From positions 2,240,001-2,304,000 of the forward strand of contig OY969585.1 in the NCBI GenBank assembly GCA_963701295.1: a DNA stretch of 64,000 nt. The letters are read 5' to 3'. A model generated the notes under the pieces. The model had not been told where the DNA came from. It searched no databases and saw only the letters and a program-made list of their open reading frames with translations. The DNA comes from Ignavibacteriota bacterium (GTDB taxonomy: Bacteria > Bacteroidota > Ignavibacteria > UBA10030). Positions 1-64,000 of this stretch are shown piece by piece. The position numbers and the translations under genes were made by a program. How positions within the stretch are numbered: position 1 is the first letter of the stretch; every line of letters starts with the position of its first letter.

Positions 1-1
1 G

Positions 2-160
2 AGACTGTATGGAATTGATGAGACGACGGCATTAAGTTACGCGATTGTTACACACGAAGTGGGATATCTCGTTGTAATGATCATCGGTGTGTATTATTAT
101 TTTCGTGATCACCTTCAAGTGTCTGATTTGGCGAGCGCATCTTCGAATGAAGAACGATGA
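2..160 (+). CDS. 3' end of an integral membrane protein, probably lysylphosphatidylglycerol synthase TM/flippase-like (UPF0104) family; truncated by window edge
   Basis: Open frame from base 2 to TGA 158-160: RLYGIDETTALSYAIVTHEVGYLVVMIIGVYYYFRDHLQVSDLASASSNEER; the final hydrophobic helix resembles this family. Confidence 0.5.
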   Translation, partial: RLYGIDETTALSYAIVTHEVGYLVVMIIGVYYYFRDHLQVSDLASASSNEER

Positions 161-261
161 AACCATCTGCAATGGATAAGTCGTTCGAACTTCAAGTCCC
201 TGCTGTTTGTGTGCCCGGTATTCAACACTGTGTTATTCAATAATGAAAAAGGAGTTGTTCG

Positions 262-1071
262 TTGAGTGTGTTTGATGCGGTTCTTCTTGCAGTTCTTCAA
301 GGATTGACAGAGTTTCTCCCGGTGAGCAGTTCAGGTCATTTGGTTCTTGCCCAGCAGTTGCTCAACTTGCATAATCCACAACTTGTGTTATTCGATGTCT
401 ATGTTCATTTTGGAACGCTTATCAGTGTGGTGATCGTTTTTTGGAACGACATTATTGGAATCCTACGATCTTTTTTTAAAGCGTTCAAAACATTCAAGGT
501 CAAGGAAGAACATAAAAAAACAGAATATTTTCATTTAGGAATTGCCATTGTCATCGGTTCCATCCCAGCAGGTATCATTGGTTTGGCATTCCATCGTCAG
601 ATAGAAGAAATCTTCACAGATCCAAAATTTGTTGCGATGAATATTGTGATCACAGGACTGATTCTTTTTCTTACTCGACTTGCAAGACCGATAAAGGGAA
701 AAAGGGTCAGCATTCTCTCTTCGATTATTATCGGTCTTGCACAGGTGGTGGCAATTCTGCCGGGAATTTCACGCTCCGGTTTGACGATGAGTACAGCGCT
801 TTTTTTAAAAACATCTCCCGTACAAGCAGCGCGCTTTTCATTCCTTCTTTCTATACCTGTGATCGCAGGTGCGACATTGCTGGAAACATATAAACTTATC
901 GCACTGGGCACAACGATTGGTCTCTTGCAAATTATTATTGGTATCGCAGTGTCGGCAATTGTCGGATATGTTGGCATTAAGCTGTTGCTGCGTATTATGG
1001 AAAAAGGAAAATTTAGCTGGTTCTCTTTATACTGTTTGGTGATAGGAATCTTTGGCATCTTTTTTATATAA
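262..1071 (+). CDS. uppP: Undecaprenyl-diphosphate phosphatase (BacA/UppP)
   Basis: Motifs QGLTEFLPVSSSGH and PGISRSG, ARFSFLLSIP; multi-pass membrane protein. Confidence 0.96.
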   Translation: MSVFDAVLLAVLQGLTEFLPVSSSGHLVLAQQLLNLHNPQLVLFDVYVHFGTLISVVIVFWNDIIGILRSFFKAFKTFKVKEEHKKTEYFHLGIAIVIGSIPAGIIGLAFHRQIEEIFTDPKFVAMNIVITGLILFLTRLARPIKGKRVSILSSIIIGLAQVVAILPGISRSGLTMSTALFLKTSPVQAARFSFLLSIPVIAGATLLETYKLIALGTTIGLLQIIIGIAVSAIVGYVGIKLLLRIMEKGKFSWFSLYCLVIGIFGIFFI

Positions 1072-1081
1072 GGGCGAAACC

Positions 1082-1669
1082 ATGAATACAAAAACATTTG
1101 TTATGATTTTCACCATCCTCTTAGGCATTTTGCAATCGATGGGTTGTCAATCAGATACTATAAAAAGGAAAACCGTGAACATTACAATCGAAACAACTAA
1201 AGGCGATATTGAAGTCGAGCTCTACGAAACCGACGCGCCAAAAACCGTTGCTAACTTTATCGGACTTGCAGAAGAAGGGTACTTCAACGGTATCATTTTT
1301 CATCGTATCTCCAAAGGATTTGTCATTCAAGGCGGCGACTCAACAGGAACAGGAAGCGGTGGTAAGAGTATTTATGGAAAAGAATTTGCCGATGAATTGA
1401 ATCCCTCGACTCCATCCTATCAAGAAGGATACAAACGCGGCATTGTCGCGATGGCGAACTCTGGACCGAACACCAATACAAGTCAATTCTTTATTGTTCT
1501 GAAAGACGCATCATGGATGCCGAAACAGTACACTATTTTCGGAAAAGTAACGAAAGGAATGAATGTAGTCGATTCGATTGCGGCGGTTGAGATTGTTCCG
1601 CAAATGGGACCTACAGATGGAAAACCGAAGGTCGATATTGTCATGAAAAAAATTTCTGTAAAGAAATAG
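1082..1669 (+). CDS. Cyclophilin-type peptidyl-prolyl cis-trans isomerase, probable lipoprotein
   Basis: APKTVANF, FHRI..FVIQGGD, VAMANSGPNTNTSQFFI, YTIFGKV; start taken at ATG 1082 ahead of a signal peptide ending SMGC. Confidence 0.93.
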   Translation: MNTKTFVMIFTILLGILQSMGCQSDTIKRKTVNITIETTKGDIEVELYETDAPKTVANFIGLAEEGYFNGIIFHRISKGFVIQGGDSTGTGSGGKSIYGKEFADELNPSTPSYQEGYKRGIVAMANSGPNTNTSQFFIVLKDASWMPKQYTIFGKVTKGMNVVDSIAAVEIVPQMGPTDGKPKVDIVMKKISVKK

Positions 1670-1694
1670 TACTGGAACAACGGAGATAATCAGC

Positions 1695-2753
1695 GTGGCA
1701 ATGTCGAAATCCAGGAAGGAGAAATTTCCTTCCTATGATGTTTTTTTTGAAACGGCGAAGGGAAAGAAATATGCGCCAGTCTATCTCTTCATCGGTGAGG
1801 AAGATTTTCTCGTCGAAGAATGTGTTGACCGCATCATTCAAGAACTACTGACGACTGATACAAAGGCTTTCAATCTTGATATTGTGTATGGGAGCAAAGC
1901 GGATGCGCGCGAGGTGATCGCGCATGCGGCATCTTTCCCTATGATGAGCGACCGGCGGGTCGTAGTAGTGAAAGAATTCGACAAACTGCTTTCAAGTGAT
2001 ACGGCGAAAGAGATTATATCGGCATACATTGCACATCCCTTGGATTCTACGTGCCTTGTGCTCTTGGTGGAGAAACCAGATTTTCGCACGAAGCCGTTTA
2101 TCGATTTAAAAAAATCTGACTTTGTTTTTGCATTCAACCCTCTCTATGACAATCAGGTGCCGGCATGGATATCTGAACGATGTAAAAAAATGGGAAAGGA
2201 GGTGGATCTTGAAGCATGCCGGTTGCTGCAGGCGTATATCGGGAATTCACTCCGGGCGATTCAAAATGAATTAGACAAACTTTTCACCTATCTTGGTGAA
2301 CGAACAAGTGTGACACTGGAAGATATTGCGGATGTTGTCGGTGTAACACGCGGATTCACCGTATTTGATTTGCAAAATGCCATCGGAAAAAAAAACCTTG
2401 AAGAAGCGTTGCGGATCGTGAAGCGCATGATCGAAACCGGTGAGGCATCTCAACTCACCATCGTGATGTTAACCAGATATTTCAATCTTCTCTGGAAATT
2501 GCAGAATCTTCTCGCTCATAATGCATCGGAAGCAGAGGCGCTTGCAGCAACAAAGATTTCGCCTTATTACTTCAAAGACTATACCGCTGCGATAAAGCGA
2601 TTTACGCCGACACAGATTGAACATGCTTTTCATGTACTCCTTGATGCAGGCGTTCAATTGAAAAGCACATCGCCCGATCCATACCATTTGATGGAGATGT
2701 TGGTGTATTCACTTATTCGTGACTATAGATCCGAAGAAACAGATCTATTATGA
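1695..2753 (+). CDS. holA: DNA polymerase III delta subunit
   Basis: PVYLFIGEE, FNLDIVYG, SFPMMSDRRVVVVKE, QNELDKL; 352 aa, typical of HolA. Confidence 0.92.
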   Translation: MAMSKSRKEKFPSYDVFFETAKGKKYAPVYLFIGEEDFLVEECVDRIIQELLTTDTKAFNLDIVYGSKADAREVIAHAASFPMMSDRRVVVVKEFDKLLSSDTAKEIISAYIAHPLDSTCLVLLVEKPDFRTKPFIDLKKSDFVFAFNPLYDNQVPAWISERCKKMGKEVDLEACRLLQAYIGNSLRAIQNELDKLFTYLGERTSVTLEDIADVVGVTRGFTVFDLQNAIGKKNLEEALRIVKRMIETGEASQLTIVMLTRYFNLLWKLQNLLAHNASEAEALAATKISPYYFKDYTAAIKRFTPTQIEHAFHVLLDAGVQLKSTSPDPYHLMEMLVYSLIRDYRSEETDLL

Positions 2754-2775
2754 GATATCGGCTTTTCTTATTCCT

Positions 2776-4275
2776 ATGCTCTTTCGTATGAATGAACTTC
2801 TCACACCGCCGACAACGGTCGAATGGACACTTTTGTTGTTCATTCTCACAGGTTTACTCGTATGTGTTGCGGCAAGTGAACTCGTCCGAAAGCATTTTCA
2901 TTGGTCTGCGGAAGTGACCAGGAAATTTGTGCACATCACTGTTGGATTCCTCATCTTTTTCGCACCTATGCTCTTTCAATCAGCGCTTATTCCTTTGCTC
3001 CTCTCTTCTTTTGCTGTACTGATTATGGCGATTGCAGTGCGGACAGGCCTCCTGGTTGGTATTCATGGGACATCCCGATTCTCGTACGGAACAATCTTTT
3101 ATCCATTTTCCTTCTTTGTGCTGATTCTCTTGTTCTGGAATGAGCATCCGGAAATTATTTCGCTGTCTATGCTAAGCTTAGCCACTGGAGATGCAGCAGC
3201 AGCAATGGTAGGTGAATCTTTCCGGTCGGTAAGAGAGTACCGACTCACATCCGACAAGAAATCCATCGAGGGTTCCATTACGATGTTCGCAGTGACGTCC
3301 ATCAGCCTCTTCTGTGGCATGATCTTTCTTGGAGTACAGACATTGCACTCTATGGGATATTTAACGGCCATTGCGTTGGTTTCAGCGAGCATTGCCACAG
3401 CATGGGAAGCGCTCTCATCAAAGGGATTGGATAATTTTACGATACCCTTGTCTGTCGCGTTTGTTCTTTCTTTTTATCTTATTCCCTCGCAGATGCAGGA
3501 TCCGAATCGGTTTACCATCGGTGTTTTCTTGTCTCTTCTTATTGCAATCACCTCATATTCCTTTAAATTTCTCACTGCCAGCGGTTCTGTCGCTGTGTTT
3601 CTCCTTGCCAGTACGATCTACGGAATCGGTGGATGGCAGTGGACAGCTCCCATCGTGATGTTTTTTGTTCTTTCCAGTTTGCTATCGAAAACAGGGAAGA
3701 AGAGAAAAGAACAATTTGAACATCTTTTCGAAAAAACAAGTACGCGTGATTGGGGGCAGGTAGCGGCGAATGGCGGTGTTGCTGGAATACTGATACTTGC
3801 TCAGTATGCTTTACCCAATGAAAATTTCTATCCGGCGTATCTTGGTGCAATTGCAGCTGTCACAGCGGATACGTGGGGGACAGAAATTGGTGTCTGGCTC
3901 GGAGGTAAAACGGTTTCGCTCTCCCGTTTCAAAGTTGTCGAGCCAGGTACTAATGGCGGTATTTCGATGGCAGGATGCATCGGCGGGACGTTCGGTTCAT
4001 TGATCATATCTGCAAGTGCATTTCCTTGGGCGGCGACAGTGCGAATGGCACTCATTGCTACTCTCTCAGGAATCATCGGAAGTCTTTTTGACAGCTTACT
4101 CGGCGGAACATTGCAATCAAAATACTGCTGCTCGATATGCAACAAATACACTGAGCGAAAATTGCATTGTGGTTTTGCAACAGTTTTTGTAAAAGGTATT
4201 CGATGGATGACGAACGATGTGGTCAATTGGGTTTGTGCTTTGGTTGGTGCTACAGTTGCCTGGGGATTATATTGA
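2776..4275 (+). CDS. Fusion of phytol/dolichol kinase-like (CTP-dependent) domain and DUF92/TMEM19 domain; start uncertain (2719/2776/2788)
   Basis: N-half RKFVH, GDAAAAMVG, KKSIEGS, DNFTIP; C-half RDWGQVAANGG, ADTWGTEIG, PGTNGGIS, DSLLG, NDVVN and a CxxC before the C-terminus. Confidence 0.85.
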   Translation: MLFRMNELLTPPTTVEWTLLLFILTGLLVCVAASELVRKHFHWSAEVTRKFVHITVGFLIFFAPMLFQSALIPLLLSSFAVLIMAIAVRTGLLVGIHGTSRFSYGTIFYPFSFFVLILLFWNEHPEIISLSMLSLATGDAAAAMVGESFRSVREYRLTSDKKSIEGSITMFAVTSISLFCGMIFLGVQTLHSMGYLTAIALVSASIATAWEALSSKGLDNFTIPLSVAFVLSFYLIPSQMQDPNRFTIGVFLSLLIAITSYSFKFLTASGSVAVFLLASTIYGIGGWQWTAPIVMFFVLSSLLSKTGKKRKEQFEHLFEKTSTRDWGQVAANGGVAGILILAQYALPNENFYPAYLGAIAAVTADTWGTEIGVWLGGKTVSLSRFKVVEPGTNGGISMAGCIGGTFGSLIISASAFPWAATVRMALIATLSGIIGSLFDSLLGGTLQSKYCCSICNKYTERKLHCGFATVFVKGIRWMTNDVVNWVCALVGATVAWGLY

Positions 4276-4330
4276 TTTGCATTGAGAAGCAATCGGATTT
4301 ATCAACTTAAAATATATCAAAAGGAAATTT

Positions 4331-5878
4331 ATGAGTACGGACAGAATTCGCCAATTAAAGCAGCTGCGGGAAAAAGCGACACACGGCGGCGGACTCACCA
4401 AGATCGAGGATCGGCATAAGCATGGGAAGCTGACTGCGCGCGAGCGCATCGACCTTCTGCTGGACGAAGGGAGCTTTGAAGAAATTGGAATGTTTGTTCA
4501 TCACCGCTCCCGCGAATTTGGGCTGGAGAAATACAAGTATCTTGGCGATGGAGTGGTAACGGGCAGAGGAACGATTAGCGGGCGTCATGTAGTTGTGTAC
4601 AGTCAGGACTTTACGGTCTTCGGCGGCTCACTTTCTGAGACGCATGCAGAAAAGATCTGCAAGATTTTAGAAATGGCGATGAAGAATGGTGTACCTATCA
4701 TCGGATTGAATGACTCCGGTGGTGCGCGTATTCAGGAAGGGGTTGTTAGTTTAGGCGGATACGCGGATATTTTTCTGCAAAACACTCTTGCTTCCGGTGT
4801 CGTACCACAAATTTCTGCCATCTTGGGTCCATGCGCCGGTGGGGCAGTATACTCTCCAGCCATAACAGATTTCATTTTTATGGTGAAGGATACGAGTTAT
4901 ATGTTTGTTACCGGGCCTAATGTAGTAAAGACGGTGACACATGAAGATGTGTCGTTTGAAGACCTTGGCGGTGCATTGACGCATGCTGTCAAAAGCGGTG
5001 TGGCGCATTTTGCTGTGGAGAACGAATTGGAATGTATCGAGGGAATCAAGAAGCTCTTAAGTTACATTCCATCGAACAATATGGATGATCCGCCGTTCAT
5101 TGAGCCTCACGACAGCGAGTACCGGATGGATATCGAGCTTGATTCGGTTGTGCCGGAAAATCCGAGCAAACCGTATGACATCAAAGAGATCATCAAGAGA
5201 ATAGTCGATGATGGTGAGTTCTTTGAAGTGCAAGAACTCTATGCTCAGAATATGGTTGTGGGGTTTGCCCGGCTTGGCGGATACTCAGTTGGTATCGTGG
5301 CAAATCAACCGTCCATTCTTGCTGGTGTGCTCGATATCGAAACATCTCTCAAAGGTGCGCGGTTCGTTCGCTTCTGTGATGCCTTCAATATTCCGCTGAT
5401 CATTTTGCAGGATGTTCCTGGATTTCTTCCAGGCACCGATCAGGAATGGAGAGGTCTCATCAAGCATGGTGCGAAATTGCTTTATGCGTTCTGTGAAGCA
5501 ACCGTTCCAAAGATTACCATCATCACTCGCAAGTCATACGGTGGTGCATATTGTGTTATGAACTCCAAACATATCCGCGGCGATGTGAACTATGCATGGC
5601 CTACGGCAGAAATTGCCGTAATGGGACCGAAAGGAGCGGTGGAAATTATTTTCAAGAAGGATATCGAAAACTCAGAAGAGAAAGAGAAAGCAATCGCGGA
5701 GAAAGTACATGATTACACCGAGCGATTCGCCAATCCGTATGTTGCAGCGGAGCGAGGATATGTCGACGAAGTTATTCTACCGCATGAAACTTGGCCAAAG
5801 TTGATTAAGGCGCTCCGATTTCTGGAAAACAAAGTCGATACAAATCCCAGAAAGAAACATGGCAACATTCCGCTTTGA
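4331..5878 (+). CDS. Acyl-CoA carboxylase carboxyltransferase beta subunit (PccB / methylmalonyl-CoA carboxyltransferase-like)
   Basis: [57 protein letters not shown]. Confidence 0.95.
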
Positions 5879-5959
5879 GAAGGTCAATCCCCTTGATTAA
5901 GTGGCAATGATACGTTATTTTGAATAAAGAAATTGATTCATGATAATTTGTAGAGGCTG

Positions 5960-8272
5960 ATGCGGCGGTTTGTAGTTACGTTCCTATCATTAGTAATCCT
6001 CAGTTGTTCTTCAGAGCGAACAACGCGTTCCCACATTGATACTTTATCTCAAGCATCCAATCCATCTGACACAAACTTTAAAAGTCTTGCTGCAGATACC
6101 ATAAACAATTCAGTTGATACATCGAACATAAAGATAAATGGCAACGGGAACGGCAACGGTTCTATAGACACATCCGATTATGACTCAGAACTCATTCTCC
6201 AGCAGCTTGAACAGGCACGGCAGCATTATTTGCTTGCACTTGCCTCACAGGAAGCCGGTGATTCTCTCAGCTGCGGCACGGAATTCGAGACAGCCATCCA
6301 AATCCTTAATGAATTAAGTGAATACTCACATATTGACAGTTCCAAAGAATATCTGGATTTAAGCAAGAGTTTGGTTGAAGATTATGAGAAGTACATCGCG
6401 CAGATCGACAGCCTGGGTCCTGATGCATCCGTTTATGCACTTCGAGAAAAATTAAATCAAGTAGTTGAACAAGGTGATACCACTGGTTTGAAGATTCCCC
6501 ATATTGAGATCAAGGGAACACAAGTTCCCCTGCCTTTCAACGAGTATGTTGAACGCGCAACTGCCTTTTTCATGGGCCGTGGCCGGCATCATATGGAGCG
6601 TTGGTTGTATCTTTCAGGCAGGTATTGCCCAATGATGACAAGAATTTTTAGGGAAGAAGGAACTCCTGCAGAACTGGCTTATTTAGCGATGCCAGAAAGC
6701 GGTTTGCGTACGGATGCACGTTCGTGGGCACGCGCTGTAGGATTATGGCAATTTATGAAGGGCACGGGCTCGTTGTACGGACTGCGTGTGAACTGGTGGG
6801 TAGATGAACGCCGGGATTTTGAGAAATCCACACGCGCGGCAGCCAGACATCTCAAAGACTTATACAGTGAATTAGGTGATTGGAATTTAGTGCTGGGTGC
6901 ATATAATGCAGGTGCCGGAAGAATTTTTCGTGCTATGCGCAGGAGCGGCACATCGGATTATTGGGGAATGCGGAAACATCTGCCGCGGCAAACCCGTAAT
7001 TATATTCCACAGTTTATTGCAGTTGCGCGAATTGTTCTAAACCCGCAAAAGCATGGATTTACAGACATTCAAATAGCAGATTCACTCACTTTCGATGTTG
7101 TAGAAATCAATGACTGTATCGATTTGCGTGTGCTGGCAAAATGTGCGTTGACAACGGTTGACACGCTGCAGGATCTTAATCCTGAATTACTTCGCTGGTG
7201 CACACCTCCCGGTGTAACGGGATATCGATTCCGGATTCCGATTGGAAGGAAAGATACATTTCTTATCAGTTATGCAAAAATTCCTGCAGAGCAAAAAAAG
7301 GATTGGGCAATCCATACTGTGAAACGAGGCGAGACAGTTTCTTCTATCGCTCGGAGATATGGTTTAGCCGCATCGCTTTTGAAAGACCTGAATAATATAC
7401 GCAGTGATCGCCGTCTCTCGGTAGGCACGGTCATAGCGCTTCCGCTTCCGAAAGATATTGCGGAGAGTAAAGTCCCATATGATTATTCACCGGAAGTCAG
7501 GGGGATGAACTTTGGTTCGATAAAGTCCTACGCAGCCAGAGATAATATCAATAAAGCAAAATTGCGGTACGCGAAGCGAGAAGTAAAACAACCGAAGGGG
7601 AAAGAGAAACTCGTCTATCATGTTAAACGCGGCGACACGATAGGCCATATTGCTGAATGGTACGGTGTGCGTGCCAGCGATATCCGTAATTGGAATGATA
7701 TTTCCTACGGGAGTTACATTCATGCAGGTCAAGCAATTGCCATCTGGGTTCTGGTATCGAAAACAAAACTGCTGAAAAGAGTAGACAGCATGGAGTTTTC
7801 GGAGAAGCAAGCGATGACAAAGGGCGACCTTGCTGAGGCAGCGCAAGCAGAGGAAGTAAAGACCAGAACAAAATCATCTTCAGCTGAATGGATCCAACAT
7901 GCAGTGAAATATGGCGAGACGTTAGAAAAAATCGCAAAGATTTATGAAGTGAGTATTAGTGATTTAAAACAATGGAATAACCTTCGTTCATCACATATCA
8001 CTATTGGACAGACGTTGGAAATTTATGATAAGCCTGAAGAACGCGTAAAGCTTATTACAGCACCTACTAAAATACATGTAGCTCCTCCCGTCAAGACTTC
8101 CAGTAGCGGTATTTTTTCGCCGACCCACAAAGTGAAAAAAGGTGAAAGTATCTATACCATAGCGATGTTGTACGGTGTTGATGTGCAGAAGTTCAAGAAT
8201 TACAACAACTTGCGAAGCAATAAAATTCTCGTCGGAAAAGTCCTCAAAATTCCTCCCAAAACCAATCCCTAA
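5960..8272 (+). CDS. MltD-like lytic transglycosylase lipoprotein with multiple LysM domains
   Basis: Lipobox-like ILSC; SLT motifs [15 protein letters not shown]; four LysM repeats ([32 protein letters not shown]). Confidence 0.9.
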
Positions 8273-8427
8273 ATCGTGGATTTACATTATTCGGGAAATG
8301 GCGCTTCACTGAAAACATTACTCTTTCATTTCGGTACCTTTCGAAAATTTCTTACATACGTTGTTATCGCGTTTATGGCGGCGAGGTTTTGTTTTGTACG
8401 AAGGAACAATCGTTTTACGACAAGCAG

Positions 8428-9648
8428 CTATAACAAGAGCACTGCAGGATTCTCCATCAACTTCTTAAAATCCTGCAGGAAATGTGCAGCAATAGCGCCG
8501 TCGATTATGCGGTGATCGGAAGAGAGCGTCACTTTCATTGTGCGGCCGATGACAATCTGTCCTCCTTGGACGACTGGTTTTTCGACAATCGATCCGATAG
8601 CAAGAATTGCTCCCTCCGGAGGGTTTACGATAGCGACAAAATCTTCTACACCGAACATTCCAAGATTGCTGATAGTGAATGTTGCACCTTGATATTCTTC
8701 TGGTTTCAGTTTGCGATTGCGGGCGCGTCCTACAAGGTCATGCAACTCAGTATTGAGCTGAGGAATAGTTTTCTGCTCGCAATTTCGCAGAACGGGAGTC
8801 ACCAAACCGTCATCCAGTGCAACAGCGACAGCAACATGCGCTTCGCCAAATTGCCGCATCGTATTTCCCATATAGGCTGCATTGATATTAGGATGGTTCA
8901 TCAATGTCATAGCGGCAGTTTTTACGAGAATATCCGTAAAACTAATTTTTGAATCTGTGGCAGTATTGAGCTGTTCACGAAAAGCGATTGCAGGTTCCAT
9001 ATCTATTTCTACTGTGACATAGAAATGCGGAACGGTTTGTTTGCTCTCCTGCATTCGTTGAGCGATCGTTTTGCGGATGAGGGAGAGCTCGACATCGCGA
9101 TGACCACCGCGAATGATTTTTGCCGCCGGTTTGAACTGTAATGTTTTTTTACCGCTCACGAGCGGTTCAACATCCCGTTTGATGATTCGCCCTTGCGGTC
9201 CGCTTCCGGAGATGGCTCGCAGTTCGATTTTATTTTCTGTGGCAAGCCTCTTTGCTAGTGGTGAAGCTTTCACATGCCCATCCGCGACGATGGAAGTGGC
9301 AGGCTGTGAAGACAACGGCATCGATTTCGATGCATCCTTCGTTGTTTCTGTTTTCGATATTTGATGTGCGGCAGAAGGAGTATCAGTCAATAATGCAGAG
9401 ATATCCTCGTTCGCTTCGGCGATGATAGCGATGGAAGCACCGATTTCCGCCTTGCCTCCTTCGGGAACCATGATCTTGCGCAGGATGCCAGAATCGTACA
9501 CTTCCAATTCCATATCTGCTTTGTCGGATTCGATCTCGACAAGTGTTTCACCTTGTTTTACTTTTTCGCCTTCTTTCTTCAGCCATTTCAGGATGACACC
9601 TTCCGTCATAGTATCACTCAGTTTCGGCATCAAGATTTTTGTCGCCAT
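8428..9648 (-). CDS. pdhC: Pyruvate dehydrogenase E2 dihydrolipoamide acetyltransferase (single lipoyl domain)
   Basis: Lipoyl motif ESDKA, E3-binding ASPLAKRLA...GSGPQGRIIKRDV, catalytic DHRIIDG. Confidence 0.94.
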   Translation of the reverse strand: MATKILMPKLSDTMTEGVILKWLKKEGEKVKQGETLVEIESDKADMELEVYDSGILRKIMVPEGGKAEIGASIAIIAEANEDISALLTDTPSAAHQISKTETTKDASKSMPLSSQPATSIVADGHVKASPLAKRLATENKIELRAISGSGPQGRIIKRDVEPLVSGKKTLQFKPAAKIIRGGHRDVELSLIRKTIAQRMQESKQTVPHFYVTVEIDMEPAIAFREQLNTATDSKISFTDILVKTAAMTLMNHPNINAAYMGNTMRQFGEAHVAVAVALDDGLVTPVLRNCEQKTIPQLNTELHDLVGRARNRKLKPEEYQGATFTISNLGMFGVEDFVAIVNPPEGAILAIGSIVEKPVVQGGQIVIGRTMKVTLSSDHRIIDGAIAAHFLQDFKKLMENPAVLLL

Positions 9649-9689
9649 AGAATCCTCGGAATGTTGTTATGCCGCTAGTAAATAACAAA

Positions 9690-9757
9690 AGGAAAATCCC
9701 AAATCCTACATAACAAATACTAAACAAAGTATAAAAAAGAAAATCCTATATCCTAAT
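9690..9757. repeat. Degenerate ~7-nt-period AAATCC(T/C) repeat tract, pdhB-pdhC intergenic
   Basis: aaatccc aaatcct acataac aaatact aaacaaa ... aaatcctatatcctaa. Confidence 0.55.
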
Positions 9758-9762
9758 GTACT

Positions 9763-10749
9763 TTATGACTCAAGATACATAACTTTTCGAACTGCTCGTA
9801 TTACTTTCTGGATATTCGGCAAGGAAGCAATTTCCAGATTATGCGCATAGGGAAGAGGTACATCTTCCTGCGTAATGCGCTCAACTGGTGCATCGAGATA
9901 ATCGAAACAATGATTGCTTACTTCATGCGAAATCTGCGCGCCGACTCCTGCAAATGGCCAGCCTTCTTCTACGATTACCAACCGATTTGTCTTCTTGACA
10001 GAATTGAAGATCAATTCCCAGTCCATCGGTTTGATCGTGCGCGGATCGATGAGTTCCACGCTAATGCCTTCTTCCGCAAGACGGCTAACTGCTTTGACGG
10101 CTATATGCTGAAGGATCTTCGACCATGAGACGATGGTAACATCCGTTCCTTCCTTTATCACTTCTCCGGAGCCGAAGGGAATAGTGTACTCGCCTTCCGG
10201 TATTTCGCCTTTCTCGCCGTACATCATTTCACTTTCGATGAAGATGACCGGATTGTTATCGCGAATAGCAGTTTTTAATAATCCTTTTGCATCCCGCGGA
10301 TTGGAGGGCATAACGACTTTCAATCCCGGGAAATGAGCGTAGATGGATTCAAGAGCTTGCGAATGTGTTGCCGCAAGACTGTGTGCCGCACCACCCGGCC
10401 CGCGAAAAACAATCGGTACATTAAAATTTCCACCAGACATAGACAGCATCTTGGCGGCATTATTTACGATTTGGTCAAAGGCGACGAGGGAAAAATTCCA
10501 TGTCATGAACTCAACAATAGGGCGGAGGCCGACCATGGCAGCACCGATACCGATTCCGGAGAATCCAGCTTCAGCAATTGGCGTGTCGATGATGCGCTTG
10601 GGCCCATATTTTGCAAGCAGGCCTTGGCTGACTTTATACGCGCCGTTATATTGGGCAACTTCTTCGCCCATTAAGAAGACGCGTTCATCGCGCGCCATTT
10701 CTTCATCCATTGCCTGATTTATTGCTTCGCGTATACTGACGACAGGCAT
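9763..10749 (-). CDS. pdhB: Pyruvate dehydrogenase E1 beta subunit
   Basis: MGEEVAQYNGAYKVS, DTPIAEAGF, RPIVEFMTWNF, FDYLDAPV. Confidence 0.95.
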   Translation of the reverse strand: MPVVSIREAINQAMDEEMARDERVFLMGEEVAQYNGAYKVSQGLLAKYGPKRIIDTPIAEAGFSGIGIGAAMVGLRPIVEFMTWNFSLVAFDQIVNNAAKMLSMSGGNFNVPIVFRGPGGAAHSLAATHSQALESIYAHFPGLKVVMPSNPRDAKGLLKTAIRDNNPVIFIESEMMYGEKGEIPEGEYTIPFGSGEVIKEGTDVTIVSWSKILQHIAVKAVSRLAEEGISVELIDPRTIKPMDWELIFNSVKKTNRLVIVEEGWPFAGVGAQISHEVSNHCFDYLDAPVERITQEDVPLPYAHNLEIASLPNIQKVIRAVRKVMYLES

Positions 10750-10786
10750 TCCTTTTTCTCCGAATCCTTATGTCGTAATCAAAAAG

Positions 10787-10867
10787 AAAATTTTAAATCA
10801 AAAATCCTAAATCCTAAACCACAAACAATTCACAAAAAGATCTAATTTCTAATCCATAAATCCTATC
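10787..10867. repeat. Second degenerate AAATCCT-type repeat tract, pdhA-pdhB intergenic
   Basis: aaatcaa aaatcct aaatcct aaaccac aaacaat ... taatttc taatcca taaatcc t. Confidence 0.55.
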
Positions 10868-10873
10868 ATTCAT

Positions 10874-11890
10874 CTAATCAGCATAGACATCGGAATAAAG
10901 TTCTTCGAGCGGTGGTTCAGAGCTGTTCTCCGTAAATTGAACGCACTCTTCAACGATTGTCTTAATGCGTGCTTCGGCAGATTTAAAATATTCATCTGTA
11001 GTAAGATGTGCTTCTTTCAAAACCCTTTCAAAGACTGTCAGTGGATCCAGTTTTCTTTGGGTCTCCACTTCTTCCTTTGTGCGGTAATGGCCATGAATCG
11101 GGTCGGACATGGAATGGCCGCGGTAACGGAATGTTTGCACTTCCAACAGGCTCGGTTCGTAAGTAGTACGTGCATGATCCACGGTGGCTTTGACAGTCTG
11201 ATAGACCTGAAGAACATCGTATCCATCTTCTATCACCGCACTGCGCATATTGTATGCCGCTGCCTTTTTATGGAGATCATCCACAGCGGAGGCACGATCG
11301 ACAGAGGTTCCCATTCCGTATTTATTATTTTCTATGATGTAAATGACGGGAAGTTTCCAGAGAGCGGCAAGGTTGAGCGATTCATGGAATTCGCCGATGT
11401 TTGTTGCACCATCACCCATAAAGCAGAGACAAACACGTTTCTCACCGCGGTATTTGCTGGCAAATGCAGCGCCGGTTCCAATAGGAATGTGTCCACCGAC
11501 AATTGCGTGACCGCCTAAGAAATTTTTTTCACGGTCAAACAAATGCATGGAGCCGCCTTTGCCTTTTGTCGTCCCAGTGTGTTTGCCAAGAAGCTCTGCG
11601 AGAATGCGGCGCGGATCGACTCCTTTGGAAATAGCAAGTCCATGATCGCGATACGCAGTGATGACATAATCATCCAGAGTAATTGCACCAATGGAGCCGG
11701 CAGAGATTGCTTCCTGTCCGTTGTAGAGATGGCAGAAGCCGCCAATCTTGCCCATGCCGTATAATTGAGAACATTTTTCCTCGAAACGTCGGATGAGAAG
11801 CATTTCATCGTACCACTTGAGGAGAATCTCCGGAGCAACACCAAGCAGATTCTTTGTGACAGGCTTTGTTAGAGGTAGTATATTGTTCAT
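10874..11890 (-). CDS. pdhA: Pyruvate dehydrogenase E1 alpha subunit
   Basis: GFCHLYNGQEA, GKGGSMH, TPP motif GDGA...ENN, RYRGHSMSD. Confidence 0.95.
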   Translation of the reverse strand: MNNILPLTKPVTKNLLGVAPEILLKWYDEMLLIRRFEEKCSQLYGMGKIGGFCHLYNGQEAISAGSIGAITLDDYVITAYRDHGLAISKGVDPRRILAELLGKHTGTTKGKGGSMHLFDREKNFLGGHAIVGGHIPIGTGAAFASKYRGEKRVCLCFMGDGATNIGEFHESLNLAALWKLPVIYIIENNKYGMGTSVDRASAVDDLHKKAAAYNMRSAVIEDGYDVLQVYQTVKATVDHARTTYEPSLLEVQTFRYRGHSMSDPIHGHYRTKEEVETQRKLDPLTVFERVLKEAHLTTDEYFKSAEARIKTIVEECVQFTENSSEPPLEELYSDVYAD

Positions 11891-12503
11891 TATTTGACCG
11901 TGACTTTTCGTTGAGTTTACAGCTATTCTTTCTTTTTAACACATAAATATAGCAAGAAGTTGCAGAAAAGGAAGTGGAGAGGGAAAAGATAGAAGGGAGA
12001 AAAGGAGAGAACATGAAGAGTTGAATCATTTCCGCCAGTTTTTTTGGCGGAAGGCGGATGCGCCTTTGGCGCAGAAGGAGATGAGATGTAAGGAAATTGA
12101 GAGAATGAGAGAGATTAATGCTTAAAACTAACATGTGATTTTCTTTATTTTGGATTCAAAGGGTTGTGGATATTGATGCAAAACATTTCGCTGCCCGAGG
12201 AAAAAATCAAAAAAGGAAATATCTTTCCCGTAAAAGTGAGAATCCAGAAAAGTCGACCACCACATATGTGGGATTAGAACGAAAATATTCTCAGGAACTT
12301 ATGAAAAAAGTCGTTCTTTCTTTTGTTTTAGCATCCCGTTATACCTCAGGATAAGTGCTATGAAAGAACTACATGCGTATGTAAAACATTGCTTGCATGG
12401 GTACGATGCAAATGTATAAATCGGAGTTTACTTATACTATATAACTTCAGTGCCTGAGTGCTTATGAACCTTTAGCTTAAAATTAATTGGTATGGATCTT
12501 GTT

Positions 12504-12772
12504 TCAGAATCTGCCCATTTCAAATATATCTATTGAGCAGGTTTTGTTCGTTGCATACTTTAATCCCCGATTAGATGAAGAATAGGCAACATGAATCTTA
12601 TTGTTTGCATCGATAGCTGCTCATACGTCACCATTAGCGGCACTTACATTATCACTAGTGGTGTTGTCTGTGATTGAAGTACTGCCTGAACTGTTGGTTG
12701 GGGAGCTTTCATTTTTTGAATAGCTCATTAATTAAAGATAATAGGACAACAAGAAGAGGAATTTTTTTTCAT
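12504..12772 (-). pseudogene. Decayed exported/lipoprotein gene remnant with a beta-propeller-like repeat
   Basis: Minus-strand reading with two frame breaks and a stop: MKKI.LLVVLLSLI / MSYSKNESSPTNSSGSTS...NGDV*AAIDANNKIHVAYSSSNRGLKYATNKT. Confidence 0.45.
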
Positions 12773-13051
12773 GAAAATGATCGTTGATTGTAAAATATTT
12801 AACGAAACAATTTCGTTATTGTGCTTATATAAAGTATGCAGAAAATTGTTGATAAGGAGCGACACCTATTACATAAAGAGTACAGCTCATGTTTGATTTA
12901 AATCGCACTTTGAAACTGGGATTAAGCATTCACTCTTGCGTATCACCTTCATACACAGCTGCAGGGTAATTGACGTTTGCGAGCTTTGCTTCTTTAAAAG
13001 AACTGTCTTACTTTAACTCGTAAACTTAAAAACAATAAAAAGGTAATAGTA

Positions 13052-14552
13052 ATGAAATATGTATTTGGCATAAATCTTCTTTTCCTTTTTACTACTGTTT
13101 TATTTCCGATTGTTTTTCTCTTTTCACAAAAACAATCTCTAGGAATGTTTGAAGGACATAGTGATATAGGTGATGTTCTCAAGAAAGGTTCGGTCACCTT
13201 CGATTCCATCGCTATGAAGTATACAGTCGTCGGAGGCGGAGAGAACATGTGGTATGCAAAAGATGCTTTCCAGTATGTCTGGAAAAAAGTTTCAGGCGAT
13301 CTTTCCATTTCTTCGGATATCAGTTTCCCGGACACAGGCGGTGACGTTCATCGAAAAGCAGGTCTGATCATCCGCCAGAATCTCGATCCCGATTCACCCT
13401 ATGCAGATGCTGTTCTTCATGGAGATGGCCTTACGTCCATGCAGTATCGTGAAGTCAAGGGCGGGCCAACGCGTGAGATTCAATCCAATATAAGAAGTCC
13501 GAGAAGAATCCAAATTGAAAAACAAGGGAATTATGTTTTCATGTCCATTGCCCCTGAAAATGAAAAACTCCGTTCTGCGGGCGGGTCATTTAAAATTAAA
13601 TTTGAAGAGCCATTTCTCATAGGGCTTGGTGTTTGTGCTCATAATAATAAGGTTTTAGAAAAAGCAATTTTTTCAAATGTCAAGATTACGAACGGTTCAA
13701 AAACTGATTCGGGCGAAACAATAGTAGAAAGCACATTAGAAACAATACACATTGACTCAAAAGATAGAAAAGCAGTCTATACTACTGAAAACGTTATTGA
13801 GGGAGCATTCTGGTCGGGGGATGGAGGAGCATGTTTTCTTCAGCAGTAAAGGACAGTTGTACAAATTACAAAAAGGCGGTGGTAACCCACAATTGTATGA
13901 CACAGGATTAAAGAATCTTGGCAGCAGCAATGGTTTTTCTCCCGATAAGAAACAGTTGGCGGTGAGCAATTATATCGGTGAACATCAATCCCAGATATAT
14001 TTAGTACCGGCTGAGGGCGGTGAACCAAAACTTCTGACCCAAAATGCTTCATCGTGGTGGCATAGCTGGTCTCCGGACGGCACGACAATCCTCTTTTCCG
14101 GCATGCGAAATAAAAATTTAGATATTTACAGTATCCATGCTCGGGGAGGGAATGAAACACGGCTTACGACTCAACCGGGTATTGATGACGGACCGGAGTT
14201 CTCGCCTGACGGCAAATACATTTATTTCAATTCCGACCAATCGGGTTCAAATCAAATCTGGCGTATGAAACCTGACGGCAGTGCTCAGGAACAGATTACA
14301 TTCGATGTATATAACAATTGGTTCCCGCATGTTTCGCCGGATGGAAAATGGATCGTTTTCCTGTCTTATGAAAAAGACGTCAAGGGTCATCCTGCAAATT
14401 ATGATGTTATATTGAGACTTATGTCAACCGCTGGCGGTGAAATTCAAGTAATTGCAAAACTTTTTGGTGGACAAGGAACTTTCGATGTAAACTCTTGGGC
14501 ACCGGATAGCAAGACTTTGGCTTTTATGAGTTATCGATTGATTCATAAGTGA
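13052..14552 (+). CDS. TolB-like protein (N-terminal lectin-fold/DUF1349-like domain plus PD40 beta-propeller), split by a +1 frameshift near 13826 (pseudogene or sequencing error)
   Basis: ORFs 13052-13849 and 13752-14552 join as ..[21 protein letters not shown].. if one G is removed from GGAGGAG; repeats WSPDG, FSPDG, VSPDG, WAPDS. Confidence 0.8.
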
Positions 14553-14687
14553 TGTCTCTAGTGTATTCTTCTAAATATTTTAAAGTTGACAGGAGCTGGT
14601 CAGCCATCAGGAACATAAGGTTATCATGACACCGCTCAAATTACTGGATATTACAAAAACAGAAAAATCAAAACCGGAGAACTAATC

Positions 14688-15782
14688 ATGCTTTATAAAA
14701 CGTTATTTCTACTTTTCATAGGGTCATATATGAACGCTCAGAATTCTCTTCCTACTAACTCATCGGAAAATTTTGCAATACGCACCGGCGTGAATATAAG
14801 CCACTGGCTTTCTCAAAACGACAAACGGGGCGAAGAGAGGAAACGGGAAATTACCAGGTCAGATTTCGACAAAATAGCATCTATGGGATTCGATCATGTC
14901 AGGATTCCTATAGACGAAGTCCAGTTTTGGGATTCGCTGGGCAACAAAGAACCTGAAGCATTTGCTTTGCTGCACAATGCAGTTGAGTGGGCATTCGCTG
15001 CGAATCTGCGTGTGATTATTGATATGCATATTATTCGTTCACACTATTTTGTTTCAGAATCAAATAAACTCTGGACCGATACTCTTGAACAACAGAAATT
15101 GGTTAATTTCTGGCTGCAACTCTCCGGAGAATTACAACGTTATCCCAACTCGAAATTGGCGTACGAAATTATGAACGAAGCTGTAGCGAAAGATCCGGAC
15201 GATTGGAACAAAGTATTTAACAAAGCTATTTCGGCACTGCGAGTGCATGAACCCCACAGAAAAATTGTTGTCGGTTCAAACATGTGGCAAATTCCAAGTA
15301 CATTTCCTGCATTAAAACTTCCAGAGAATGACAGGAATATAATTCTGAGTTTTCATTTCTATATTCCGATTGCACTAACCCATCACGCGGCATCATGGGT
15401 TCCGACTGCAGAATATACTGGGCCGGTTAATTATCCTGGACAAATTGTCGATACTTCACAGTACAAAGGGCTATCGGAAAAGGCAGTGAGTGTTATGAGA
15501 GAATATGCCAATGGATATTTTACAAAGGAAGTTCTAAAAAAACAGATGATGCCTGCAATAGAGTTTGCGCAAAAACATAAGCTGCCATTGTATTGCGGTG
15601 AATTTGGAGTGTATCCCACAATCCCGGAAGATATCATGCTCCGCTGGTATAAAGATGTATGCGAAGATTTTAATGAGAACAATATTGCCTATTGCCATTG
15701 GTGTTACAAAGGAGATTTTCCGGTTGTCGAAAAAAACGGTGCTCCAAAGCAGAAACTTATTTCGGTGTTGACTGCCCGTTAA
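14688..15782 (+). CDS. Glycoside hydrolase family 5 (cellulase family), exported
   Basis: GVNISHWLSQ, GFDHVRIP, IIDMH, acid/base YEIMNEA, SFHFY, nucleophile LYCGEFG. Confidence 0.92.
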   Translation: MLYKTLFLLFIGSYMNAQNSLPTNSSENFAIRTGVNISHWLSQNDKRGEERKREITRSDFDKIASMGFDHVRIPIDEVQFWDSLGNKEPEAFALLHNAVEWAFAANLRVIIDMHIIRSHYFVSESNKLWTDTLEQQKLVNFWLQLSGELQRYPNSKLAYEIMNEAVAKDPDDWNKVFNKAISALRVHEPHRKIVVGSNMWQIPSTFPALKLPENDRNIILSFHFYIPIALTHHAASWVPTAEYTGPVNYPGQIVDTSQYKGLSEKAVSVMREYANGYFTKEVLKKQMMPAIEFAQKHKLPLYCGEFGVYPTIPEDIMLRWYKDVCEDFNENNIAYCHWCYKGDFPVVEKNGAPKQKLISVLTAR

Positions 15783-15880
15783 AAAATATTCTTGTCAGTC
15801 CCAAGACATGAATAAGAATAGAACAGGTCGTATGCGCCTGTAACCGTGAACTACTTCTATCAAGGTAACGAAGGATCAGA

Positions 15881-18082
15881 TTGAAATTGTTGAAATGGAT
15901 ATTGCTTCTTTTTGTTTTTGAGATATGCCGCGCTCAAATGCCCGAGACAATATTTGTTGGCACGGTTTACAATATTTTTCATGAAGAATTTGTGACAGAT
16001 CAAGAATTTTTCAATCAGGTGGATAGAGATATCACCTTGATGAAAGAGTCCAATATTACACGCGTCATGATATTTCCCATGAATCAGTGGGACCCGGAAT
16101 CGAAGCTGTTATTGTGGAAACGAACAGATTATCTCGTAAAAAAAATCGAAACTGTAAATTTGAAGTTTATTCCCATGATGCTCAAAGAGGAACAATGCCG
16201 CCATTATTTCCCTATCTGGAAATTCAAAGAGATCGACGGAATGTGGGAACAGTACCATCAAAAAAATGGAAAGAGGAACAATCGGGATGATATAGATTTT
16301 GCAGATCCTAAAGTCTATCCGTTGGTGGAAGAATATTTTCGGGCAGTTATTACCAGGTATGGCAAAAGTCCAGCACTGAGTTTCTATAACATCTGGAATG
16401 AACCCCATTATAGTTCCGATGCGGAACATGTTCTTGAGCGATATAGGACATGGCTTCAAGAGAAGTATGGGTCGTTAGCGAGACTCCGAATTGCCTGGGG
16501 AGATGATTATACAGATTGGAATCAAGTGAGTCCGTTCCTTAACGAGAACTGGTATTCCTCCATGCAGCAAATTGACTGGATTCAATTCAGGAACGAATTG
16601 AACGGAATGCTTCTAGGAGATTTGGTCAAAACACTCAGGAAGTATGATTCAACGCATGCAGTCAATGCAAACCCGGTTGGCACACCGTTTGCAAATTTCG
16701 GGAATTTCGGTTATTACAACACGGATAATTGGTCGTTCACACAACACAATGATGTGAACGGGATTTCCTATTATCCTGATAGCTGGGAGAGGGAGCAGAA
16801 TGGAGAATCGTGTCCATTCTGGATTCATAATTTCACGTTCAATATGGTTCGATGCGCATCAGGAGACAAGAATTATATTCTCACGGAAGTATTCACCAAC
16901 ACTCAAAACGGATTGGCGCTGAATGGGTATTTAACAAAAAAAGATGTCTCTTTGCTGGCTTGGACGGCACTGGCAAATAACTGCAAAGGACTGATCTATT
17001 GGAAATGGGAACCCTTTATGCGCGGGCGTCAATCGCTTGGACGCGGATTATGTATGACAGATGGAAAATTAGCACCACGCGGAGAAGCAGTGAAAGAGTT
17101 CGGAAGTATAATGCAACATTACGGAAAAGTCCTATTCCATGCACACTTAAAGAAGCCGCAGGTTGCTGTATTAGTTGATATGGTTGGCTTAATCAAGACA
17201 TTAGAACAATCAACCGAGCGATCTACGACCAAGTTTATGTATGAAAGTATTGCCGGAACTTATAAAGCACTTTATGAAAACAATATCACTATGGACATTC
17301 TCAGAATGGATCGAGAGATCAATCTCGAGATCTTGAAGTCCTATAAGATACTTTTCCTTCCATTTCAAATTGTTATGCGGCAAGAAATTGCAAATATGTT
17401 AAAAGAATATGTGAACCAGGGAGGATGGGTTGTGGCCGATGCACGTACTGCAACGGTAAATGAGCTCGATTTCGCCTATAGAATAAATCCTGGTGCAGGT
17501 CTGGACACATTGTTCGGTGCGGTGAGAACAGATTGGGTTGGACAAAAGAATTATTGGAAAGTAATGATAAATGAAAATGGAGGGGACTCTTCCTATACCG
17601 TTGACGGGAAATATTTTCGGGATCAACTTCATATCACGGGTAAAATGGATGTGCTGGGAACATTCGCCGAGGATGGTACTCCGGCCGTTATCAAGCATCT
17701 GTTTGGAAAAGGGGTAGCTATCTTGAGTGCTGTTCCACTAGGCGCTAGTTATTATGGGAGACCGGAAAATCTGGTAAATAAATTCCTCTTGTCAATCACA
17801 AGGGATGCTAGTGTGATCCCCGATGCCCGCTTTCTATCGAAGGATGAGTCATTTTTGGATTTGAAGAGTCATAGTACAGGAAATACTAAAATTATTTATG
17901 CGATCAATACCGAAGGTCGCTCGAAATCAGGTATTATTGAACTATTTATAGGATCTCACAAAATAAAAAGCGTGAAAAACATTGTCTTGAATGATAACAT
18001 GCCATTCAAACAGAATGGTGGCATCTTGTCAATACCAGTGACAATCGATAAACAAACGGCACAGGTTATTCTTTTAGAATAG
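15881..18082 (+). CDS. GH42-like beta-galactosidase with trimerisation domain, signal peptide
   Basis: YNIWNEPH, WLQEKYGSLARLRIAWG, ILTE nucleophile region, GGWVVADART. Confidence 0.82.
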   Translation: MKLLKWILLLFVFEICRAQMPETIFVGTVYNIFHEEFVTDQEFFNQVDRDITLMKESNITRVMIFPMNQWDPESKLLLWKRTDYLVKKIETVNLKFIPMMLKEEQCRHYFPIWKFKEIDGMWEQYHQKNGKRNNRDDIDFADPKVYPLVEEYFRAVITRYGKSPALSFYNIWNEPHYSSDAEHVLERYRTWLQEKYGSLARLRIAWGDDYTDWNQVSPFLNENWYSSMQQIDWIQFRNELNGMLLGDLVKTLRKYDSTHAVNANPVGTPFANFGNFGYYNTDNWSFTQHNDVNGISYYPDSWEREQNGESCPFWIHNFTFNMVRCASGDKNYILTEVFTNTQNGLALNGYLTKKDVSLLAWTALANNCKGLIYWKWEPFMRGRQSLGRGLCMTDGKLAPRGEAVKEFGSIMQHYGKVLFHAHLKKPQVAVLVDMVGLIKTLEQSTERSTTKFMYESIAGTYKALYENNITMDILRMDREINLEILKSYKILFLPFQIVMRQEIANMLKEYVNQGGWVVADARTATVNELDFAYRINPGAGLDTLFGAVRTDWVGQKNYWKVMINENGGDSSYTVDGKYFRDQLHITGKMDVLGTFAEDGTPAVIKHLFGKGVAILSAVPLGASYYGRPENLVNKFLLSITRDASVIPDARFLSKDESFLDLKSHSTGNTKIIYAINTEGRSKSGIIELFIGSHKIKSVKNIVLNDNMPFKQNGGILSIPVTIDKQTAQVILLE

Positions 18083-18187
18083 TATTTCTGCACTTTGTTT
18101 AATCGAAATAAATGTTGTTGAACCAATAGGGATCTGTATCAACATAATCATAAATGATTGTTGCTTAAAAACATTAGAGTTTAGAAT

Positions 18188-18631
18188 ATGAATAAATCTC
18201 AGGAATGCATAGTCAGCCTTATTCAAAAACTTGAGGGACTTATACCTCTTTACATGAAGAAGGATGAAGATAAAGGTGTATCGAATGGCAACGTTGCTGT
18301 ATGCATCATTGATGAAGCAGGCGGAGTATTTGGAAAAGTGTTTGCCCACAAAAATAAAATACGGGCACGCGAATCATTTAGAATTGCATGGATAAAGGCA
18401 AGTCAGGTTTGGCTGACCGGAATGAAAACCGGAGAGTATGAAAAGAAAGTTTATAGTGGTGAAATTAACGAGGGAACTGTTGGAATAAGTAAGCCGGACT
18501 TGATTGGCTGGGAAGGTGGACAACCAATCACTTTAAAAGACGGGTCAAAACTTTCTGTCGGATTCAGCGGGTTTAGAGGTGTCACTGATCTGGAGATTGT
18601 TCTCAAAGCGTTAGAGCAGATTGAAATATGA
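18188..18631 (+). CDS. Small GlcG/HbpS (DUF336)-like protein
   Basis: VAVCIIDEAG, IAWIKA, WEGGQPI, VGFSG...D pattern resembles GlcG/HbpS. Confidence 0.55.
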   Translation: MNKSQECIVSLIQKLEGLIPLYMKKDEDKGVSNGNVAVCIIDEAGGVFGKVFAHKNKIRARESFRIAWIKASQVWLTGMKTGEYEKKVYSGEINEGTVGISKPDLIGWEGGQPITLKDGSKLSVGFSGFRGVTDLEIVLKALEQIEI

Positions 18632-18792
18632 GACATAAGTATATTCATGGTGAACAATGGTTTGTCATTATTGAGAAATAGTTAATGTGTTTGGTGAAAC
18701 CGCCGTCCGTTAGATTGGGTTTCGAAGATTGCGTCCGAGAATAAATCAACTAAAATAAATTTTAATAGTATAAATGATAGGCTGTTACATTC

Positions 18793-20023
18793 TTGAGAAG
18801 ATTCAAAATTAAATCAATTGTATTTGCTAGTACTATTATCATTATAGGAGGTATTGATAGTCTACCTCTCGGCTGTCCTATATCGATTACTATAGCCCTA
18901 GTCATAACTGGAACAGCGGATAATCTTTGGTGTCTTTTTAATTCAGAAAAAACCACCAAGAGTTTGCAGTCACTTATTGAAATACAATCAGGCATTCTTA
19001 CTGCCAATAAACTTGGTAACACTTATCTTGAAAAACTGAAAAATGACATTAAAATCAAAGGTCGCACAATAAATTTTCATGAATTGATTAATAAAGCTCT
19101 TCAAATTGATCCAGATAACCCAGATGTAATTCATTTCTATTCACACTGGTCAGCCTGTGGCTTTCTCATTGCCAAAGGTTTAAATATGTTTCGGAATCCC
19201 ATATAATTAATGAATCTAATAGAATCTCAAAATATAGAAAAGACCCTTATTGGTTATTGTTGGCTGCGACATCTTGGCTTATGGAAGAACGCTCTGATAA
19301 AGCACTGGAATGCATAGAGATAGCCATCTTGAAAGGAGCAAAAGGATGGATAGTCGATTACGATTACGGCGGCGCTTTACAATCAAACGGGAAATATCAA
19401 GAGGCTCTCAAATATTTAAGAATAGGCGTGATAAAACTAAAATAATTGATACAATGTTTCGGAATTTGAGTTTGCAATGTAGATTCATTTCAGCTTCCTT
19501 TTATACTTTTATCCTTTGTGTGCTCAAAGTAAAACATAGCATAAAACAATCCCTTAGTTCCCTATATGCAGCCGTATTCTATTTGTCACTGGGATTAATA
19601 ACAGAAATAATACTTTATTTTGCGTCGTGCATTAATGTTTTAAAATTCCCCAAAATAATTATTCGTAAGAGTAATTTTATTTCTCAGCCTCATATAATGA
19701 TAAGCGAAAAACTTTTTGTGCTTGGCCACTATGAACAAGCAAAAATTATCCTCTCTAAAGTCTCTCAATTTAATAATGTTCGTATTCTGAACAATCTTGC
19801 GATTAGCCAATCCCGTCAAGGAAAATATAATGAAGCTATTTCGACCATCGGCAAGGCTTTACACATTTGCAAAAACGATGAAAAACTTTTATACAATAGA
19901 GAATCATTTGTTTATGCTCGCAATGGAAATAAGCTTGGGAGATTGGTTAGTATTGATAAATATGGGCAATTACACGTGGTTAAAAATAATGCTTTCAACC
20001 AAAAACGTCAAAACGCAATATAA
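18793..20023 (+). pseudogene. Fragmented AT-rich TPR-repeat membrane protein gene
   Basis: TPR-like segments (KALQIDPDNP; YGGALQSNGKYQEALKY; LNNLAISQSRQGKYNEAISTIGKAL) spread over three ORFs in different frames. Confidence 0.6.
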
Positions 20024-20078
20024 CCTGTGACTCAAACTTGGCTTATCCAAAAGACTACATCTCACAAATAAGGATAGC

Positions 20079-23000
20079 ATGAAAATTACAACCCCGTGGG
20101 GAAAAAAAACTCATTCACTGCCATCATGGAAATTTAGCAGTGTTACACTTCTGACGATTATATTTGTTCTCATCTTCTCCGTCCATGCACAGGAATACAC
20201 GCGCGGTGTGGGTGTCTATCCGGGAGATCCAAAAGAAGATTTCTCACCCACAATGAAAATCGATTCAACGAACTATCGCAACCTCGCATTGCACCGGCCT
20301 GCTTACCACTCGAGCAGTTACAACTATAATCTCACCGCCCAGCTTATTACTGACGGAATAAAAGAATCGCAGCTTCCGGCGTGGATTGTCACCACGAGCA
20401 GTAGCGACAGCATTGTGAAGAGGAATGAACGGGAAACAGTTCTGGATCGCCACATCATGACGAGGAAAAATTTAGACGGGCCTGTTGCATGGCTTCAAAT
20501 AGAAATGGCCGGTAATAGCATAATCCCTGTCCTCGACAGTATCGATGTCTCCGGCAGCTTACTGGTTGATAGTCTTCATGCTCAACATTGGAATATAACT
20601 ATTCTTGGTTCGCAAGACGGTTCGCAATGGAAAAAATTGGGGTCAGTCAACGGCGATACATTGCCGGGAGATTCTGTAACGGGTCCATGGCGAAGATTTT
20701 TACCGCCTAACTTAAGAGTCTTTAGCTATCCTTTTAAACTCAATACGCTCGCTCATTACAAGATTTACAGAGTTGATGTTAATTCGCCAAATGCAAAGGG
20801 CTGGGCAATTACTGAATTTGCAATGTGCAGCAATGGAAAACGTGCCGATATTGGTGGCCCTTATGATTTTACCAGCGCGTGGATGAGCGCCGGCTCGAAA
20901 GAAGAATGGGTTTATGTAGACCTCGGAGCTGAATGTTCATTCGATCGAATCGTTTTAAATTGGATACGCCGCCCCGCGGTTGGTTCAATCCAAATATCGT
21001 ATAATGCGGCCCATTGGAAAGATCTCGCACCTCTGCCTCATCATTCAGATAATGTAGATGATGTGAAGTTTGAAAGTCCCATACGAGGAAGATATGTTCG
21101 CATCCTAATGAATCAGCCTGAATCAACTGATGGTTGTATCCTCAGTGAATTGGAAGTGTATGGAACAGGCGGTCCGATTGCTATCGCGCATCCTCAAGCT
21201 CCTCTCAGGAAAGACGGCAGAATGGATTTATCCGGCGGTGGATGGAAACTCCAGCGTGAATCATTGGTTCACACGAACGGTGAAACATTGTCCAAGCCGG
21301 GTTTTATTGACAACGATTGGATCATAGCAACAGTACCAGCGACCGTACTTGTCACTTATCTCAATGCGGGTGCTTTACCAGATCCGAACTTTGGAGATAA
21401 CCAATTACTGATATCGGATTCCTACTTCTACTCCGATTTCTGGTACCGCAACGAATTTACTGCACCTTCTGTGTACAAAGGGAAACGGATGTTTCTCAAC
21501 TTTAACGGAATCAACTGGAAAGCAGAAGTGTATCTGAATGGACAGAAACTCGGAATGATCGAAGGTGCGTTTACACGCGGGCAATTCGATGTAACTGATA
21601 TTCTCCTACCGGGAGAAAATAATGTTGTTGCGGTACGCATCAAGAAAAATGATACGCCCGGATTTGTCAAAGAGCAGACGAAATTCAGTCACGATGCGAA
21701 CGGCGGCGAGATCGGTGCGGATAATCCGACCTTCCACGCATCTGTGGGCTGGGATTGGATGCCAACTATTCGTGGACGAAATATCGGTATCTACAACGAT
21801 GTGTATCTTTCAGTAACTGGGCCTGTCACGATTGAAGATCCGTTCGTTTCAACCGATCTGCCTCTTCCGGATACGACATCTGCGGATATTACTCTTGCGC
21901 TGACTCTTCGCAACCATACGTCCAGCAATGTAACAGGAATAATACACGGTACATTCGGCACGGTACGCTTTGAACAATCGGTGACATTGAATGCCTTGGA
22001 AACAAAAAGTGTAAAGTTAAGCCCCGCGACACATCCATCGTTACGATTGCAAAATCCAAAACTGTGGTGGCCCAACGGATATGGGCAGCAAAATCTTTAT
22101 GATATAGAATTAAAATTCATTACTGCAGACGGCGGAACATCGGATTCAAAAACATTTCGCACCGGTATCAGAGAAATGTCATACTCGGAAGACGACGGAG
22201 TTTTAAAAATATGGGTGAACGGCAGACGATTCATCGGCTTCGGAGGCAACTGGGGCTTCTCCGAATCGATGCTTCGCTACCGGGCACGCGAGTATGATAT
22301 TGCTGTACGGTACCACAGGGAAATGAATTTCACGATGATTAGAAACTGGGTTGGACAAACTGCCAATGATGAGTTCTATGAAGCATGTGATCGTTATGGA
22401 ATTATGATTTGGCAGGATTTCTGGCTGGCAAATCCGGTGGATGGCCCTAATCCGGATAACAACACAATGTTTATGCAGAACGTTGACGATTTTGTTAAAC
22501 GAATTCGAAATCATCCCTCGCTTGCATTATACGTCGGCCGGAACGAAGGCAACCCGCCGGAGGCTTTGGATTCGGCGATACGAAGAGTATTGCTACAGAT
22601 ACATCCTGATGTGCATTACATATCGAACTCTGCATCCGGTGTGGTGAGTGGAGGCGGACCATATAGAGCTATGCCTATAAAGTTTTATTTTGAAAAAAGG
22701 GCGACAGAAAAATTACACAGTGAAATGGGAATGCCGAATATGGTTTCGTATGAGAGCTTAAAACACATGATTCCCGATTCTGCCTTGTGGCCGATTGATC
22801 GGCTCTGGGGTGTGCACGATTTCAGTCTGGAAAGCGCTCAATATGGATCGTCTTTCATTCAACAGATAAACGATAATTTTGGTCCTGTAAATGATCTCAG
22901 AGAATGGCTCTTACTCGCACAGTGGATCAATTATCAAGGATATCGTGCTATGTTCGAAGCGCAAAGTAAAAACAGGATGGGAATCTTATTGTGGATGAGT

Positions 23001-23678
23001 CATTCGGCATGGCCCTCGATGGTGTGGCAGACGTATGATTACTATTTTGAACCGACTGCTGCCTATTTTGGCTGCAAGAAAGCTTGCGAACCGTTGCATA
23101 TTCAATGGAATCCTATAAGCGACAGTATCGAAGTTGTCAACTACAGGAATTCGAATGGAACAAAGCTTACGGCAGTGATGGAGATTCTCAATCTTGATGG
23201 CTCGGTAAAGTCCCAAAAGAAAATCGTTATCGATTGTCCTGAAGACCATACCGTTCAATGTTGTAAGATGGAATATCCAGAGCATTTAAGCAGCGTCTAT
23301 TTTATACGCCTAACTTTAAAAAAAGGCAAATCAACACTCTCGGAAAATCTTTACTGGCGCGGATTGAAAGAGGGAGATCTCAAAGCTGTTCTAAGTCTTC
23401 CGAAAGTGAAATTAGAGATAAACACAAAAGTGGTACGAAAAGGAAACCAATTGAATCTGACGACAACGTTGATCAATAAAACAAAACAGCCGGCACTAAT
23501 GGTCAAGTTGAACGTGGTCGGTAATAAGAGCAAAGAACGAATGTTGCCTGTCATCTTTAGTGATAACTTCGTATCGCTTATGCCGGGCGAGAAACGAAAT
23601 ATCACCTTGGAATTGCAGGATGCAGATACACGCGGTGAACAACCGGTCGTAGTTGTCGAAGATTTTCGAGAGGAATAA
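20079..23678 (+). CDS. GH2-family glycosidase (beta-mannosidase/exo-beta-glucosaminidase-like) with discoidin F5/8 domains, exported
   Basis: EWVYVDLG..GRYVRI discoidin; FNGINWKAEVYLNG, GWDW, IRNWVGQ, RNHPS...GRNEG, HSEMGMP, DNFVSLMPGE. Confidence 0.88.
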   Translation: MKITTPWGKKTHSLPSWKFSSVTLLTIIFVLIFSVHAQEYTRGVGVYPGDPKEDFSPTMKIDSTNYRNLALHRPAYHSSSYNYNLTAQLITDGIKESQLPAWIVTTSSSDSIVKRNERETVLDRHIMTRKNLDGPVAWLQIEMAGNSIIPVLDSIDVSGSLLVDSLHAQHWNITILGSQDGSQWKKLGSVNGDTLPGDSVTGPWRRFLPPNLRVFSYPFKLNTLAHYKIYRVDVNSPNAKGWAITEFAMCSNGKRADIGGPYDFTSAWMSAGSKEEWVYVDLGAECSFDRIVLNWIRRPAVGSIQISYNAAHWKDLAPLPHHSDNVDDVKFESPIRGRYVRILMNQPESTDGCILSELEVYGTGGPIAIAHPQAPLRKDGRMDLSGGGWKLQRESLVHTNGETLSKPGFIDNDWIIATVPATVLVTYLNAGALPDPNFGDNQLLISDSYFYSDFWYRNEFTAPSVYKGKRMFLNFNGINWKAEVYLNGQKLGMIEGAFTRGQFDVTDILLPGENNVVAVRIKKNDTPGFVKEQTKFSHDANGGEIGADNPTFHASVGWDWMPTIRGRNIGIYNDVYLSVTGPVTIEDPFVSTDLPLPDTTSADITLALTLRNHTSSNVTGIIHGTFGTVRFEQSVTLNALETKSVKLSPATHPSLRLQNPKLWWPNGYGQQNLYDIELKFITADGGTSDSKTFRTGIREMSYSEDDGVLKIWVNGRRFIGFGGNWGFSESMLRYRAREYDIAVRYHREMNFTMIRNWVGQTANDEFYEACDRYGIMIWQDFWLANPVDGPNPDNNTMFMQNVDDFVKRIRNHPSLALYVGRNEGNPPEALDSAIRRVLLQIHPDVHYISNSASGVVSGGGPYRAMPIKFYFEKRATEKLHSEMGMPNMVSYESLKHMIPDSALWPIDRLWGVHDFSLESAQYGSSFIQQINDNFGPVNDLREWLLLAQWINYQGYRAMFEAQSKNRMGILLWMSHSAWPSMVWQTYDYYFEPTAAYFGCKKACEPLHIQWNPISDSIEVVNYRNSNGTKLTAVMEILNLDGSVKSQKKIVIDCPEDHTVQCCKMEYPEHLSSVYFIRLTLKKGKSTLSENLYWRGLKEGDLKAVLSLPKVKLEINTKVVRKGNQLNLTTTLINKTKQPALMVKLNVVGNKSKERMLPVIFSDNFVSLMPGEKRNITLELQDADTRGEQPVVVVEDFREE

Positions 23679-23698
23679 CTTAAATTAAAGGAATAAAA

Positions 23699-25513
23699 AT
23701 GAAAAATAATTCCCGCAGCTTTTCAGTAATCGGAACCATAGTTTTTGTATTCATTCTTTTAATGGATTTCAACCCTGTTCTCTGTCAGGAGAATAAAGGA
23801 TGGACGCACTTGAAATACTCGATCTTTTTCACTTATGGCGATTTGGTGCATCTACTGTCAGACAACGCTAAATTCAAGGAGACCATGTCCTACTTTGCCG
23901 CGGTGAAAATCGAGAAAGCTTACCTTGAAGGAAATAACCGCGGGGATGAAGAAATCTCGCTCTTGAAGAAAGTTTCCGAGCGGTTTCATGCAATGGGTAT
24001 AAAGACTGCAGGCGCAATGGTTCCTGTTTCCGAAAAGGGCGGGCCGATGTGTTACAATAATCCGGAAGATCTGACAACACTGGAAAAACGAATGCGGACG
24101 CTTGCTTCAATTTTTGATGAAATCATTCTTGATGACTGGCTCTTCACGATTTGTTATTGCGAAAAATGCGTTACGGACCGTGGAAATTTAAACTGGGCTG
24201 ATTATCGTACAAAATTAATTCTTGAAAAATCAAAACAGTATATCATCAATCCCGCAAAGGAAGTAAATCCTCATGTCAAAGTAACTATTAAATACCCCAA
24301 CTGGTATGAAGGACACCGGCAAAACGGTTACGATGTTTACAACGAAACCCTTCTTTATGATAAAATGGCAGTTGGAATAGAAACACGTATTTCAGAAACT
24401 CAAGACCAGCATATTCCGATTTATAGTGGTTATATTTTTCAGAAATGGTGGGCAAGTGTTGCCCCATCAAAGTGGGTTGGCTCCTGGTTAGACAATTATG
24501 GAATGAAAGGTGGAGCGAACTATTACAATGCTCAGGTTTGGCAAGCCGTCATGGCTCAAACACCTGAGATCATTCTTTGGTGTGCAGGTCAGCTTTATCC
24601 ACCCAACCCATCAAGCGATGTGTACCCTGATTTTGTTAAATTGCTTCCTGAGTTTGACAAGGTTGCCGGAATGCTGAAAGGTTCTTCTCGTGGAGTTCCG
24701 ATTTATCTTCCGTACGGTTCTATCGGTGAGTATAATATTTTCGGTTATTTTGGAATGATTGGAATTCCACTCACGCCGGTTGCAGAATTCCCGACTGAAA
24801 GTCAGAATGCAATATTCACTTTGCATTCACTTCAGGATCCTCAACTTGCAGCTGAAATGATCAAGCGCTTAAAAGATGGGCATGATGTGTTTATAACATG
24901 GGCTCTCTGGAAAAAATTGGAAAACAGTGAATTCAAGAATACATTCAGCTTGATTCCCCACGGAGGGTCAATTACGTCTTCAGAGTTTCGTATCCGGGAA
25001 GGATGGAATGGCCAAATTATCAAGGGCGATAAACCTTTTACATTCCCACGCATTGAAACGACAACGTGGCCATATGTCCGAGACGTGGCAGTTGTTGAAG
25101 AGGATTATGACATGGCGGTGTTCTTGAAAACACAATATCTGAATGGAACCATCTATGTCCTTAATACGCCTGATAACAGTTATGACTTGCAGCGTCTTCC
25201 GACTGAAGCGCTGAATATAATACGCCGGGCATTCAGCAAAGAACTCGGTTTTACTTTACAAAGTCCTGGAAATGTCGGGAGTTATTTGTTTGGACAAAAA
25301 CAATATGTTCTTTATAATATGGGAGATAAAGAAGCGCCTGTTTCACTGCGGTTCACCGAAAATATTGCAACTTCCGGTTGGTGCGAACTCCTCCATGATA
25401 AAGAGTTACTTGTAAAAGAGGATACGTCATTTGTACGGTTTAAAGGTCCCATTATCAGAGACGTCTCTCTCACGATTAAGCCTTTTGAAATTGTGATTGT
25501 AGAAGCTCCATGA
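23699..25513 (+). CDS. Exported hypothetical protein, possibly a TIM-barrel glycoside hydrolase-like enzyme
   Basis: 604 aa with signal peptide; EIILDDWLF, CYCEKC, KYPNWYE, VGIETR; 20 bp downstream of GH2 with its own RBS. Confidence 0.55.
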   Translation: MKNNSRSFSVIGTIVFVFILLMDFNPVLCQENKGWTHLKYSIFFTYGDLVHLLSDNAKFKETMSYFAAVKIEKAYLEGNNRGDEEISLLKKVSERFHAMGIKTAGAMVPVSEKGGPMCYNNPEDLTTLEKRMRTLASIFDEIILDDWLFTICYCEKCVTDRGNLNWADYRTKLILEKSKQYIINPAKEVNPHVKVTIKYPNWYEGHRQNGYDVYNETLLYDKMAVGIETRISETQDQHIPIYSGYIFQKWWASVAPSKWVGSWLDNYGMKGGANYYNAQVWQAVMAQTPEIILWCAGQLYPPNPSSDVYPDFVKLLPEFDKVAGMLKGSSRGVPIYLPYGSIGEYNIFGYFGMIGIPLTPVAEFPTESQNAIFTLHSLQDPQLAAEMIKRLKDGHDVFITWALWKKLENSEFKNTFSLIPHGGSITSSEFRIREGWNGQIIKGDKPFTFPRIETTTWPYVRDVAVVEEDYDMAVFLKTQYLNGTIYVLNTPDNSYDLQRLPTEALNIIRRAFSKELGFTLQSPGNVGSYLFGQKQYVLYNMGDKEAPVSLRFTENIATSGWCELLHDKELLVKEDTSFVRFKGPIIRDVSLTIKPFEIVIVEAP

Positions 25514-25815
25514 GGATCAGATTCTGGAGATGGATTTTTGGACGCCATTGAATTTTTCTGAATATCATAGAAAAGAATACACATTCAAGTTCAGAATGTC
25601 CTTGTCCTGGATTCTTAATTATGGAATTCATAAGAGAGATATTTTTTGCTACCTGGCAACCCAAAAGGAATATTTGATTATATTATTCGCTGGTTGTTTA
25701 GAGGAACAGTCTATCACAACCGCCCGAAATATGACAGACGCACAAAACGCGAAAACTGGCGGGTTAACCATCCGATAGGATATACACTGACCGATAAAGA
25801 GTTTTTGAGAAAATC

Positions 25816-26298
25816 ATGACAAGACAAGTGAAAATCTCTGATGCTGATGCACTATGCCGTATCTATAATAAATACGTAACGGGCACACGAATTACTTTTG
25901 AGGAGACTCCGTTACAAGTAGATGAAATGGCAGACCGTATTAATAACATCACACAAAATTATCCATGGTTGGTCTATGAAAAAGATGGAAAAATCTTGGG
26001 TTATACCTATGCAAGCCAATGGAAGGGAAGGTCTGCATATCGTTATTCGGTTGAAACAGGAATATATATCGATTCGGACTTCGTCAGCAAAGGAATAGGC
26101 GCAATACTGAAGGGAGAGTTGCTTAAGGCATTAAGGGAAAAATCGATTCATAGCGTGATATGTGGGATTGCGTTACCCAATCCAGCAAGTATAGCGCTAT
26201 GCGAAAAATTTGGTTTTAAAAAAGTTGCTCATTTTAAAGAAGTGGGCTATAAATTAGGTGAATGGGTGGATGTTGGCTATTGGGAGCTAATACTATAA
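25816..26298 (+). CDS. GNAT N-acetyltransferase, phosphinothricin/methionine sulfoximine (YncA/Pat) type
   Basis: IYNKYV..ITFEE, SAYRYSVETGIY, SKGIG, NPASIALCEKFGF, VGYKLGEWVDVGYW. Confidence 0.9.
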   Translation: MTRQVKISDADALCRIYNKYVTGTRITFEETPLQVDEMADRINNITQNYPWLVYEKDGKILGYTYASQWKGRSAYRYSVETGIYIDSDFVSKGIGAILKGELLKALREKSIHSVICGIALPNPASIALCEKFGFKKVAHFKEVGYKLGEWVDVGYWELIL

Positions 26299-26334
26299 AA
26301 TACATTTTTTCTCACACGAGCATCAGAAGAACAT

Positions 26335-26721
26335 ATGCAGCAAAAACGTCAAGACCACGAACAGCCATCCGTTATTGCCAGGCAAGGTTGGCGATATCAC
26401 CACTTAGGCATCCCTACTTCAATTCCCCATCCCGATGAGCGTTATCTGCCGCATCTCAAGATACATGTTTCGGGTTTTGAGAGCAGCCCTTACGGTATTG
26501 AGTGGATGCGTTTCGATCCAGACTGCGAGATATCTGAAGTTATCAGGACGGTGCCGCACATCGCTTTTGAAGTGGACGATCTCGATGCGGCGCTCATCGA
26601 TCAAACTTTGATCGGTGAAGTGAGTTCACCATCCGATGGAGTGAGAGTAGCTATGATTATTCACGATGGTGCTCCTATCGAACTCTTAGAGTTTCCAAAA
26701 TCAAAAATAATATCGAGATAA
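26335..26721 (+). CDS. VOC/glyoxalase-like hypothetical protein
   Basis: YHHLGIP, IEWMRF, PHIAFEVDDLDAA, GAPIELLEF. Confidence 0.65.
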   Translation: MQQKRQDHEQPSVIARQGWRYHHLGIPTSIPHPDERYLPHLKIHVSGFESSPYGIEWMRFDPDCEISEVIRTVPHIAFEVDDLDAALIDQTLIGEVSSPSDGVRVAMIIHDGAPIELLEFPKSKIISR

Positions 26722-26864
26722 TGTCGAATAAAAGAAATTGGTTGCCTATCCAGCAACTCAAGCTTGACTTGGAACCTAAGCGCAAATAATTCTAAGATCA
26801 GAACGAATATTAAAGCGGGAGAGAAGAATCCCGTTTTTACTCATCAGATTCAAAGGAACTGATT

Positions 26865-27731
26865 ATGAAAATTACTAAGGCGGTCATCACTGCAGCCGGT
26901 AAGGGACAGCGGAATCTGCCTCTCCAGACACTTATCGACCGTGATGGTCAGCAGAAATCTGTCCTCAGCGTCATTGTCGAAGAGGTCGTGCGGGCAGGAA
27001 TCAAAGATATTTGCATCATTATTCATCCTGATGATGAAGATGCGTTCCGTTCGGTTGCAGGGGACCATTCCAGGCATTTGTCTTTTGTGTACCAGAAAGA
27101 ACCGCGCGGATATGGTCATGCTGTTTGGTGTGCGAAGGATTTTACGAAAGGAGAATCGTTTCTTCATCTTATCGGCGATCATCTGTATGTAAGCAGGACG
27201 GAGAAAGGATGCGCCCAGCATGTTGTAGAAACCGCGGAAGCAGAATTATGCGCTGTCTCAGCAGTACAGGCTACACGTGAAGGGCTTCTTCCGAATTTTG
27301 GCGCAATCAGCGGCAAGCGTATTCACGGCAAAAACGATCTCTATGTGATTGACCATGTCATCGAGAAACCTACGCCTACGGAAGCTGAACAACGATTGAT
27401 CGTACCAGGACTTCGCACAGGGTACTACTTCTGTTTCTTTGGAATTCATGTCTTAACACCAGCAGTGATGGAAATCCTGGATGAATTCAAGAAAACGAAT
27501 AATACACATCTTGCCACCATTTCAAATGCCCTGCAAGAATTGGCACAGAAAGAAAAATATCTCGCACTGGAAATGAATGATTACCGGTACAATGTCGGTG
27601 TCAAATATGGATTGCTGAATGCACAACTTGCCCTTGCGCTCCATGGAAAAGATCGCGATGAAGTTATTGCTATGCTTATGGAGATGCTTTTACTTCGTGA
27701 ACACCATGCAAACGAAAGGAGCAGAGAATGA
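26865..27731 (+). CDS. GalU/GalF-like sugar-phosphate nucleotidyltransferase
   Basis: [30 protein letters not shown]; stop overlaps next start (ATGA). Confidence 0.82.
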
Positions 27732-30700
27732 GCCGCCTGACTGCCCTTATTACGGCAGAGAACCAGGATATCCGCGATCAAGCGCTCGATGCATTCTGTC
27801 ATTCGGCATCGCTGGAACAATTGCTTGATGAGTGTGCGTCTCTCGAACACTTTCGTCATGCAAGTTCCAATCTCTACGAACAAGTTAAGGCGCTGTTTTT
27901 CCTGTATGCGATTCATCGTTTCCACATACCGTCCAAAAAAGAATTTTCAGCGCGCGGACTTATTCCGTTTGATGGATATGAAGATCTCTTGCACCGCCGT
28001 TTTGAAGAAGCCATTCAGAGATTTCTTTCTGCGCAGAACACGAACGGACCTCATGATGGTATTTCGAGCGCGCTTGCTGCGGCGTACCGCAATCTTGGTT
28101 TTCAGACACTGGCAAATCAAGTACGGGCAAGCGTCCGCTCTGTTCGTGGAAATCAGTGGATGTTCAGAGCAGGGCATCCTTCAGATCATCCGCTGCGCAT
28201 TGATCCGATCCTGCTCAAAAAGACAAACGGGCTCTTCCCTATTCTTCACGAACAAACTCCTGTACGTATGGATTTATCGCATAGCGGCTGGAGTGATATT
28301 TTCTTTTTAGGAATGGATTTTCCTGAAGGCGCACGTGTTCTCAACATCTCTATCGATCTTGCTGTCAAGGATCAAAATGTTCAGCAGATTCCCCGCCCTC
28401 CAGTGGAAGCATATTTCAGAATTATTGATACGCCTGTTATTCGGTTGCTCAGCACCGATCTTGGAGCTGTAGCGGAAATCACTTCGTTCGCCCAAGTATT
28501 TGATTATGCAGCAGATTATCTTGGTTTACTCAAAGCTGCAGTAATCGCCTCGGGAATTGTACCGCCTAGTATGGAAGGTGTGCATCAGTCCATCTCGGAT
28601 CTCTTGTCACAGTTGGCAGGGCCAGGTTTAGGAATCGAAATTGTGAGCCAGGTGAATGGAATTCCCAAGGGATCTCGTCTCGCTGTTTCGACAACGCTTC
28701 TTGGTTCTATTATTTCTGTTTGTATGCGAGCCACGAGACAAACTTCTGCGCTCATCGGGTCATTGACCGAAAGCGAGCGGCGCACCGTCGCTGCTCGAGC
28801 TATTCTTGGTGAGTGGCTCGGCGGATCAGGAGGCGGTTGGCAAGATTCCGGAGGCATCTGGCCCGGCATCAAGCTTATAGAAGGAGTATGCAGCGCAGAA
28901 GGCGATATCGAGTACGGCATCAGCCGTGGGTGTTTGCTGCCTCATCATACAATTCTTACACTGGATGATGTCTCCCTGCAGACACGAACACAACTTCAAG
29001 AGAGTCTTGTTCTTGTTCATGGAGGTATGGCACAGGATGTCGGACCAATTTTAGAAATGGTCACGGAGCGTTATCTGCTTCGTTCGGAAATTGAATGGAA
29101 GGGACGACAACAAGCTCTTGCGTTATTCGATCAGATTCTTGCGCAGCTCAAGGGAGGAGATATTCATGCGTTAGGCAAATCCACGCATAAGAATTTTCTT
29201 GGCCCGATACAGACGATCATCCCGTGGGCAACAAACCTGTACACCGAATCTATTATTGCACGCATTGAGGCAGAATTTGGAAATGATTTTTGGGGATTCT
29301 GGATGCTTGGCGGAATGTCCGGCGGAGGAATGGGATTTCTTTTCAATCCAACACGCAAACGTGAAGCTCAGGCCCGCCTGCAGGATATTATGAGTTCTGA
29401 AAAAAAACGCCGCGAACATGGAATACCATTCGCCATGGAACCCGTTGTGTATGATTTTTCGATTAACGAAAAAGGATCATGGGCAGAAATGCTGTCTGGT
29501 GAGAAGACAGTGATGCCGCCGCTCTATTATACTCTCACTGTTCCATCCCTGATTCGCCGGGACCCGCGAACGATTACGCTCGATCAACGGAATGAACTGG
29601 AACATTTTTCTTCAGTGTGCAGAACTCATCCGGCGCTTGAGGGGATGCTGCAGAAAATTTTTGACCGTATTTTGCCGGAAGGAGGTATCCAGACCACACA
29701 TCTCCATACTTTAGAAGAGCTGCTTGAACGATATGGATTCGACAGAATTCAGCATGACCAAATAAAGGTCGATTTGCGCAGTGGCCGTATCGGACTCGCG
29801 CAAAACCGTCTTCCTGTCAATTCTACGATAACAGATGTGAAAGATGAAGATGTATTCGATATGTCTCAACAATCATCTTCTCACTATGCCTCAATTGGGT
29901 CTGAGGCGCTTGCATCAGGAACCGTTGCGGTGTTTACTCTGGCGGCTGGTGCCGGGAGCAGGTGGACAAAGGGTGCAGGAACAGTAAAAGCGCTCAATCC
30001 ATTTTGCCGGATCGGCGGAGCACACCGCACTTTTATAGAAACGCATCTGGCAAAAAGCCGGCGCTCGATGAGACAATTCAGAACAAACATTCCTCACATT
30101 ATTTCGACGGGCTACCTCACGCACGAAGCTATCATGAATTCTTTGGAAGATGAACTGCAGTATGGATATGAAGGCGAAGTTTTTCTGTCGCCAGGAAGCA
30201 GTATTGGATTGCGTTTGATTCCCACCGTACGGGATCTCCGATTTGCATGGCAAGAAATGCCGCAGCAGATTCTTGATGAACAAGCTCAGAAAGTGCTTGA
30301 AAGTCTCCACTCTTCTTTGATGGATTGGGCGCAACGAAGCGGTGAAGCAAGCGATTACATCGATAATCTTCCTCTGCAGTGTCTTAATCCTGTCGGACAT
30401 TGGTACGAGATTCCAAATCTTTTTCGTAACGGCGTTCTCTCGCGATTGCTGAAAACAAATCCCCGGCTCAAATATATCCTCGTACACAATATAGACACGA
30501 TGGGTGCAAATCTCGATCCTGCTCTTCTTGGACGGCACATAGAAAGCCAAGCCGGTATGACCGTTGAAGTCATCACCCGCCGGTTGGATGATCGCGGGGG
30601 CGGATTAGCACGCATCGATGGAAGAGTCCGGTTAATCGAAGGGCTTGCACTTCCTCGTGAAGAGTATGAGTTCGTCCTCTCCTATTACAACACAGCTACA

Positions 30701-31063
30701 TACTGGATCGATCTTCATCAGATGCTCCAAGTATTTGGGCTTGCTCGTCATGACTTGGACGATCAGAAGAAAGTAACAGAAGCGACGCGTATGATTGCGT
30801 CACGTATGCCGACATACATCACGCTGAAGAACGTTAAGAAACGTTGGGGCAAAGGCCAGGAAGATGTCTATCCCACGTTACAATATGAAAAACTCTGGGG
30901 CGATATGACAACCTTGCCGGAACTTCGATGTTTCTACATTGCTGTCCCGCGGGAACGCGGTCAGCAATTAAAAGAGCCGGCACAAATGGATGGCTGGCTC
31001 AGAGATGGATCGGCAGACTATATAGAATCGCTATGCGAGTGGCAGAAAGACAAGAAGAAGTAG
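27728..31063 (+). CDS. Fusion of GHMP sugar kinase (fucokinase-like) and UDPGP/UAP-type pyrophosphorylase
   Basis: [36 protein letters not shown] (GHMP); [25 protein letters not shown] (UDPGP fold). Confidence 0.8.
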
Positions 31064-31127
31064 GCGAAAAATTTAATGCATTTACCCAGAGAGATACGTG
31101 TTTCGACATTTTGATAATTTTCAATGG

Positions 31128-31160
31128 CGTAGCTTAGCGCCCATCCGTTAAGCGGCAGGA
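31128..31160 (+). mobile_element. Right arm of an attC-like integron cassette site (L' and R' boxes)
   Basis: GTAGCTT...GTTAAGC (GTTRRRY at 31147-31153) just upstream of the DinB gene. Confidence 0.65.
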
Positions 31161-31169
31161 AAGAATATT

Positions 31170-31616
31170 ATGAAATACATTTCTCGATTAAACGAACAGA
31201 AAGAAATCCTAAATAATTTCTTTGATAGAAAGATTATTTATAATAAGAGATATAGAAAAGGTGGATGGACGGGAAAAGAAGTATTGATCCACATTAAAGA
31301 TGCTGAGACTGTAGCTTATGACAGGCTTAGAAGAATTATATCGGAGGAGAATCCGATTCTTTGGTTTTTTGAGCAAGATTTATGGCAAAAGAACCTCAAT
31401 TATATGAAACAGGATATTTCGCTTGCAAAACAGGTGTTTAGCACAAATAGAGAATCAATTGTTGAAGCAGTTGAAATGCATTTGAAAAAGTTTGCAAATA
31501 AGGAAGGTGTTCATTCTCGACGTGGTGTTTTGAGTATGAAACAATTAATTGAATTTCTTATTTGGCATACAGACAAACACATAAAACATTTAAAGAAAAT
31601 TAATCCTGCCGTCTAA
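31170..31616 (+). CDS. DinB/YfiT family protein, in gene-cassette configuration
   Basis: GGWTGKEVLIHIKDAE, RLRRIISE, FEQDLW, WHTDKHIKHL; AT-rich; stop codon inside GTCTAAC. Confidence 0.85.
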   Translation: MKYISRLNEQKEILNNFFDRKIIYNKRYRKGGWTGKEVLIHIKDAETVAYDRLRRIISEENPILWFFEQDLWQKNLNYMKQDISLAKQVFSTNRESIVEAVEMHLKKFANKEGVHSRRGVLSMKQLIEFLIWHTDKHIKHLKKINPAV

Positions 31617-31722
31617 CCATGCGAGGAAGCTGACGGAAAAAGCGTATGTGGATTTCACCGCGCGTGGAAAGTAAAGATGAATAATTTAAACATAGGAACT
31701 CGCACGAGAGCAGTAGAAATTG
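31604..31722 (+). mobile_element. Left arm and interior of an attC-like site, truncated
   Basis: RYYYAAC (GTCTAAC 31611-31617), AAGCTGAC 31627-31634, internal pairing ATTTC 31652-31656 / GAAAT 31716-31720; no closing GTTRRRY found. Confidence 0.6.
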
Positions 31723-32058
31723 AGGTCGTCATCTTCGAGTCAACGGAGACTCGCAACGTAGGCAATATCTCCGATGACAAATTCACTGCGCCGGCTGGAG
31801 TATCGATTTAACAAATGCCGCTGAACCATTTTAAAAAGAGCCAGAGGCCTGTAAAATTTTTATATAATGAAAAATAAATTGGTAAAAGGTGTCAATAGTA
31901 TTCTCCCGAGGCAATATGCAGTGCAACTGTACAGCATTTATACAAGCTATCAAGTGAAATGATAGATGCTTATATTGGGTAAGCATCCTGAAAATTATAT
32001 ACTACAACTATAAAAAGAATCCAGCAGAGAGATACGGTGAAAGAAAGGTGTTTTGATT

Positions 32059-32799
32059 ATGAATAAAGAAGATCTTGAACAAACACTCGTGCTCATTAAA
32101 CCGGATGCTCTCAAGAATTCGTTGACGGGATATGTGCTGTCTCAACTTTCGGAAGTTCACTCCGGTTTGCGTTTTGCCGGAGCAAAGATAGTCCAGGTGA
32201 GCAGAATGCTTGCCGATCAACATTATGCCGAACATAGAGGCAAGGTTTTTTTCCCGGCACTTTTAGATTATATCATGGGACTCGCGCATTACCCGAACGA
32301 TCCTTGGAAACGGAGAGTGATAGCATTCGTCTTCCAAGGTCCGGGGGCAATCGTGAAGATACGGGCAATTGCAGGTCCAACAAATCCTCATGAAGCCAGG
32401 GAGAAAAAACCGGGATGCATCCGTGCCTTGGGCACAATTGTTCCACTCAAAGATGCTGCCGGAAATGTCATTGGCGAACGAATCGATAATCTTATTCATG
32501 CATCGGCAACGGACCTTGAGGCTGAACGAGAAATCAAGCTCTGGTTTAAGCCTAGCGATATCCCCCCCTTAATGCACGCATATCCCTCTGAAGTCAACGA
32601 AGAACATTATTATTTCAACGATAAAAAGCTCTTAATGACACATGAACCAGGCAGCGTTTGCTTACTTGCACCCGGCGATTATGTTTGGAAATCCGATTTA
32701 GAAGCGTTGCGTTTGATCTATAAAGGACAGCCATCTCCTTGCTCTATTGAAATGGTCGCTGCCAAATATCTCATCAATGAAAAACGCGAGACTGTTTGA
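32059..32799 (+). CDS. ndk: Nucleoside-diphosphate kinase with C-terminal extension
   Basis: EQTLVLIKPDA, HYAEHRGKVFF, GPTNP, PGCIRA, NLIHAS, AEREIKLWF; ~80 extra residues. Confidence 0.85.
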   Translation: MNKEDLEQTLVLIKPDALKNSLTGYVLSQLSEVHSGLRFAGAKIVQVSRMLADQHYAEHRGKVFFPALLDYIMGLAHYPNDPWKRRVIAFVFQGPGAIVKIRAIAGPTNPHEAREKKPGCIRALGTIVPLKDAAGNVIGERIDNLIHASATDLEAEREIKLWFKPSDIPPLMHAYPSEVNEEHYYFNDKKLLMTHEPGSVCLLAPGDYVWKSDLEALRLIYKGQPSPCSIEMVAAKYLINEKRETV

Positions 32800-33112
32800 A
32801 GCGAGTGTATTTTTTTATTCGAAGAGCATAATTTCTTACCCCTTGTAGTAAGGAATGTCTTTTTTGTCTGACCCTTTTCTTTCCGATATAGCCTTCTTGA
32901 TAAATATGGAAACAGACAAGAATACAAGTTGTTTCGCTCTACGGAGACTCAAAAAATTATGGATTTCAAGAAACATCCAAAGAAATTTAAAATTTATCGA
33001 GTAATATGATGAATAGTGGAGCATATTAAAAAACACCATGGCACTTGTAAGTCTATGAATTGCGTCTTAGATTGATAGCAAGTATTGTTACATAAATAAT
33101 CAAAATCTTCTT

Positions 33113-34424
33113 ATGCGAAAAAGATACATTTATGCTTCAGCATTGTTCATTGTTTCAGTAATCATCGGCATAGGTTGGCACTCGACAGTCTTGAATGTTT
33201 TTAAAACAGAAGAGAAGAATCAACCTGTCAAGCTGTACTATGCTGATAATATTTCTCCATCACATCAGTTCGCCATTGACGAGTTTAATCGCCTGCACAA
33301 GGGAAAGATTGAAGTGATTCCCGTCAATCTACCGTTTTCTAAATTCAGGTACGAACGAACGGAAAGAGTTGCTTACACGTTCACTTCGCAGCAAGAGTGA
33401 AAAGCTCGATATCTTTGCTGTTGATCTGATTTGGGTGCCGCGGTTTGCGAAATGGTGTGAGCCGCTGGATTCCTATTTTTCCGCCGATGAGAAACGTCGA
33501 TTACTAAGGGATGCGATGCGGTCGTGTGTGTTCGAAGGAACATTGGTAGCGATGCCGATGTATCTCGATGTAGGTCTTATGTATTATCGTTGGGATATTA
33601 TTCGTAGGTTACCCGATGCGGCTGCGATCGAAAAAAGGCTCCAGGAATCAATTTCCTGGAAAGAAATGGCGCATCTACGCAAGCGGCTTGGGTATATGAA
33701 TAAACCCTTCTTTATATTTCCGGCAAAAGACTTCGAAGGGCTGGTCTGTAATTTCCTTGAATTGGCGGTCGGGGATGACCCGGGTTTTTTGAAATCGAAT
33801 ACCTTTCCAATGCTCTCTCCACCTGCAACGAAATCTCTTCAAATGATGGTGGACTTTGTGAAAGACGGGACGACCCCTCCAGAGGTAACAGACTTCGATG
33901 AATTCTTGTGTAATACATACATGCTTGACCACGATGCTGTTTTTGTACGGAGTTGGCCTGATTTTGTTCAAAGTTTTCGCACTTCTTACTCTGATACGGC
34001 AAAGCTCAAATACATTGCTAAAGCGCCTTTGCCCCATTTCGAAGGAAGATCGTCAACTTCTGTATTTGGGGGCTGGAATTTGATGGTGTCAAAGTCTTCA
34101 ACGAAAAAAGAAGCAGCAATTGAATTTATTCGGTTCTTTCAAAGCGAAAGAATTCAACGGTTGATTTTCGAGCGTACTGGATATTTACCTGCTATCAATT
34201 CTATCTATGAAGACAGTGTATTCCTGCACACCCACAGTGAATTGCCTTTTTTCCACAAATTACTCCATAACGGATTCCATCGTCCTGCGCTTGTCGAATA
34301 TACAAAAGTCTCAGACATTGTTTCTCATTTTACACATCTTGCAATCAAACAAGAACTTTCGGTTAATGAAGCTCTTACTCGCACAGATGAACTGATTCGT
34401 TCCAATGAAGTGCTGATCAAATGA
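33113..34424 (+). CDS. Extracellular sugar-binding protein (SBP family 1), split by a +1 frameshift at 33348-33349
   Basis: ORFs 33113-33400 and 33369-34424 join as LPFSKF-S-TNERKELLTRSL if one G is removed; DIFAVDLIWVPRFA, GGWNLMVS, AAIEFIRF. Confidence 0.85.
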
Positions 34425-35923
34425 TGAGAGTGAACAAGAGAAATCCTCAACGATTTTGGGACAGATACCATAAATATCGGATTGAAATCCGCCATCTCAC
34501 GGTCATTGCACTGGTACTGATTGTTTTCCAGTTCATTGTTCTCTTCATGAATCAGAATTCACTTCGAAAAGTATTTGTCAAATCTCAGCAATGGTATCAG
34601 CAGGATGCCGCTGAACGTATTGCCAATTTAACCACGACTTCCATCGAAATGCTTTTAGAATCGAAAGATTTGAAGGCAAAACTTTCTGACAGCGAAGAAC
34701 GGAAAATCATTCAGGATTTTAACATTATTTTTAGCCAGCAATTGTTAGACAAGAATGTTCAAAGTGTATCTATCCTTATTCCACACGGGAAAGCAATCAT
34801 TGCAATCGACGATGGTAAGCAATTGTATGACTATTTGTTTGGAGAAACGAAAAGGATTCAAAGTTCGGATAGTGTGCATGCCGAGGCAATTCGATTGTTC
34901 CAATCGGTACAGGATACGCTCCGCAAAATAGAACAAACCTACACTGTCGTGGAGCGGGAACAGATATTTCATGTCTTTATTCCGTTCGTTCCTCGTGGAG
35001 AATATGTAGGTGCAGTCTATATGAAAATAACTCCCGATCTTATGTTTCTTACCGATGAAATGTCGAAGAACTATAGTCAGACAGCATTGGTATATTCTGC
35101 TCTCATTATTGTTGGATTACTTGCGATGTTCTATATCTCGACACGGACCCTAACTGAGCGGAATGAAGTGCAGCGGTTGTTATTTGAAGAACAGAAATTG
35201 CACTTGGCAGAACAAATCAATCATCAAAAAGAAATGCTTTTTACCAAGCGAATCTATCATACCCATCATAAGGCTGAAAAAATTGTCGGTTTTATTAAAG
35301 AAGACTTGCGAAGTCTAACGGCTGAAAACATAGGCATCATAAAGAACCGCATCGGCAAATATGCAAGCTTCATTGCCCGGGTGATCTATGATATGAAATG
35401 GTATGATCCGCCCATCCAAACAATTAGAAGCCCGCTGTTTAGAACGAACGTGAATGAGGGCATTCAATTTATTGTGGAAAACATTTTTCAGCGAGTGTCG
35501 GATAACCGACCAGCAGTGAAGTTTGAACTCCAGCTTGATCCCATGATACCTGAAGTTGCCATCAATGAATATGTTATTTGGGAAGTGCTCGAACCGATTA
35601 TCCAGAACAGTGTGGACCATGCTGGGGTAGAGAACAAAGTTGTCACCATTAAAACAGAATACGATCCTGCGCTGAAGCAATCGATTATCACGATTGCAGA
35701 TAATGGAACAGGAATTCGCTCAGATCTTTTGGAGAGTGATGGGAGTGGTATTAAGAAAATATTCCAAGAACAAGTAACCTCCGGCACCTTACCGGGTAAG
35801 GAACACTCTGGATATGGTTGTTATATTGCATATGAACTTGCGACACAGCGCTTCGGTTGGAAGATCGATGTAGAAAACCTTCCAGCCGGAGGATGTAAAT
35901 TTATCTTTATTGCACCGCATTAA
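34421..35923 (+). CDS. Membrane sensor histidine kinase (two TM helices, periplasmic domain, HATPase)
   Basis: N box IIQNSVDH, G1 IADNGTGI, G2 SGYGCYIA; start overlaps SBP stop. Confidence 0.85.
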   Translation: MMRVNKRNPQRFWDRYHKYRIEIRHLTVIALVLIVFQFIVLFMNQNSLRKVFVKSQQWYQQDAAERIANLTTTSIEMLLESKDLKAKLSDSEERKIIQDFNIIFSQQLLDKNVQSVSILIPHGKAIIAIDDGKQLYDYLFGETKRIQSSDSVHAEAIRLFQSVQDTLRKIEQTYTVVEREQIFHVFIPFVPRGEYVGAVYMKITPDLMFLTDEMSKNYSQTALVYSALIIVGLLAMFYISTRTLTERNEVQRLLFEEQKLHLAEQINHQKEMLFTKRIYHTHHKAEKIVGFIKEDLRSLTAENIGIIKNRIGKYASFIARVIYDMKWYDPPIQTIRSPLFRTNVNEGIQFIVENIFQRVSDNRPAVKFELQLDPMIPEVAINEYVIWEVLEPIIQNSVDHAGVENKVVTIKTEYDPALKQSIITIADNGTGIRSDLLESDGSGIKKIFQEQVTSGTLPGKEHSGYGCYIAYELATQRFGWKIDVENLPAGGCKFIFIAPH

Positions 35924-35946
35924 GAAGACAAGGAAAAAGAAATATT

Positions 35947-37410
35947 ATGTCAACTGATGAACGCATACAAGTCTTACTTATTGAGGATGAAGAGTTTGAT
36001 GTTCGCCGAGTACGAAATACACTCAAACCATTCGTGCATCAAATCGAAATTCGCGATGTTGTATCGAATGGTGATTCGGCTTTAGAACTACTTGCGCAGC
36101 ACCATGAGCACTATGATGTGGTGATTATGGATCTTCAGATTGCTGGTGGTACTATGGGGGAAGCGCTGATAAGGGCAATAAAACGAATAGCGCCTTCTCA
36201 TCAAATCATCGTTATTACGAAGATGACTGTCAATATCACAGACTTTGATTTTGCGAATCGAATTCTTCAGGCAGGGGCATTTTGGTACTGTACCAAGTAT
36301 CCCAGTGATATTGAAGATTATATTTATCAACCAACCGACTTCATCCTGAGCATCTTCAACGCGCATCAAAGGAAAAGGCTTGAGAGTGAAAAGTCGCGGT
36401 CAGAAAAGAAGCTGCTGCATAATGTCGAAGGTATGCTGTCCCGTACAAAGATTCTCGGAGTTTCAGAACAAATCCAGAAGATTCGAGCACAAATCAAACA
36501 GTTAGCAATGACCGATGCGACTGTGTTGATTTCTGGTCCATCGGGTACAGGGAAAGAGCTGGTTGCGATCAATATTCATTATGAAAGTAAAAGAAAATTA
36601 GAAAATTTTATTACCATTAATTGCGGCAGCATTCCAGATGAATTGATAGAAAGTGAATTGTTCGGTTACGAGAAAGGTGCATTCACAGGGGCGAATGCAA
36701 ACAAACGAGGACTTTTTGAACAAGCCAATCATGGTACAATCTTTCTTGATGAAGTTGCAGAGCTCCCTCTCGTTGCGCAGGTTAAATTGTTGAGGGTCAT
36801 CCAGGATGGTGAGATCGAAAAGATTGGGAGAACAGGAGAGAAAGTTAAGGTGGATGTACGGATTCTTGCTGCAACGAACAAAGTGTTACAGCAAGAAATT
36901 GCTACCGGGAGGTTTCGTGAAGACCTCTTTTATCGTTTACACGTTGTCCCTCTCTATGCACCTCCTCTCAAAGAGAGACCTGAGGATATTCTGGTTCTCT
37001 GGGAACATTTCATGCGTCAAATGAGTATCGACATGATTAGACCGACTCCTACCACAGAAGAAACCGCTTTTGATGTCCTGAAGAGATATGACTGGCCGGG
37101 CAATGTCAGAGAGATTAAGAATGTCGTACAAAGACTTCTCCTTCGAGAAGAAAACATTATTACTCCGGAAATTATTAAAGAAGTATTGTCTCTTCATCCA
37201 TCATCTCATCAATATTCCGATAGTAATGCAGTGTTCTTTCAGGATTCTGAAAACGCTCCTTCGTTGCGAGAGATGGAAGGCATTTTCAGAAAAAAATATT
37301 TCACATTTATCCGCAAGCATTCTTCGTCTGATGCAGAAGCAGCCCGAAAACTCGGTCTCGCTCCCCCGAATTTTCATAGGATGTGTAAAGAACTTGGGTT
37401 GAAAAGTTGA
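35947..37410 (+). CDS. Sigma54-dependent response regulator (NtrC family)
   Basis: REC (LIEDE, VIMD), Walker A GPSGTGKE, ESELFGYEKGAFTGA, LDEV, FREDLFYRL, WPGNVRE, HTH AARKLG. Confidence 0.95.
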   Translation: MSTDERIQVLLIEDEEFDVRRVRNTLKPFVHQIEIRDVVSNGDSALELLAQHHEHYDVVIMDLQIAGGTMGEALIRAIKRIAPSHQIIVITKMTVNITDFDFANRILQAGAFWYCTKYPSDIEDYIYQPTDFILSIFNAHQRKRLESEKSRSEKKLLHNVEGMLSRTKILGVSEQIQKIRAQIKQLAMTDATVLISGPSGTGKELVAINIHYESKRKLENFITINCGSIPDELIESELFGYEKGAFTGANANKRGLFEQANHGTIFLDEVAELPLVAQVKLLRVIQDGEIEKIGRTGEKVKVDVRILAATNKVLQQEIATGRFREDLFYRLHVVPLYAPPLKERPEDILVLWEHFMRQMSIDMIRPTPTTEETAFDVLKRYDWPGNVREIKNVVQRLLLREENIITPEIIKEVLSLHPSSHQYSDSNAVFFQDSENAPSLREMEGIFRKKYFTFIRKHSSSDAEAARKLGLAPPNFHRMCKELGLKS

Positions 37411-37574
37411 TACTCATGTTTTTTTACTCAAAGGTTTTTCGCTCTCCAATAATGAGTTTTCTTTTAAAGTTTCTTCTTTAGCGTTAATTATATAGTTGAT
37501 AATGCTACCATTATTAATATAATAATTCCTTTAAAATTAAATATTGACTCTAGCAGAAAATACGTGATTTTTGT

Positions 37575-37592
37575 TTGGTATAGATGTTGTTT
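37575..37592 (+). promoter_or_regulatory. Candidate sigma54 -24/-12-like element (variant -12 GT)
   Basis: TTGGTATAGATGTTGTTT has GG-N10-GT spacing; the first 13 bp (from 37574) are repeated at 37742-37754; lies right after a sigma54 activator gene. Confidence 0.4.
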
Positions 37593-37801
37593 GGAATTGA
37601 GGAGGTGTTTTTGGGGAAGAGGGCTGTACAAAATTTTAGCAAGGATGATAAGAGCAGTACCTGCTGTTTAAAGTAACAAGAGAGAGATTCAGTTCAGCGA
37701 TGAAATAATTTTGTCCATTGGCAATAATTGAACTTGTAAAATTTGGTATAGATGGTAAAAAGAGACTTAAACAATAAAGTATTTTTTAAGTAAAAAAAGG
37801 C

Positions 37802-37830
37802 TTGACTTTCATATAACGGTTTTCTATACT
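37802..37830 (+). promoter_or_regulatory. Sigma70-type promoter for the receptor operon
   Basis: TTGACT-N17-TATACT, ~90 bp upstream of the ATG at 37923, which has an AGGAG RBS. Confidence 0.6.
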
Positions 37831-37922
37831 ACCAGCCAACGTAGTATTTATTGTATGGCGTACTGGGCACTGTTGCAATCTAGTAGAGAACAAAAAAAGA
37901 ATTTTTTATAAGGAGTAAGTCT

Positions 37923-40900
37923 ATGTCATCGGATAAATACCGAATTCTTGTTTATTTTATTTTACTATTTGCACTGACGGTAAATATTGTTTTTGCGGGG
38001 ACGACCGGAAAAATAGCCGGCAGAGTTGTAGACAAAGAAACTGGTGAACCTCTCATCGGCATTAATGTCGTTGTTAAGGGGACATCTCTGGGCGCGGCTA
38101 CAGATATTGATGGGTACTATGCAATTCTATCTGTTCCGCCTGGTATCCATACTACTATAACGAGTATGGTCGGTTATTCTACGGTCACTGTGAATGAAAT
38201 ACGCGTTCTTATAGATCAGACTGCAACTGTTAATGTTGAAATGGTATCTCAAGCAATTGAAGCAGGGGTTGTTGAAGTCGTCGCAGAAAGAAATGTTATT
38301 AAAAGGGACGTATCCACAAGTGTATCTGCAGTGGAGCCGGAAGAAATTCAATCCCTTCCTATATCCTCCATTGATCAAGTTGTGGGTTTACAAGCCGGAG
38401 TTGAGGATGGCATGGTTATTAGAGGAGGCAGTTCGGATCAATTACTTTTGCAAGTTGATGGTATTACACGGCGTGATCCGAGAAACAATAATCCCATTTC
38501 TTCAGTTGCATTAACTTCAGTTGAGGAAGTTTCAGTTGAAAAGGGAGGATTTAATGCTGAATATGGACAGGTACAATCAGGTGTTATAAATATTGTCGGA
38601 AAGGAAGGAGGTGTTGCTAAATATTCTGGTGCACTGCAAGTCAAAGTTAGCCCTCCTGCTCCTAAGAACTTTGGAATATCTGTTTACGATCCTAATTCTA
38701 TGTGGAATAGACCCTATTTAGATCCTGCCGTGTGTTGGACGGGAACAAATAACGGTAATTGGGATTATTATACACAGCGGCAATATCCTACTTTTGAAGG
38801 CTGGAATGCTGTATCCCAAAGACTTTTAGCGGATAATGATCCGACGAATGATCTTTCTCCTGCTGCATGTCAACGTGTATGGGAATGGGAACATAGAAGA
38901 AGACCAAGCACAGATCAACCCGATTATAATATTGATGCGAGTCTTGGCGGCCCTGTACCAATTATTGGTGGGGTTTTAGGCAATCTTCGGTTCTTTACAA
39001 GTTTTATTATGGATAGAGAAATGTTTCTTATTCCTCTTACCCGTGATGATTACAAAAATTATGACTGGTCGATGAAGATAAATTCAGATATTAGTAAAGA
39101 TGCTAAATTGATGCTCACTGCTTCGACCGGTGCATTGTACACCACTGGTATGAATACTGAAGAGAATTATTTAAATAACCCTACTACTTTTGGCATTGCT
39201 AATGGAAGTACACCATATAATCCTACTGGATATTTCAGTTCACCAATATCAATTGCACAGGTGCTTACAGACCAAAGGGACAGCAAAATTTATTCTGATG
39301 GATGGTACAGCGGCGTTACTGTAAATTATCTCACATTAGCCGGAAAATTTACTCAAGTTGTTAGCCCGAGCACATTCTATGAAGTTAATGTGGAACACGT
39401 TGGCAGGAAATATCAGGCAGGTCCCATAGCTGCTCGAGATACTGCAAAAATCTATGAAGTAGTCCCTGGTTATTTTGTAGATGAAGCTCCATACGGGTAT
39501 AGTGCCACTTCGGCTAATTCTCCAATTTCAGGTATGTTCCTCGGAGGTCATTCAGGTGAATTAATTGATTCCAGTGTCGTCAATTCTTATACAGCAAAAT
39601 TTGACTTAACGAGTCAAGTGAACAAATCAAATATGGTTAAGTTTGGAGTTGAATTCAATACATACGATCTGAAATTAGACTATAAAGAAGTTGTTCCTGG
39701 TTATGGTGGTCTTAATGCTGTTAATGAAGACTGGAAACCTTATGAATTTTCTTCATATGTGCAGGATAAAATAGAGATGTACGGATTTATAGCCAATGTT
39801 GGCTTGAGAATGGATGTCAGCAATCCAAATACAGAATGGGTTGCGGTTGATCCGTTTGATCAAGCTTATTATTCGAGTAGTTACAATCCCGATGCTACCT
39901 ATCCCGAACAGAAAGCCCGTGTTGATGTTTCCTTTAGCCCGCGTATCGGTATATCGCATCCTATTACAGAAAATTCAAAATTATATTTTAATTACGGGCA
40001 CTTTAAGGAATTACCTTCGTACCAGGAAATATTCAGAATTGGTCGTGGAGCTACTGGTAGTGCATCAAATATGGGTGACCCCAACTTGACTCAGGCAAAA
40101 ACAATTGCTTATGAATTAGGTTATGATCATGTTCTTTTTAATAATTACTTGTTGCAAATTCAGGCTTATTACAGAGATATTTCAAATGTTCTTGGATATA
40201 CTAATTATACAAGTGATCTCAAAGGTGTTGGTTATTATTTAGCTACGAATAACAATTACGCGGATACCCGAGGTTTTGAGGTAACAATCAGAAAATCCGA
40301 AGGTGATTGGGTAAGGGGCTTGGTGACGTATACTTATCAGGTCACTACGAATGGTGCATTTGGACAAGCTGCTGTCAACGATGATCCGGCTGTGCAAAGG
40401 CAATTAGACGAGACTACGCAAAGCTTATATCAACAAAAACCGGTTCCTCAGCCACATGCGCGAGCAAGTGTAACATTTTTAACACCTAAAGATTTTGGGC
40501 CAAATTTCGCAGGGATTAAACCTTTAGATAGCTGGTCTCTTAATGTTTTGACAGATTGGCGTGCTGGCGCGTGGATAAATTATAATCCAAATAATGCACC
40601 TGAATACCAAAATATTCCCAATGTTCAATGTTCAGATTATTTTAATATGGACCTTCGGTTAAATAAATCATTCAATTTTGGGAAATTTAATTTGATGGTT
40701 TTCATGGAGGTAAGGAATTTATTTAATATTCAAAGGTTGTCAGGAAAAGGGTTCTATGATAGTTTCGATCAGCAATTTTATTTTCAGTCGTTACATCTGC
40801 CAGGAAGTACTGCGTATGACAATATTCCTGGTAGTGATCGAGTTGGTGATTATAGAAAAGATGGTGTTGCTTTTCAACCAATAGAACAAAGTGGTAATGT

Positions 40901-41120
40901 GTATGCTGAAACAAATATTCGTCCTACTGCAATATATTATAACACACCTACTAAAGAGTATATGAGATATGCAAATGGTAGTTGGTCGCAAGTGCCGAGC
41001 GGCGAAATGAACAAGATCTTAGATGATAAAGCTTATATTGATATGCCAAATGACAGCTCAGTAAATTTTCTGGATCCGAGGCAGTTTTTCTTCGGAATAA
41101 ATTTATCATTTAATTTATAA
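37923..41120 (+). CDS. TonB-dependent receptor-like outer membrane protein with N-terminal carboxypeptidase-regulatory-like domain
   Basis: GKIAGRVVDKETGEPLIG..GAATDIDGYY, plug IRGG..VDGI and GGFNAEYG..SGVINI, SPRIGISHPI, C-terminal FFFGINLSF strand. Confidence 0.88.
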   Translation: MSSDKYRILVYFILLFALTVNIVFAGTTGKIAGRVVDKETGEPLIGINVVVKGTSLGAATDIDGYYAILSVPPGIHTTITSMVGYSTVTVNEIRVLIDQTATVNVEMVSQAIEAGVVEVVAERNVIKRDVSTSVSAVEPEEIQSLPISSIDQVVGLQAGVEDGMVIRGGSSDQLLLQVDGITRRDPRNNNPISSVALTSVEEVSVEKGGFNAEYGQVQSGVINIVGKEGGVAKYSGALQVKVSPPAPKNFGISVYDPNSMWNRPYLDPAVCWTGTNNGNWDYYTQRQYPTFEGWNAVSQRLLADNDPTNDLSPAACQRVWEWEHRRRPSTDQPDYNIDASLGGPVPIIGGVLGNLRFFTSFIMDREMFLIPLTRDDYKNYDWSMKINSDISKDAKLMLTASTGALYTTGMNTEENYLNNPTTFGIANGSTPYNPTGYFSSPISIAQVLTDQRDSKIYSDGWYSGVTVNYLTLAGKFTQVVSPSTFYEVNVEHVGRKYQAGPIAARDTAKIYEVVPGYFVDEAPYGYSATSANSPISGMFLGGHSGELIDSSVVNSYTAKFDLTSQVNKSNMVKFGVEFNTYDLKLDYKEVVPGYGGLNAVNEDWKPYEFSSYVQDKIEMYGFIANVGLRMDVSNPNTEWVAVDPFDQAYYSSSYNPDATYPEQKARVDVSFSPRIGISHPITENSKLYFNYGHFKELPSYQEIFRIGRGATGSASNMGDPNLTQAKTIAYELGYDHVLFNNYLLQIQAYYRDISNVLGYTNYTSDLKGVGYYLATNNNYADTRGFEVTIRKSEGDWVRGLVTYTYQVTTNGAFGQAAVNDDPAVQRQLDETTQSLYQQKPVPQPHARASVTFLTPKDFGPNFAGIKPLDSWSLNVLTDWRAGAWINYNPNNAPEYQNIPNVQCSDYFNMDLRLNKSFNFGKFNLMVFMEVRNLFNIQRLSGKGFYDSFDQQFYFQSLHLPGSTAYDNIPGSDRVGDYRKDGVAFQPIEQSGNVYAETNIRPTAIYYNTPTKEYMRYANGSWSQVPSGEMNKILDDKAYIDMPNDSSVNFLDPRQFFFGINLSFNL

Positions 41121-41136
41121 ATAAGGAATAACGATA

Positions 41137-43683
41137 ATGAGATGTGATAATAATAGAATGAGAACTTATTTGGGAAAAATTGCAATTGCTGTATGTTTTT
41201 ACTTTGTGTTTACAATTGTAAATTTTCAGCAGCTCAATGCACAAGGAGTTGTGGGGACGGAACCGCAGGTAGTAAAATGGTTGTCGACAAGTGCATTACG
41301 TTCTTGGTTCTCGAATCTGGGAGCAGAAATTGAATTTGGAAGGCGAGACAGGCAAACATATATTGCTGTAGATCAGATTGATGGGTTATGCTGGCCGAAT
41401 GAATTTAATGTAAGAATGAAGGGTGTAAAGGCAGCAAAAGCATTGTGGATTGGCACAACAAATTTTACTGATCCGGTTTCCAATGCCAATTATCCATATA
41501 AAGTCGTTTGCATTGGAAAAGACGGAATATATCCAGGAACGGAGATTTTTGCAGATGAATTATCTTTAATAGGCAAATTTCCACATCCCAATGTCTATGT
41601 AGATGAGACACGTGCTTCCGCACGCGATTATGATGATATTATTGATGAACAAGATAATACTCAAGCTGCAGACAGAGTAATGATGAATAGATTTCATACA
41701 AGTATTGGAGTGTCTGTAACAAGGAAAGTATTGTCTTTTTCTCAACAGTATAATAATAACTACTATATTTATGAATATACGTTAAAAAACACCGGCATTA
41801 TTGATGAAAGCGGTCAGAAAAAAATAAATAATACTCTCACGGGAGTTGTATTTTATACTCAAACCCGGGTATCCCTCGATGGGGTATCGTATACTGGAAT
41901 AGGGTTAACAGGCGCTGGTGGTTGGGCTCCCTCTGGAACTACATGGGGCAGAAATACAATTACTGATGTAATGAGAAAAGATGGCGATAACCCAGGCGAA
42001 TTCAGAGCTAATATTTCCTATTGGGGACCAATGTCCACGACTCCTTATGGAAGCCCGGCAGGAGATATTGGCCTCCCCGGACCGGCTTCGACAAATGTGA
42101 CGGAATTGGCAGGATATGAGTTTGTAGGAACTGTTGTATTGCATGCAGATAATGCGCCTGGTGATCCGACGGATGATATAACACAACCAAAAACAACGTT
42201 GTATGTAGGGGCCGACAATCCAATTGACCGAAATAACCAACCAACTCAATATAACTCAAATTTGATGGCGCAAAAATATGTATCCTATATGACTGCAGGC
42301 CACGGTGGACAAACTGAGGCGCAGCAGGTAGGAGAAGATGCAAATGGTTGGCCAACTGGACCTGGAAATACTTTTGGAACAGATGCGGGTGGATATATGT
42401 CCGCGCAAGGTTTTGGGCCATATACTCTTAACCCCGGAGATAGCATACGTATTGTGGTAGCAGAAGCTGTCGCAGGTATAAACTGGAATAAAGGATGTGA
42501 AGTTGCAAGAAATTGGTTTGCAAATAATACTTCTGCATTTATCCTTCCTGGCCCTCCTGGCTATAAAGGTGGCACGACAACGGATAAGAATGAGTATAAG
42601 AATGCCTGGGTGTTTTCAGGCAAAGATTCTTTATTCCAGACGTTCAGAAGGGCATTAGCAAATTATAATAGTAACTATGCGATACCGCAGCCGCCCCCGC
42701 CACCGGATAAATTCTTAGTTAATTCGGGTGGGGATCGAATAACAGTTTCTTGGTCTAACAGTGCCGAATCGAGCCCACATTTTGACGGATACAGGCTCTA
42801 CAGGAGTGAGGGCAAAACAGACACAACGTATGACCTCATTCTTGATTGCGGCAAGAGTACGGGTAATCTTGTAAATTCATATGCTGATCAAAATGCGAAA
42901 CGTGGATTTAACTATTATTACTATATTCAATCGAAAGATGATGGATCAACTAACCCCGGCGATGCTGCTCTCAATATAGCTGCAGGTGAACCCTTAGTAA
43001 GCAGCAGATATTATACGATGACGAATAACCCGGGATATCTCACACGTCCTGCTGGAGTTGCTCTAACAACTATATCTAACACTTTTACCTTCAAAGGTAA
43101 TGATACTCTTGTGAATTTTGGATTTCCACCGGGGGTATCTGTCGCAGATTCTACAGGCACCGTAGTGAATGGTATATCCGTCAGTGTCAATGGTGTCAGG
43201 CAAATTCCTGCATTATATACAATATGGGTTAACCCAACAAGACTTCTTAGTCCTGGCGTTTTAAGACCTGATACATTAAGATTTGTTGTACCTCCGCTTG
43301 GGACAATTGAGGTAAAAGTAATATCTCCAACCGGCAATAGGAGCTATAAACTTTCAGAAATAAGAGTTGTTCCAAATCCTTTCAATATAAAAGCGAGGAA
43401 CATTCAATATGGAACGGCTGATCCGACAACTTTGGATCGACTGGGATTTTTTAACTTACCGCCTATCTGTCAAATAAAAATCTATACTGAATTGGGTGAT
43501 TTAATTGCAACAATAAATCATACGAATGGTAGTGGCGACGACTACTGGCAATCACTTACTTCTTCAAGACAAGTCGTTGTGAGCGGATTATATATAGCTT
43601 ATATTGAAGTTACTGAGAATTCTTCTGATGGGAATTATAGAAAAGGTGATAGTATTGTTAAGAAATTTATTATCATTAGATGA
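41137..43683 (+). CDS. Large exported protein with Pro-rich linker, FN3-like domain and variant T9SS-type C-terminal domain
   Basis: Signal peptide; PQPPPPP; ITVSW..DGYRLYRS..YYYY; IRVVPNPF..FNLP..IKIYT..GDLI..SGLYI..KFIIIR. Confidence 0.75.
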   Translation: MRCDNNRMRTYLGKIAIAVCFYFVFTIVNFQQLNAQGVVGTEPQVVKWLSTSALRSWFSNLGAEIEFGRRDRQTYIAVDQIDGLCWPNEFNVRMKGVKAAKALWIGTTNFTDPVSNANYPYKVVCIGKDGIYPGTEIFADELSLIGKFPHPNVYVDETRASARDYDDIIDEQDNTQAADRVMMNRFHTSIGVSVTRKVLSFSQQYNNNYYIYEYTLKNTGIIDESGQKKINNTLTGVVFYTQTRVSLDGVSYTGIGLTGAGGWAPSGTTWGRNTITDVMRKDGDNPGEFRANISYWGPMSTTPYGSPAGDIGLPGPASTNVTELAGYEFVGTVVLHADNAPGDPTDDITQPKTTLYVGADNPIDRNNQPTQYNSNLMAQKYVSYMTAGHGGQTEAQQVGEDANGWPTGPGNTFGTDAGGYMSAQGFGPYTLNPGDSIRIVVAEAVAGINWNKGCEVARNWFANNTSAFILPGPPGYKGGTTTDKNEYKNAWVFSGKDSLFQTFRRALANYNSNYAIPQPPPPPDKFLVNSGGDRITVSWSNSAESSPHFDGYRLYRSEGKTDTTYDLILDCGKSTGNLVNSYADQNAKRGFNYYYYIQSKDDGSTNPGDAALNIAAGEPLVSSRYYTMTNNPGYLTRPAGVALTTISNTFTFKGNDTLVNFGFPPGVSVADSTGTVVNGISVSVNGVRQIPALYTIWVNPTRLLSPGVLRPDTLRFVVPPLGTIEVKVISPTGNRSYKLSEIRVVPNPFNIKARNIQYGTADPTTLDRLGFFNLPPICQIKIYTELGDLIATINHTNGSGDDYWQSLTSSRQVVVSGLYIAYIEVTENSSDGNYRKGDSIVKKFIIIR

Positions 43684-43729
43684 TTTTAGCCATCTATACG
43701 AGAATGTATATCGAATAGGAGATTAAAAC

Positions 43730-44728
43730 GTGAAGCGAAAACAAAATACGTGGTTTATTTTACTAATAATCGGGTTATGTACATCCATGACCTTTGGTCA
43801 AACAAAATTGGCCCAGACAGGATTCAATTTTTTGAGTCTCTCTTCTGATGCGAGATCGAGTGGATTAGGCGGCGCTGTAAATTCATTATCAGGATTCGCG
43901 GGAGCGATGTGGTCTAATCCGGCTTCTATGGCTGAAATGCCAACATATCTTAGCGTTTCTTTTGATATGAATAGATGGATAGCCGATATCAATTACTTGT
44001 CGTCTAGCGTGATCCTATCACCTTCTTCGGGAGATTATGGTACGTTCGGCCTCTGTGTGCAAACTGTTGATTACGGAGATCTTGATGGAACAATGGTTGA
44101 TAGGAATAATCCGAATGGATATGTTGAGACTGGCACTATAAATCCTACCGCACTTGCGGTAGGTCTTGGTTATTCTAAAATGATTAATAAGCAATTTGGA
44201 GTTGGTGCACGAATCAAATACGCATATCAATCGCTCGGTGAAAGTACGTTTTTCGATAATGTATCAGGGGATGTTACGACAAAGAAAAACAAAGCTGATG
44301 CAATTGCGTATGATTTTGGCACGATTTACAAGACAGGTATAAAAAGCATAGTATTTGGAATGTCGGTGACGAATTTTTCGAAGGAGATAACATTTGAAAG
44401 TGAAGGTTTTCAGCTTCCTTTGCTTTTTACAATTGGTATTTCAGCCAATCTTTTTGAGCTTATCAACACTCCACAATCTAATCAAGAGCTCTTGCTGACT
44501 GCTGATTGGAGTCACCCGAGATCACATCCTGAACAATTAAAAATTGGAGCAGAATATAGATTCAAACAATTACTTTCTCTGAGGGCTGGATACGTTAGCG
44601 GTAACGATGAAAACAGCTTCACTTATGGAGTAGGCATTTCTTCCTTCGGTCTTGAAGTTGATTATGCATATATCCCGTTTGGAGTATTTGGTAATGTTCA
44701 GCAATTCACAGCACGTGTTTCATTGTAA
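43730..44728 (+). CDS. PorV/PorQ family outer-membrane beta-barrel
   Basis: FLSLSSDARSSGLGGA, WSNPA, GAEY..LRAGY, VDYAY; 332 aa. Confidence 0.85.
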   Translation: MKRKQNTWFILLIIGLCTSMTFGQTKLAQTGFNFLSLSSDARSSGLGGAVNSLSGFAGAMWSNPASMAEMPTYLSVSFDMNRWIADINYLSSSVILSPSSGDYGTFGLCVQTVDYGDLDGTMVDRNNPNGYVETGTINPTALAVGLGYSKMINKQFGVGARIKYAYQSLGESTFFDNVSGDVTTKKNKADAIAYDFGTIYKTGIKSIVFGMSVTNFSKEITFESEGFQLPLLFTIGISANLFELINTPQSNQELLLTADWSHPRSHPEQLKIGAEYRFKQLLSLRAGYVSGNDENSFTYGVGISSFGLEVDYAYIPFGVFGNVQQFTARVSL

Positions 44729-44746
44729 AAAGTGTAAGGGTAAATT

Positions 44747-46102
44747 ATGAAAAATGAAAAATTAAATCAGAGTATTTTTTCGAAAAGGACTTTTGCGAAG
44801 GGATGTATCTCACCTTGGTCGATTTTTGTTGCGTGTTGTATATTGATTATGCCGATACTTTTTATCGCTTGTGAATACGATAACAAGCCCGGAGTGATAT
44901 ATCCTGCAATGACGATCGATACCACCGGTAGGCCAGTTATTGCCAGCATTGCACCAGCGACTCAAGCTAGTGCAGGAGTGAGAGAAATAACAATCACTGG
45001 TGTGAATTTAGGAATAAAAAATGGCACGGATTCAATGTGGGTTTTTATTGGTGGTGTGCGACCAATAATCAAAGAAATACAGAATTCATATATAACTATA
45101 TATAGACCGCAATTATCAAGTGATCATTATGGCAAACCTATTTATGTGAGTGTCACGGATCCAAAAATATTGTCTGTATCTTCAAGCCTTACATACTCGG
45201 TAGAGTCCCCAGGTGCTGTTGTAGGAGCTTATGCTACCGCTACCTTTCCAACTCTACTGGCTGCCGAATGTGATAACCAAGCACAAGAAAATGTTTATAC
45301 GACTGCGGCGAAAAATGTCTGGAAAACCGATTTTGCAGGTGTAACACAGACCAATGAATTAAATCCAGTCAATTTATTGTCAAGTGACTATGCTTCAATT
45401 ACGGCTATGTCCTTTGGTCCGGGAGCGTATGAGAAAAATCTCTTTATTGCAGTTGGCAAAACCTATATTGCACGCGTGTTTGTTGCCGACACCACATCAG
45501 GTAATAAAAAGTATATACCCACAAAACTAACAGTTCCTGGAGCAGTGAGCCAACTGGACTTTGACGGAAATGGTAATATGTACACTGGTGGTAATGGAAA
45601 TCTTTATGTTGCTGATTCATCAGTTGGCACCAGCGCTGCTCCAACTTTTACTCCAATTTCGGGTTATACGGGTGGAAATATAACAAAAATTCGCGTAGTC
45701 AAAGAATCAGGCAATCAATATCTTTATGTTGCTGATTCTACACATGTTTGGAAAAGTCCAGCGGGAAGTTCTTTCAATGGCACTCTCTTGGTTGATTTGA
45801 GTACTCATCCTGAGTTAAGCGGATGTACCATTAGTTCATTTGATCTTGATGTAAATAGCTCTATTTTCCTATGCTTAAAAAATAATCCGAATTATTCGTT
45901 GTTTATAAGAGAAAACGATGGAGCTATTACTCCATTTTATAATGATCCAAATATTTTACCGAACACTGTTACCAAGCTGATGTGGGGTAATAGTAAGTAC
46001 CTATATTTAATGAGTACCACATTAACCGTAGATGGCAAAATATATAGGTTGACGTTAGATAGAAATGGAGCGCCTTACCAGGGCAGAGCATTTATAAAAT
46101 GA
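44747..46102 (+). CDS. Lipoprotein with IPT/TIG-like domain and beta-propeller-like region
   Basis: Lipobox-like FIAC; PVIASIAP..GVREITITGVNLG; FDGNGNMYTGG, LYVAD repeats. Confidence 0.7.
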   Translation: MKNEKLNQSIFSKRTFAKGCISPWSIFVACCILIMPILFIACEYDNKPGVIYPAMTIDTTGRPVIASIAPATQASAGVREITITGVNLGIKNGTDSMWVFIGGVRPIIKEIQNSYITIYRPQLSSDHYGKPIYVSVTDPKILSVSSSLTYSVESPGAVVGAYATATFPTLLAAECDNQAQENVYTTAAKNVWKTDFAGVTQTNELNPVNLLSSDYASITAMSFGPGAYEKNLFIAVGKTYIARVFVADTTSGNKKYIPTKLTVPGAVSQLDFDGNGNMYTGGNGNLYVADSSVGTSAAPTFTPISGYTGGNITKIRVVKESGNQYLYVADSTHVWKSPAGSSFNGTLLVDLSTHPELSGCTISSFDLDVNSSIFLCLKNNPNYSLFIRENDGAITPFYNDPNILPNTVTKLMWGNSKYLYLMSTTLTVDGKIYRLTLDRNGAPYQGRAFIK

Positions 46103-46378
46103 TAAAGTTTTTTTTGTTATGAGAAGGTGTGATAAAAACATCTAATTAAAAAACAGTTGATTTCTATATAATAAACAATTATCGTACAGTTAAGGTATTA
46201 TTTATCCAGTTGTGTGAAGGTCATCATATATAGAGGAAAGGAGGTACATAAAGGAAGAAACTGGTCACCAACGATTAAGAAAGGAGGAGTTTTTAAAATG
46301 GGGGGAAAAAATCTAAATGATATCTTTGGATACCTGCTAGATCAAATAATTCAAAAAAACAATTTTGGAGAAAACAAC

Positions 46379-48130
46379 ATGAAAAATGTACTATTATTTC
46401 TTCTTTGTCTGGTTTTTGTTGCCAGTCTAGTTGAAGCAAAGATAGTGAATGACAGTGTGTATCAAATTCCTAAAACAGCAGTGGCACCAGTGATCGACGG
46501 CCTACAAGACAATGTATGGAAAACTCTCGACTGGAATATGCAGCGGATTTACAATGTTGGCGATCCTCCAACTGCAACGAGCGGAGCTGATAGCGGTGCT
46601 GGTCTTACTGGTATGAGCAAAGCAATGTGGGATGCGAATAATCTTTATATTTTGTTCTACTCGATAGATGATATTCTCATAGATGTTCCGACGAACGCCA
46701 ATTGGAACCAAGATGCTATCGAAATCTACATTGATGGATCCGATAACCATGCCACAGAGACTTCCTTAGCAGCTGGTCAATACCAGTTTACTATTCCTCA
46801 TTGGCTAAAGGGCCAAGAAGTTGGGCATATCGGTACCGCGTTTGGGACTACTATTGACACAACCGGTATTCAATTCAAAATTTCCGATGTGGGTGATACT
46901 CTAGGTTTCCCCGGCTGGATGCTTGAAGTAAAGATTCCTCTTGCAGCTTTAGGCATTGATGGCACAACGGCGGATAATGCAAATATTGGTTGGGAATTAC
47001 AACAAGACGAATCGGATGACGCGACAATTGGACGACAATCCATGTCGAAATGGTGGAGTAGTTCAAACAATTCGTGGGCAAATGCAGGCATTTGGGGCAC
47101 CGCTATTCTTTCCAGTAGAAGTGTAGATACTGTATTTGAAATAAGCAAAGTGCCTACCGGTACAACTATAACTGTTGACGGAGTAATGGATCCGATCTAT
47201 AAACAAGCAAATGCTGTTACAATGAATTTGTTTAGAGTTGGAGATCCTCCCACTGCAGAAAGTCCGGTTGTAGATACAGATCCAATGTTCGGTTCATTCA
47301 TTACAGTTCGTCCACTTTATGACGATAATAATATGTACCTATTTTGCGATGTTGTGGATCAGGTTCTTGTAGATGTTCCGACGAACGCCGCATGGAACCA
47401 AGATGCTGTTGAACTCTACTTTGACGGATCCAATAACCATGCGACAGAGACTTCCTTAGCAGCTGGTCAATACCAGTTTACTATTCCTCATTGGCTAGAG
47501 GGCAAGGAAGTTGGGAATATCGGTACCGCGTTCGGGACTACTGTTGATACAACCGGTATTCAATTCAAAATGGTCGATCATGATATGGTAGGCAATAATG
47601 GCGTCATCACTGAAGAAGGAAGCGGTTATTATTTGGAAGTGAAGATTCCTCTTGCAGCTCTTGGAATTGACGGAACAAATCTCGGAGCAGGACTTGGATT
47701 CGAATTACAAAAAGATCAAAGTAATGACGCATCAGTAGGACGCGGAGGTATGGAAAAATGGTGGAATAGTTCAAACAATTCGTGGGCAAATGCAGGCATT
47801 TGGGGTTATGCAAAGTTGGGTTCCGCGATTGTTACGGGCGTAAATGGGAAACCATCGTCTGTCGTCAGTAGCTACAAACTGGAACAGAACTATCCGAATC
47901 CTTTCAACCCATCCACAAAAATTACTTTCGAACTTGCAAAAACTGAGAAAGTAAGGCTTGCAGTTTATAATTTATTAGGAGAGCAAGTTGCAGTATTGGT
48001 AAATGGAACGAGGAATGCTGGATCTCAGACCATTACTTTTGATGCAAAGAACTTTGCTAGCGGTGTTTATTTCTATAAATTAGAAGCTGGAAGCACAGTG
48101 TTAACAAAGAAGATGATGTTGCTGAAGTAA
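46379..48130 (+). CDS. T9SS-sorted protein with two tandem CBM9/DOMON-like sugar-binding domains
   Basis: Signal peptide from ATG 46379 (GGAG RBS); twice PVIDG/TVDG..WD..NLY..QDA(I/V)E(I/L)Y(I/F)DG..LEVKIPLAALG; CTD LEQNYPNPFNPST..KKMMLLK. Confidence 0.85.
   Translation: MKNVLLFLLCLVFVASLVEAKIVNDSVYQIPKTAVAPVIDGLQDNVWKTLDWNMQRIYNVGDPPTATSGADSGAGLTGMSKAMWDANNLYILFYSIDDILIDVPTNANWNQDAIEIYIDGSDNHATETSLAAGQYQFTIPHWLKGQEVGHIGTAFGTTIDTTGIQFKISDVGDTLGFPGWMLEVKIPLAALGIDGTTADNANIGWELQQDESDDATIGRQSMSKWWSSSNNSWANAGIWGTAILSSRSVDTVFEISKVPTGTTITVDGVMDPIYKQANAVTMNLFRVGDPPTAESPVVDTDPMFGSFITVRPLYDDNNMYLFCDVVDQVLVDVPTNAAWNQDAVELYFDGSNNHATETSLAAGQYQFTIPHWLEGKEVGNIGTAFGTTVDTTGIQFKMVDHDMVGNNGVITEEGSGYYLEVKIPLAALGIDGTNLGAGLGFELQKDQSNDASVGRGGMEKWWNSSNNSWANAGIWGYAKLGSAIVTGVNGKPSSVVSSYKLEQNYPNPFNPSTKITFELAKTEKVRLAVYNLLGEQVAVLVNGTRNAGSQTITFDAKNFASGVYFYKLEAGSTVLTKKMMLLK
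46681..47805 (+). repeat. Intragenic tandem duplication (period ~690-708 bp)
   Basis: 54-bp identical tract 46754-46807 = 47444-47497; 39-bp identical tract 47059-47097 = 47767-47805. Confidence 0.9.
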
Positions 48131-48149
48131 CATCAAAGGTAGATCAAGG

Positions 48150-48188
48150 AAAGCGTCTGTGGCAGACCTTGCACAGGCGCTTTTTTTT
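48150..48188 (+). terminator. Rho-independent terminator closing the receptor operon
   Basis: AAGCGTCTGTG / CACAGGCGCTT stem followed by a T8 tract. Confidence 0.8.
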
Positions 48189-48228
48189 GTCAATTTGAAA
48201 CACTTTGTAGCCCTTGGAGTTATGCAAA

Positions 48229-50187
48229 ATGAATCTACATATCGTTGATATCGGAATTATCCTTTTATATTTAACTTCTACAATATTTATTGGATTCTAT
48301 ATTTCTAAAAAAGCTACCAAGGATATGAATAGTTACTTCCTTGGAGGCAACCGCATTCCTTGGTGGGTTCTTGGCATTTCTGATGCTTCGGGTATGTTTG
48401 ATATTTCCGGTACGCTGCTTTTAGTCTATTGGCTTTCTGTGTACGGAATGAAAAGCATATGGATACCTTGGATATGGCCGGTGTTTAATCAAATATTCTT
48501 AATGGTCTATTTATCGCCCTGGCTGCGAAGATCAAATGTGATGACAGGTGCAGAATGGATGAAAACCCGTTTTGGGACGGGAAAGGGTGCTACGCTTTCC
48601 CATATCGTAGTAGTGATATTTGCTCTTATTAGTGTTATCGGATTTCTCTCTTATGGGTTTAAAGGAATTGGAAAATTCGCCGTAGCATTTTTGCCAGCAT
48701 TGGTTACCAATCCGGAAACACTGGCTCACTACCCTCAAATAAATGCAAATCTGTATGCTCTTATACTTATGGGAGTAACGACGTTGTATGTTGTGAAGGG
48801 TGGGATGATGAGTGTCGTTGCAACGGAAATTGTTCAATATTGTATCCTTTCAATTTCCGCGATTGCAATAGGTATTATTGCAATGGTCAATGTCTCCCCG
48901 GCTATGATTAATAGTGTTATCCCGGAAGGATGGAAAAGCATGGCTTTTGGCCTGAATTTGAATCTGGACTGGTCGACAGTACATTCAAGTCTTGCTACAA
49001 AAGTAGTTGCTTTCAATCAATGGATTAAAACAGACGGCTATTTTATTTTTGGATTATTCTTTGGAATGATGCTCTTTAAAGGGTTCTTTGTTGCGGCAGC
49101 GGGTCCTGCGCCTAATTATGATATGCAGCGCATTCTTTCTACGCGAAGTCCGAAAGAAGCAGCTAAAATGAATTCCATGGTGAGTATTGTCCTAAATCCA
49201 ACCCGTTATTTTATGGTTGCAGGAATAACCGTACTTGCCCTGACAAATTTTGATGCACTTTATAAAAGCTCTATAACTACTCCCGATTTTGAAGGTATTC
49301 TATCTCAAGTTCTCGCCACTTATGTCCCTGTTGGCTTATTGGGTCTGCTGATGGCCGGTTTTATAGCTGCCTTTATGAGTAATTTTGCAGCAACTGTCAA
49401 TGCTGCACCTGCGTATATTGTCAATGATATTTATAAGCGTTATATCAATCCTCATGCAGAGCCAAAAAAATATGTCAGGATGAGCTATATTGCATCTGTT
49501 GCTGTTGTTATTGTTGGGATTACAATCGGATTCTTTGTAGAATCAATTAATCAGGTTGCACTTTGGATTGTTGCTTCGTTATGGGGCGGTTATACAGCAG
49601 CCAACGTCTTAAAATGGTACTGGTGGCGTTTCAATGGATATGGATATTTTTGGGGAATGGTTGCAGGTATGACGACTTCGTTAGTGCTGCTTATATTAAA
49701 AGACTTTGGTTTGATACCATTCTTGAATCATTGGCCTTTGTCCGAAAATTCAAGTATGAATTCGTTCCCCTTTATCTTTCTCAATTCTATCATCGGATGT
49801 TTAATCGGCACCTTCTTAACGAAACCTGAAAGTGATGAAGTGCTCATGAAGTTCTACCACAATGTTCGTCCTTGGGGCTTCTGGAAACCGATCTATGAAA
49901 AAGTTATGAAAATTGACCCAGAGTTTGAAGCGAATAAGAATTTCAAACGTGATATGTCTAATATCTTCGTTGGAATTATATGGCAGATAACACTCATGGC
50001 TACTCCGGTATTTTTAGTTCTTCGAGATTTCCATTCGTTCATGATTTGCCTTGGTGTGTTGGCAGTGACTTCACTTATATTAAAGTTCAATTGGTGGGAC
50101 AAACTTGAATCTTCGTATGGTGAACAAAAAACTAAATTCATATTTCCAGTGTCAGAGAATGGGACTTTAGTAGCGAAAAAAAAATAA
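48229..50187 (+). CDS. Sodium:solute symporter (SSS family), probable sugar/oligosaccharide transporter
   Basis: SYFLGGNRIPWW, Y..KGGM.SV..T, QRILSTRS, AAFMS; many TM helices. Confidence 0.9.
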   Translation: MNLHIVDIGIILLYLTSTIFIGFYISKKATKDMNSYFLGGNRIPWWVLGISDASGMFDISGTLLLVYWLSVYGMKSIWIPWIWPVFNQIFLMVYLSPWLRRSNVMTGAEWMKTRFGTGKGATLSHIVVVIFALISVIGFLSYGFKGIGKFAVAFLPALVTNPETLAHYPQINANLYALILMGVTTLYVVKGGMMSVVATEIVQYCILSISAIAIGIIAMVNVSPAMINSVIPEGWKSMAFGLNLNLDWSTVHSSLATKVVAFNQWIKTDGYFIFGLFFGMMLFKGFFVAAAGPAPNYDMQRILSTRSPKEAAKMNSMVSIVLNPTRYFMVAGITVLALTNFDALYKSSITTPDFEGILSQVLATYVPVGLLGLLMAGFIAAFMSNFAATVNAAPAYIVNDIYKRYINPHAEPKKYVRMSYIASVAVVIVGITIGFFVESINQVALWIVASLWGGYTAANVLKWYWWRFNGYGYFWGMVAGMTTSLVLLILKDFGLIPFLNHWPLSENSSMNSFPFIFLNSIIGCLIGTFLTKPESDEVLMKFYHNVRPWGFWKPIYEKVMKIDPEFEANKNFKRDMSNIFVGIIWQITLMATPVFLVLRDFHSFMICLGVLAVTSLILKFNWWDKLESSYGEQKTKFIFPVSENGTLVAKKK

Positions 50188-50230
50188 CAGAAAAAGGATA
50201 CAATGTTAGGAGTATGATCGTGAAGAAAGA

Positions 50231-50262
50231 TACCCCGGTTTCTAAACGCCGGGGTAGTTTTA
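50231..50262. repeat. Hairpin resembling an IS200/IS605-family end, with no transposase
   Basis: TACCCCGG-N10-CCGGGGTA followed by GTTT. Confidence 0.4.
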
Positions 50263-50463
50263 TAGTATACTGCTGTCAGCAAGCATCCGCTTATTATAAA
50301 GGGCATCTTATGACCCTTCATAAAGAAAGAATATTTCCCCATTCCTTAGCGAATTATAACATCGTCAGGAATTGTCTTCATACAATTCAGTATAGAATTG
50401 GATTTAAATATTGATAAAAATTGCAGGAAGTAAAACGGATAGAATTCCTATCAACTAATAAAC

Positions 50464-50781
50464 TACCTCGGAGAAAGCTACGAGGTATTCAATCTGTTTC
50501 TTCTGGATTTCTCGCCTGCAGGACGATTAAAATCCGTTCCTCTTCATGGAACGAGATCTTGTCTCGAATCAATGAATCGAGACGGACATTCGGGAATGAC
50601 TTGAATATTGTTGAAAGCTGACATTAGCTTCATTCTCAGACTTCTCACCGTCATGCCCGTGGGATTTTGCGTTTTGTGCATCTACCGTCTTCTTAAAGGA
50701 TAGGCGGGCATCCATTGAATGCAGCAACCTGCCCGCCGGGCACTTACAGCGTGCTTATGGTAGGCAGGACTGCGGGGTATT
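50464..50781. repeat. Cluster of nested REP-like palindromes
   Basis: TACCTCG/CGAGGTA; CTGGATTTCTCGCCTGC...CGGGAATGAC; CGTCATGCCCG...CGGGCATCCA; GCAGCAA[CCTGCCCGCC...GGTAGGCAGG]aCTGCGGGGTATT. Confidence 0.65.
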
Positions 50782-50804
50782 AAACGCGAAAAGGAATAAG
50801 TTTT

Positions 50805-53036
50805 ATGCTTAAGATCAAAAATAGGAAAAAGATTTTTTTCTATGCGTTGATGATAATTCTACCCTACCTCGTCTTAGCATTGTTAGAACTTGCATTAAGG
50901 CTATTCTCATTTGGCAATGATTTGAGCCTCTTTGTCCCTCGTTCTGATTCAATGTACTACGAAATCAATCGAAATGTCGGGGAAAGATTTTTTAGCAAAT
51001 ATGAGTATACGACACCACTTTCTGACAAATTTTTAAAAGAGAAGCCAGCCAATGGGTATCGAATTTTCGTTTTGGGAGAATCATCAGTACAAGGGTTTCC
51101 GTACGATGCGAATGTTGCATGTACTAGAATTTTGCAGCGGCGCCTTCAAGATATTTTCCCAAACCGCACTATTGAGGTTGTTAACCTCGGTCTAACTGCA
51201 GTCAATAGTTATACCCTCCTTGATTTTACAGATGAACTTCTACAGCAAAAGCCAGATGCAGTCTTGATATATACTGGGCACAATGAATACTATGGTGCTT
51301 TGGGTGTTGCCTCTATGGAAAACGGGTCAATTCCTCATTGGCTCAAAAAGCTGCATTTGAAGATCATTCATCTAAGGACATATCAATTGCTTCAAAAGTG
51401 TATTGGTAGCATTTATAAACTCATGCATCCAACCACGAAAGATGAAGCTAAAGCAACAATGATGGAAAAAATAGTTGGTAAGAATTTGATCCCGTATAAT
51501 TCAAAATTGTATTTGGAAGGATTGACGCAATTCTCCGATAATATGAGTGCTGTGTTGGGAAAATTGAAAGAAGCACGTATACCTGTCATTATCAGTGACC
51601 TTGTAAGTAACGTAAGAGATTTGCCTCCTTTTTGCTCATTACGATATGAAATGTATCCAAGAGCAGATTCTTTATTTTCCGATGCAAAACGACTTGAAGC
51701 TGATCATTTGTTTGACAAGGCGAAGGAAGAATATATAAGGGCTAAGGATCTTGACGTCATCCGATTCAGGGCACCGGAAGATATCAATAAAATAATTGCT
51801 CATTTTGCTGATTCGCTTGGCGTGTATTCTATCTCGTTAAAATCACTTTTTGAAAAATATTCTCCCCAAGGTATTATCGGAAACAGCTTGATGACCGACC
51901 ATCTCCATCCAAATATTGATGGATTCTTTTTGATGGCTGAAGGTTTTCTTACTGCGCTGAGAGACCATGGGATGATCGAAAATTATTGGGATTCTACGAG
52001 AGTGAAACCATGGACATATTACAGGTACAACTGGGGATTTACCGAACTTGACAGTATGATTGCTGTTATTCGCATAAAGCATTTGAAGGCCGGGTGGCCG
52101 TTTCAACCCGAGACTACAGTAAACAATTTCCGCACTACGTACATACCGAAAGGGATGATAGATTCGTTAGCATTTATCAGTATCATGTATGTAGATGTAA
52201 GCTCGAGTATGGTTCATAAAAAACTTGCTGCCTATTATGAATCAATAGGGGATTTCAAGCGCGCCTCGAAGGAGTATTTATCGTTGGCATATATTTCTCC
52301 ATCAGACGTTGCATCTTATTATTACGCAGCCGATCTCGCGTATAAAGCAAAAGAGTACACCAACGCAATCCGCTATTTACAAGAATCGCCCAACGCTGAT
52401 ACGAGTTTTTATGCCCAATTTACTCTTGCCTCCATTTATTATTCTCAAAAAAATAATATAGAAGCTCTTACATGTATAGACCGATTGCAAAAATTACACT
52501 TGAATGAAAATAGTTATTTGCAGGTTCAGAAACTTAAATACAACGTACTAAAAGATTCTGGTTTTAGTTCCGATGCTGAAAAGACGCTCGCTAATATTAA
52601 AAAAATGGATCCATCTTTTAACGCAGCCAGAGGAGGGAAAAGTCTCGTCATTCTCATTCCCAACAGAATAAAACCTTATTTAGAAAAAGCCGAGACATTG
52701 AGGAAAAATGGACAGTTTTCCGAAGCATTATCTGTCTTGAAAGAAGCCAACACTATTCATGAACTAGCCTACACCAATCTTCTCATTGGGAAATTACTTT
52801 TTTCACAAAAAAATGTCGAAGCCTTATACTACCTGGAGAAAGCCCATAGAGAAATCAAGGACGATCCATCACTGATTTATTGTCTCTGTGCTTTATATAT
52901 AATAAAACGAGACATACCTAAGGCGAAGGAAGCAATTGATGATTTTACGCGGCTCGTAGGGAAAAATCATCCCCAATCTGAACTATTAAAATCTCTGTTT
53001 GAGGAAACAGTTACAGGGGGAAAGAAAAGTCAGTAA
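50805..53036 (+). CDS. Membrane-anchored SGNH/GDSL-like hydrolase with C-terminal TPR repeats
   Basis: N-terminal TM helix; LGESS, NLG..VNS, YTGHNEYYG, DHLHPN; TPR-like helices. Confidence 0.8.
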   Translation: MLKIKNRKKIFFYALMIILPYLVLALLELALRLFSFGNDLSLFVPRSDSMYYEINRNVGERFFSKYEYTTPLSDKFLKEKPANGYRIFVLGESSVQGFPYDANVACTRILQRRLQDIFPNRTIEVVNLGLTAVNSYTLLDFTDELLQQKPDAVLIYTGHNEYYGALGVASMENGSIPHWLKKLHLKIIHLRTYQLLQKCIGSIYKLMHPTTKDEAKATMMEKIVGKNLIPYNSKLYLEGLTQFSDNMSAVLGKLKEARIPVIISDLVSNVRDLPPFCSLRYEMYPRADSLFSDAKRLEADHLFDKAKEEYIRAKDLDVIRFRAPEDINKIIAHFADSLGVYSISLKSLFEKYSPQGIIGNSLMTDHLHPNIDGFFLMAEGFLTALRDHGMIENYWDSTRVKPWTYYRYNWGFTELDSMIAVIRIKHLKAGWPFQPETTVNNFRTTYIPKGMIDSLAFISIMYVDVSSSMVHKKLAAYYESIGDFKRASKEYLSLAYISPSDVASYYYAADLAYKAKEYTNAIRYLQESPNADTSFYAQFTLASIYYSQKNNIEALTCIDRLQKLHLNENSYLQVQKLKYNVLKDSGFSSDAEKTLANIKKMDPSFNAARGGKSLVILIPNRIKPYLEKAETLRKNGQFSEALSVLKEANTIHELAYTNLLIGKLLFSQKNVEALYYLEKAHREIKDDPSLIYCLCALYIIKRDIPKAKEAIDDFTRLVGKNHPQSELLKSLFEETVTGGKKSQ

Positions 53037-53093
53037 ATAAAGCTAATTCAAGAGAATATAACGATCTAAATAACTTTCACTAGAGGAACATTC

Positions 53094-55532
53094 ATGAAAT
53101 ACGGATATTTTGATGACAAACAAAAAGAGTATGTGATAACACGTCCCGATACACCTTTACCGTGGATCAATTACTTAGGCACCAGCGATTTCTTTGGAAT
53201 CATTTCCAACACGGCAGGAGGATATTGTTTTTATCAAGATGCAAAACTTCGCCGTTTAACACGGTACCGATATAATAATATTCCCATGGATAGCAATGGA
53301 CGCTATCTCTATATCAAAGATGGAGACACAGTTTGGAATCCAATGTGGAAACCCATGCGCGTTCCGCTTGATCACTACGAATGTCGTCATGGTTTGGGAT
53401 ATACGAAGATAACCGGACAAAAAAACGAGCTGGAGGTTTCTTCATTATTTTTTATTCCTTTGGATTCCAGGAATGAAATCTGGCATGTGCAAGTAACAAA
53501 TCGTTCAAAGGTACCAAAGAAAATTCGGTTGTGGAGTTTTGCTGAATGGTGTCTCTGGGATGCTCTCGATGATATGACCAATTTCCAAAGAAATTATTCT
53601 ACCGGACAGGTTGAAGTCGAACATGGGACTATTTTCCATATTACAGAATACAGAGAACGAAGAAATCATTATGCGTATTTTTCTTCGAGCGAAGCTGTTT
53701 CCGGTTACGACAGCAGCCGTGATGCATTTGTAGGTGTGCATCAAGGATTGGATGCGCCAAAAGCTGTACTACAGGGGAGTTGTAAGAATAGTATTGCATA
53801 TGGCTGGCTACCTATCGGTGTTCATCAAATCGATCTGGAGCTGAAACCAGGTGAATCAAAATCTATAAATTTCTTATTAGGATACGCAGAAAACTTGCCT
53901 GAAAAGAAATTTCTTGAAAACGGGAAAATTAGAAAAGATGAATTTGAAGAAGTAAAATCGAAATACTCCAAGACATCGGATGTGCTGGCCGCTTTTCAAA
54001 CGCACAAAGAATATTGGGAAAACTTGTTTTCATCGTATCGGGTTGATGCACCTGACACGGTTGTAAACCGGATGGCAAATATCTGGAACCAATATCAATG
54101 TATGGTTACTTTTAACTTGTCTCGCTCAGCATCTTCATACGAATCCGGAATCGGCAGGGGGATGGGATATCGCGATAGCAATCAAGATATTTTGGGATTC
54201 GTGCACATCTTACCTGCAAGAGCACGTCAGCGGATATTGGATTTAGCGGGAACTCAGCTTTCTGATGGGACTTGTTTCCATCAGTATCAACCGCTCACCA
54301 AGAAAGGAAATGCTGATATAGGTGGTGGATTTAATGATGACCCTCTCTGGCTTATTCTATCCGTTGCAGCATATATCAAAGAAACAGGTGATTATAGTAT
54401 TCTAAGCGAAAAGGCCGGTTTCGCTGATGTTCAGAATTCAAAATCAACGTTGCTTGATCATCTCACTATCTCTCTCCAGTATACGTTAAATCACCGAGGA
54501 CCGCACGGTTTGCCACTTATTGGCCATGCTGACTGGAATGATTGCCTTAATCTGAATTGTTTCTCTACGACACCGGGCGAGAGTTTTCAATTAGCAGGAC
54601 ATATCGAAAATGATAAAGTTGCAGAATCAGTCATGATTGCCGGTTTGTTTTGTAAAGCGTGTGATGAGATGGCGAAAATTTTGAAAAATACAGGAAAACC
54701 TGAGCAAGCCGAAAATTACCTGAAGCAAGCCGAAAATATGAGGAAGACAATTTATGAGCATGGATGGGATGGCGAGTGGTTCCTTAGGGCTTATGATTCT
54801 TATAGCAGAGAACTCGGTTCATCAAAAAATGAAGAAGGCAAAATATTTATTGAAAGCCAGGGCTGGTGTATTTTAGGCGGCGCTGGATTAGAAAATGGTT
54901 ACGCAAAAAAAGCATTAGATAGTGTCCGAAAACATTTAGCGACACCGAATGGAATTGTCTTGCAGCAACCAGCTTTCCAAAAATATTATGAGCACTTAGG
55001 TGAAGTAAGTTCCTATCCGCCTGGATATAAGGAAAATGCCGGTATCTTTACGCATAATAATACTTGGATACAAATTGCTGAGACCATGATTGGCAGGGGA
55101 GATCAGGCCATGGAATATTACATGAGCATTTGCCCTCCGACCAAAGAAGATCAAATAGATATTTACCGTTCCGAGCCTTATGTGTATAGTCAAATGACTG
55201 CTGGCAAAGACGCACCTACGCCGGGTGAAGGCAAAAATTCTTGGCTCACGGGCACGGTGGCTTGGTCGTTCGTAGCTCTTTCTCAGTATATTCTCGGCGT
55301 ACATCCGGATTACAACGGATTAATTATTGATCCTTGCATCCCAAGTTCATGGAAAAAATATAGTGTGGTTCGAAAGTTTAGAAACAGTATTTATACTATT
55401 ACAGTACATAATCCAAAGAACGTTTGTAAAGGCGTGAAGAGTCTGAATTTAGATGGAAAATTGTTGAGCGGTAACTGCATCCCAGATTTGAATGATGGGA
55501 AAACTCATACGGTAGAAGTTGAGCTCGGTTAA
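53094..55532 (+). CDS. GH94 glycoside phosphorylase (cellobiose phosphorylase-like)
   Basis: MKYGYFDD..PWINYLG, SRSASSYESGIGRGMGYRDSNQD, DDPLWL, ADWNDCLNL, ENAGIFTH, SWLTGT. Confidence 0.93.
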   Translation: MKYGYFDDKQKEYVITRPDTPLPWINYLGTSDFFGIISNTAGGYCFYQDAKLRRLTRYRYNNIPMDSNGRYLYIKDGDTVWNPMWKPMRVPLDHYECRHGLGYTKITGQKNELEVSSLFFIPLDSRNEIWHVQVTNRSKVPKKIRLWSFAEWCLWDALDDMTNFQRNYSTGQVEVEHGTIFHITEYRERRNHYAYFSSSEAVSGYDSSRDAFVGVHQGLDAPKAVLQGSCKNSIAYGWLPIGVHQIDLELKPGESKSINFLLGYAENLPEKKFLENGKIRKDEFEEVKSKYSKTSDVLAAFQTHKEYWENLFSSYRVDAPDTVVNRMANIWNQYQCMVTFNLSRSASSYESGIGRGMGYRDSNQDILGFVHILPARARQRILDLAGTQLSDGTCFHQYQPLTKKGNADIGGGFNDDPLWLILSVAAYIKETGDYSILSEKAGFADVQNSKSTLLDHLTISLQYTLNHRGPHGLPLIGHADWNDCLNLNCFSTTPGESFQLAGHIENDKVAESVMIAGLFCKACDEMAKILKNTGKPEQAENYLKQAENMRKTIYEHGWDGEWFLRAYDSYSRELGSSKNEEGKIFIESQGWCILGGAGLENGYAKKALDSVRKHLATPNGIVLQQPAFQKYYEHLGEVSSYPPGYKENAGIFTHNNTWIQIAETMIGRGDQAMEYYMSICPPTKEDQIDIYRSEPYVYSQMTAGKDAPTPGEGKNSWLTGTVAWSFVALSQYILGVHPDYNGLIIDPCIPSSWKKYSVVRKFRNSIYTITVHNPKNVCKGVKSLNLDGKLLSGNCIPDLNDGKTHTVEVELG

Positions 55533-55742
55533 ATGAATGGTGAGAATAAGAAGGCGATTAGTAAGAGTATGTATTGTGATGAAAAACACGAATAGCAGTC
55601 AGAAATTGAAACACATTAAGTTTGATGATTTCTATCAGAAAGCAGTGATGGTTCTTTGAGGAGAAAAAGAGTATATTATATTGTATTGTAGAAGATGAAG
55701 TGATTCTTTTTAGAAACTCTTATTAGAGAAAGGATTATTCGT

Positions 55743-57728
55743 ATGAAACTGAAGCAGATACTCTATAAACTTTTATTTCCTCTCATCGGATTAGGAGCAC
55801 TTATTTGGTTTCTTATCCGCGTAATTCCTAAACCAAGCCGTGCTACATATCCTTGTATGCGCGTTGCATACCCGGTAGCCTCCGGTTTTATCATTTATTT
55901 GCTCGGCCTTGCCACGTCAGCTTTCGCAATGGGTAAAGTAAAAGAACATTGGAAGAACTCGCGCTATTGGGCAACGGCTGGCTTTTTTGCGATTGCTCTT
56001 GTTGCAGGATTTTTAACTTTTCAAGCTGATAAACCTGCTGTCTATGCTAATACTTTTAGCGTAAATACTGCAGACACTGCAAATGTGCCTATTGGAGTTG
56101 CAAAAGGAATTTTTCCGGGAAGAGTTGTTTGGGTGCATGATCCTGCCGCAGTGAATCAGAGTTGTACGGTAAATAAACCGGATCATGCTTGGTTTATGAG
56201 CGAGAATATGAATCAGCCAGTTGTCGATAGGATGATATCATCGGCGATTCAAAGTGTCTCCGGAGCAACAAGTGATAGCGCCGCATGGAGATTAATATTC
56301 CAATTTTATAATGCCGGGCACAGCAAGGGAAAAACTAACTATAAAAGTGGTGAAAAAGTTTTTATCAAAATAAATGCAACGAGTGCATGGGGTGGAGAAT
56401 TTAATACATCAGACTTGAGTGTTGTGCAAAATAATTATTACGGTGTTTCCGAAACTTCAGAAGCAACTGTAATGGCAGTTTTGAAGCAGCTCGTTAATGT
56501 TGTAGGTGTTTCACAAAGCGATATTTATATCGGTGACCCGATGAAGCATATCTATAAACATAACTACGATGTATGGCACGATGCGTTTTCCAATGTCCAT
56601 TATCTCGATCATGACAACTATTCAAATTTAGGCAGAGAACAAGTTGTTAAAAGCACTACTGCAATAATTCATTATTCCGATAAGGGCACAGTTTTACTAA
56701 CAAATTCTATGAATCCCGGAGGAAATGGTGTTCCTGTTTATCAGGATTATCTTTACACAATTTTTGAAACTGCAGATTACATATTAAATATTCCTCAAAT
56801 GAAAGGTCACCAGCGTGCCGGAATGACTATGTTTGCAAAGAACCATTTTGGCTCTCAAACACGTGATGACGCTCAGCATCTTCATTGGGGCTTGGTACGT
56901 CCATATGGAACTGCCGATTATAATACAGTAAGGAGCGATTACGGGATGTATCGTGTACAGGTTGATTTGATGACACACAATTTATTAAGCGGCAAGAATC
57001 TTCTCTATATTATGGATGCTTTGTGGGCAACTGATTTCGAACTTGATGTCCCTCTAAAGTGGAAAATGCAGCCGTTTAATAATCAATATACATCATCCAT
57101 CTTTGTATCATTCGATCCGGTTGCAATAGAATCGGTTGGCTACGATTTCCTGAGGAGCGAATTTACCGCCGCTCCGCAAGATCTTTCTGTCCAAATGCCC
57201 GCCGTCGATGATTATCTCCATCAGGCGGCAGATTCAGCCAATTGGCCGGTTGGAATAAAATATGATCCCAATAACACAGGAGTTCATGTCTACAGTCTTG
57301 GTACCCACGAACATTGGAACAACGCGACGAATAGACAATATTCGAGGAATCTCAGCACAACGGGGACCGGTATCGAGTTGATTGAGACAGAACAGACGAA
57401 CACCGGTGTTGCAGATCGTGAAGATAGTCCGGAATATTTCAGAATTTATTCGAACTATCCCAATCCATTCAATCCTAGTACAACGATTGCATATTCATTG
57501 CCCGAAAGATCTTCGGTTGTAGTAACGATCTATGATATTCAGGGACGTCAAATAAAATCATACACATTTAGCGCACAATCGGCGGGGTATCAGAGAGTTG
57601 TATGGAATGGAACAAATGAATGGGGCAACTCAATTGCCAGCGGAGTCTATGTCTATAGAGTGAGAGCTGCATCATTGGAGGATGGAAAGACATTTGATAG
57701 ATCCGCAAAAATGCTGCTGTTGAAATAG
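55743..57728 (+). CDS. DUF362-domain protein with long hydrophobic leader and T9SS C-terminal domain
   Basis: GIFPGRVVWVHDP, VFIKIN, NIPQMKGH..GMTMFAKNHFG, SFDPVAIESV; CTD NYPNPFNPST..KMLLLK. Confidence 0.78.
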   Translation: MKLKQILYKLLFPLIGLGALIWFLIRVIPKPSRATYPCMRVAYPVASGFIIYLLGLATSAFAMGKVKEHWKNSRYWATAGFFAIALVAGFLTFQADKPAVYANTFSVNTADTANVPIGVAKGIFPGRVVWVHDPAAVNQSCTVNKPDHAWFMSENMNQPVVDRMISSAIQSVSGATSDSAAWRLIFQFYNAGHSKGKTNYKSGEKVFIKINATSAWGGEFNTSDLSVVQNNYYGVSETSEATVMAVLKQLVNVVGVSQSDIYIGDPMKHIYKHNYDVWHDAFSNVHYLDHDNYSNLGREQVVKSTTAIIHYSDKGTVLLTNSMNPGGNGVPVYQDYLYTIFETADYILNIPQMKGHQRAGMTMFAKNHFGSQTRDDAQHLHWGLVRPYGTADYNTVRSDYGMYRVQVDLMTHNLLSGKNLLYIMDALWATDFELDVPLKWKMQPFNNQYTSSIFVSFDPVAIESVGYDFLRSEFTAAPQDLSVQMPAVDDYLHQAADSANWPVGIKYDPNNTGVHVYSLGTHEHWNNATNRQYSRNLSTTGTGIELIETEQTNTGVADREDSPEYFRIYSNYPNPFNPSTTIAYSLPERSSVVVTIYDIQGRQIKSYTFSAQSAGYQRVVWNGTNEWGNSIASGVYVYRVRAASLEDGKTFDRSAKMLLLK

Positions 57729-57782
57729 TGTCACTGAAACGGCTTTTGAGCTGCGACATTTGAAGAATGTTATTCTCACCTT

Positions 57783-57815
57783 GATTCTTCTCCCGATGTA
57801 CTCGGGAGAAGAATC
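57783..57815. repeat. Perfect 14-bp inverted repeat (terminator or RNA-stabilising hairpin)
   Basis: GATTCTTCTCCCGA-TGTAC-TCGGGAGAAGAATC; no clear poly-T tail. Confidence 0.7.
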
Positions 57816-57882
57816 TTAGTTAATTCTATAGTTCCGATGTCGAAATCTTCGGTCCAACTCAAAATTTTATCAAAGCTCAGTC

Positions 57883-59520
57883 ATGTTAAAGTATAATCGA
57901 ATGCGAAAGATAAGTATTTTTGCAGCTTGTTTTGGTTTTGCAATTCTCCGCAGTCAGACTCCCACGATCCAAATCGTTTCTAATTACAACCAGTGGGGAT
58001 GGGATACAACAATCGTCATGCAGAATGATTTTATCACAATGGCAACGGTGCCGGCTATCGGCGGTCGTGTGATGCAGTACGATTTGGGAAGTCTTCCATC
58101 TATTATGGTCAACTCGAGTTTACTCGGGCAAACCTATGTGCCTGCTAATAATAGCAATTGGTACAACTTTGGTGGATATAAAACATGGCCGTCGCCTCAG
58201 GGTGTCTGGCCTGGTACATGGCCACCCCCGCCGAAACTCGATTATGGAAAATATGCTTATCAAATCGTTTCCCAGACAGCCGATTCTGTCGCCGCTCTCG
58301 TGACGAGTCCGGTAGAAACATGGGTTGCGCCGAACATTCAGTTCAAGCGGCGAGCGACAATCTTTCCGGGGACAAGCAGGGTCAGGATGGAACAAACCAT
58401 TATTAATACAGGCTCAACGCCTGTAAGCTGGGGCGTGTGGAGTATAATACAGTCGATTGTCAATCATCCGAACAAAACGGATTACCAGAATTACTGGGCA
58501 TATTTCCCGATCAATCCTAATAGTGTTTACGGGTCAAGCGGTGTGAGCCCTCAAGGAGGCAACGCGGCTTGGCAGGGAGAGGTGGCTCCAGGTGTCGGGG
58601 TGTATGGTGTTCAGTTCTATCCGGAAGGTGCAAAAATCTTCGCCGATCCGGACAAAGGCTGGATTGCATATTCTGATAAGTCAGATACAGTTGTGTTTGC
58701 TAGAACTTTTCCCATTTTCGACGGCGAGCAATATCCAGACGATGGCGCCCGAGTTTCTGTGTACGTGAGCAGCAATAGCGCTCCATTGTATATGGAAGTC
58801 GAAGTGAAAGCTCCTGTCGTTGCGCTCGCTGCTTCTGGAGGGAATTATACGTTTACAGAGAATTGGTGGGCTGCCAAAGTTCGAGCACCGGTACTGGATG
58901 TGGATTCCGTTGGTGCGATTGCCGGCAGGTTATCTTACAATTCAAAGGCGCAAAGTTTATCCGCAATCTATGGTGTGTTCTACAAAGGCACGGCTAAGAT
59001 AACGTTTATCAACGCTCAGGGTAAGATTCTAACTGAGGGACAATCACATACAATTACGCCGCTTGAGGAATTTCAGCTTCAGGAAAATGTTGCTATTCCG
59101 GACAGTGCGAAGACGGTTGAAGTTCTTGTCTACAACAACAAAGACGAATTGGCAGGTGTTCTGGAAAGTGCGGATGTTTCGCAGATTACGACTGCCGTCA
59201 GAGCAAAATCCGTTAATGTTGCTTCGGAGTTTTATCTGGCAGCCAATTACCCAAATCCATTTAATCCAAGCACAACAATTGCATATTCATTACCGGCGAA
59301 ATCTTCTGTGGAGATAACGATATATGATATGCTGGGCCGAGAAATAAAATCATTTATGTTTGGAGCGCAATCGGCAGGATATCAAAGAGTTGTATGGAAT
59401 GGAACAAATTCAAATGGGGCATCATTATCCAGCGGTGTCTATGTATATAGAATAAGAGGAATATCGTTGGATGGAGGAAAGACATTTGACGGGTCGGCAA
59501 AGATGTTGTTGCTGAAGTAG
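57883..59520 (+). CDS. DUF4380-like (galactose mutarotase-fold) exported protein with T9SS C-terminal domain
   Basis: VPAIGGRVMQY, NFGGYKTWPSPQ, WPPPP..D, YMEVEV; CTD NYPNPFNPST. Confidence 0.68.
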   Translation: MLKYNRMRKISIFAACFGFAILRSQTPTIQIVSNYNQWGWDTTIVMQNDFITMATVPAIGGRVMQYDLGSLPSIMVNSSLLGQTYVPANNSNWYNFGGYKTWPSPQGVWPGTWPPPPKLDYGKYAYQIVSQTADSVAALVTSPVETWVAPNIQFKRRATIFPGTSRVRMEQTIINTGSTPVSWGVWSIIQSIVNHPNKTDYQNYWAYFPINPNSVYGSSGVSPQGGNAAWQGEVAPGVGVYGVQFYPEGAKIFADPDKGWIAYSDKSDTVVFARTFPIFDGEQYPDDGARVSVYVSSNSAPLYMEVEVKAPVVALAASGGNYTFTENWWAAKVRAPVLDVDSVGAIAGRLSYNSKAQSLSAIYGVFYKGTAKITFINAQGKILTEGQSHTITPLEEFQLQENVAIPDSAKTVEVLVYNNKDELAGVLESADVSQITTAVRAKSVNVASEFYLAANYPNPFNPSTTIAYSLPAKSSVEITIYDMLGREIKSFMFGAQSAGYQRVVWNGTNSNGASLSSGVYVYRIRGISLDGGKTFDGSAKMLLLK

Positions 59521-59857
59521 TGGATTTAAAGTGGTTGTTATACTGCGACATACTAAAAATTCTATTCATATTATTATTTAGGCATGTCGAATTTCTAAAT
59601 AGAATTGAAAACGAATTGAGATTAATATAGGAACTCTAAAGTTCTTCATCTAATTTTTTGACAATATTTCACACTGATTTTCCCGTTTTACTCATATAAT
59701 AGAATTTCCACAAATATTTATTGATATGTATGGTCTGCACTGTTTATTCCCCAATTAAAAGACTATATTTTATAATACGAGTGAATATTGTGCGCTCGTT
59801 TTTATTTTTGTGGTGACAAATAAAGTACGCAGTAAAATCAAATAAAAAATAGAGACG

Positions 59858-61759
59858 ATGGTTATGAAACAAAAATCAATGCTATACAAAATCTTTTTCC
59901 CATTAATAGGACTCGGTGCGCTCATTTGGTTTCTTATCCGCGTAATCCCAAAACCAAGCCGGGCGACATATCCTTGCATGCGAGTCGCATATCCAATGGC
60001 ATCTGCCTTTGTGGTCTATCTCATTGGTTTGTCTGCTTCAGCTTTCGCCGTTGGCAAAATAAAAGATCATTGGAAGAATTCGCGCTATTGGGCGATGTCC
60101 GGCTTTTTGATAATTGCGATTGTTGCCGGATTTTTTGCTTTTCAGGCAGATCAGCCTCCGGTTTATGCTAATTCGAATTTTATTGATACGGCCAATGCAC
60201 CAATCGGTACCGGAAAAGGTATTTTCCAAGGCCGCGTAGTTTGGGTTCACGATCCAGCCGCAGTCAATCAAGCTTGCACAAACTCTACCAATGATTACTG
60301 GTTGCTGGATAAAAATACTAATCAAACGGCGGTCAATAACATGGTATCAAATGCAATACGATCGTTAACCGGCAAAGGATCAGATGCAGAGTCCTGGGAT
60401 GCCATCTTCCGATATTATAATCAAACTCACAATAGAGGAAATGTCGGTTATACATCGGGGGAAAAAATTGTCATAAAGCTTAATTTTAATAATGGAGCCA
60501 CGGGAACTAGTTACACCAGAGCAGATTTGAGCGTGGTTGACTCATCTCCCCAAATCGCTTATGCAATTCTAAATCAACTTGTTAATGTCGCTGGTGTTGT
60601 ACAATCGGATATTAGTATCGGCGATCCGGGAAGAAATTTCGACGATTTATATTGGAACAAATGCCATCCTGATTTTCCAAATGTACATTATTGGGGTGCT
60701 GGTAATGGCCGAACACCAATCACAAAATCTGCCAATCCTGAATTGATGACTAGTGACGGCCAGTTACAAAATTATATACCCGCCTGTTACGTTGAAGCAA
60801 CCTATATGATTAGTATTCCCGTATTTAAGGAACATCACCGGGCAGGGATGTCTCTTTCAAGTAAAAATCATTTCGGATCACTCCTGCCTTTTTCCTCAAC
60901 CGGAGATGCTTTTCCTTTCCATTACAGCTTGCCATGTACACAGGGAGATGGAAACGTGGATAACGGCGGGTACGGGAAATATAGAATTTTTGTAGATTTC
61001 ATCGGCAGTAAATATCTTGGAGGCAAAACAATTCTGTATATGTTTGATGCATTATGGAGTTCGACAAATTATGGTGATCCGCCATGGAAATGGAAAATGG
61101 CACCATTTAATAATACATATCCAGCATCCATCTTTGCCTCGCAAGATCCAGTTGCTATAGAGTCTGTTGGTTATGATTTTCTACATGCGGAGTTTTATAG
61201 CGGTAATCCAAGCGGAAACGCTTTTCCACAATATTCAGGTGTTGATGATTTTTTACGTCAAGCAGCAGATTCCGTCAATTGGCCAAATGGCATCAAATAT
61301 AATCCGGAAGGTAATGGAGTGTATCTCCCCAGAAGCATGGGTGTGTATGAACATTGGAATAATGCAACAGATCAAAAGTATTCGCGTGACCTTGGTATCG
61401 GAACAGGCATTGAATTAGTAAAAATTCAAATTGTAACATCAGTCGATGGCTCACTATCCAAAACTCAGCCAACTGAATTCATTCTCGAGTCCAATTATCC
61501 AAATCCATTCAATCCGTCTACGACCATCAGGTATCATATTCCACAGGCTGCGCATGTGGATTTATCAATTTACAATGTCCAAGGTCAATGCATCCAAACA
61601 CTTGTTGATGCCTATCAAACAGGCGGTACGTACTTCGTTCAGTGGAATGGTCAGGTTAAAGGCGCAACAGCAGCAACTGGAGTCTATTTTGCAAGAATCA
61701 ATGCCGAGGGAAGTCAAGGTGTTCAATCGCAGGTTCAGAGGATGCTTCTACTAAAGTAA
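59858..61759 (+). CDS. Second DUF362-domain protein with the same leader and T9SS C-terminal domain
   Basis: Paralog of 55743-57728: GIFQGRVVWVHDP, FKEHHRAGMSLSSKNHFG, SQDPVAIESV, YEHWNNA; CTD NYPNPFNPST. Confidence 0.78.
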   Translation: MVMKQKSMLYKIFFPLIGLGALIWFLIRVIPKPSRATYPCMRVAYPMASAFVVYLIGLSASAFAVGKIKDHWKNSRYWAMSGFLIIAIVAGFFAFQADQPPVYANSNFIDTANAPIGTGKGIFQGRVVWVHDPAAVNQACTNSTNDYWLLDKNTNQTAVNNMVSNAIRSLTGKGSDAESWDAIFRYYNQTHNRGNVGYTSGEKIVIKLNFNNGATGTSYTRADLSVVDSSPQIAYAILNQLVNVAGVVQSDISIGDPGRNFDDLYWNKCHPDFPNVHYWGAGNGRTPITKSANPELMTSDGQLQNYIPACYVEATYMISIPVFKEHHRAGMSLSSKNHFGSLLPFSSTGDAFPFHYSLPCTQGDGNVDNGGYGKYRIFVDFIGSKYLGGKTILYMFDALWSSTNYGDPPWKWKMAPFNNTYPASIFASQDPVAIESVGYDFLHAEFYSGNPSGNAFPQYSGVDDFLRQAADSVNWPNGIKYNPEGNGVYLPRSMGVYEHWNNATDQKYSRDLGIGTGIELVKIQIVTSVDGSLSKTQPTEFILESNYPNPFNPSTTIRYHIPQAAHVDLSIYNVQGQCIQTLVDAYQTGGTYFVQWNGQVKGATAATGVYFARINAEGSQGVQSQVQRMLLLK

Positions 61760-62011
61760 TTCTTTTTGAAAACCATTATTAGTATAAGGTTTATTTAAAC
61801 GAATCTGAAATGGTTTTTTGTCGCATCAGTTTGACAGGTGTCTTAATATTTTTTATTCAAAGTTCTCTGGTGTGTACCAAGAAAAGTTCAGTGCAGGATA
61901 ATCTTGTAGTAGTTCCTGATATCTTGATAGCACATGTTGTTGACGGAAGGGGAGATAATGCTTGTTGGGAGCGTGTTTTATGAACATAAAGTAAGATTTG
62001 AACTTGGGTAA

Positions 62012-63934
62012 ATGAAAAATAAGAAAAAGAAAATAAAAGGAATTAATGCTGCACCCATGCTGACTCTATCTCCTCGGAAACGGAGAATATTCATGGGTAT
62101 AGCTTTTCTATTCCCATTCATATGTATCCTGTTTCTTGAAATGGGTCTTCGGTTTTTTCACTACGGTGGAAATCTTGATTTATTTATTGAAGGACCGGTC
62201 GGGTATGGAGAATATCTCCAATGTAATCCGAATGTTGCCCGCCGCTATTTCTCTTTGCAGGCGAATATACCGACACCTCCAAAACAATTATTTCTCAAGC
62301 GAAAGCCTTCAAATGGGTACAGAATATTCGTGTTAGGTGAATCCAGTGCTGCAGGTTTTCCTTATGGAAATAACGCTTCTTTTCCTAATGTTTTAGAACG
62401 GGGTCTCTCAAATGCGTTTCCTGAAAAGCGGATTGAAGTAATTAATGTTGCTATGGCTGCTATCAATAGCTATGCACTTTTGGACCTGGTTGACGAAGTC
62501 ATGAAACAATCACCCGATGCATTACTTATTTATACAGGTCATAATGAGTATTATGGTGCATTGGGTGTAGGATCGGTTCAATCTTTGGGCAATTCGCGAT
62601 GGCTTATTACTACGTATCTAAAGTTCCGATCAATAAAAACATTTTTACTCTTACGTGATTTTATTGGATGGACAAAAATTCAGTTTAGCAAAATATTTTA
62701 TAAAGGAAGTGAGATTGATCCTTCTGCAACACTCATGGAAAGAATAGTAGCAGAACAAACCATTCCGTATGGCAGTTCACTGTATGAGTTAGGAAAAAGA
62801 CAATTTGAAGAAAATTTGGATGCTATCATCCAAAAAGCTTCAGAAAATAATGTGCATGTGATACTAAGTGAATTGGTGAGCAATGTAAGAGATCAGGAAC
62901 CATTTATCTCGATAGAGGATAAAGAAGGACAATCGGCAAAATCATTTTATACACTAGCACGTCAGTTAGAAATAAAAGGTGATTATGAAAAAGCCGAACA
63001 AAAATATCTTTTGGCAAAAGACTTCGATGCGTTGCGCTTTCGCGCGCCAGAAGAGTTTAATTTAATTTTAAGGGAATTAGCGAAGAAATATTCCATTCCG
63101 GTTGTACCTACGATATCGTATTTTGAAAAAGAATCTCCGAATAAAATAATCGGAAGTTCTTTGATACTGGAACATGTACATCCAAACATAAAAGGCTATT
63201 TTCTTTTAGCAAAAGCATTTTATGAAACAATTCAAAACAATCGGATGATTAGCAATGAATGGCCATCGAATAGTATTGATCAAGAATGGAATCATGGATT
63301 AACCGAATTAGACAGTGTCTATAGTACGCTGGTAATCCAGCAATTAAAGGGTAGTTGGCCCTTTCAACCGAAATCCCTGCCAAATCGGTTTGTCAAAAAT
63401 TTTCAACCTTCTAATTATATCGAAGAAATTGTCTATCGTGTTATGCAAAGTGCAAATTATAGCTTAGAATCTGGTCATATGGAGTTAGGTGCATATTATG
63501 AAAAACACGGTAACTTGGATAAGGCATTTTTAGAATATAACGCCCTTATTACTTCAATTCCTCATGAAATGGAATTTTATCAGAAAGCAGCAACTGTCCT
63601 TCTGGAAGAAAAAGAGTATGATAGAGCTTCGCAATTGTTGCGCATATCATTAAAATATAAAGAGAACTATTTTGCAAATAAATGGATTGGGCAAGTGGCG
63701 TTGATGAAGAATGATTATAAAGAAGCTATTTCATTTTTATCAAAAGCAGATTTGTTAGATAATCAGGTTGTATTTAATTTAAGCCGCGCTTGCTATTCGA
63801 ATAACCAATGGAATCGTGGAGAAGAGTATTATCAGCGGTTACGAAATATGGCTCCACGATCTGAGTATGTAACCTATCTCGCGAAGTTACGTGTTTTGAT
63901 GCAGCTAAAAGAAAGTACAAAGAAGACAAATTAA
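62012..63934 (+). CDS. Second membrane-anchored SGNH/GDSL-like hydrolase with TPR repeats
   Basis: Paralog of 50805-53036: LGESSAAGFP, YTGHNEYYG, EHVHPN, WPFQP. Confidence 0.8.
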   Translation: MKNKKKKIKGINAAPMLTLSPRKRRIFMGIAFLFPFICILFLEMGLRFFHYGGNLDLFIEGPVGYGEYLQCNPNVARRYFSLQANIPTPPKQLFLKRKPSNGYRIFVLGESSAAGFPYGNNASFPNVLERGLSNAFPEKRIEVINVAMAAINSYALLDLVDEVMKQSPDALLIYTGHNEYYGALGVGSVQSLGNSRWLITTYLKFRSIKTFLLLRDFIGWTKIQFSKIFYKGSEIDPSATLMERIVAEQTIPYGSSLYELGKRQFEENLDAIIQKASENNVHVILSELVSNVRDQEPFISIEDKEGQSAKSFYTLARQLEIKGDYEKAEQKYLLAKDFDALRFRAPEEFNLILRELAKKYSIPVVPTISYFEKESPNKIIGSSLILEHVHPNIKGYFLLAKAFYETIQNNRMISNEWPSNSIDQEWNHGLTELDSVYSTLVIQQLKGSWPFQPKSLPNRFVKNFQPSNYIEEIVYRVMQSANYSLESGHMELGAYYEKHGNLDKAFLEYNALITSIPHEMEFYQKAATVLLEEKEYDRASQLLRISLKYKENYFANKWIGQVALMKNDYKEAISFLSKADLLDNQVVFNLSRACYSNNQWNRGEEYYQRLRNMAPRSEYVTYLAKLRVLMQLKESTKKTN

Positions 63935-64000
63935 TCAATAGTGATAACTGGTTTTTTGAACGTAATAATATTTTCCATAGATATAGATAGAGTGCTATAT

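Follow-up and report, generated by a model that had tools for sequence, protein, structure and literature searches.

A TonB-dependent receptor, a secreted 848-aa partner with a variant sorting tail (CTD) and a PorV-like barrel are supported, by sequence and gene-order comparison, as a conserved three-gene unit, which we describe here from a 64,000-nucleotide stretch of an Ignavibacteriota contig (the window). We judge the chances even that the barrel holds the uncut tail and so shows the partner beside the receptor as a sugar capturer or lid, the job of SusD. A literature search, with little reach into subscription journals and none into supplements, found no published description of the triad.

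Layout of the locus

The features of the window that concern us are:

33113..37410, plus strand: upstream trio of solute-binding protein, histidine kinase and sigma54-type response regulator
37923..41120, plus strand: TonB-dependent receptor, 1065 aa; core gene
41137..43683, plus strand: secreted partner, 848 aa; core gene
43730..44728, plus strand: PorV/PorQ-family (FadL-like) barrel, 332 aa; core gene
44747..46102, plus strand: IPT/TIG lipoprotein, likely beta-propeller, 451 aa; frequent fourth gene
46214..48130, plus strand: tandem CBM9-like protein with ordinary type A CTD, 638 aa from first GTG; accessory
48149..48188, plus strand: intrinsic terminator-like hairpin and T-run, -19.6 kcal/mol
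48214..55532, plus strand: downstream sodium:solute symporter (SSF), GDSL/TPR protein and GH94

An earlier note on this DNA had described five co-oriented genes, and five plus-strand ORFs were recovered at the same coordinates, with gaps of 16, 46 and 18 bp among the first four. An RBS and a signal-like N-terminus place the probable start of the CBM9 gene at 46379, 276 bp past the lipoprotein gene. The single closing terminator described earlier is present as the hairpin and T-run listed above, which is absent from the plus-strand list of a simple terminator scan. Pfam searches likewise recovered the histidine kinase and sigma54-type response regulator upstream, where a sigma54 sensor had been described, and the SSF symporter and GH94 downstream, where a sugar symporter and GH94 had been placed. 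A frameshift near 33300-33400 interrupts the solute-binding protein gene of the upstream trio. No sigma54 -24/-12 site was found before the receptor gene by a simple pattern search; a sigma70-like site lies at 37802-37830, but matches of this kind are about as frequent as chance predicts (67 found, 58.5 expected). The GH94 protein scored 1141 bits against the cellobiose phosphorylase 3qde and 460 bits against chitobiose phosphorylase, and its sequence is most like the cellobiose phosphorylase type. With a regulator, transporters and CAZymes side by side (kinase, regulator, CBM9, SSF, GH94), the locus has the gene content of a PUL in the broad sense. Among the sequencing runs listed for the locus there was no RNA run, and one DNA run had 0.14 of its words.

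The receptor

By sequence, the receptor is a TonB-dependent transporter of a non-SusC subtype. Pfam assigned it a TonB barrel, a plug and an N-terminal carboxypeptidase-regulatory-like domain, and it scored 89 bits against the SusC model TIGR04056, for which the cut-off is 368.25. The predicted structure (pLDDT 86) has the 22-strand barrel and plug of this class, and there are seven TonB_C matches in the genome. The receptor's outer loops at about residues 244-333 and 932-1053 are very large and conserved, and the model folds them confidently. Foldseek matches were TonB-dependent transporters without exception, with a best TM to query of about 0.45-0.49, and the structure search gave no close solved structure of this class.

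The secreted partner and its tail

Behind a signal-like N-terminus, the partner comprises a beta-supersandwich with linker helices (about 40-515), an FN3 domain (about 520-640) and, after a variable insert (about 640-735), a variant CTD (about 738-848; VVPNPF ... KFIIIR), in which the VVPNPF motif reported earlier was found. At E 0.01 the protein matched no Pfam or NCBIfam family, the type A CTD families PF18962 and TIGR04183 included; a single-sequence PDB search returned nothing, and an Atlas search returned unnamed clusters only. Profile searches matched FN3 and PorZ 5m11 (E 4e-4). In a structural model (pLDDT 86.9), the sandwich aligned with the N-terminal domains of GH15- and GH94-type enzymes (VIA Z up to 18.1, rmsd 3.3-4.2, ~260 residues aligned, identity ~10%) and the tail with the PorZ CTD (5m11; VIA Z 12.4, rmsd 2.4, 94 aligned), the Ig-like fold of T9SS type A cargo. 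The partner is thus predicted to combine a GH15/65/94-type beta-supersandwich, lacking a catalytic barrel, with FN3 and a PorZ-like tail. We rejected a GH15/65/94 enzyme as its identity, as the (alpha/alpha)6 catalytic barrel is absent from the model and only linker helices precede FN3.

The tail is, by its sequence profile, a CTD subtype of its own. Five distant partners scored 49-69 bits on a module-tail profile vs. 13-21 bits on an ordinary-tail profile. For PorU and the PorZ-like protein the ordinary-tail profile gives the higher score, so a plain PorU/PorZ type does not describe the module tail.

The barrel and its gene linkage to the tail

The gene after the partner encodes, as had been claimed, a PorV-family barrel, scoring 178 bits against NF033709 (PorV_fam; cut-off 90). 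Its scores against the equivalog models NF033710/NF033711 fell well short for both canonical PorV (70 bits against a cut-off of 250) and canonical PorQ (85 against 220). Module barrels from different phyla group in one clade (support 99/97) that excludes the PorV encoded next to porU, and the barrel belongs, on this phylogeny, to a module-specific clade that is neither canonical PorV nor PorQ. There is also a weak FadL/Toluene_X match. Neither a type B CTD (PF13585) in the partner nor the PorP family in the barrel was matched at E 0.01.

A PorV paralog follows the gene for the variant-tail protein in 10/10 cases in the genome, compared with 2/107 other proteins with a PNP-motif tail; the two exceptions are PorU and a protein of 516 aa whose gene precedes two more barrel genes. 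At the metagenome loci, PorV came after one of 87 ordinary-CTD genes. These counts support a tight tie between the tail subtype and its own barrel clade.

As for the secretion machinery, the host encodes SprA and PorU, the translocon and the component expected where type A cargo is exported, the C-terminal part of SprA lying in a separate ORF. Searches of the genome for GldM and GldN gave no match and were blank in controls too, which leaves the secretion route uncertain.

Copies in the genome and conservation across phyla

The host genome (G000), a closed single contig that is 99.3% complete, has a receptor, a variant-CTD protein and a PorV paralog in that order at ten loci, one of them among housekeeping genes. 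The conserved order that would be expected of a real unit was also seen beyond this genome. Among 80 GTDB loci, the receptor lay upstream of the partner in 70/72 and a PorV within three genes in 72/75, with both in 63 of the 67 loci that could be assessed, from Ignavibacteria, KSB1, Calditrichota, Marinisomatota and others. In the converse test, on 30 relatives, the partner was directly downstream of 33/35 receptors of this subtype. Receptor and partner are co-inherited (rho 0.80; 30/45 supported splits shared), as is expected of any operon. Inter-protein covariation over 64 paired rows gave top pairs at z 7.7 vs. 6.2 for shuffled rows, with clade-defining positions dominating, and was set aside as uninformative.

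The surroundings vary more. Kinase and regulator homologs occur in 9/80 and 11/80 loci, respectively; within one sub-clade they are conserved together with the module. Compared with the window, L025 has a kinase, a regulator and a symporter at 93-95% identity in its flanks, whereas its module genes are at 27-61%, as if the module had been exchanged as a block. Receptor-partner pairs in tandem were seen repeatedly, and some of them (L069, L073, L075, L079) lack a barrel gene of their own. At distant loci, 18 of 57 scanned flanking genes belong to a sugar-related family, the others including polA, PhoH, beta-lactamase-like and methyltransferase genes; LacI, ROK, SSF and GH genes recur at other module loci.

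The lipoprotein and the CBM9 protein

The unit had been described as a five-gene module, a claim that we narrow to a core of three genes. The lipoprotein (TIG by Pfam; Atlas neighbours TIG plus NHL/SGL) has its gene after PorV in 59/68 loci, and 46/50 of its relatives carry a lipobox-like motif. The gene was not found beside 5/10 triads of the host genome, is absent beside 3/10 triads of other classes (L091, L092, L097), and is the least conserved of the unit (27-68%). The CBM9 protein (PF06452 twice, plus PF18962, an ordinary type A CTD) has a homolog in 14/80 loci, which rules out the five genes as one fixed unit. A second copy of its gene lies at 2495656-2497572 of the host genome (G000); it is 98.5% identical, and the match includes about 250 bp of upstream DNA.

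Relation to SusD

Bacteroidota PULs use SusC/SusD pairs, and PULs are located by susC/susD searches. The absence of a SusD-like protein, noted earlier for the locus, held when Pfam was searched: no gene of the locus matched a SusD family, and none in the genome matched PF07980, PF14322 or PF12771, while the same search was positive in the B. thetaiotaomicron control. Nor did any gene of the genome pass TIGR04056. Within the class Ignavibacteria, SusD occurs in only 9/37 genomes, with 1-2 matches each. Outside the class, it is present in 20 of the 22 genomes that carry a full-length partner. The module is therefore not simply a replacement for SusD, and this coexistence rules out mutual exclusion of the two. 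The earlier proposal of an alternative PUL architecture that replaces SusD accordingly survives in part: the lack of SusD at the locus, the conserved order, the distinct tail and barrel, the carbohydrate-enzyme-type fold and the glycan context speak for it, while SusD in most carriers outside the class and the reduction to three genes qualify it. Of the three outcomes named beforehand as refuting it, two were looked for, a SusD match and a lack of conserved order, and neither turned up.

Proposed mechanism and alternatives

On the reading that we favour, the partner would be exported by Sec, judging from its N-terminus, would pass through SprA, and would then be handed to its cognate barrel rather than to canonical PorV, so that PorU would leave the tail uncut. 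The hand-over is modelled on PorZ-PorQ, PorU-PorV and type B cargo with PorP/SprF, and is supported by the 10/10 gene pairing; cognate PorV-like barrels have been proposed to shield CTDs from cleavage, according to the accessible text of a review (PMC10202324). Above the receptor's large loops, the supersandwich, non-catalytic in the model, would bind oligosaccharide, to be imported by the TonB-driven receptor and passed on by the symporter to the GH94 phosphorylase. The lipoprotein and the CBM9 protein may be optional surface helpers. From GH94 and CBM9, the substrate at this locus is likely to be cellodextrin-type beta-glucan fragments.

Ordinary secreted proteins can carry the supersandwich as well. 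Among homologs over 600 aa, 39/122 combine it with an ordinary CTD, often fused to beta-helix or BNR domains, and the two such genes inspected had neither a receptor nor PorV adjacent; the domain thus does not need a receptor, and a lid is one of several possible roles. A metagenome scan for this combination gave mostly CTD-only matches, with the domain found only in L103 and L105, both module loci. The partner may then be barrel-held but work beside the receptor, as a glycan binder like SGBP-B or SusE-F or as an enzyme with its active site in the supersandwich, the receptor being closed by its own confidently folded loops. We regard this as doubtful, though worth weighing. The sandwich fold is shared by mutarotases (Z 13.3) and by some lyases (Z about 12-13), and E64, R180, R244 and D360 are invariant in 64 module rows; however, none of these charged residues stays invariant in a wider alignment of 88 rows, in which N218 alone among the polar residues of the sandwich does. 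The partner gene's place directly after the receptor in 33/35 cases also counts against this alternative, as do the tandem receptor-partner pairs, some barrel-less, which follow the SusC-SusD pattern.

The lids named for non-SusD receptors, as far as the accessible text of 10.1101/2023.03.17.533168 goes, are all lipoproteins, reported for Bacteroides, and a lipoprotein is present at our locus; by analogy, this speaks against a lid made of a CTD protein. That the true lid is the IPT/propeller lipoprotein, as with BtuG and XusB, and the CTD protein an accessory, nevertheless seems unlikely to us. Its usual place after the barrel and its lipobox fit such a role, but it was missing beside several triads, never adjoins the receptor and is conserved least among the genes of the unit. 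We find it improbable that the barrel serves merely to shuttle its own partner out, or as a FadL-type channel, with the partner processed and then released or LPS-attached like ordinary cargo. Carrying type A cargo out of SprA is PorV's known job, in the accessible text of PMC10994853 and PMC9143113, and the weak FadL/Toluene_X match points the same way, but one barrel per cargo at ten loci fits a one-to-one anchor better, because roughly 105 other cargo proteins lack a dedicated barrel gene. It is very improbable that the unit handles non-plant-type material (cell-wall fragments, peptides, other large nutrients), the CAZyme neighbours being secondary. At some loci the neighbours are amidase, GHL10, beta-lactamase-like, polA or PhoH genes, and one host copy sits among housekeeping genes; yet in the sub-clade the module is accompanied by the regulator, CBM9, symporter and GH94 genes of this locus, and sugar-related genes recur at other loci.

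To a wider reading we give somewhat less than an even chance: that Ignavibacteria, KSB1, Calditrichota, Marinisomatota, Rhodothermia and their kin have a second, lipid-free design for glycan import. In it, a protein exported by the T9SS, its sorting tail of a third class and locked in its own PorV-like barrel, would lid a TonB receptor as a two-barrel uptake complex. Type IX secretion, possibly without its usual motor, would then be coupled directly to nutrient import.

Comparison with known systems

The partner shares its fold and linker helices with the N-terminal beta-supersandwich of GH15/GH65/GH94 enzymes and with the galactose-mutarotase fold, but has FN3 and a CTD in place of the (alpha/alpha)6 barrel, at about 10% identity. 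Like receptors with non-SusD lids (BtuG, XusB, DUF4876 and others), the receptor is a non-SusC transporter with a conserved adjacent potential cap; those lids are lipoproteins (10.1101/2023.03.17.533168, accessible text), whereas here a CTD protein adjoins the receptor. Type B cargo (SprB-SprF; PG1035-PorP) is likewise encoded beside its own 14-strand barrel, and surface anchoring by the PorP/SprF barrel has been proposed (PMC9143113, accessible text). In contrast, the tail here has no CHU_C match, the barrel is of PorV/PorQ type without a PorP match, and there is a link to a TonB-dependent transporter.

PorZ-PorQ and PorU-PorV also join a protein with a type A-fold CTD to a PorV-family barrel, on which the tail is retained (PMC10202324, accessible text), and the partner's tail matches PorZ in fold. 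Each of those pairs is a one-copy housekeeping component of the secretion machinery, whereas here ten extra pairs lie beside nutrient receptors, and their tail subtype and barrel clade differ from those of the genome's PorU and PorV. Ten natural cargo-barrel pairs in one genome would test the published idea that cognate PorV-like barrels select and protect particular CTDs.

In Ignavibacteriales gene clusters, susC/susD are scarce despite many CAZymes, according to the accessible text of PMC10576277, and the available portions of PMC10994853 and PMC12635249 hold no mention of the phyla considered here. Table 1 of PMC6987092 lists Rmar_1070-1072 of Rhodothermus marinus, a cultured species, as a receptor, a hypothetical protein with a CTD and a second hypothetical protein, which are candidate homologs of the triad. 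The triad would supply the missing marker of carbohydrate uptake in several abundant, mostly uncultured phyla of sediment, soil and sea. Like SusC/SusD (RagA/RagB), it has a TonB-dependent transporter with an N-terminal extension followed directly by a dedicated exported partner, and it occurs in many paralogous copies and tandem pairs, with a regulator, an inner-membrane transporter and CAZymes nearby. Unlike them, the receptor fails the SusC model, the partner is a non-lipoprotein beta-supersandwich without a SusD match, and its anchoring is predicted to depend on a CTD-barrel pair rather than on lipid.

The locus and its host genome

The five open reading frames in the earlier note are present in the order it gives, as are the VVPNPF motif and the hairpin that closes the set:

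Window 37923..41120: TonB-dependent receptor
Window 41137..43683: partner, an 848-aa secreted protein with a variant C-terminal domain (CTD)
Window 43730..44728: PorV-like barrel
Window 44747..46102: IPT lipoprotein
Window 46214..48130: tandem CBM9 protein with an ordinary CTD

In family scans the receptor falls below the SusC model cut-off (89 vs 368 bits), the partner is assigned no family, and the barrel belongs to the PorV/PorQ family (178 vs 90 bits), yet lies under both equivalog cut-offs. A kinase and a sigma54-type regulator lie 5' of the module; a symporter and a GH94 nearest to cellobiose phosphorylase lie 3' of it. The nearest named relative of the partner, at 75% identity, is in an Ignavibacteriae MAG (L011), which suggests a host of the same sort.

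The host genome (G000) is a single contig of 3.64 Mb, 99.3% complete. Fourteen of its genes pass the PorV-family cut-off, ten of them in the order receptor, CTD protein, barrel (the triad), and one additional barrel directly follows porU. Five of the ten partners belong to the 848-aa family, each triad then continuing with an IPT lipoprotein; the other five (~1150-1280 aa) have nothing in common with that family beyond the helix-FN3 segment and the tail. SprA and TonB were found. Alongside SprA, PorU and ~117 CTD-like proteins, searches of G000 for GldM and GldN gave no match, and control searches were equally blank; a type IX secretion system (T9SS) without a known motor, if true of this genome, is a question in itself. 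Several genes, including those in three of the ten triad loci, are split by a frameshift or stop, which may reflect assembly errors or real decay:

Window 33113-34424: solute-binding protein
G000 3470808-3477759: sprA
G000 2874333-2877581, 2508043-2510504 and 2010761-2014214: one receptor and two partners

The CBM9 gene has a second copy ~210 kb away (98.5% identical; G000 C1:2495656-2497572 vs window 46125-48169). The duplicated stretch takes in the upstream region and terminator and is a recent duplication of the CBM9 gene alone. At the related locus L025, the kinase, regulator and symporter are 93-95% identical to those of the window and the five module genes just 27-61%; the surface cassette looks to have been exchanged between conserved flanks. 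At window 26865-31063, a nucleotidyl transferase precedes a protein of 1111 aa that ends in a UDPGP domain and whose middle looks, by eye, GHMP-kinase-like; it may be a sugar-salvage enzyme that arose by fusion. DUF362 proteins are usually cytoplasmic; two paralogs at window 55743-57728 and 59858-61759 bear CTDs, i.e. are secreted versions, and another related N-terminus adjoins a module copy at G000 2867346.

Conservation of the gene order

In a GTDB scan, at least 497 relatives were confirmed, of which 80 loci, named Ignavibacteria, KSB1, Calditrichota, Marinisomatota, Kryptonia, Rhodothermales, WOR-3 and others, were kept. The receptor-CTD-PorV order, whose conservation the earlier note had left to be checked, holds widely. 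Among assessable loci, the receptor is directly upstream of the partner in 70/72, the barrel is at most three genes away in 72/75, and both neighbours are present in 63/67. Because the search patterns were derived from the tail, this sample favours module genes. The converse, receptor-first test is not affected by this. Across 30 relatives, a partner lies directly downstream of 33/35 receptors of the module subtype, the remaining two being partial matches, and a receptor lies upstream of the partner in 33/37 among the matches listed. The five-gene module is real here, but as a form it is confined to one sub-clade, since the CBM9 gene, symporter, regulator and kinase occur in only 14, 16, 11 and 9 of the 80 loci. 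Between partner and barrel, 32/72 loci encode a protein of 134-389 aa from an unnamed family whose N-termini look lipoprotein-like (e.g. L012:10208-10909). All 32 fall into a single BLAST cluster, in which one protein matches HmuY weakly (E 7e-5), and BLAST found no match to the family in G000.

The link between tail and barrel

A PNP motif close to the C-terminus occurs in 117 G000 proteins. The ten that have the variant [VI][VF]PNP[YF] are all directly followed by a PorV-family gene, vs 2/107 of the others. These two are PorU and a 516-aa protein, PorZ-like by its position only. At independent metagenome loci, a barrel of this family follows an ordinary-CTD gene in 1/87 cases; for four module-type genes, it comes directly next in two and one gene further in two. 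A profile built from module tails distinguishes them from ordinary ones; PorU falls on the ordinary side (13 vs 53 bits), which makes the module tail a subtype of its own. Barrels of 848-aa-type loci form a single cross-phylum clade (support 99/97) away from canonical PorV, in a tree of 37 rows (22 a sub-sample of locus barrels) whose long branches make deeper placement unsure.

Predicted structures of partner and receptor

The partner was modeled from 88 alignment rows (pLDDT 86.9): a beta-supersandwich and its linker helices are followed by FN3, an insert of low confidence and the tail. The supersandwich resembles the N-terminal domains of enzymes from families GH15, GH65 and GH94 (Z up to 18.1) and also mutarotases (Z 13.3), a likeness that by itself is no proof of function; the model lacks the catalytic barrel of those GH enzymes. 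The tail fold aligns with that of PorZ (Z 12.4). Among 122 homologs longer than 600 aa, 39 join the supersandwich module to an ordinary tail, in many cases with beta-helix or BNR domains ahead of that tail. Both such genes examined lack a receptor or barrel alongside, which strengthens the tail-barrel rule and indicates that a receptor is not needed for the domain to work. Receptor-free genes combining supersandwich-FN3, beta-helix or BNR and an ordinary CTD include L101:7770-10706, L102:6643-10690 (adjoining a GH31) and P0028-P0049. The receptor model has a plug, 22 strands and two outer loops that are very large and predicted with confidence, the first among the best-conserved stretches; these loops could be a docking place for a partner or a built-in cover.

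Proposed mechanism and alternatives

We propose that the partner would be exported through SprA, that the cognate barrel would then hold its tail, and that the held partner would serve the receptor directly as capture protein or lid. Retention of the tail is probable; given retention, direct service is somewhat favoured, and the two together therefore stand at about an even chance. Surface glycan-binding proteins can act in an SGBP-B/SusE-F role, and the partner may likewise be tethered yet act apart from the receptor, as a binding protein or enzyme; we regard this separate role as rather unlikely. Receptor and partner are co-inherited, as expected for any operon, and covariation analysis of receptor-partner pairs was uninformative on contacts.

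The lipoprotein follows the barrel in 59/68 assessable loci and is absent from three of ten triads from other classes, all ten of which keep the order. BtuG and XusB, lids of other TonB-dependent receptors, are propellers; that the lipoprotein forms the lid here is improbable. Cognate-barrel protection has been hypothesised in work where PorU and PorZ retain CTDs on PorV and PorQ (PMC10202324), and a CTD has been described bound to PorV loops (PMC10994853). We give slight weight to the barrel being a private shuttle only. With the GH94 close by, the substrate at the window locus is likely a cellodextrin-type oligosaccharide, and a non-glycan substrate for the unit seems very improbable.

Relation to SusD and other known systems

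Three SusD models found no match in the whole of G000, and no gene there exceeds the SusC cut-off. The earlier proposal that the partner replaces SusD would fit this genome, but the two are not mutually exclusive elsewhere. We counted, from tables, 151 genomes of the phylum (37 in the class of G000, 114 outside). In the class, the partner profile matched in 35/37 genomes (17 over most of its length) and SusD in 9/37, with 1-2 matches apiece; outside, SusD occurs in 70/114 and a full-length partner in 22, of which 20 also carry SusD. Where SusD is rare the module is thus the dominant design, yet it does not exclude SusD. Lipoprotein-free triads at L091, L092 and L097 lie among ASPIC/UnbV FG-GAP genes or beside a distinct receptor-SusD pair; the two designs can thus occur close together.

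As the earlier note had supposed, we found no description of the triad, in a literature search that covered the main texts of openly readable papers; it is apparently undescribed so far. A Rhodothermus (R.) marinus xylan locus table gives, uncommented, a receptor followed by two hypothetical proteins, the first with a CTD (PMC6987092), a candidate instance of the triad, and susCD is scarce in Ignavibacteriales clusters (PMC10576277). The non-SusD lids given in 10.1101/2023.03.17.533168 are all lipoproteins. Elsewhere, PorP/SprF was shown to bind type B cargo (PMC9143113), and BamG, a different FadL-like barrel, holds a surface protein (PMC12611786). The triad is real and conserved. By its position and context it resembles SusC/SusD, yet it falls outside that family: known parts stand in a new arrangement, in which the partner may act as the lid.
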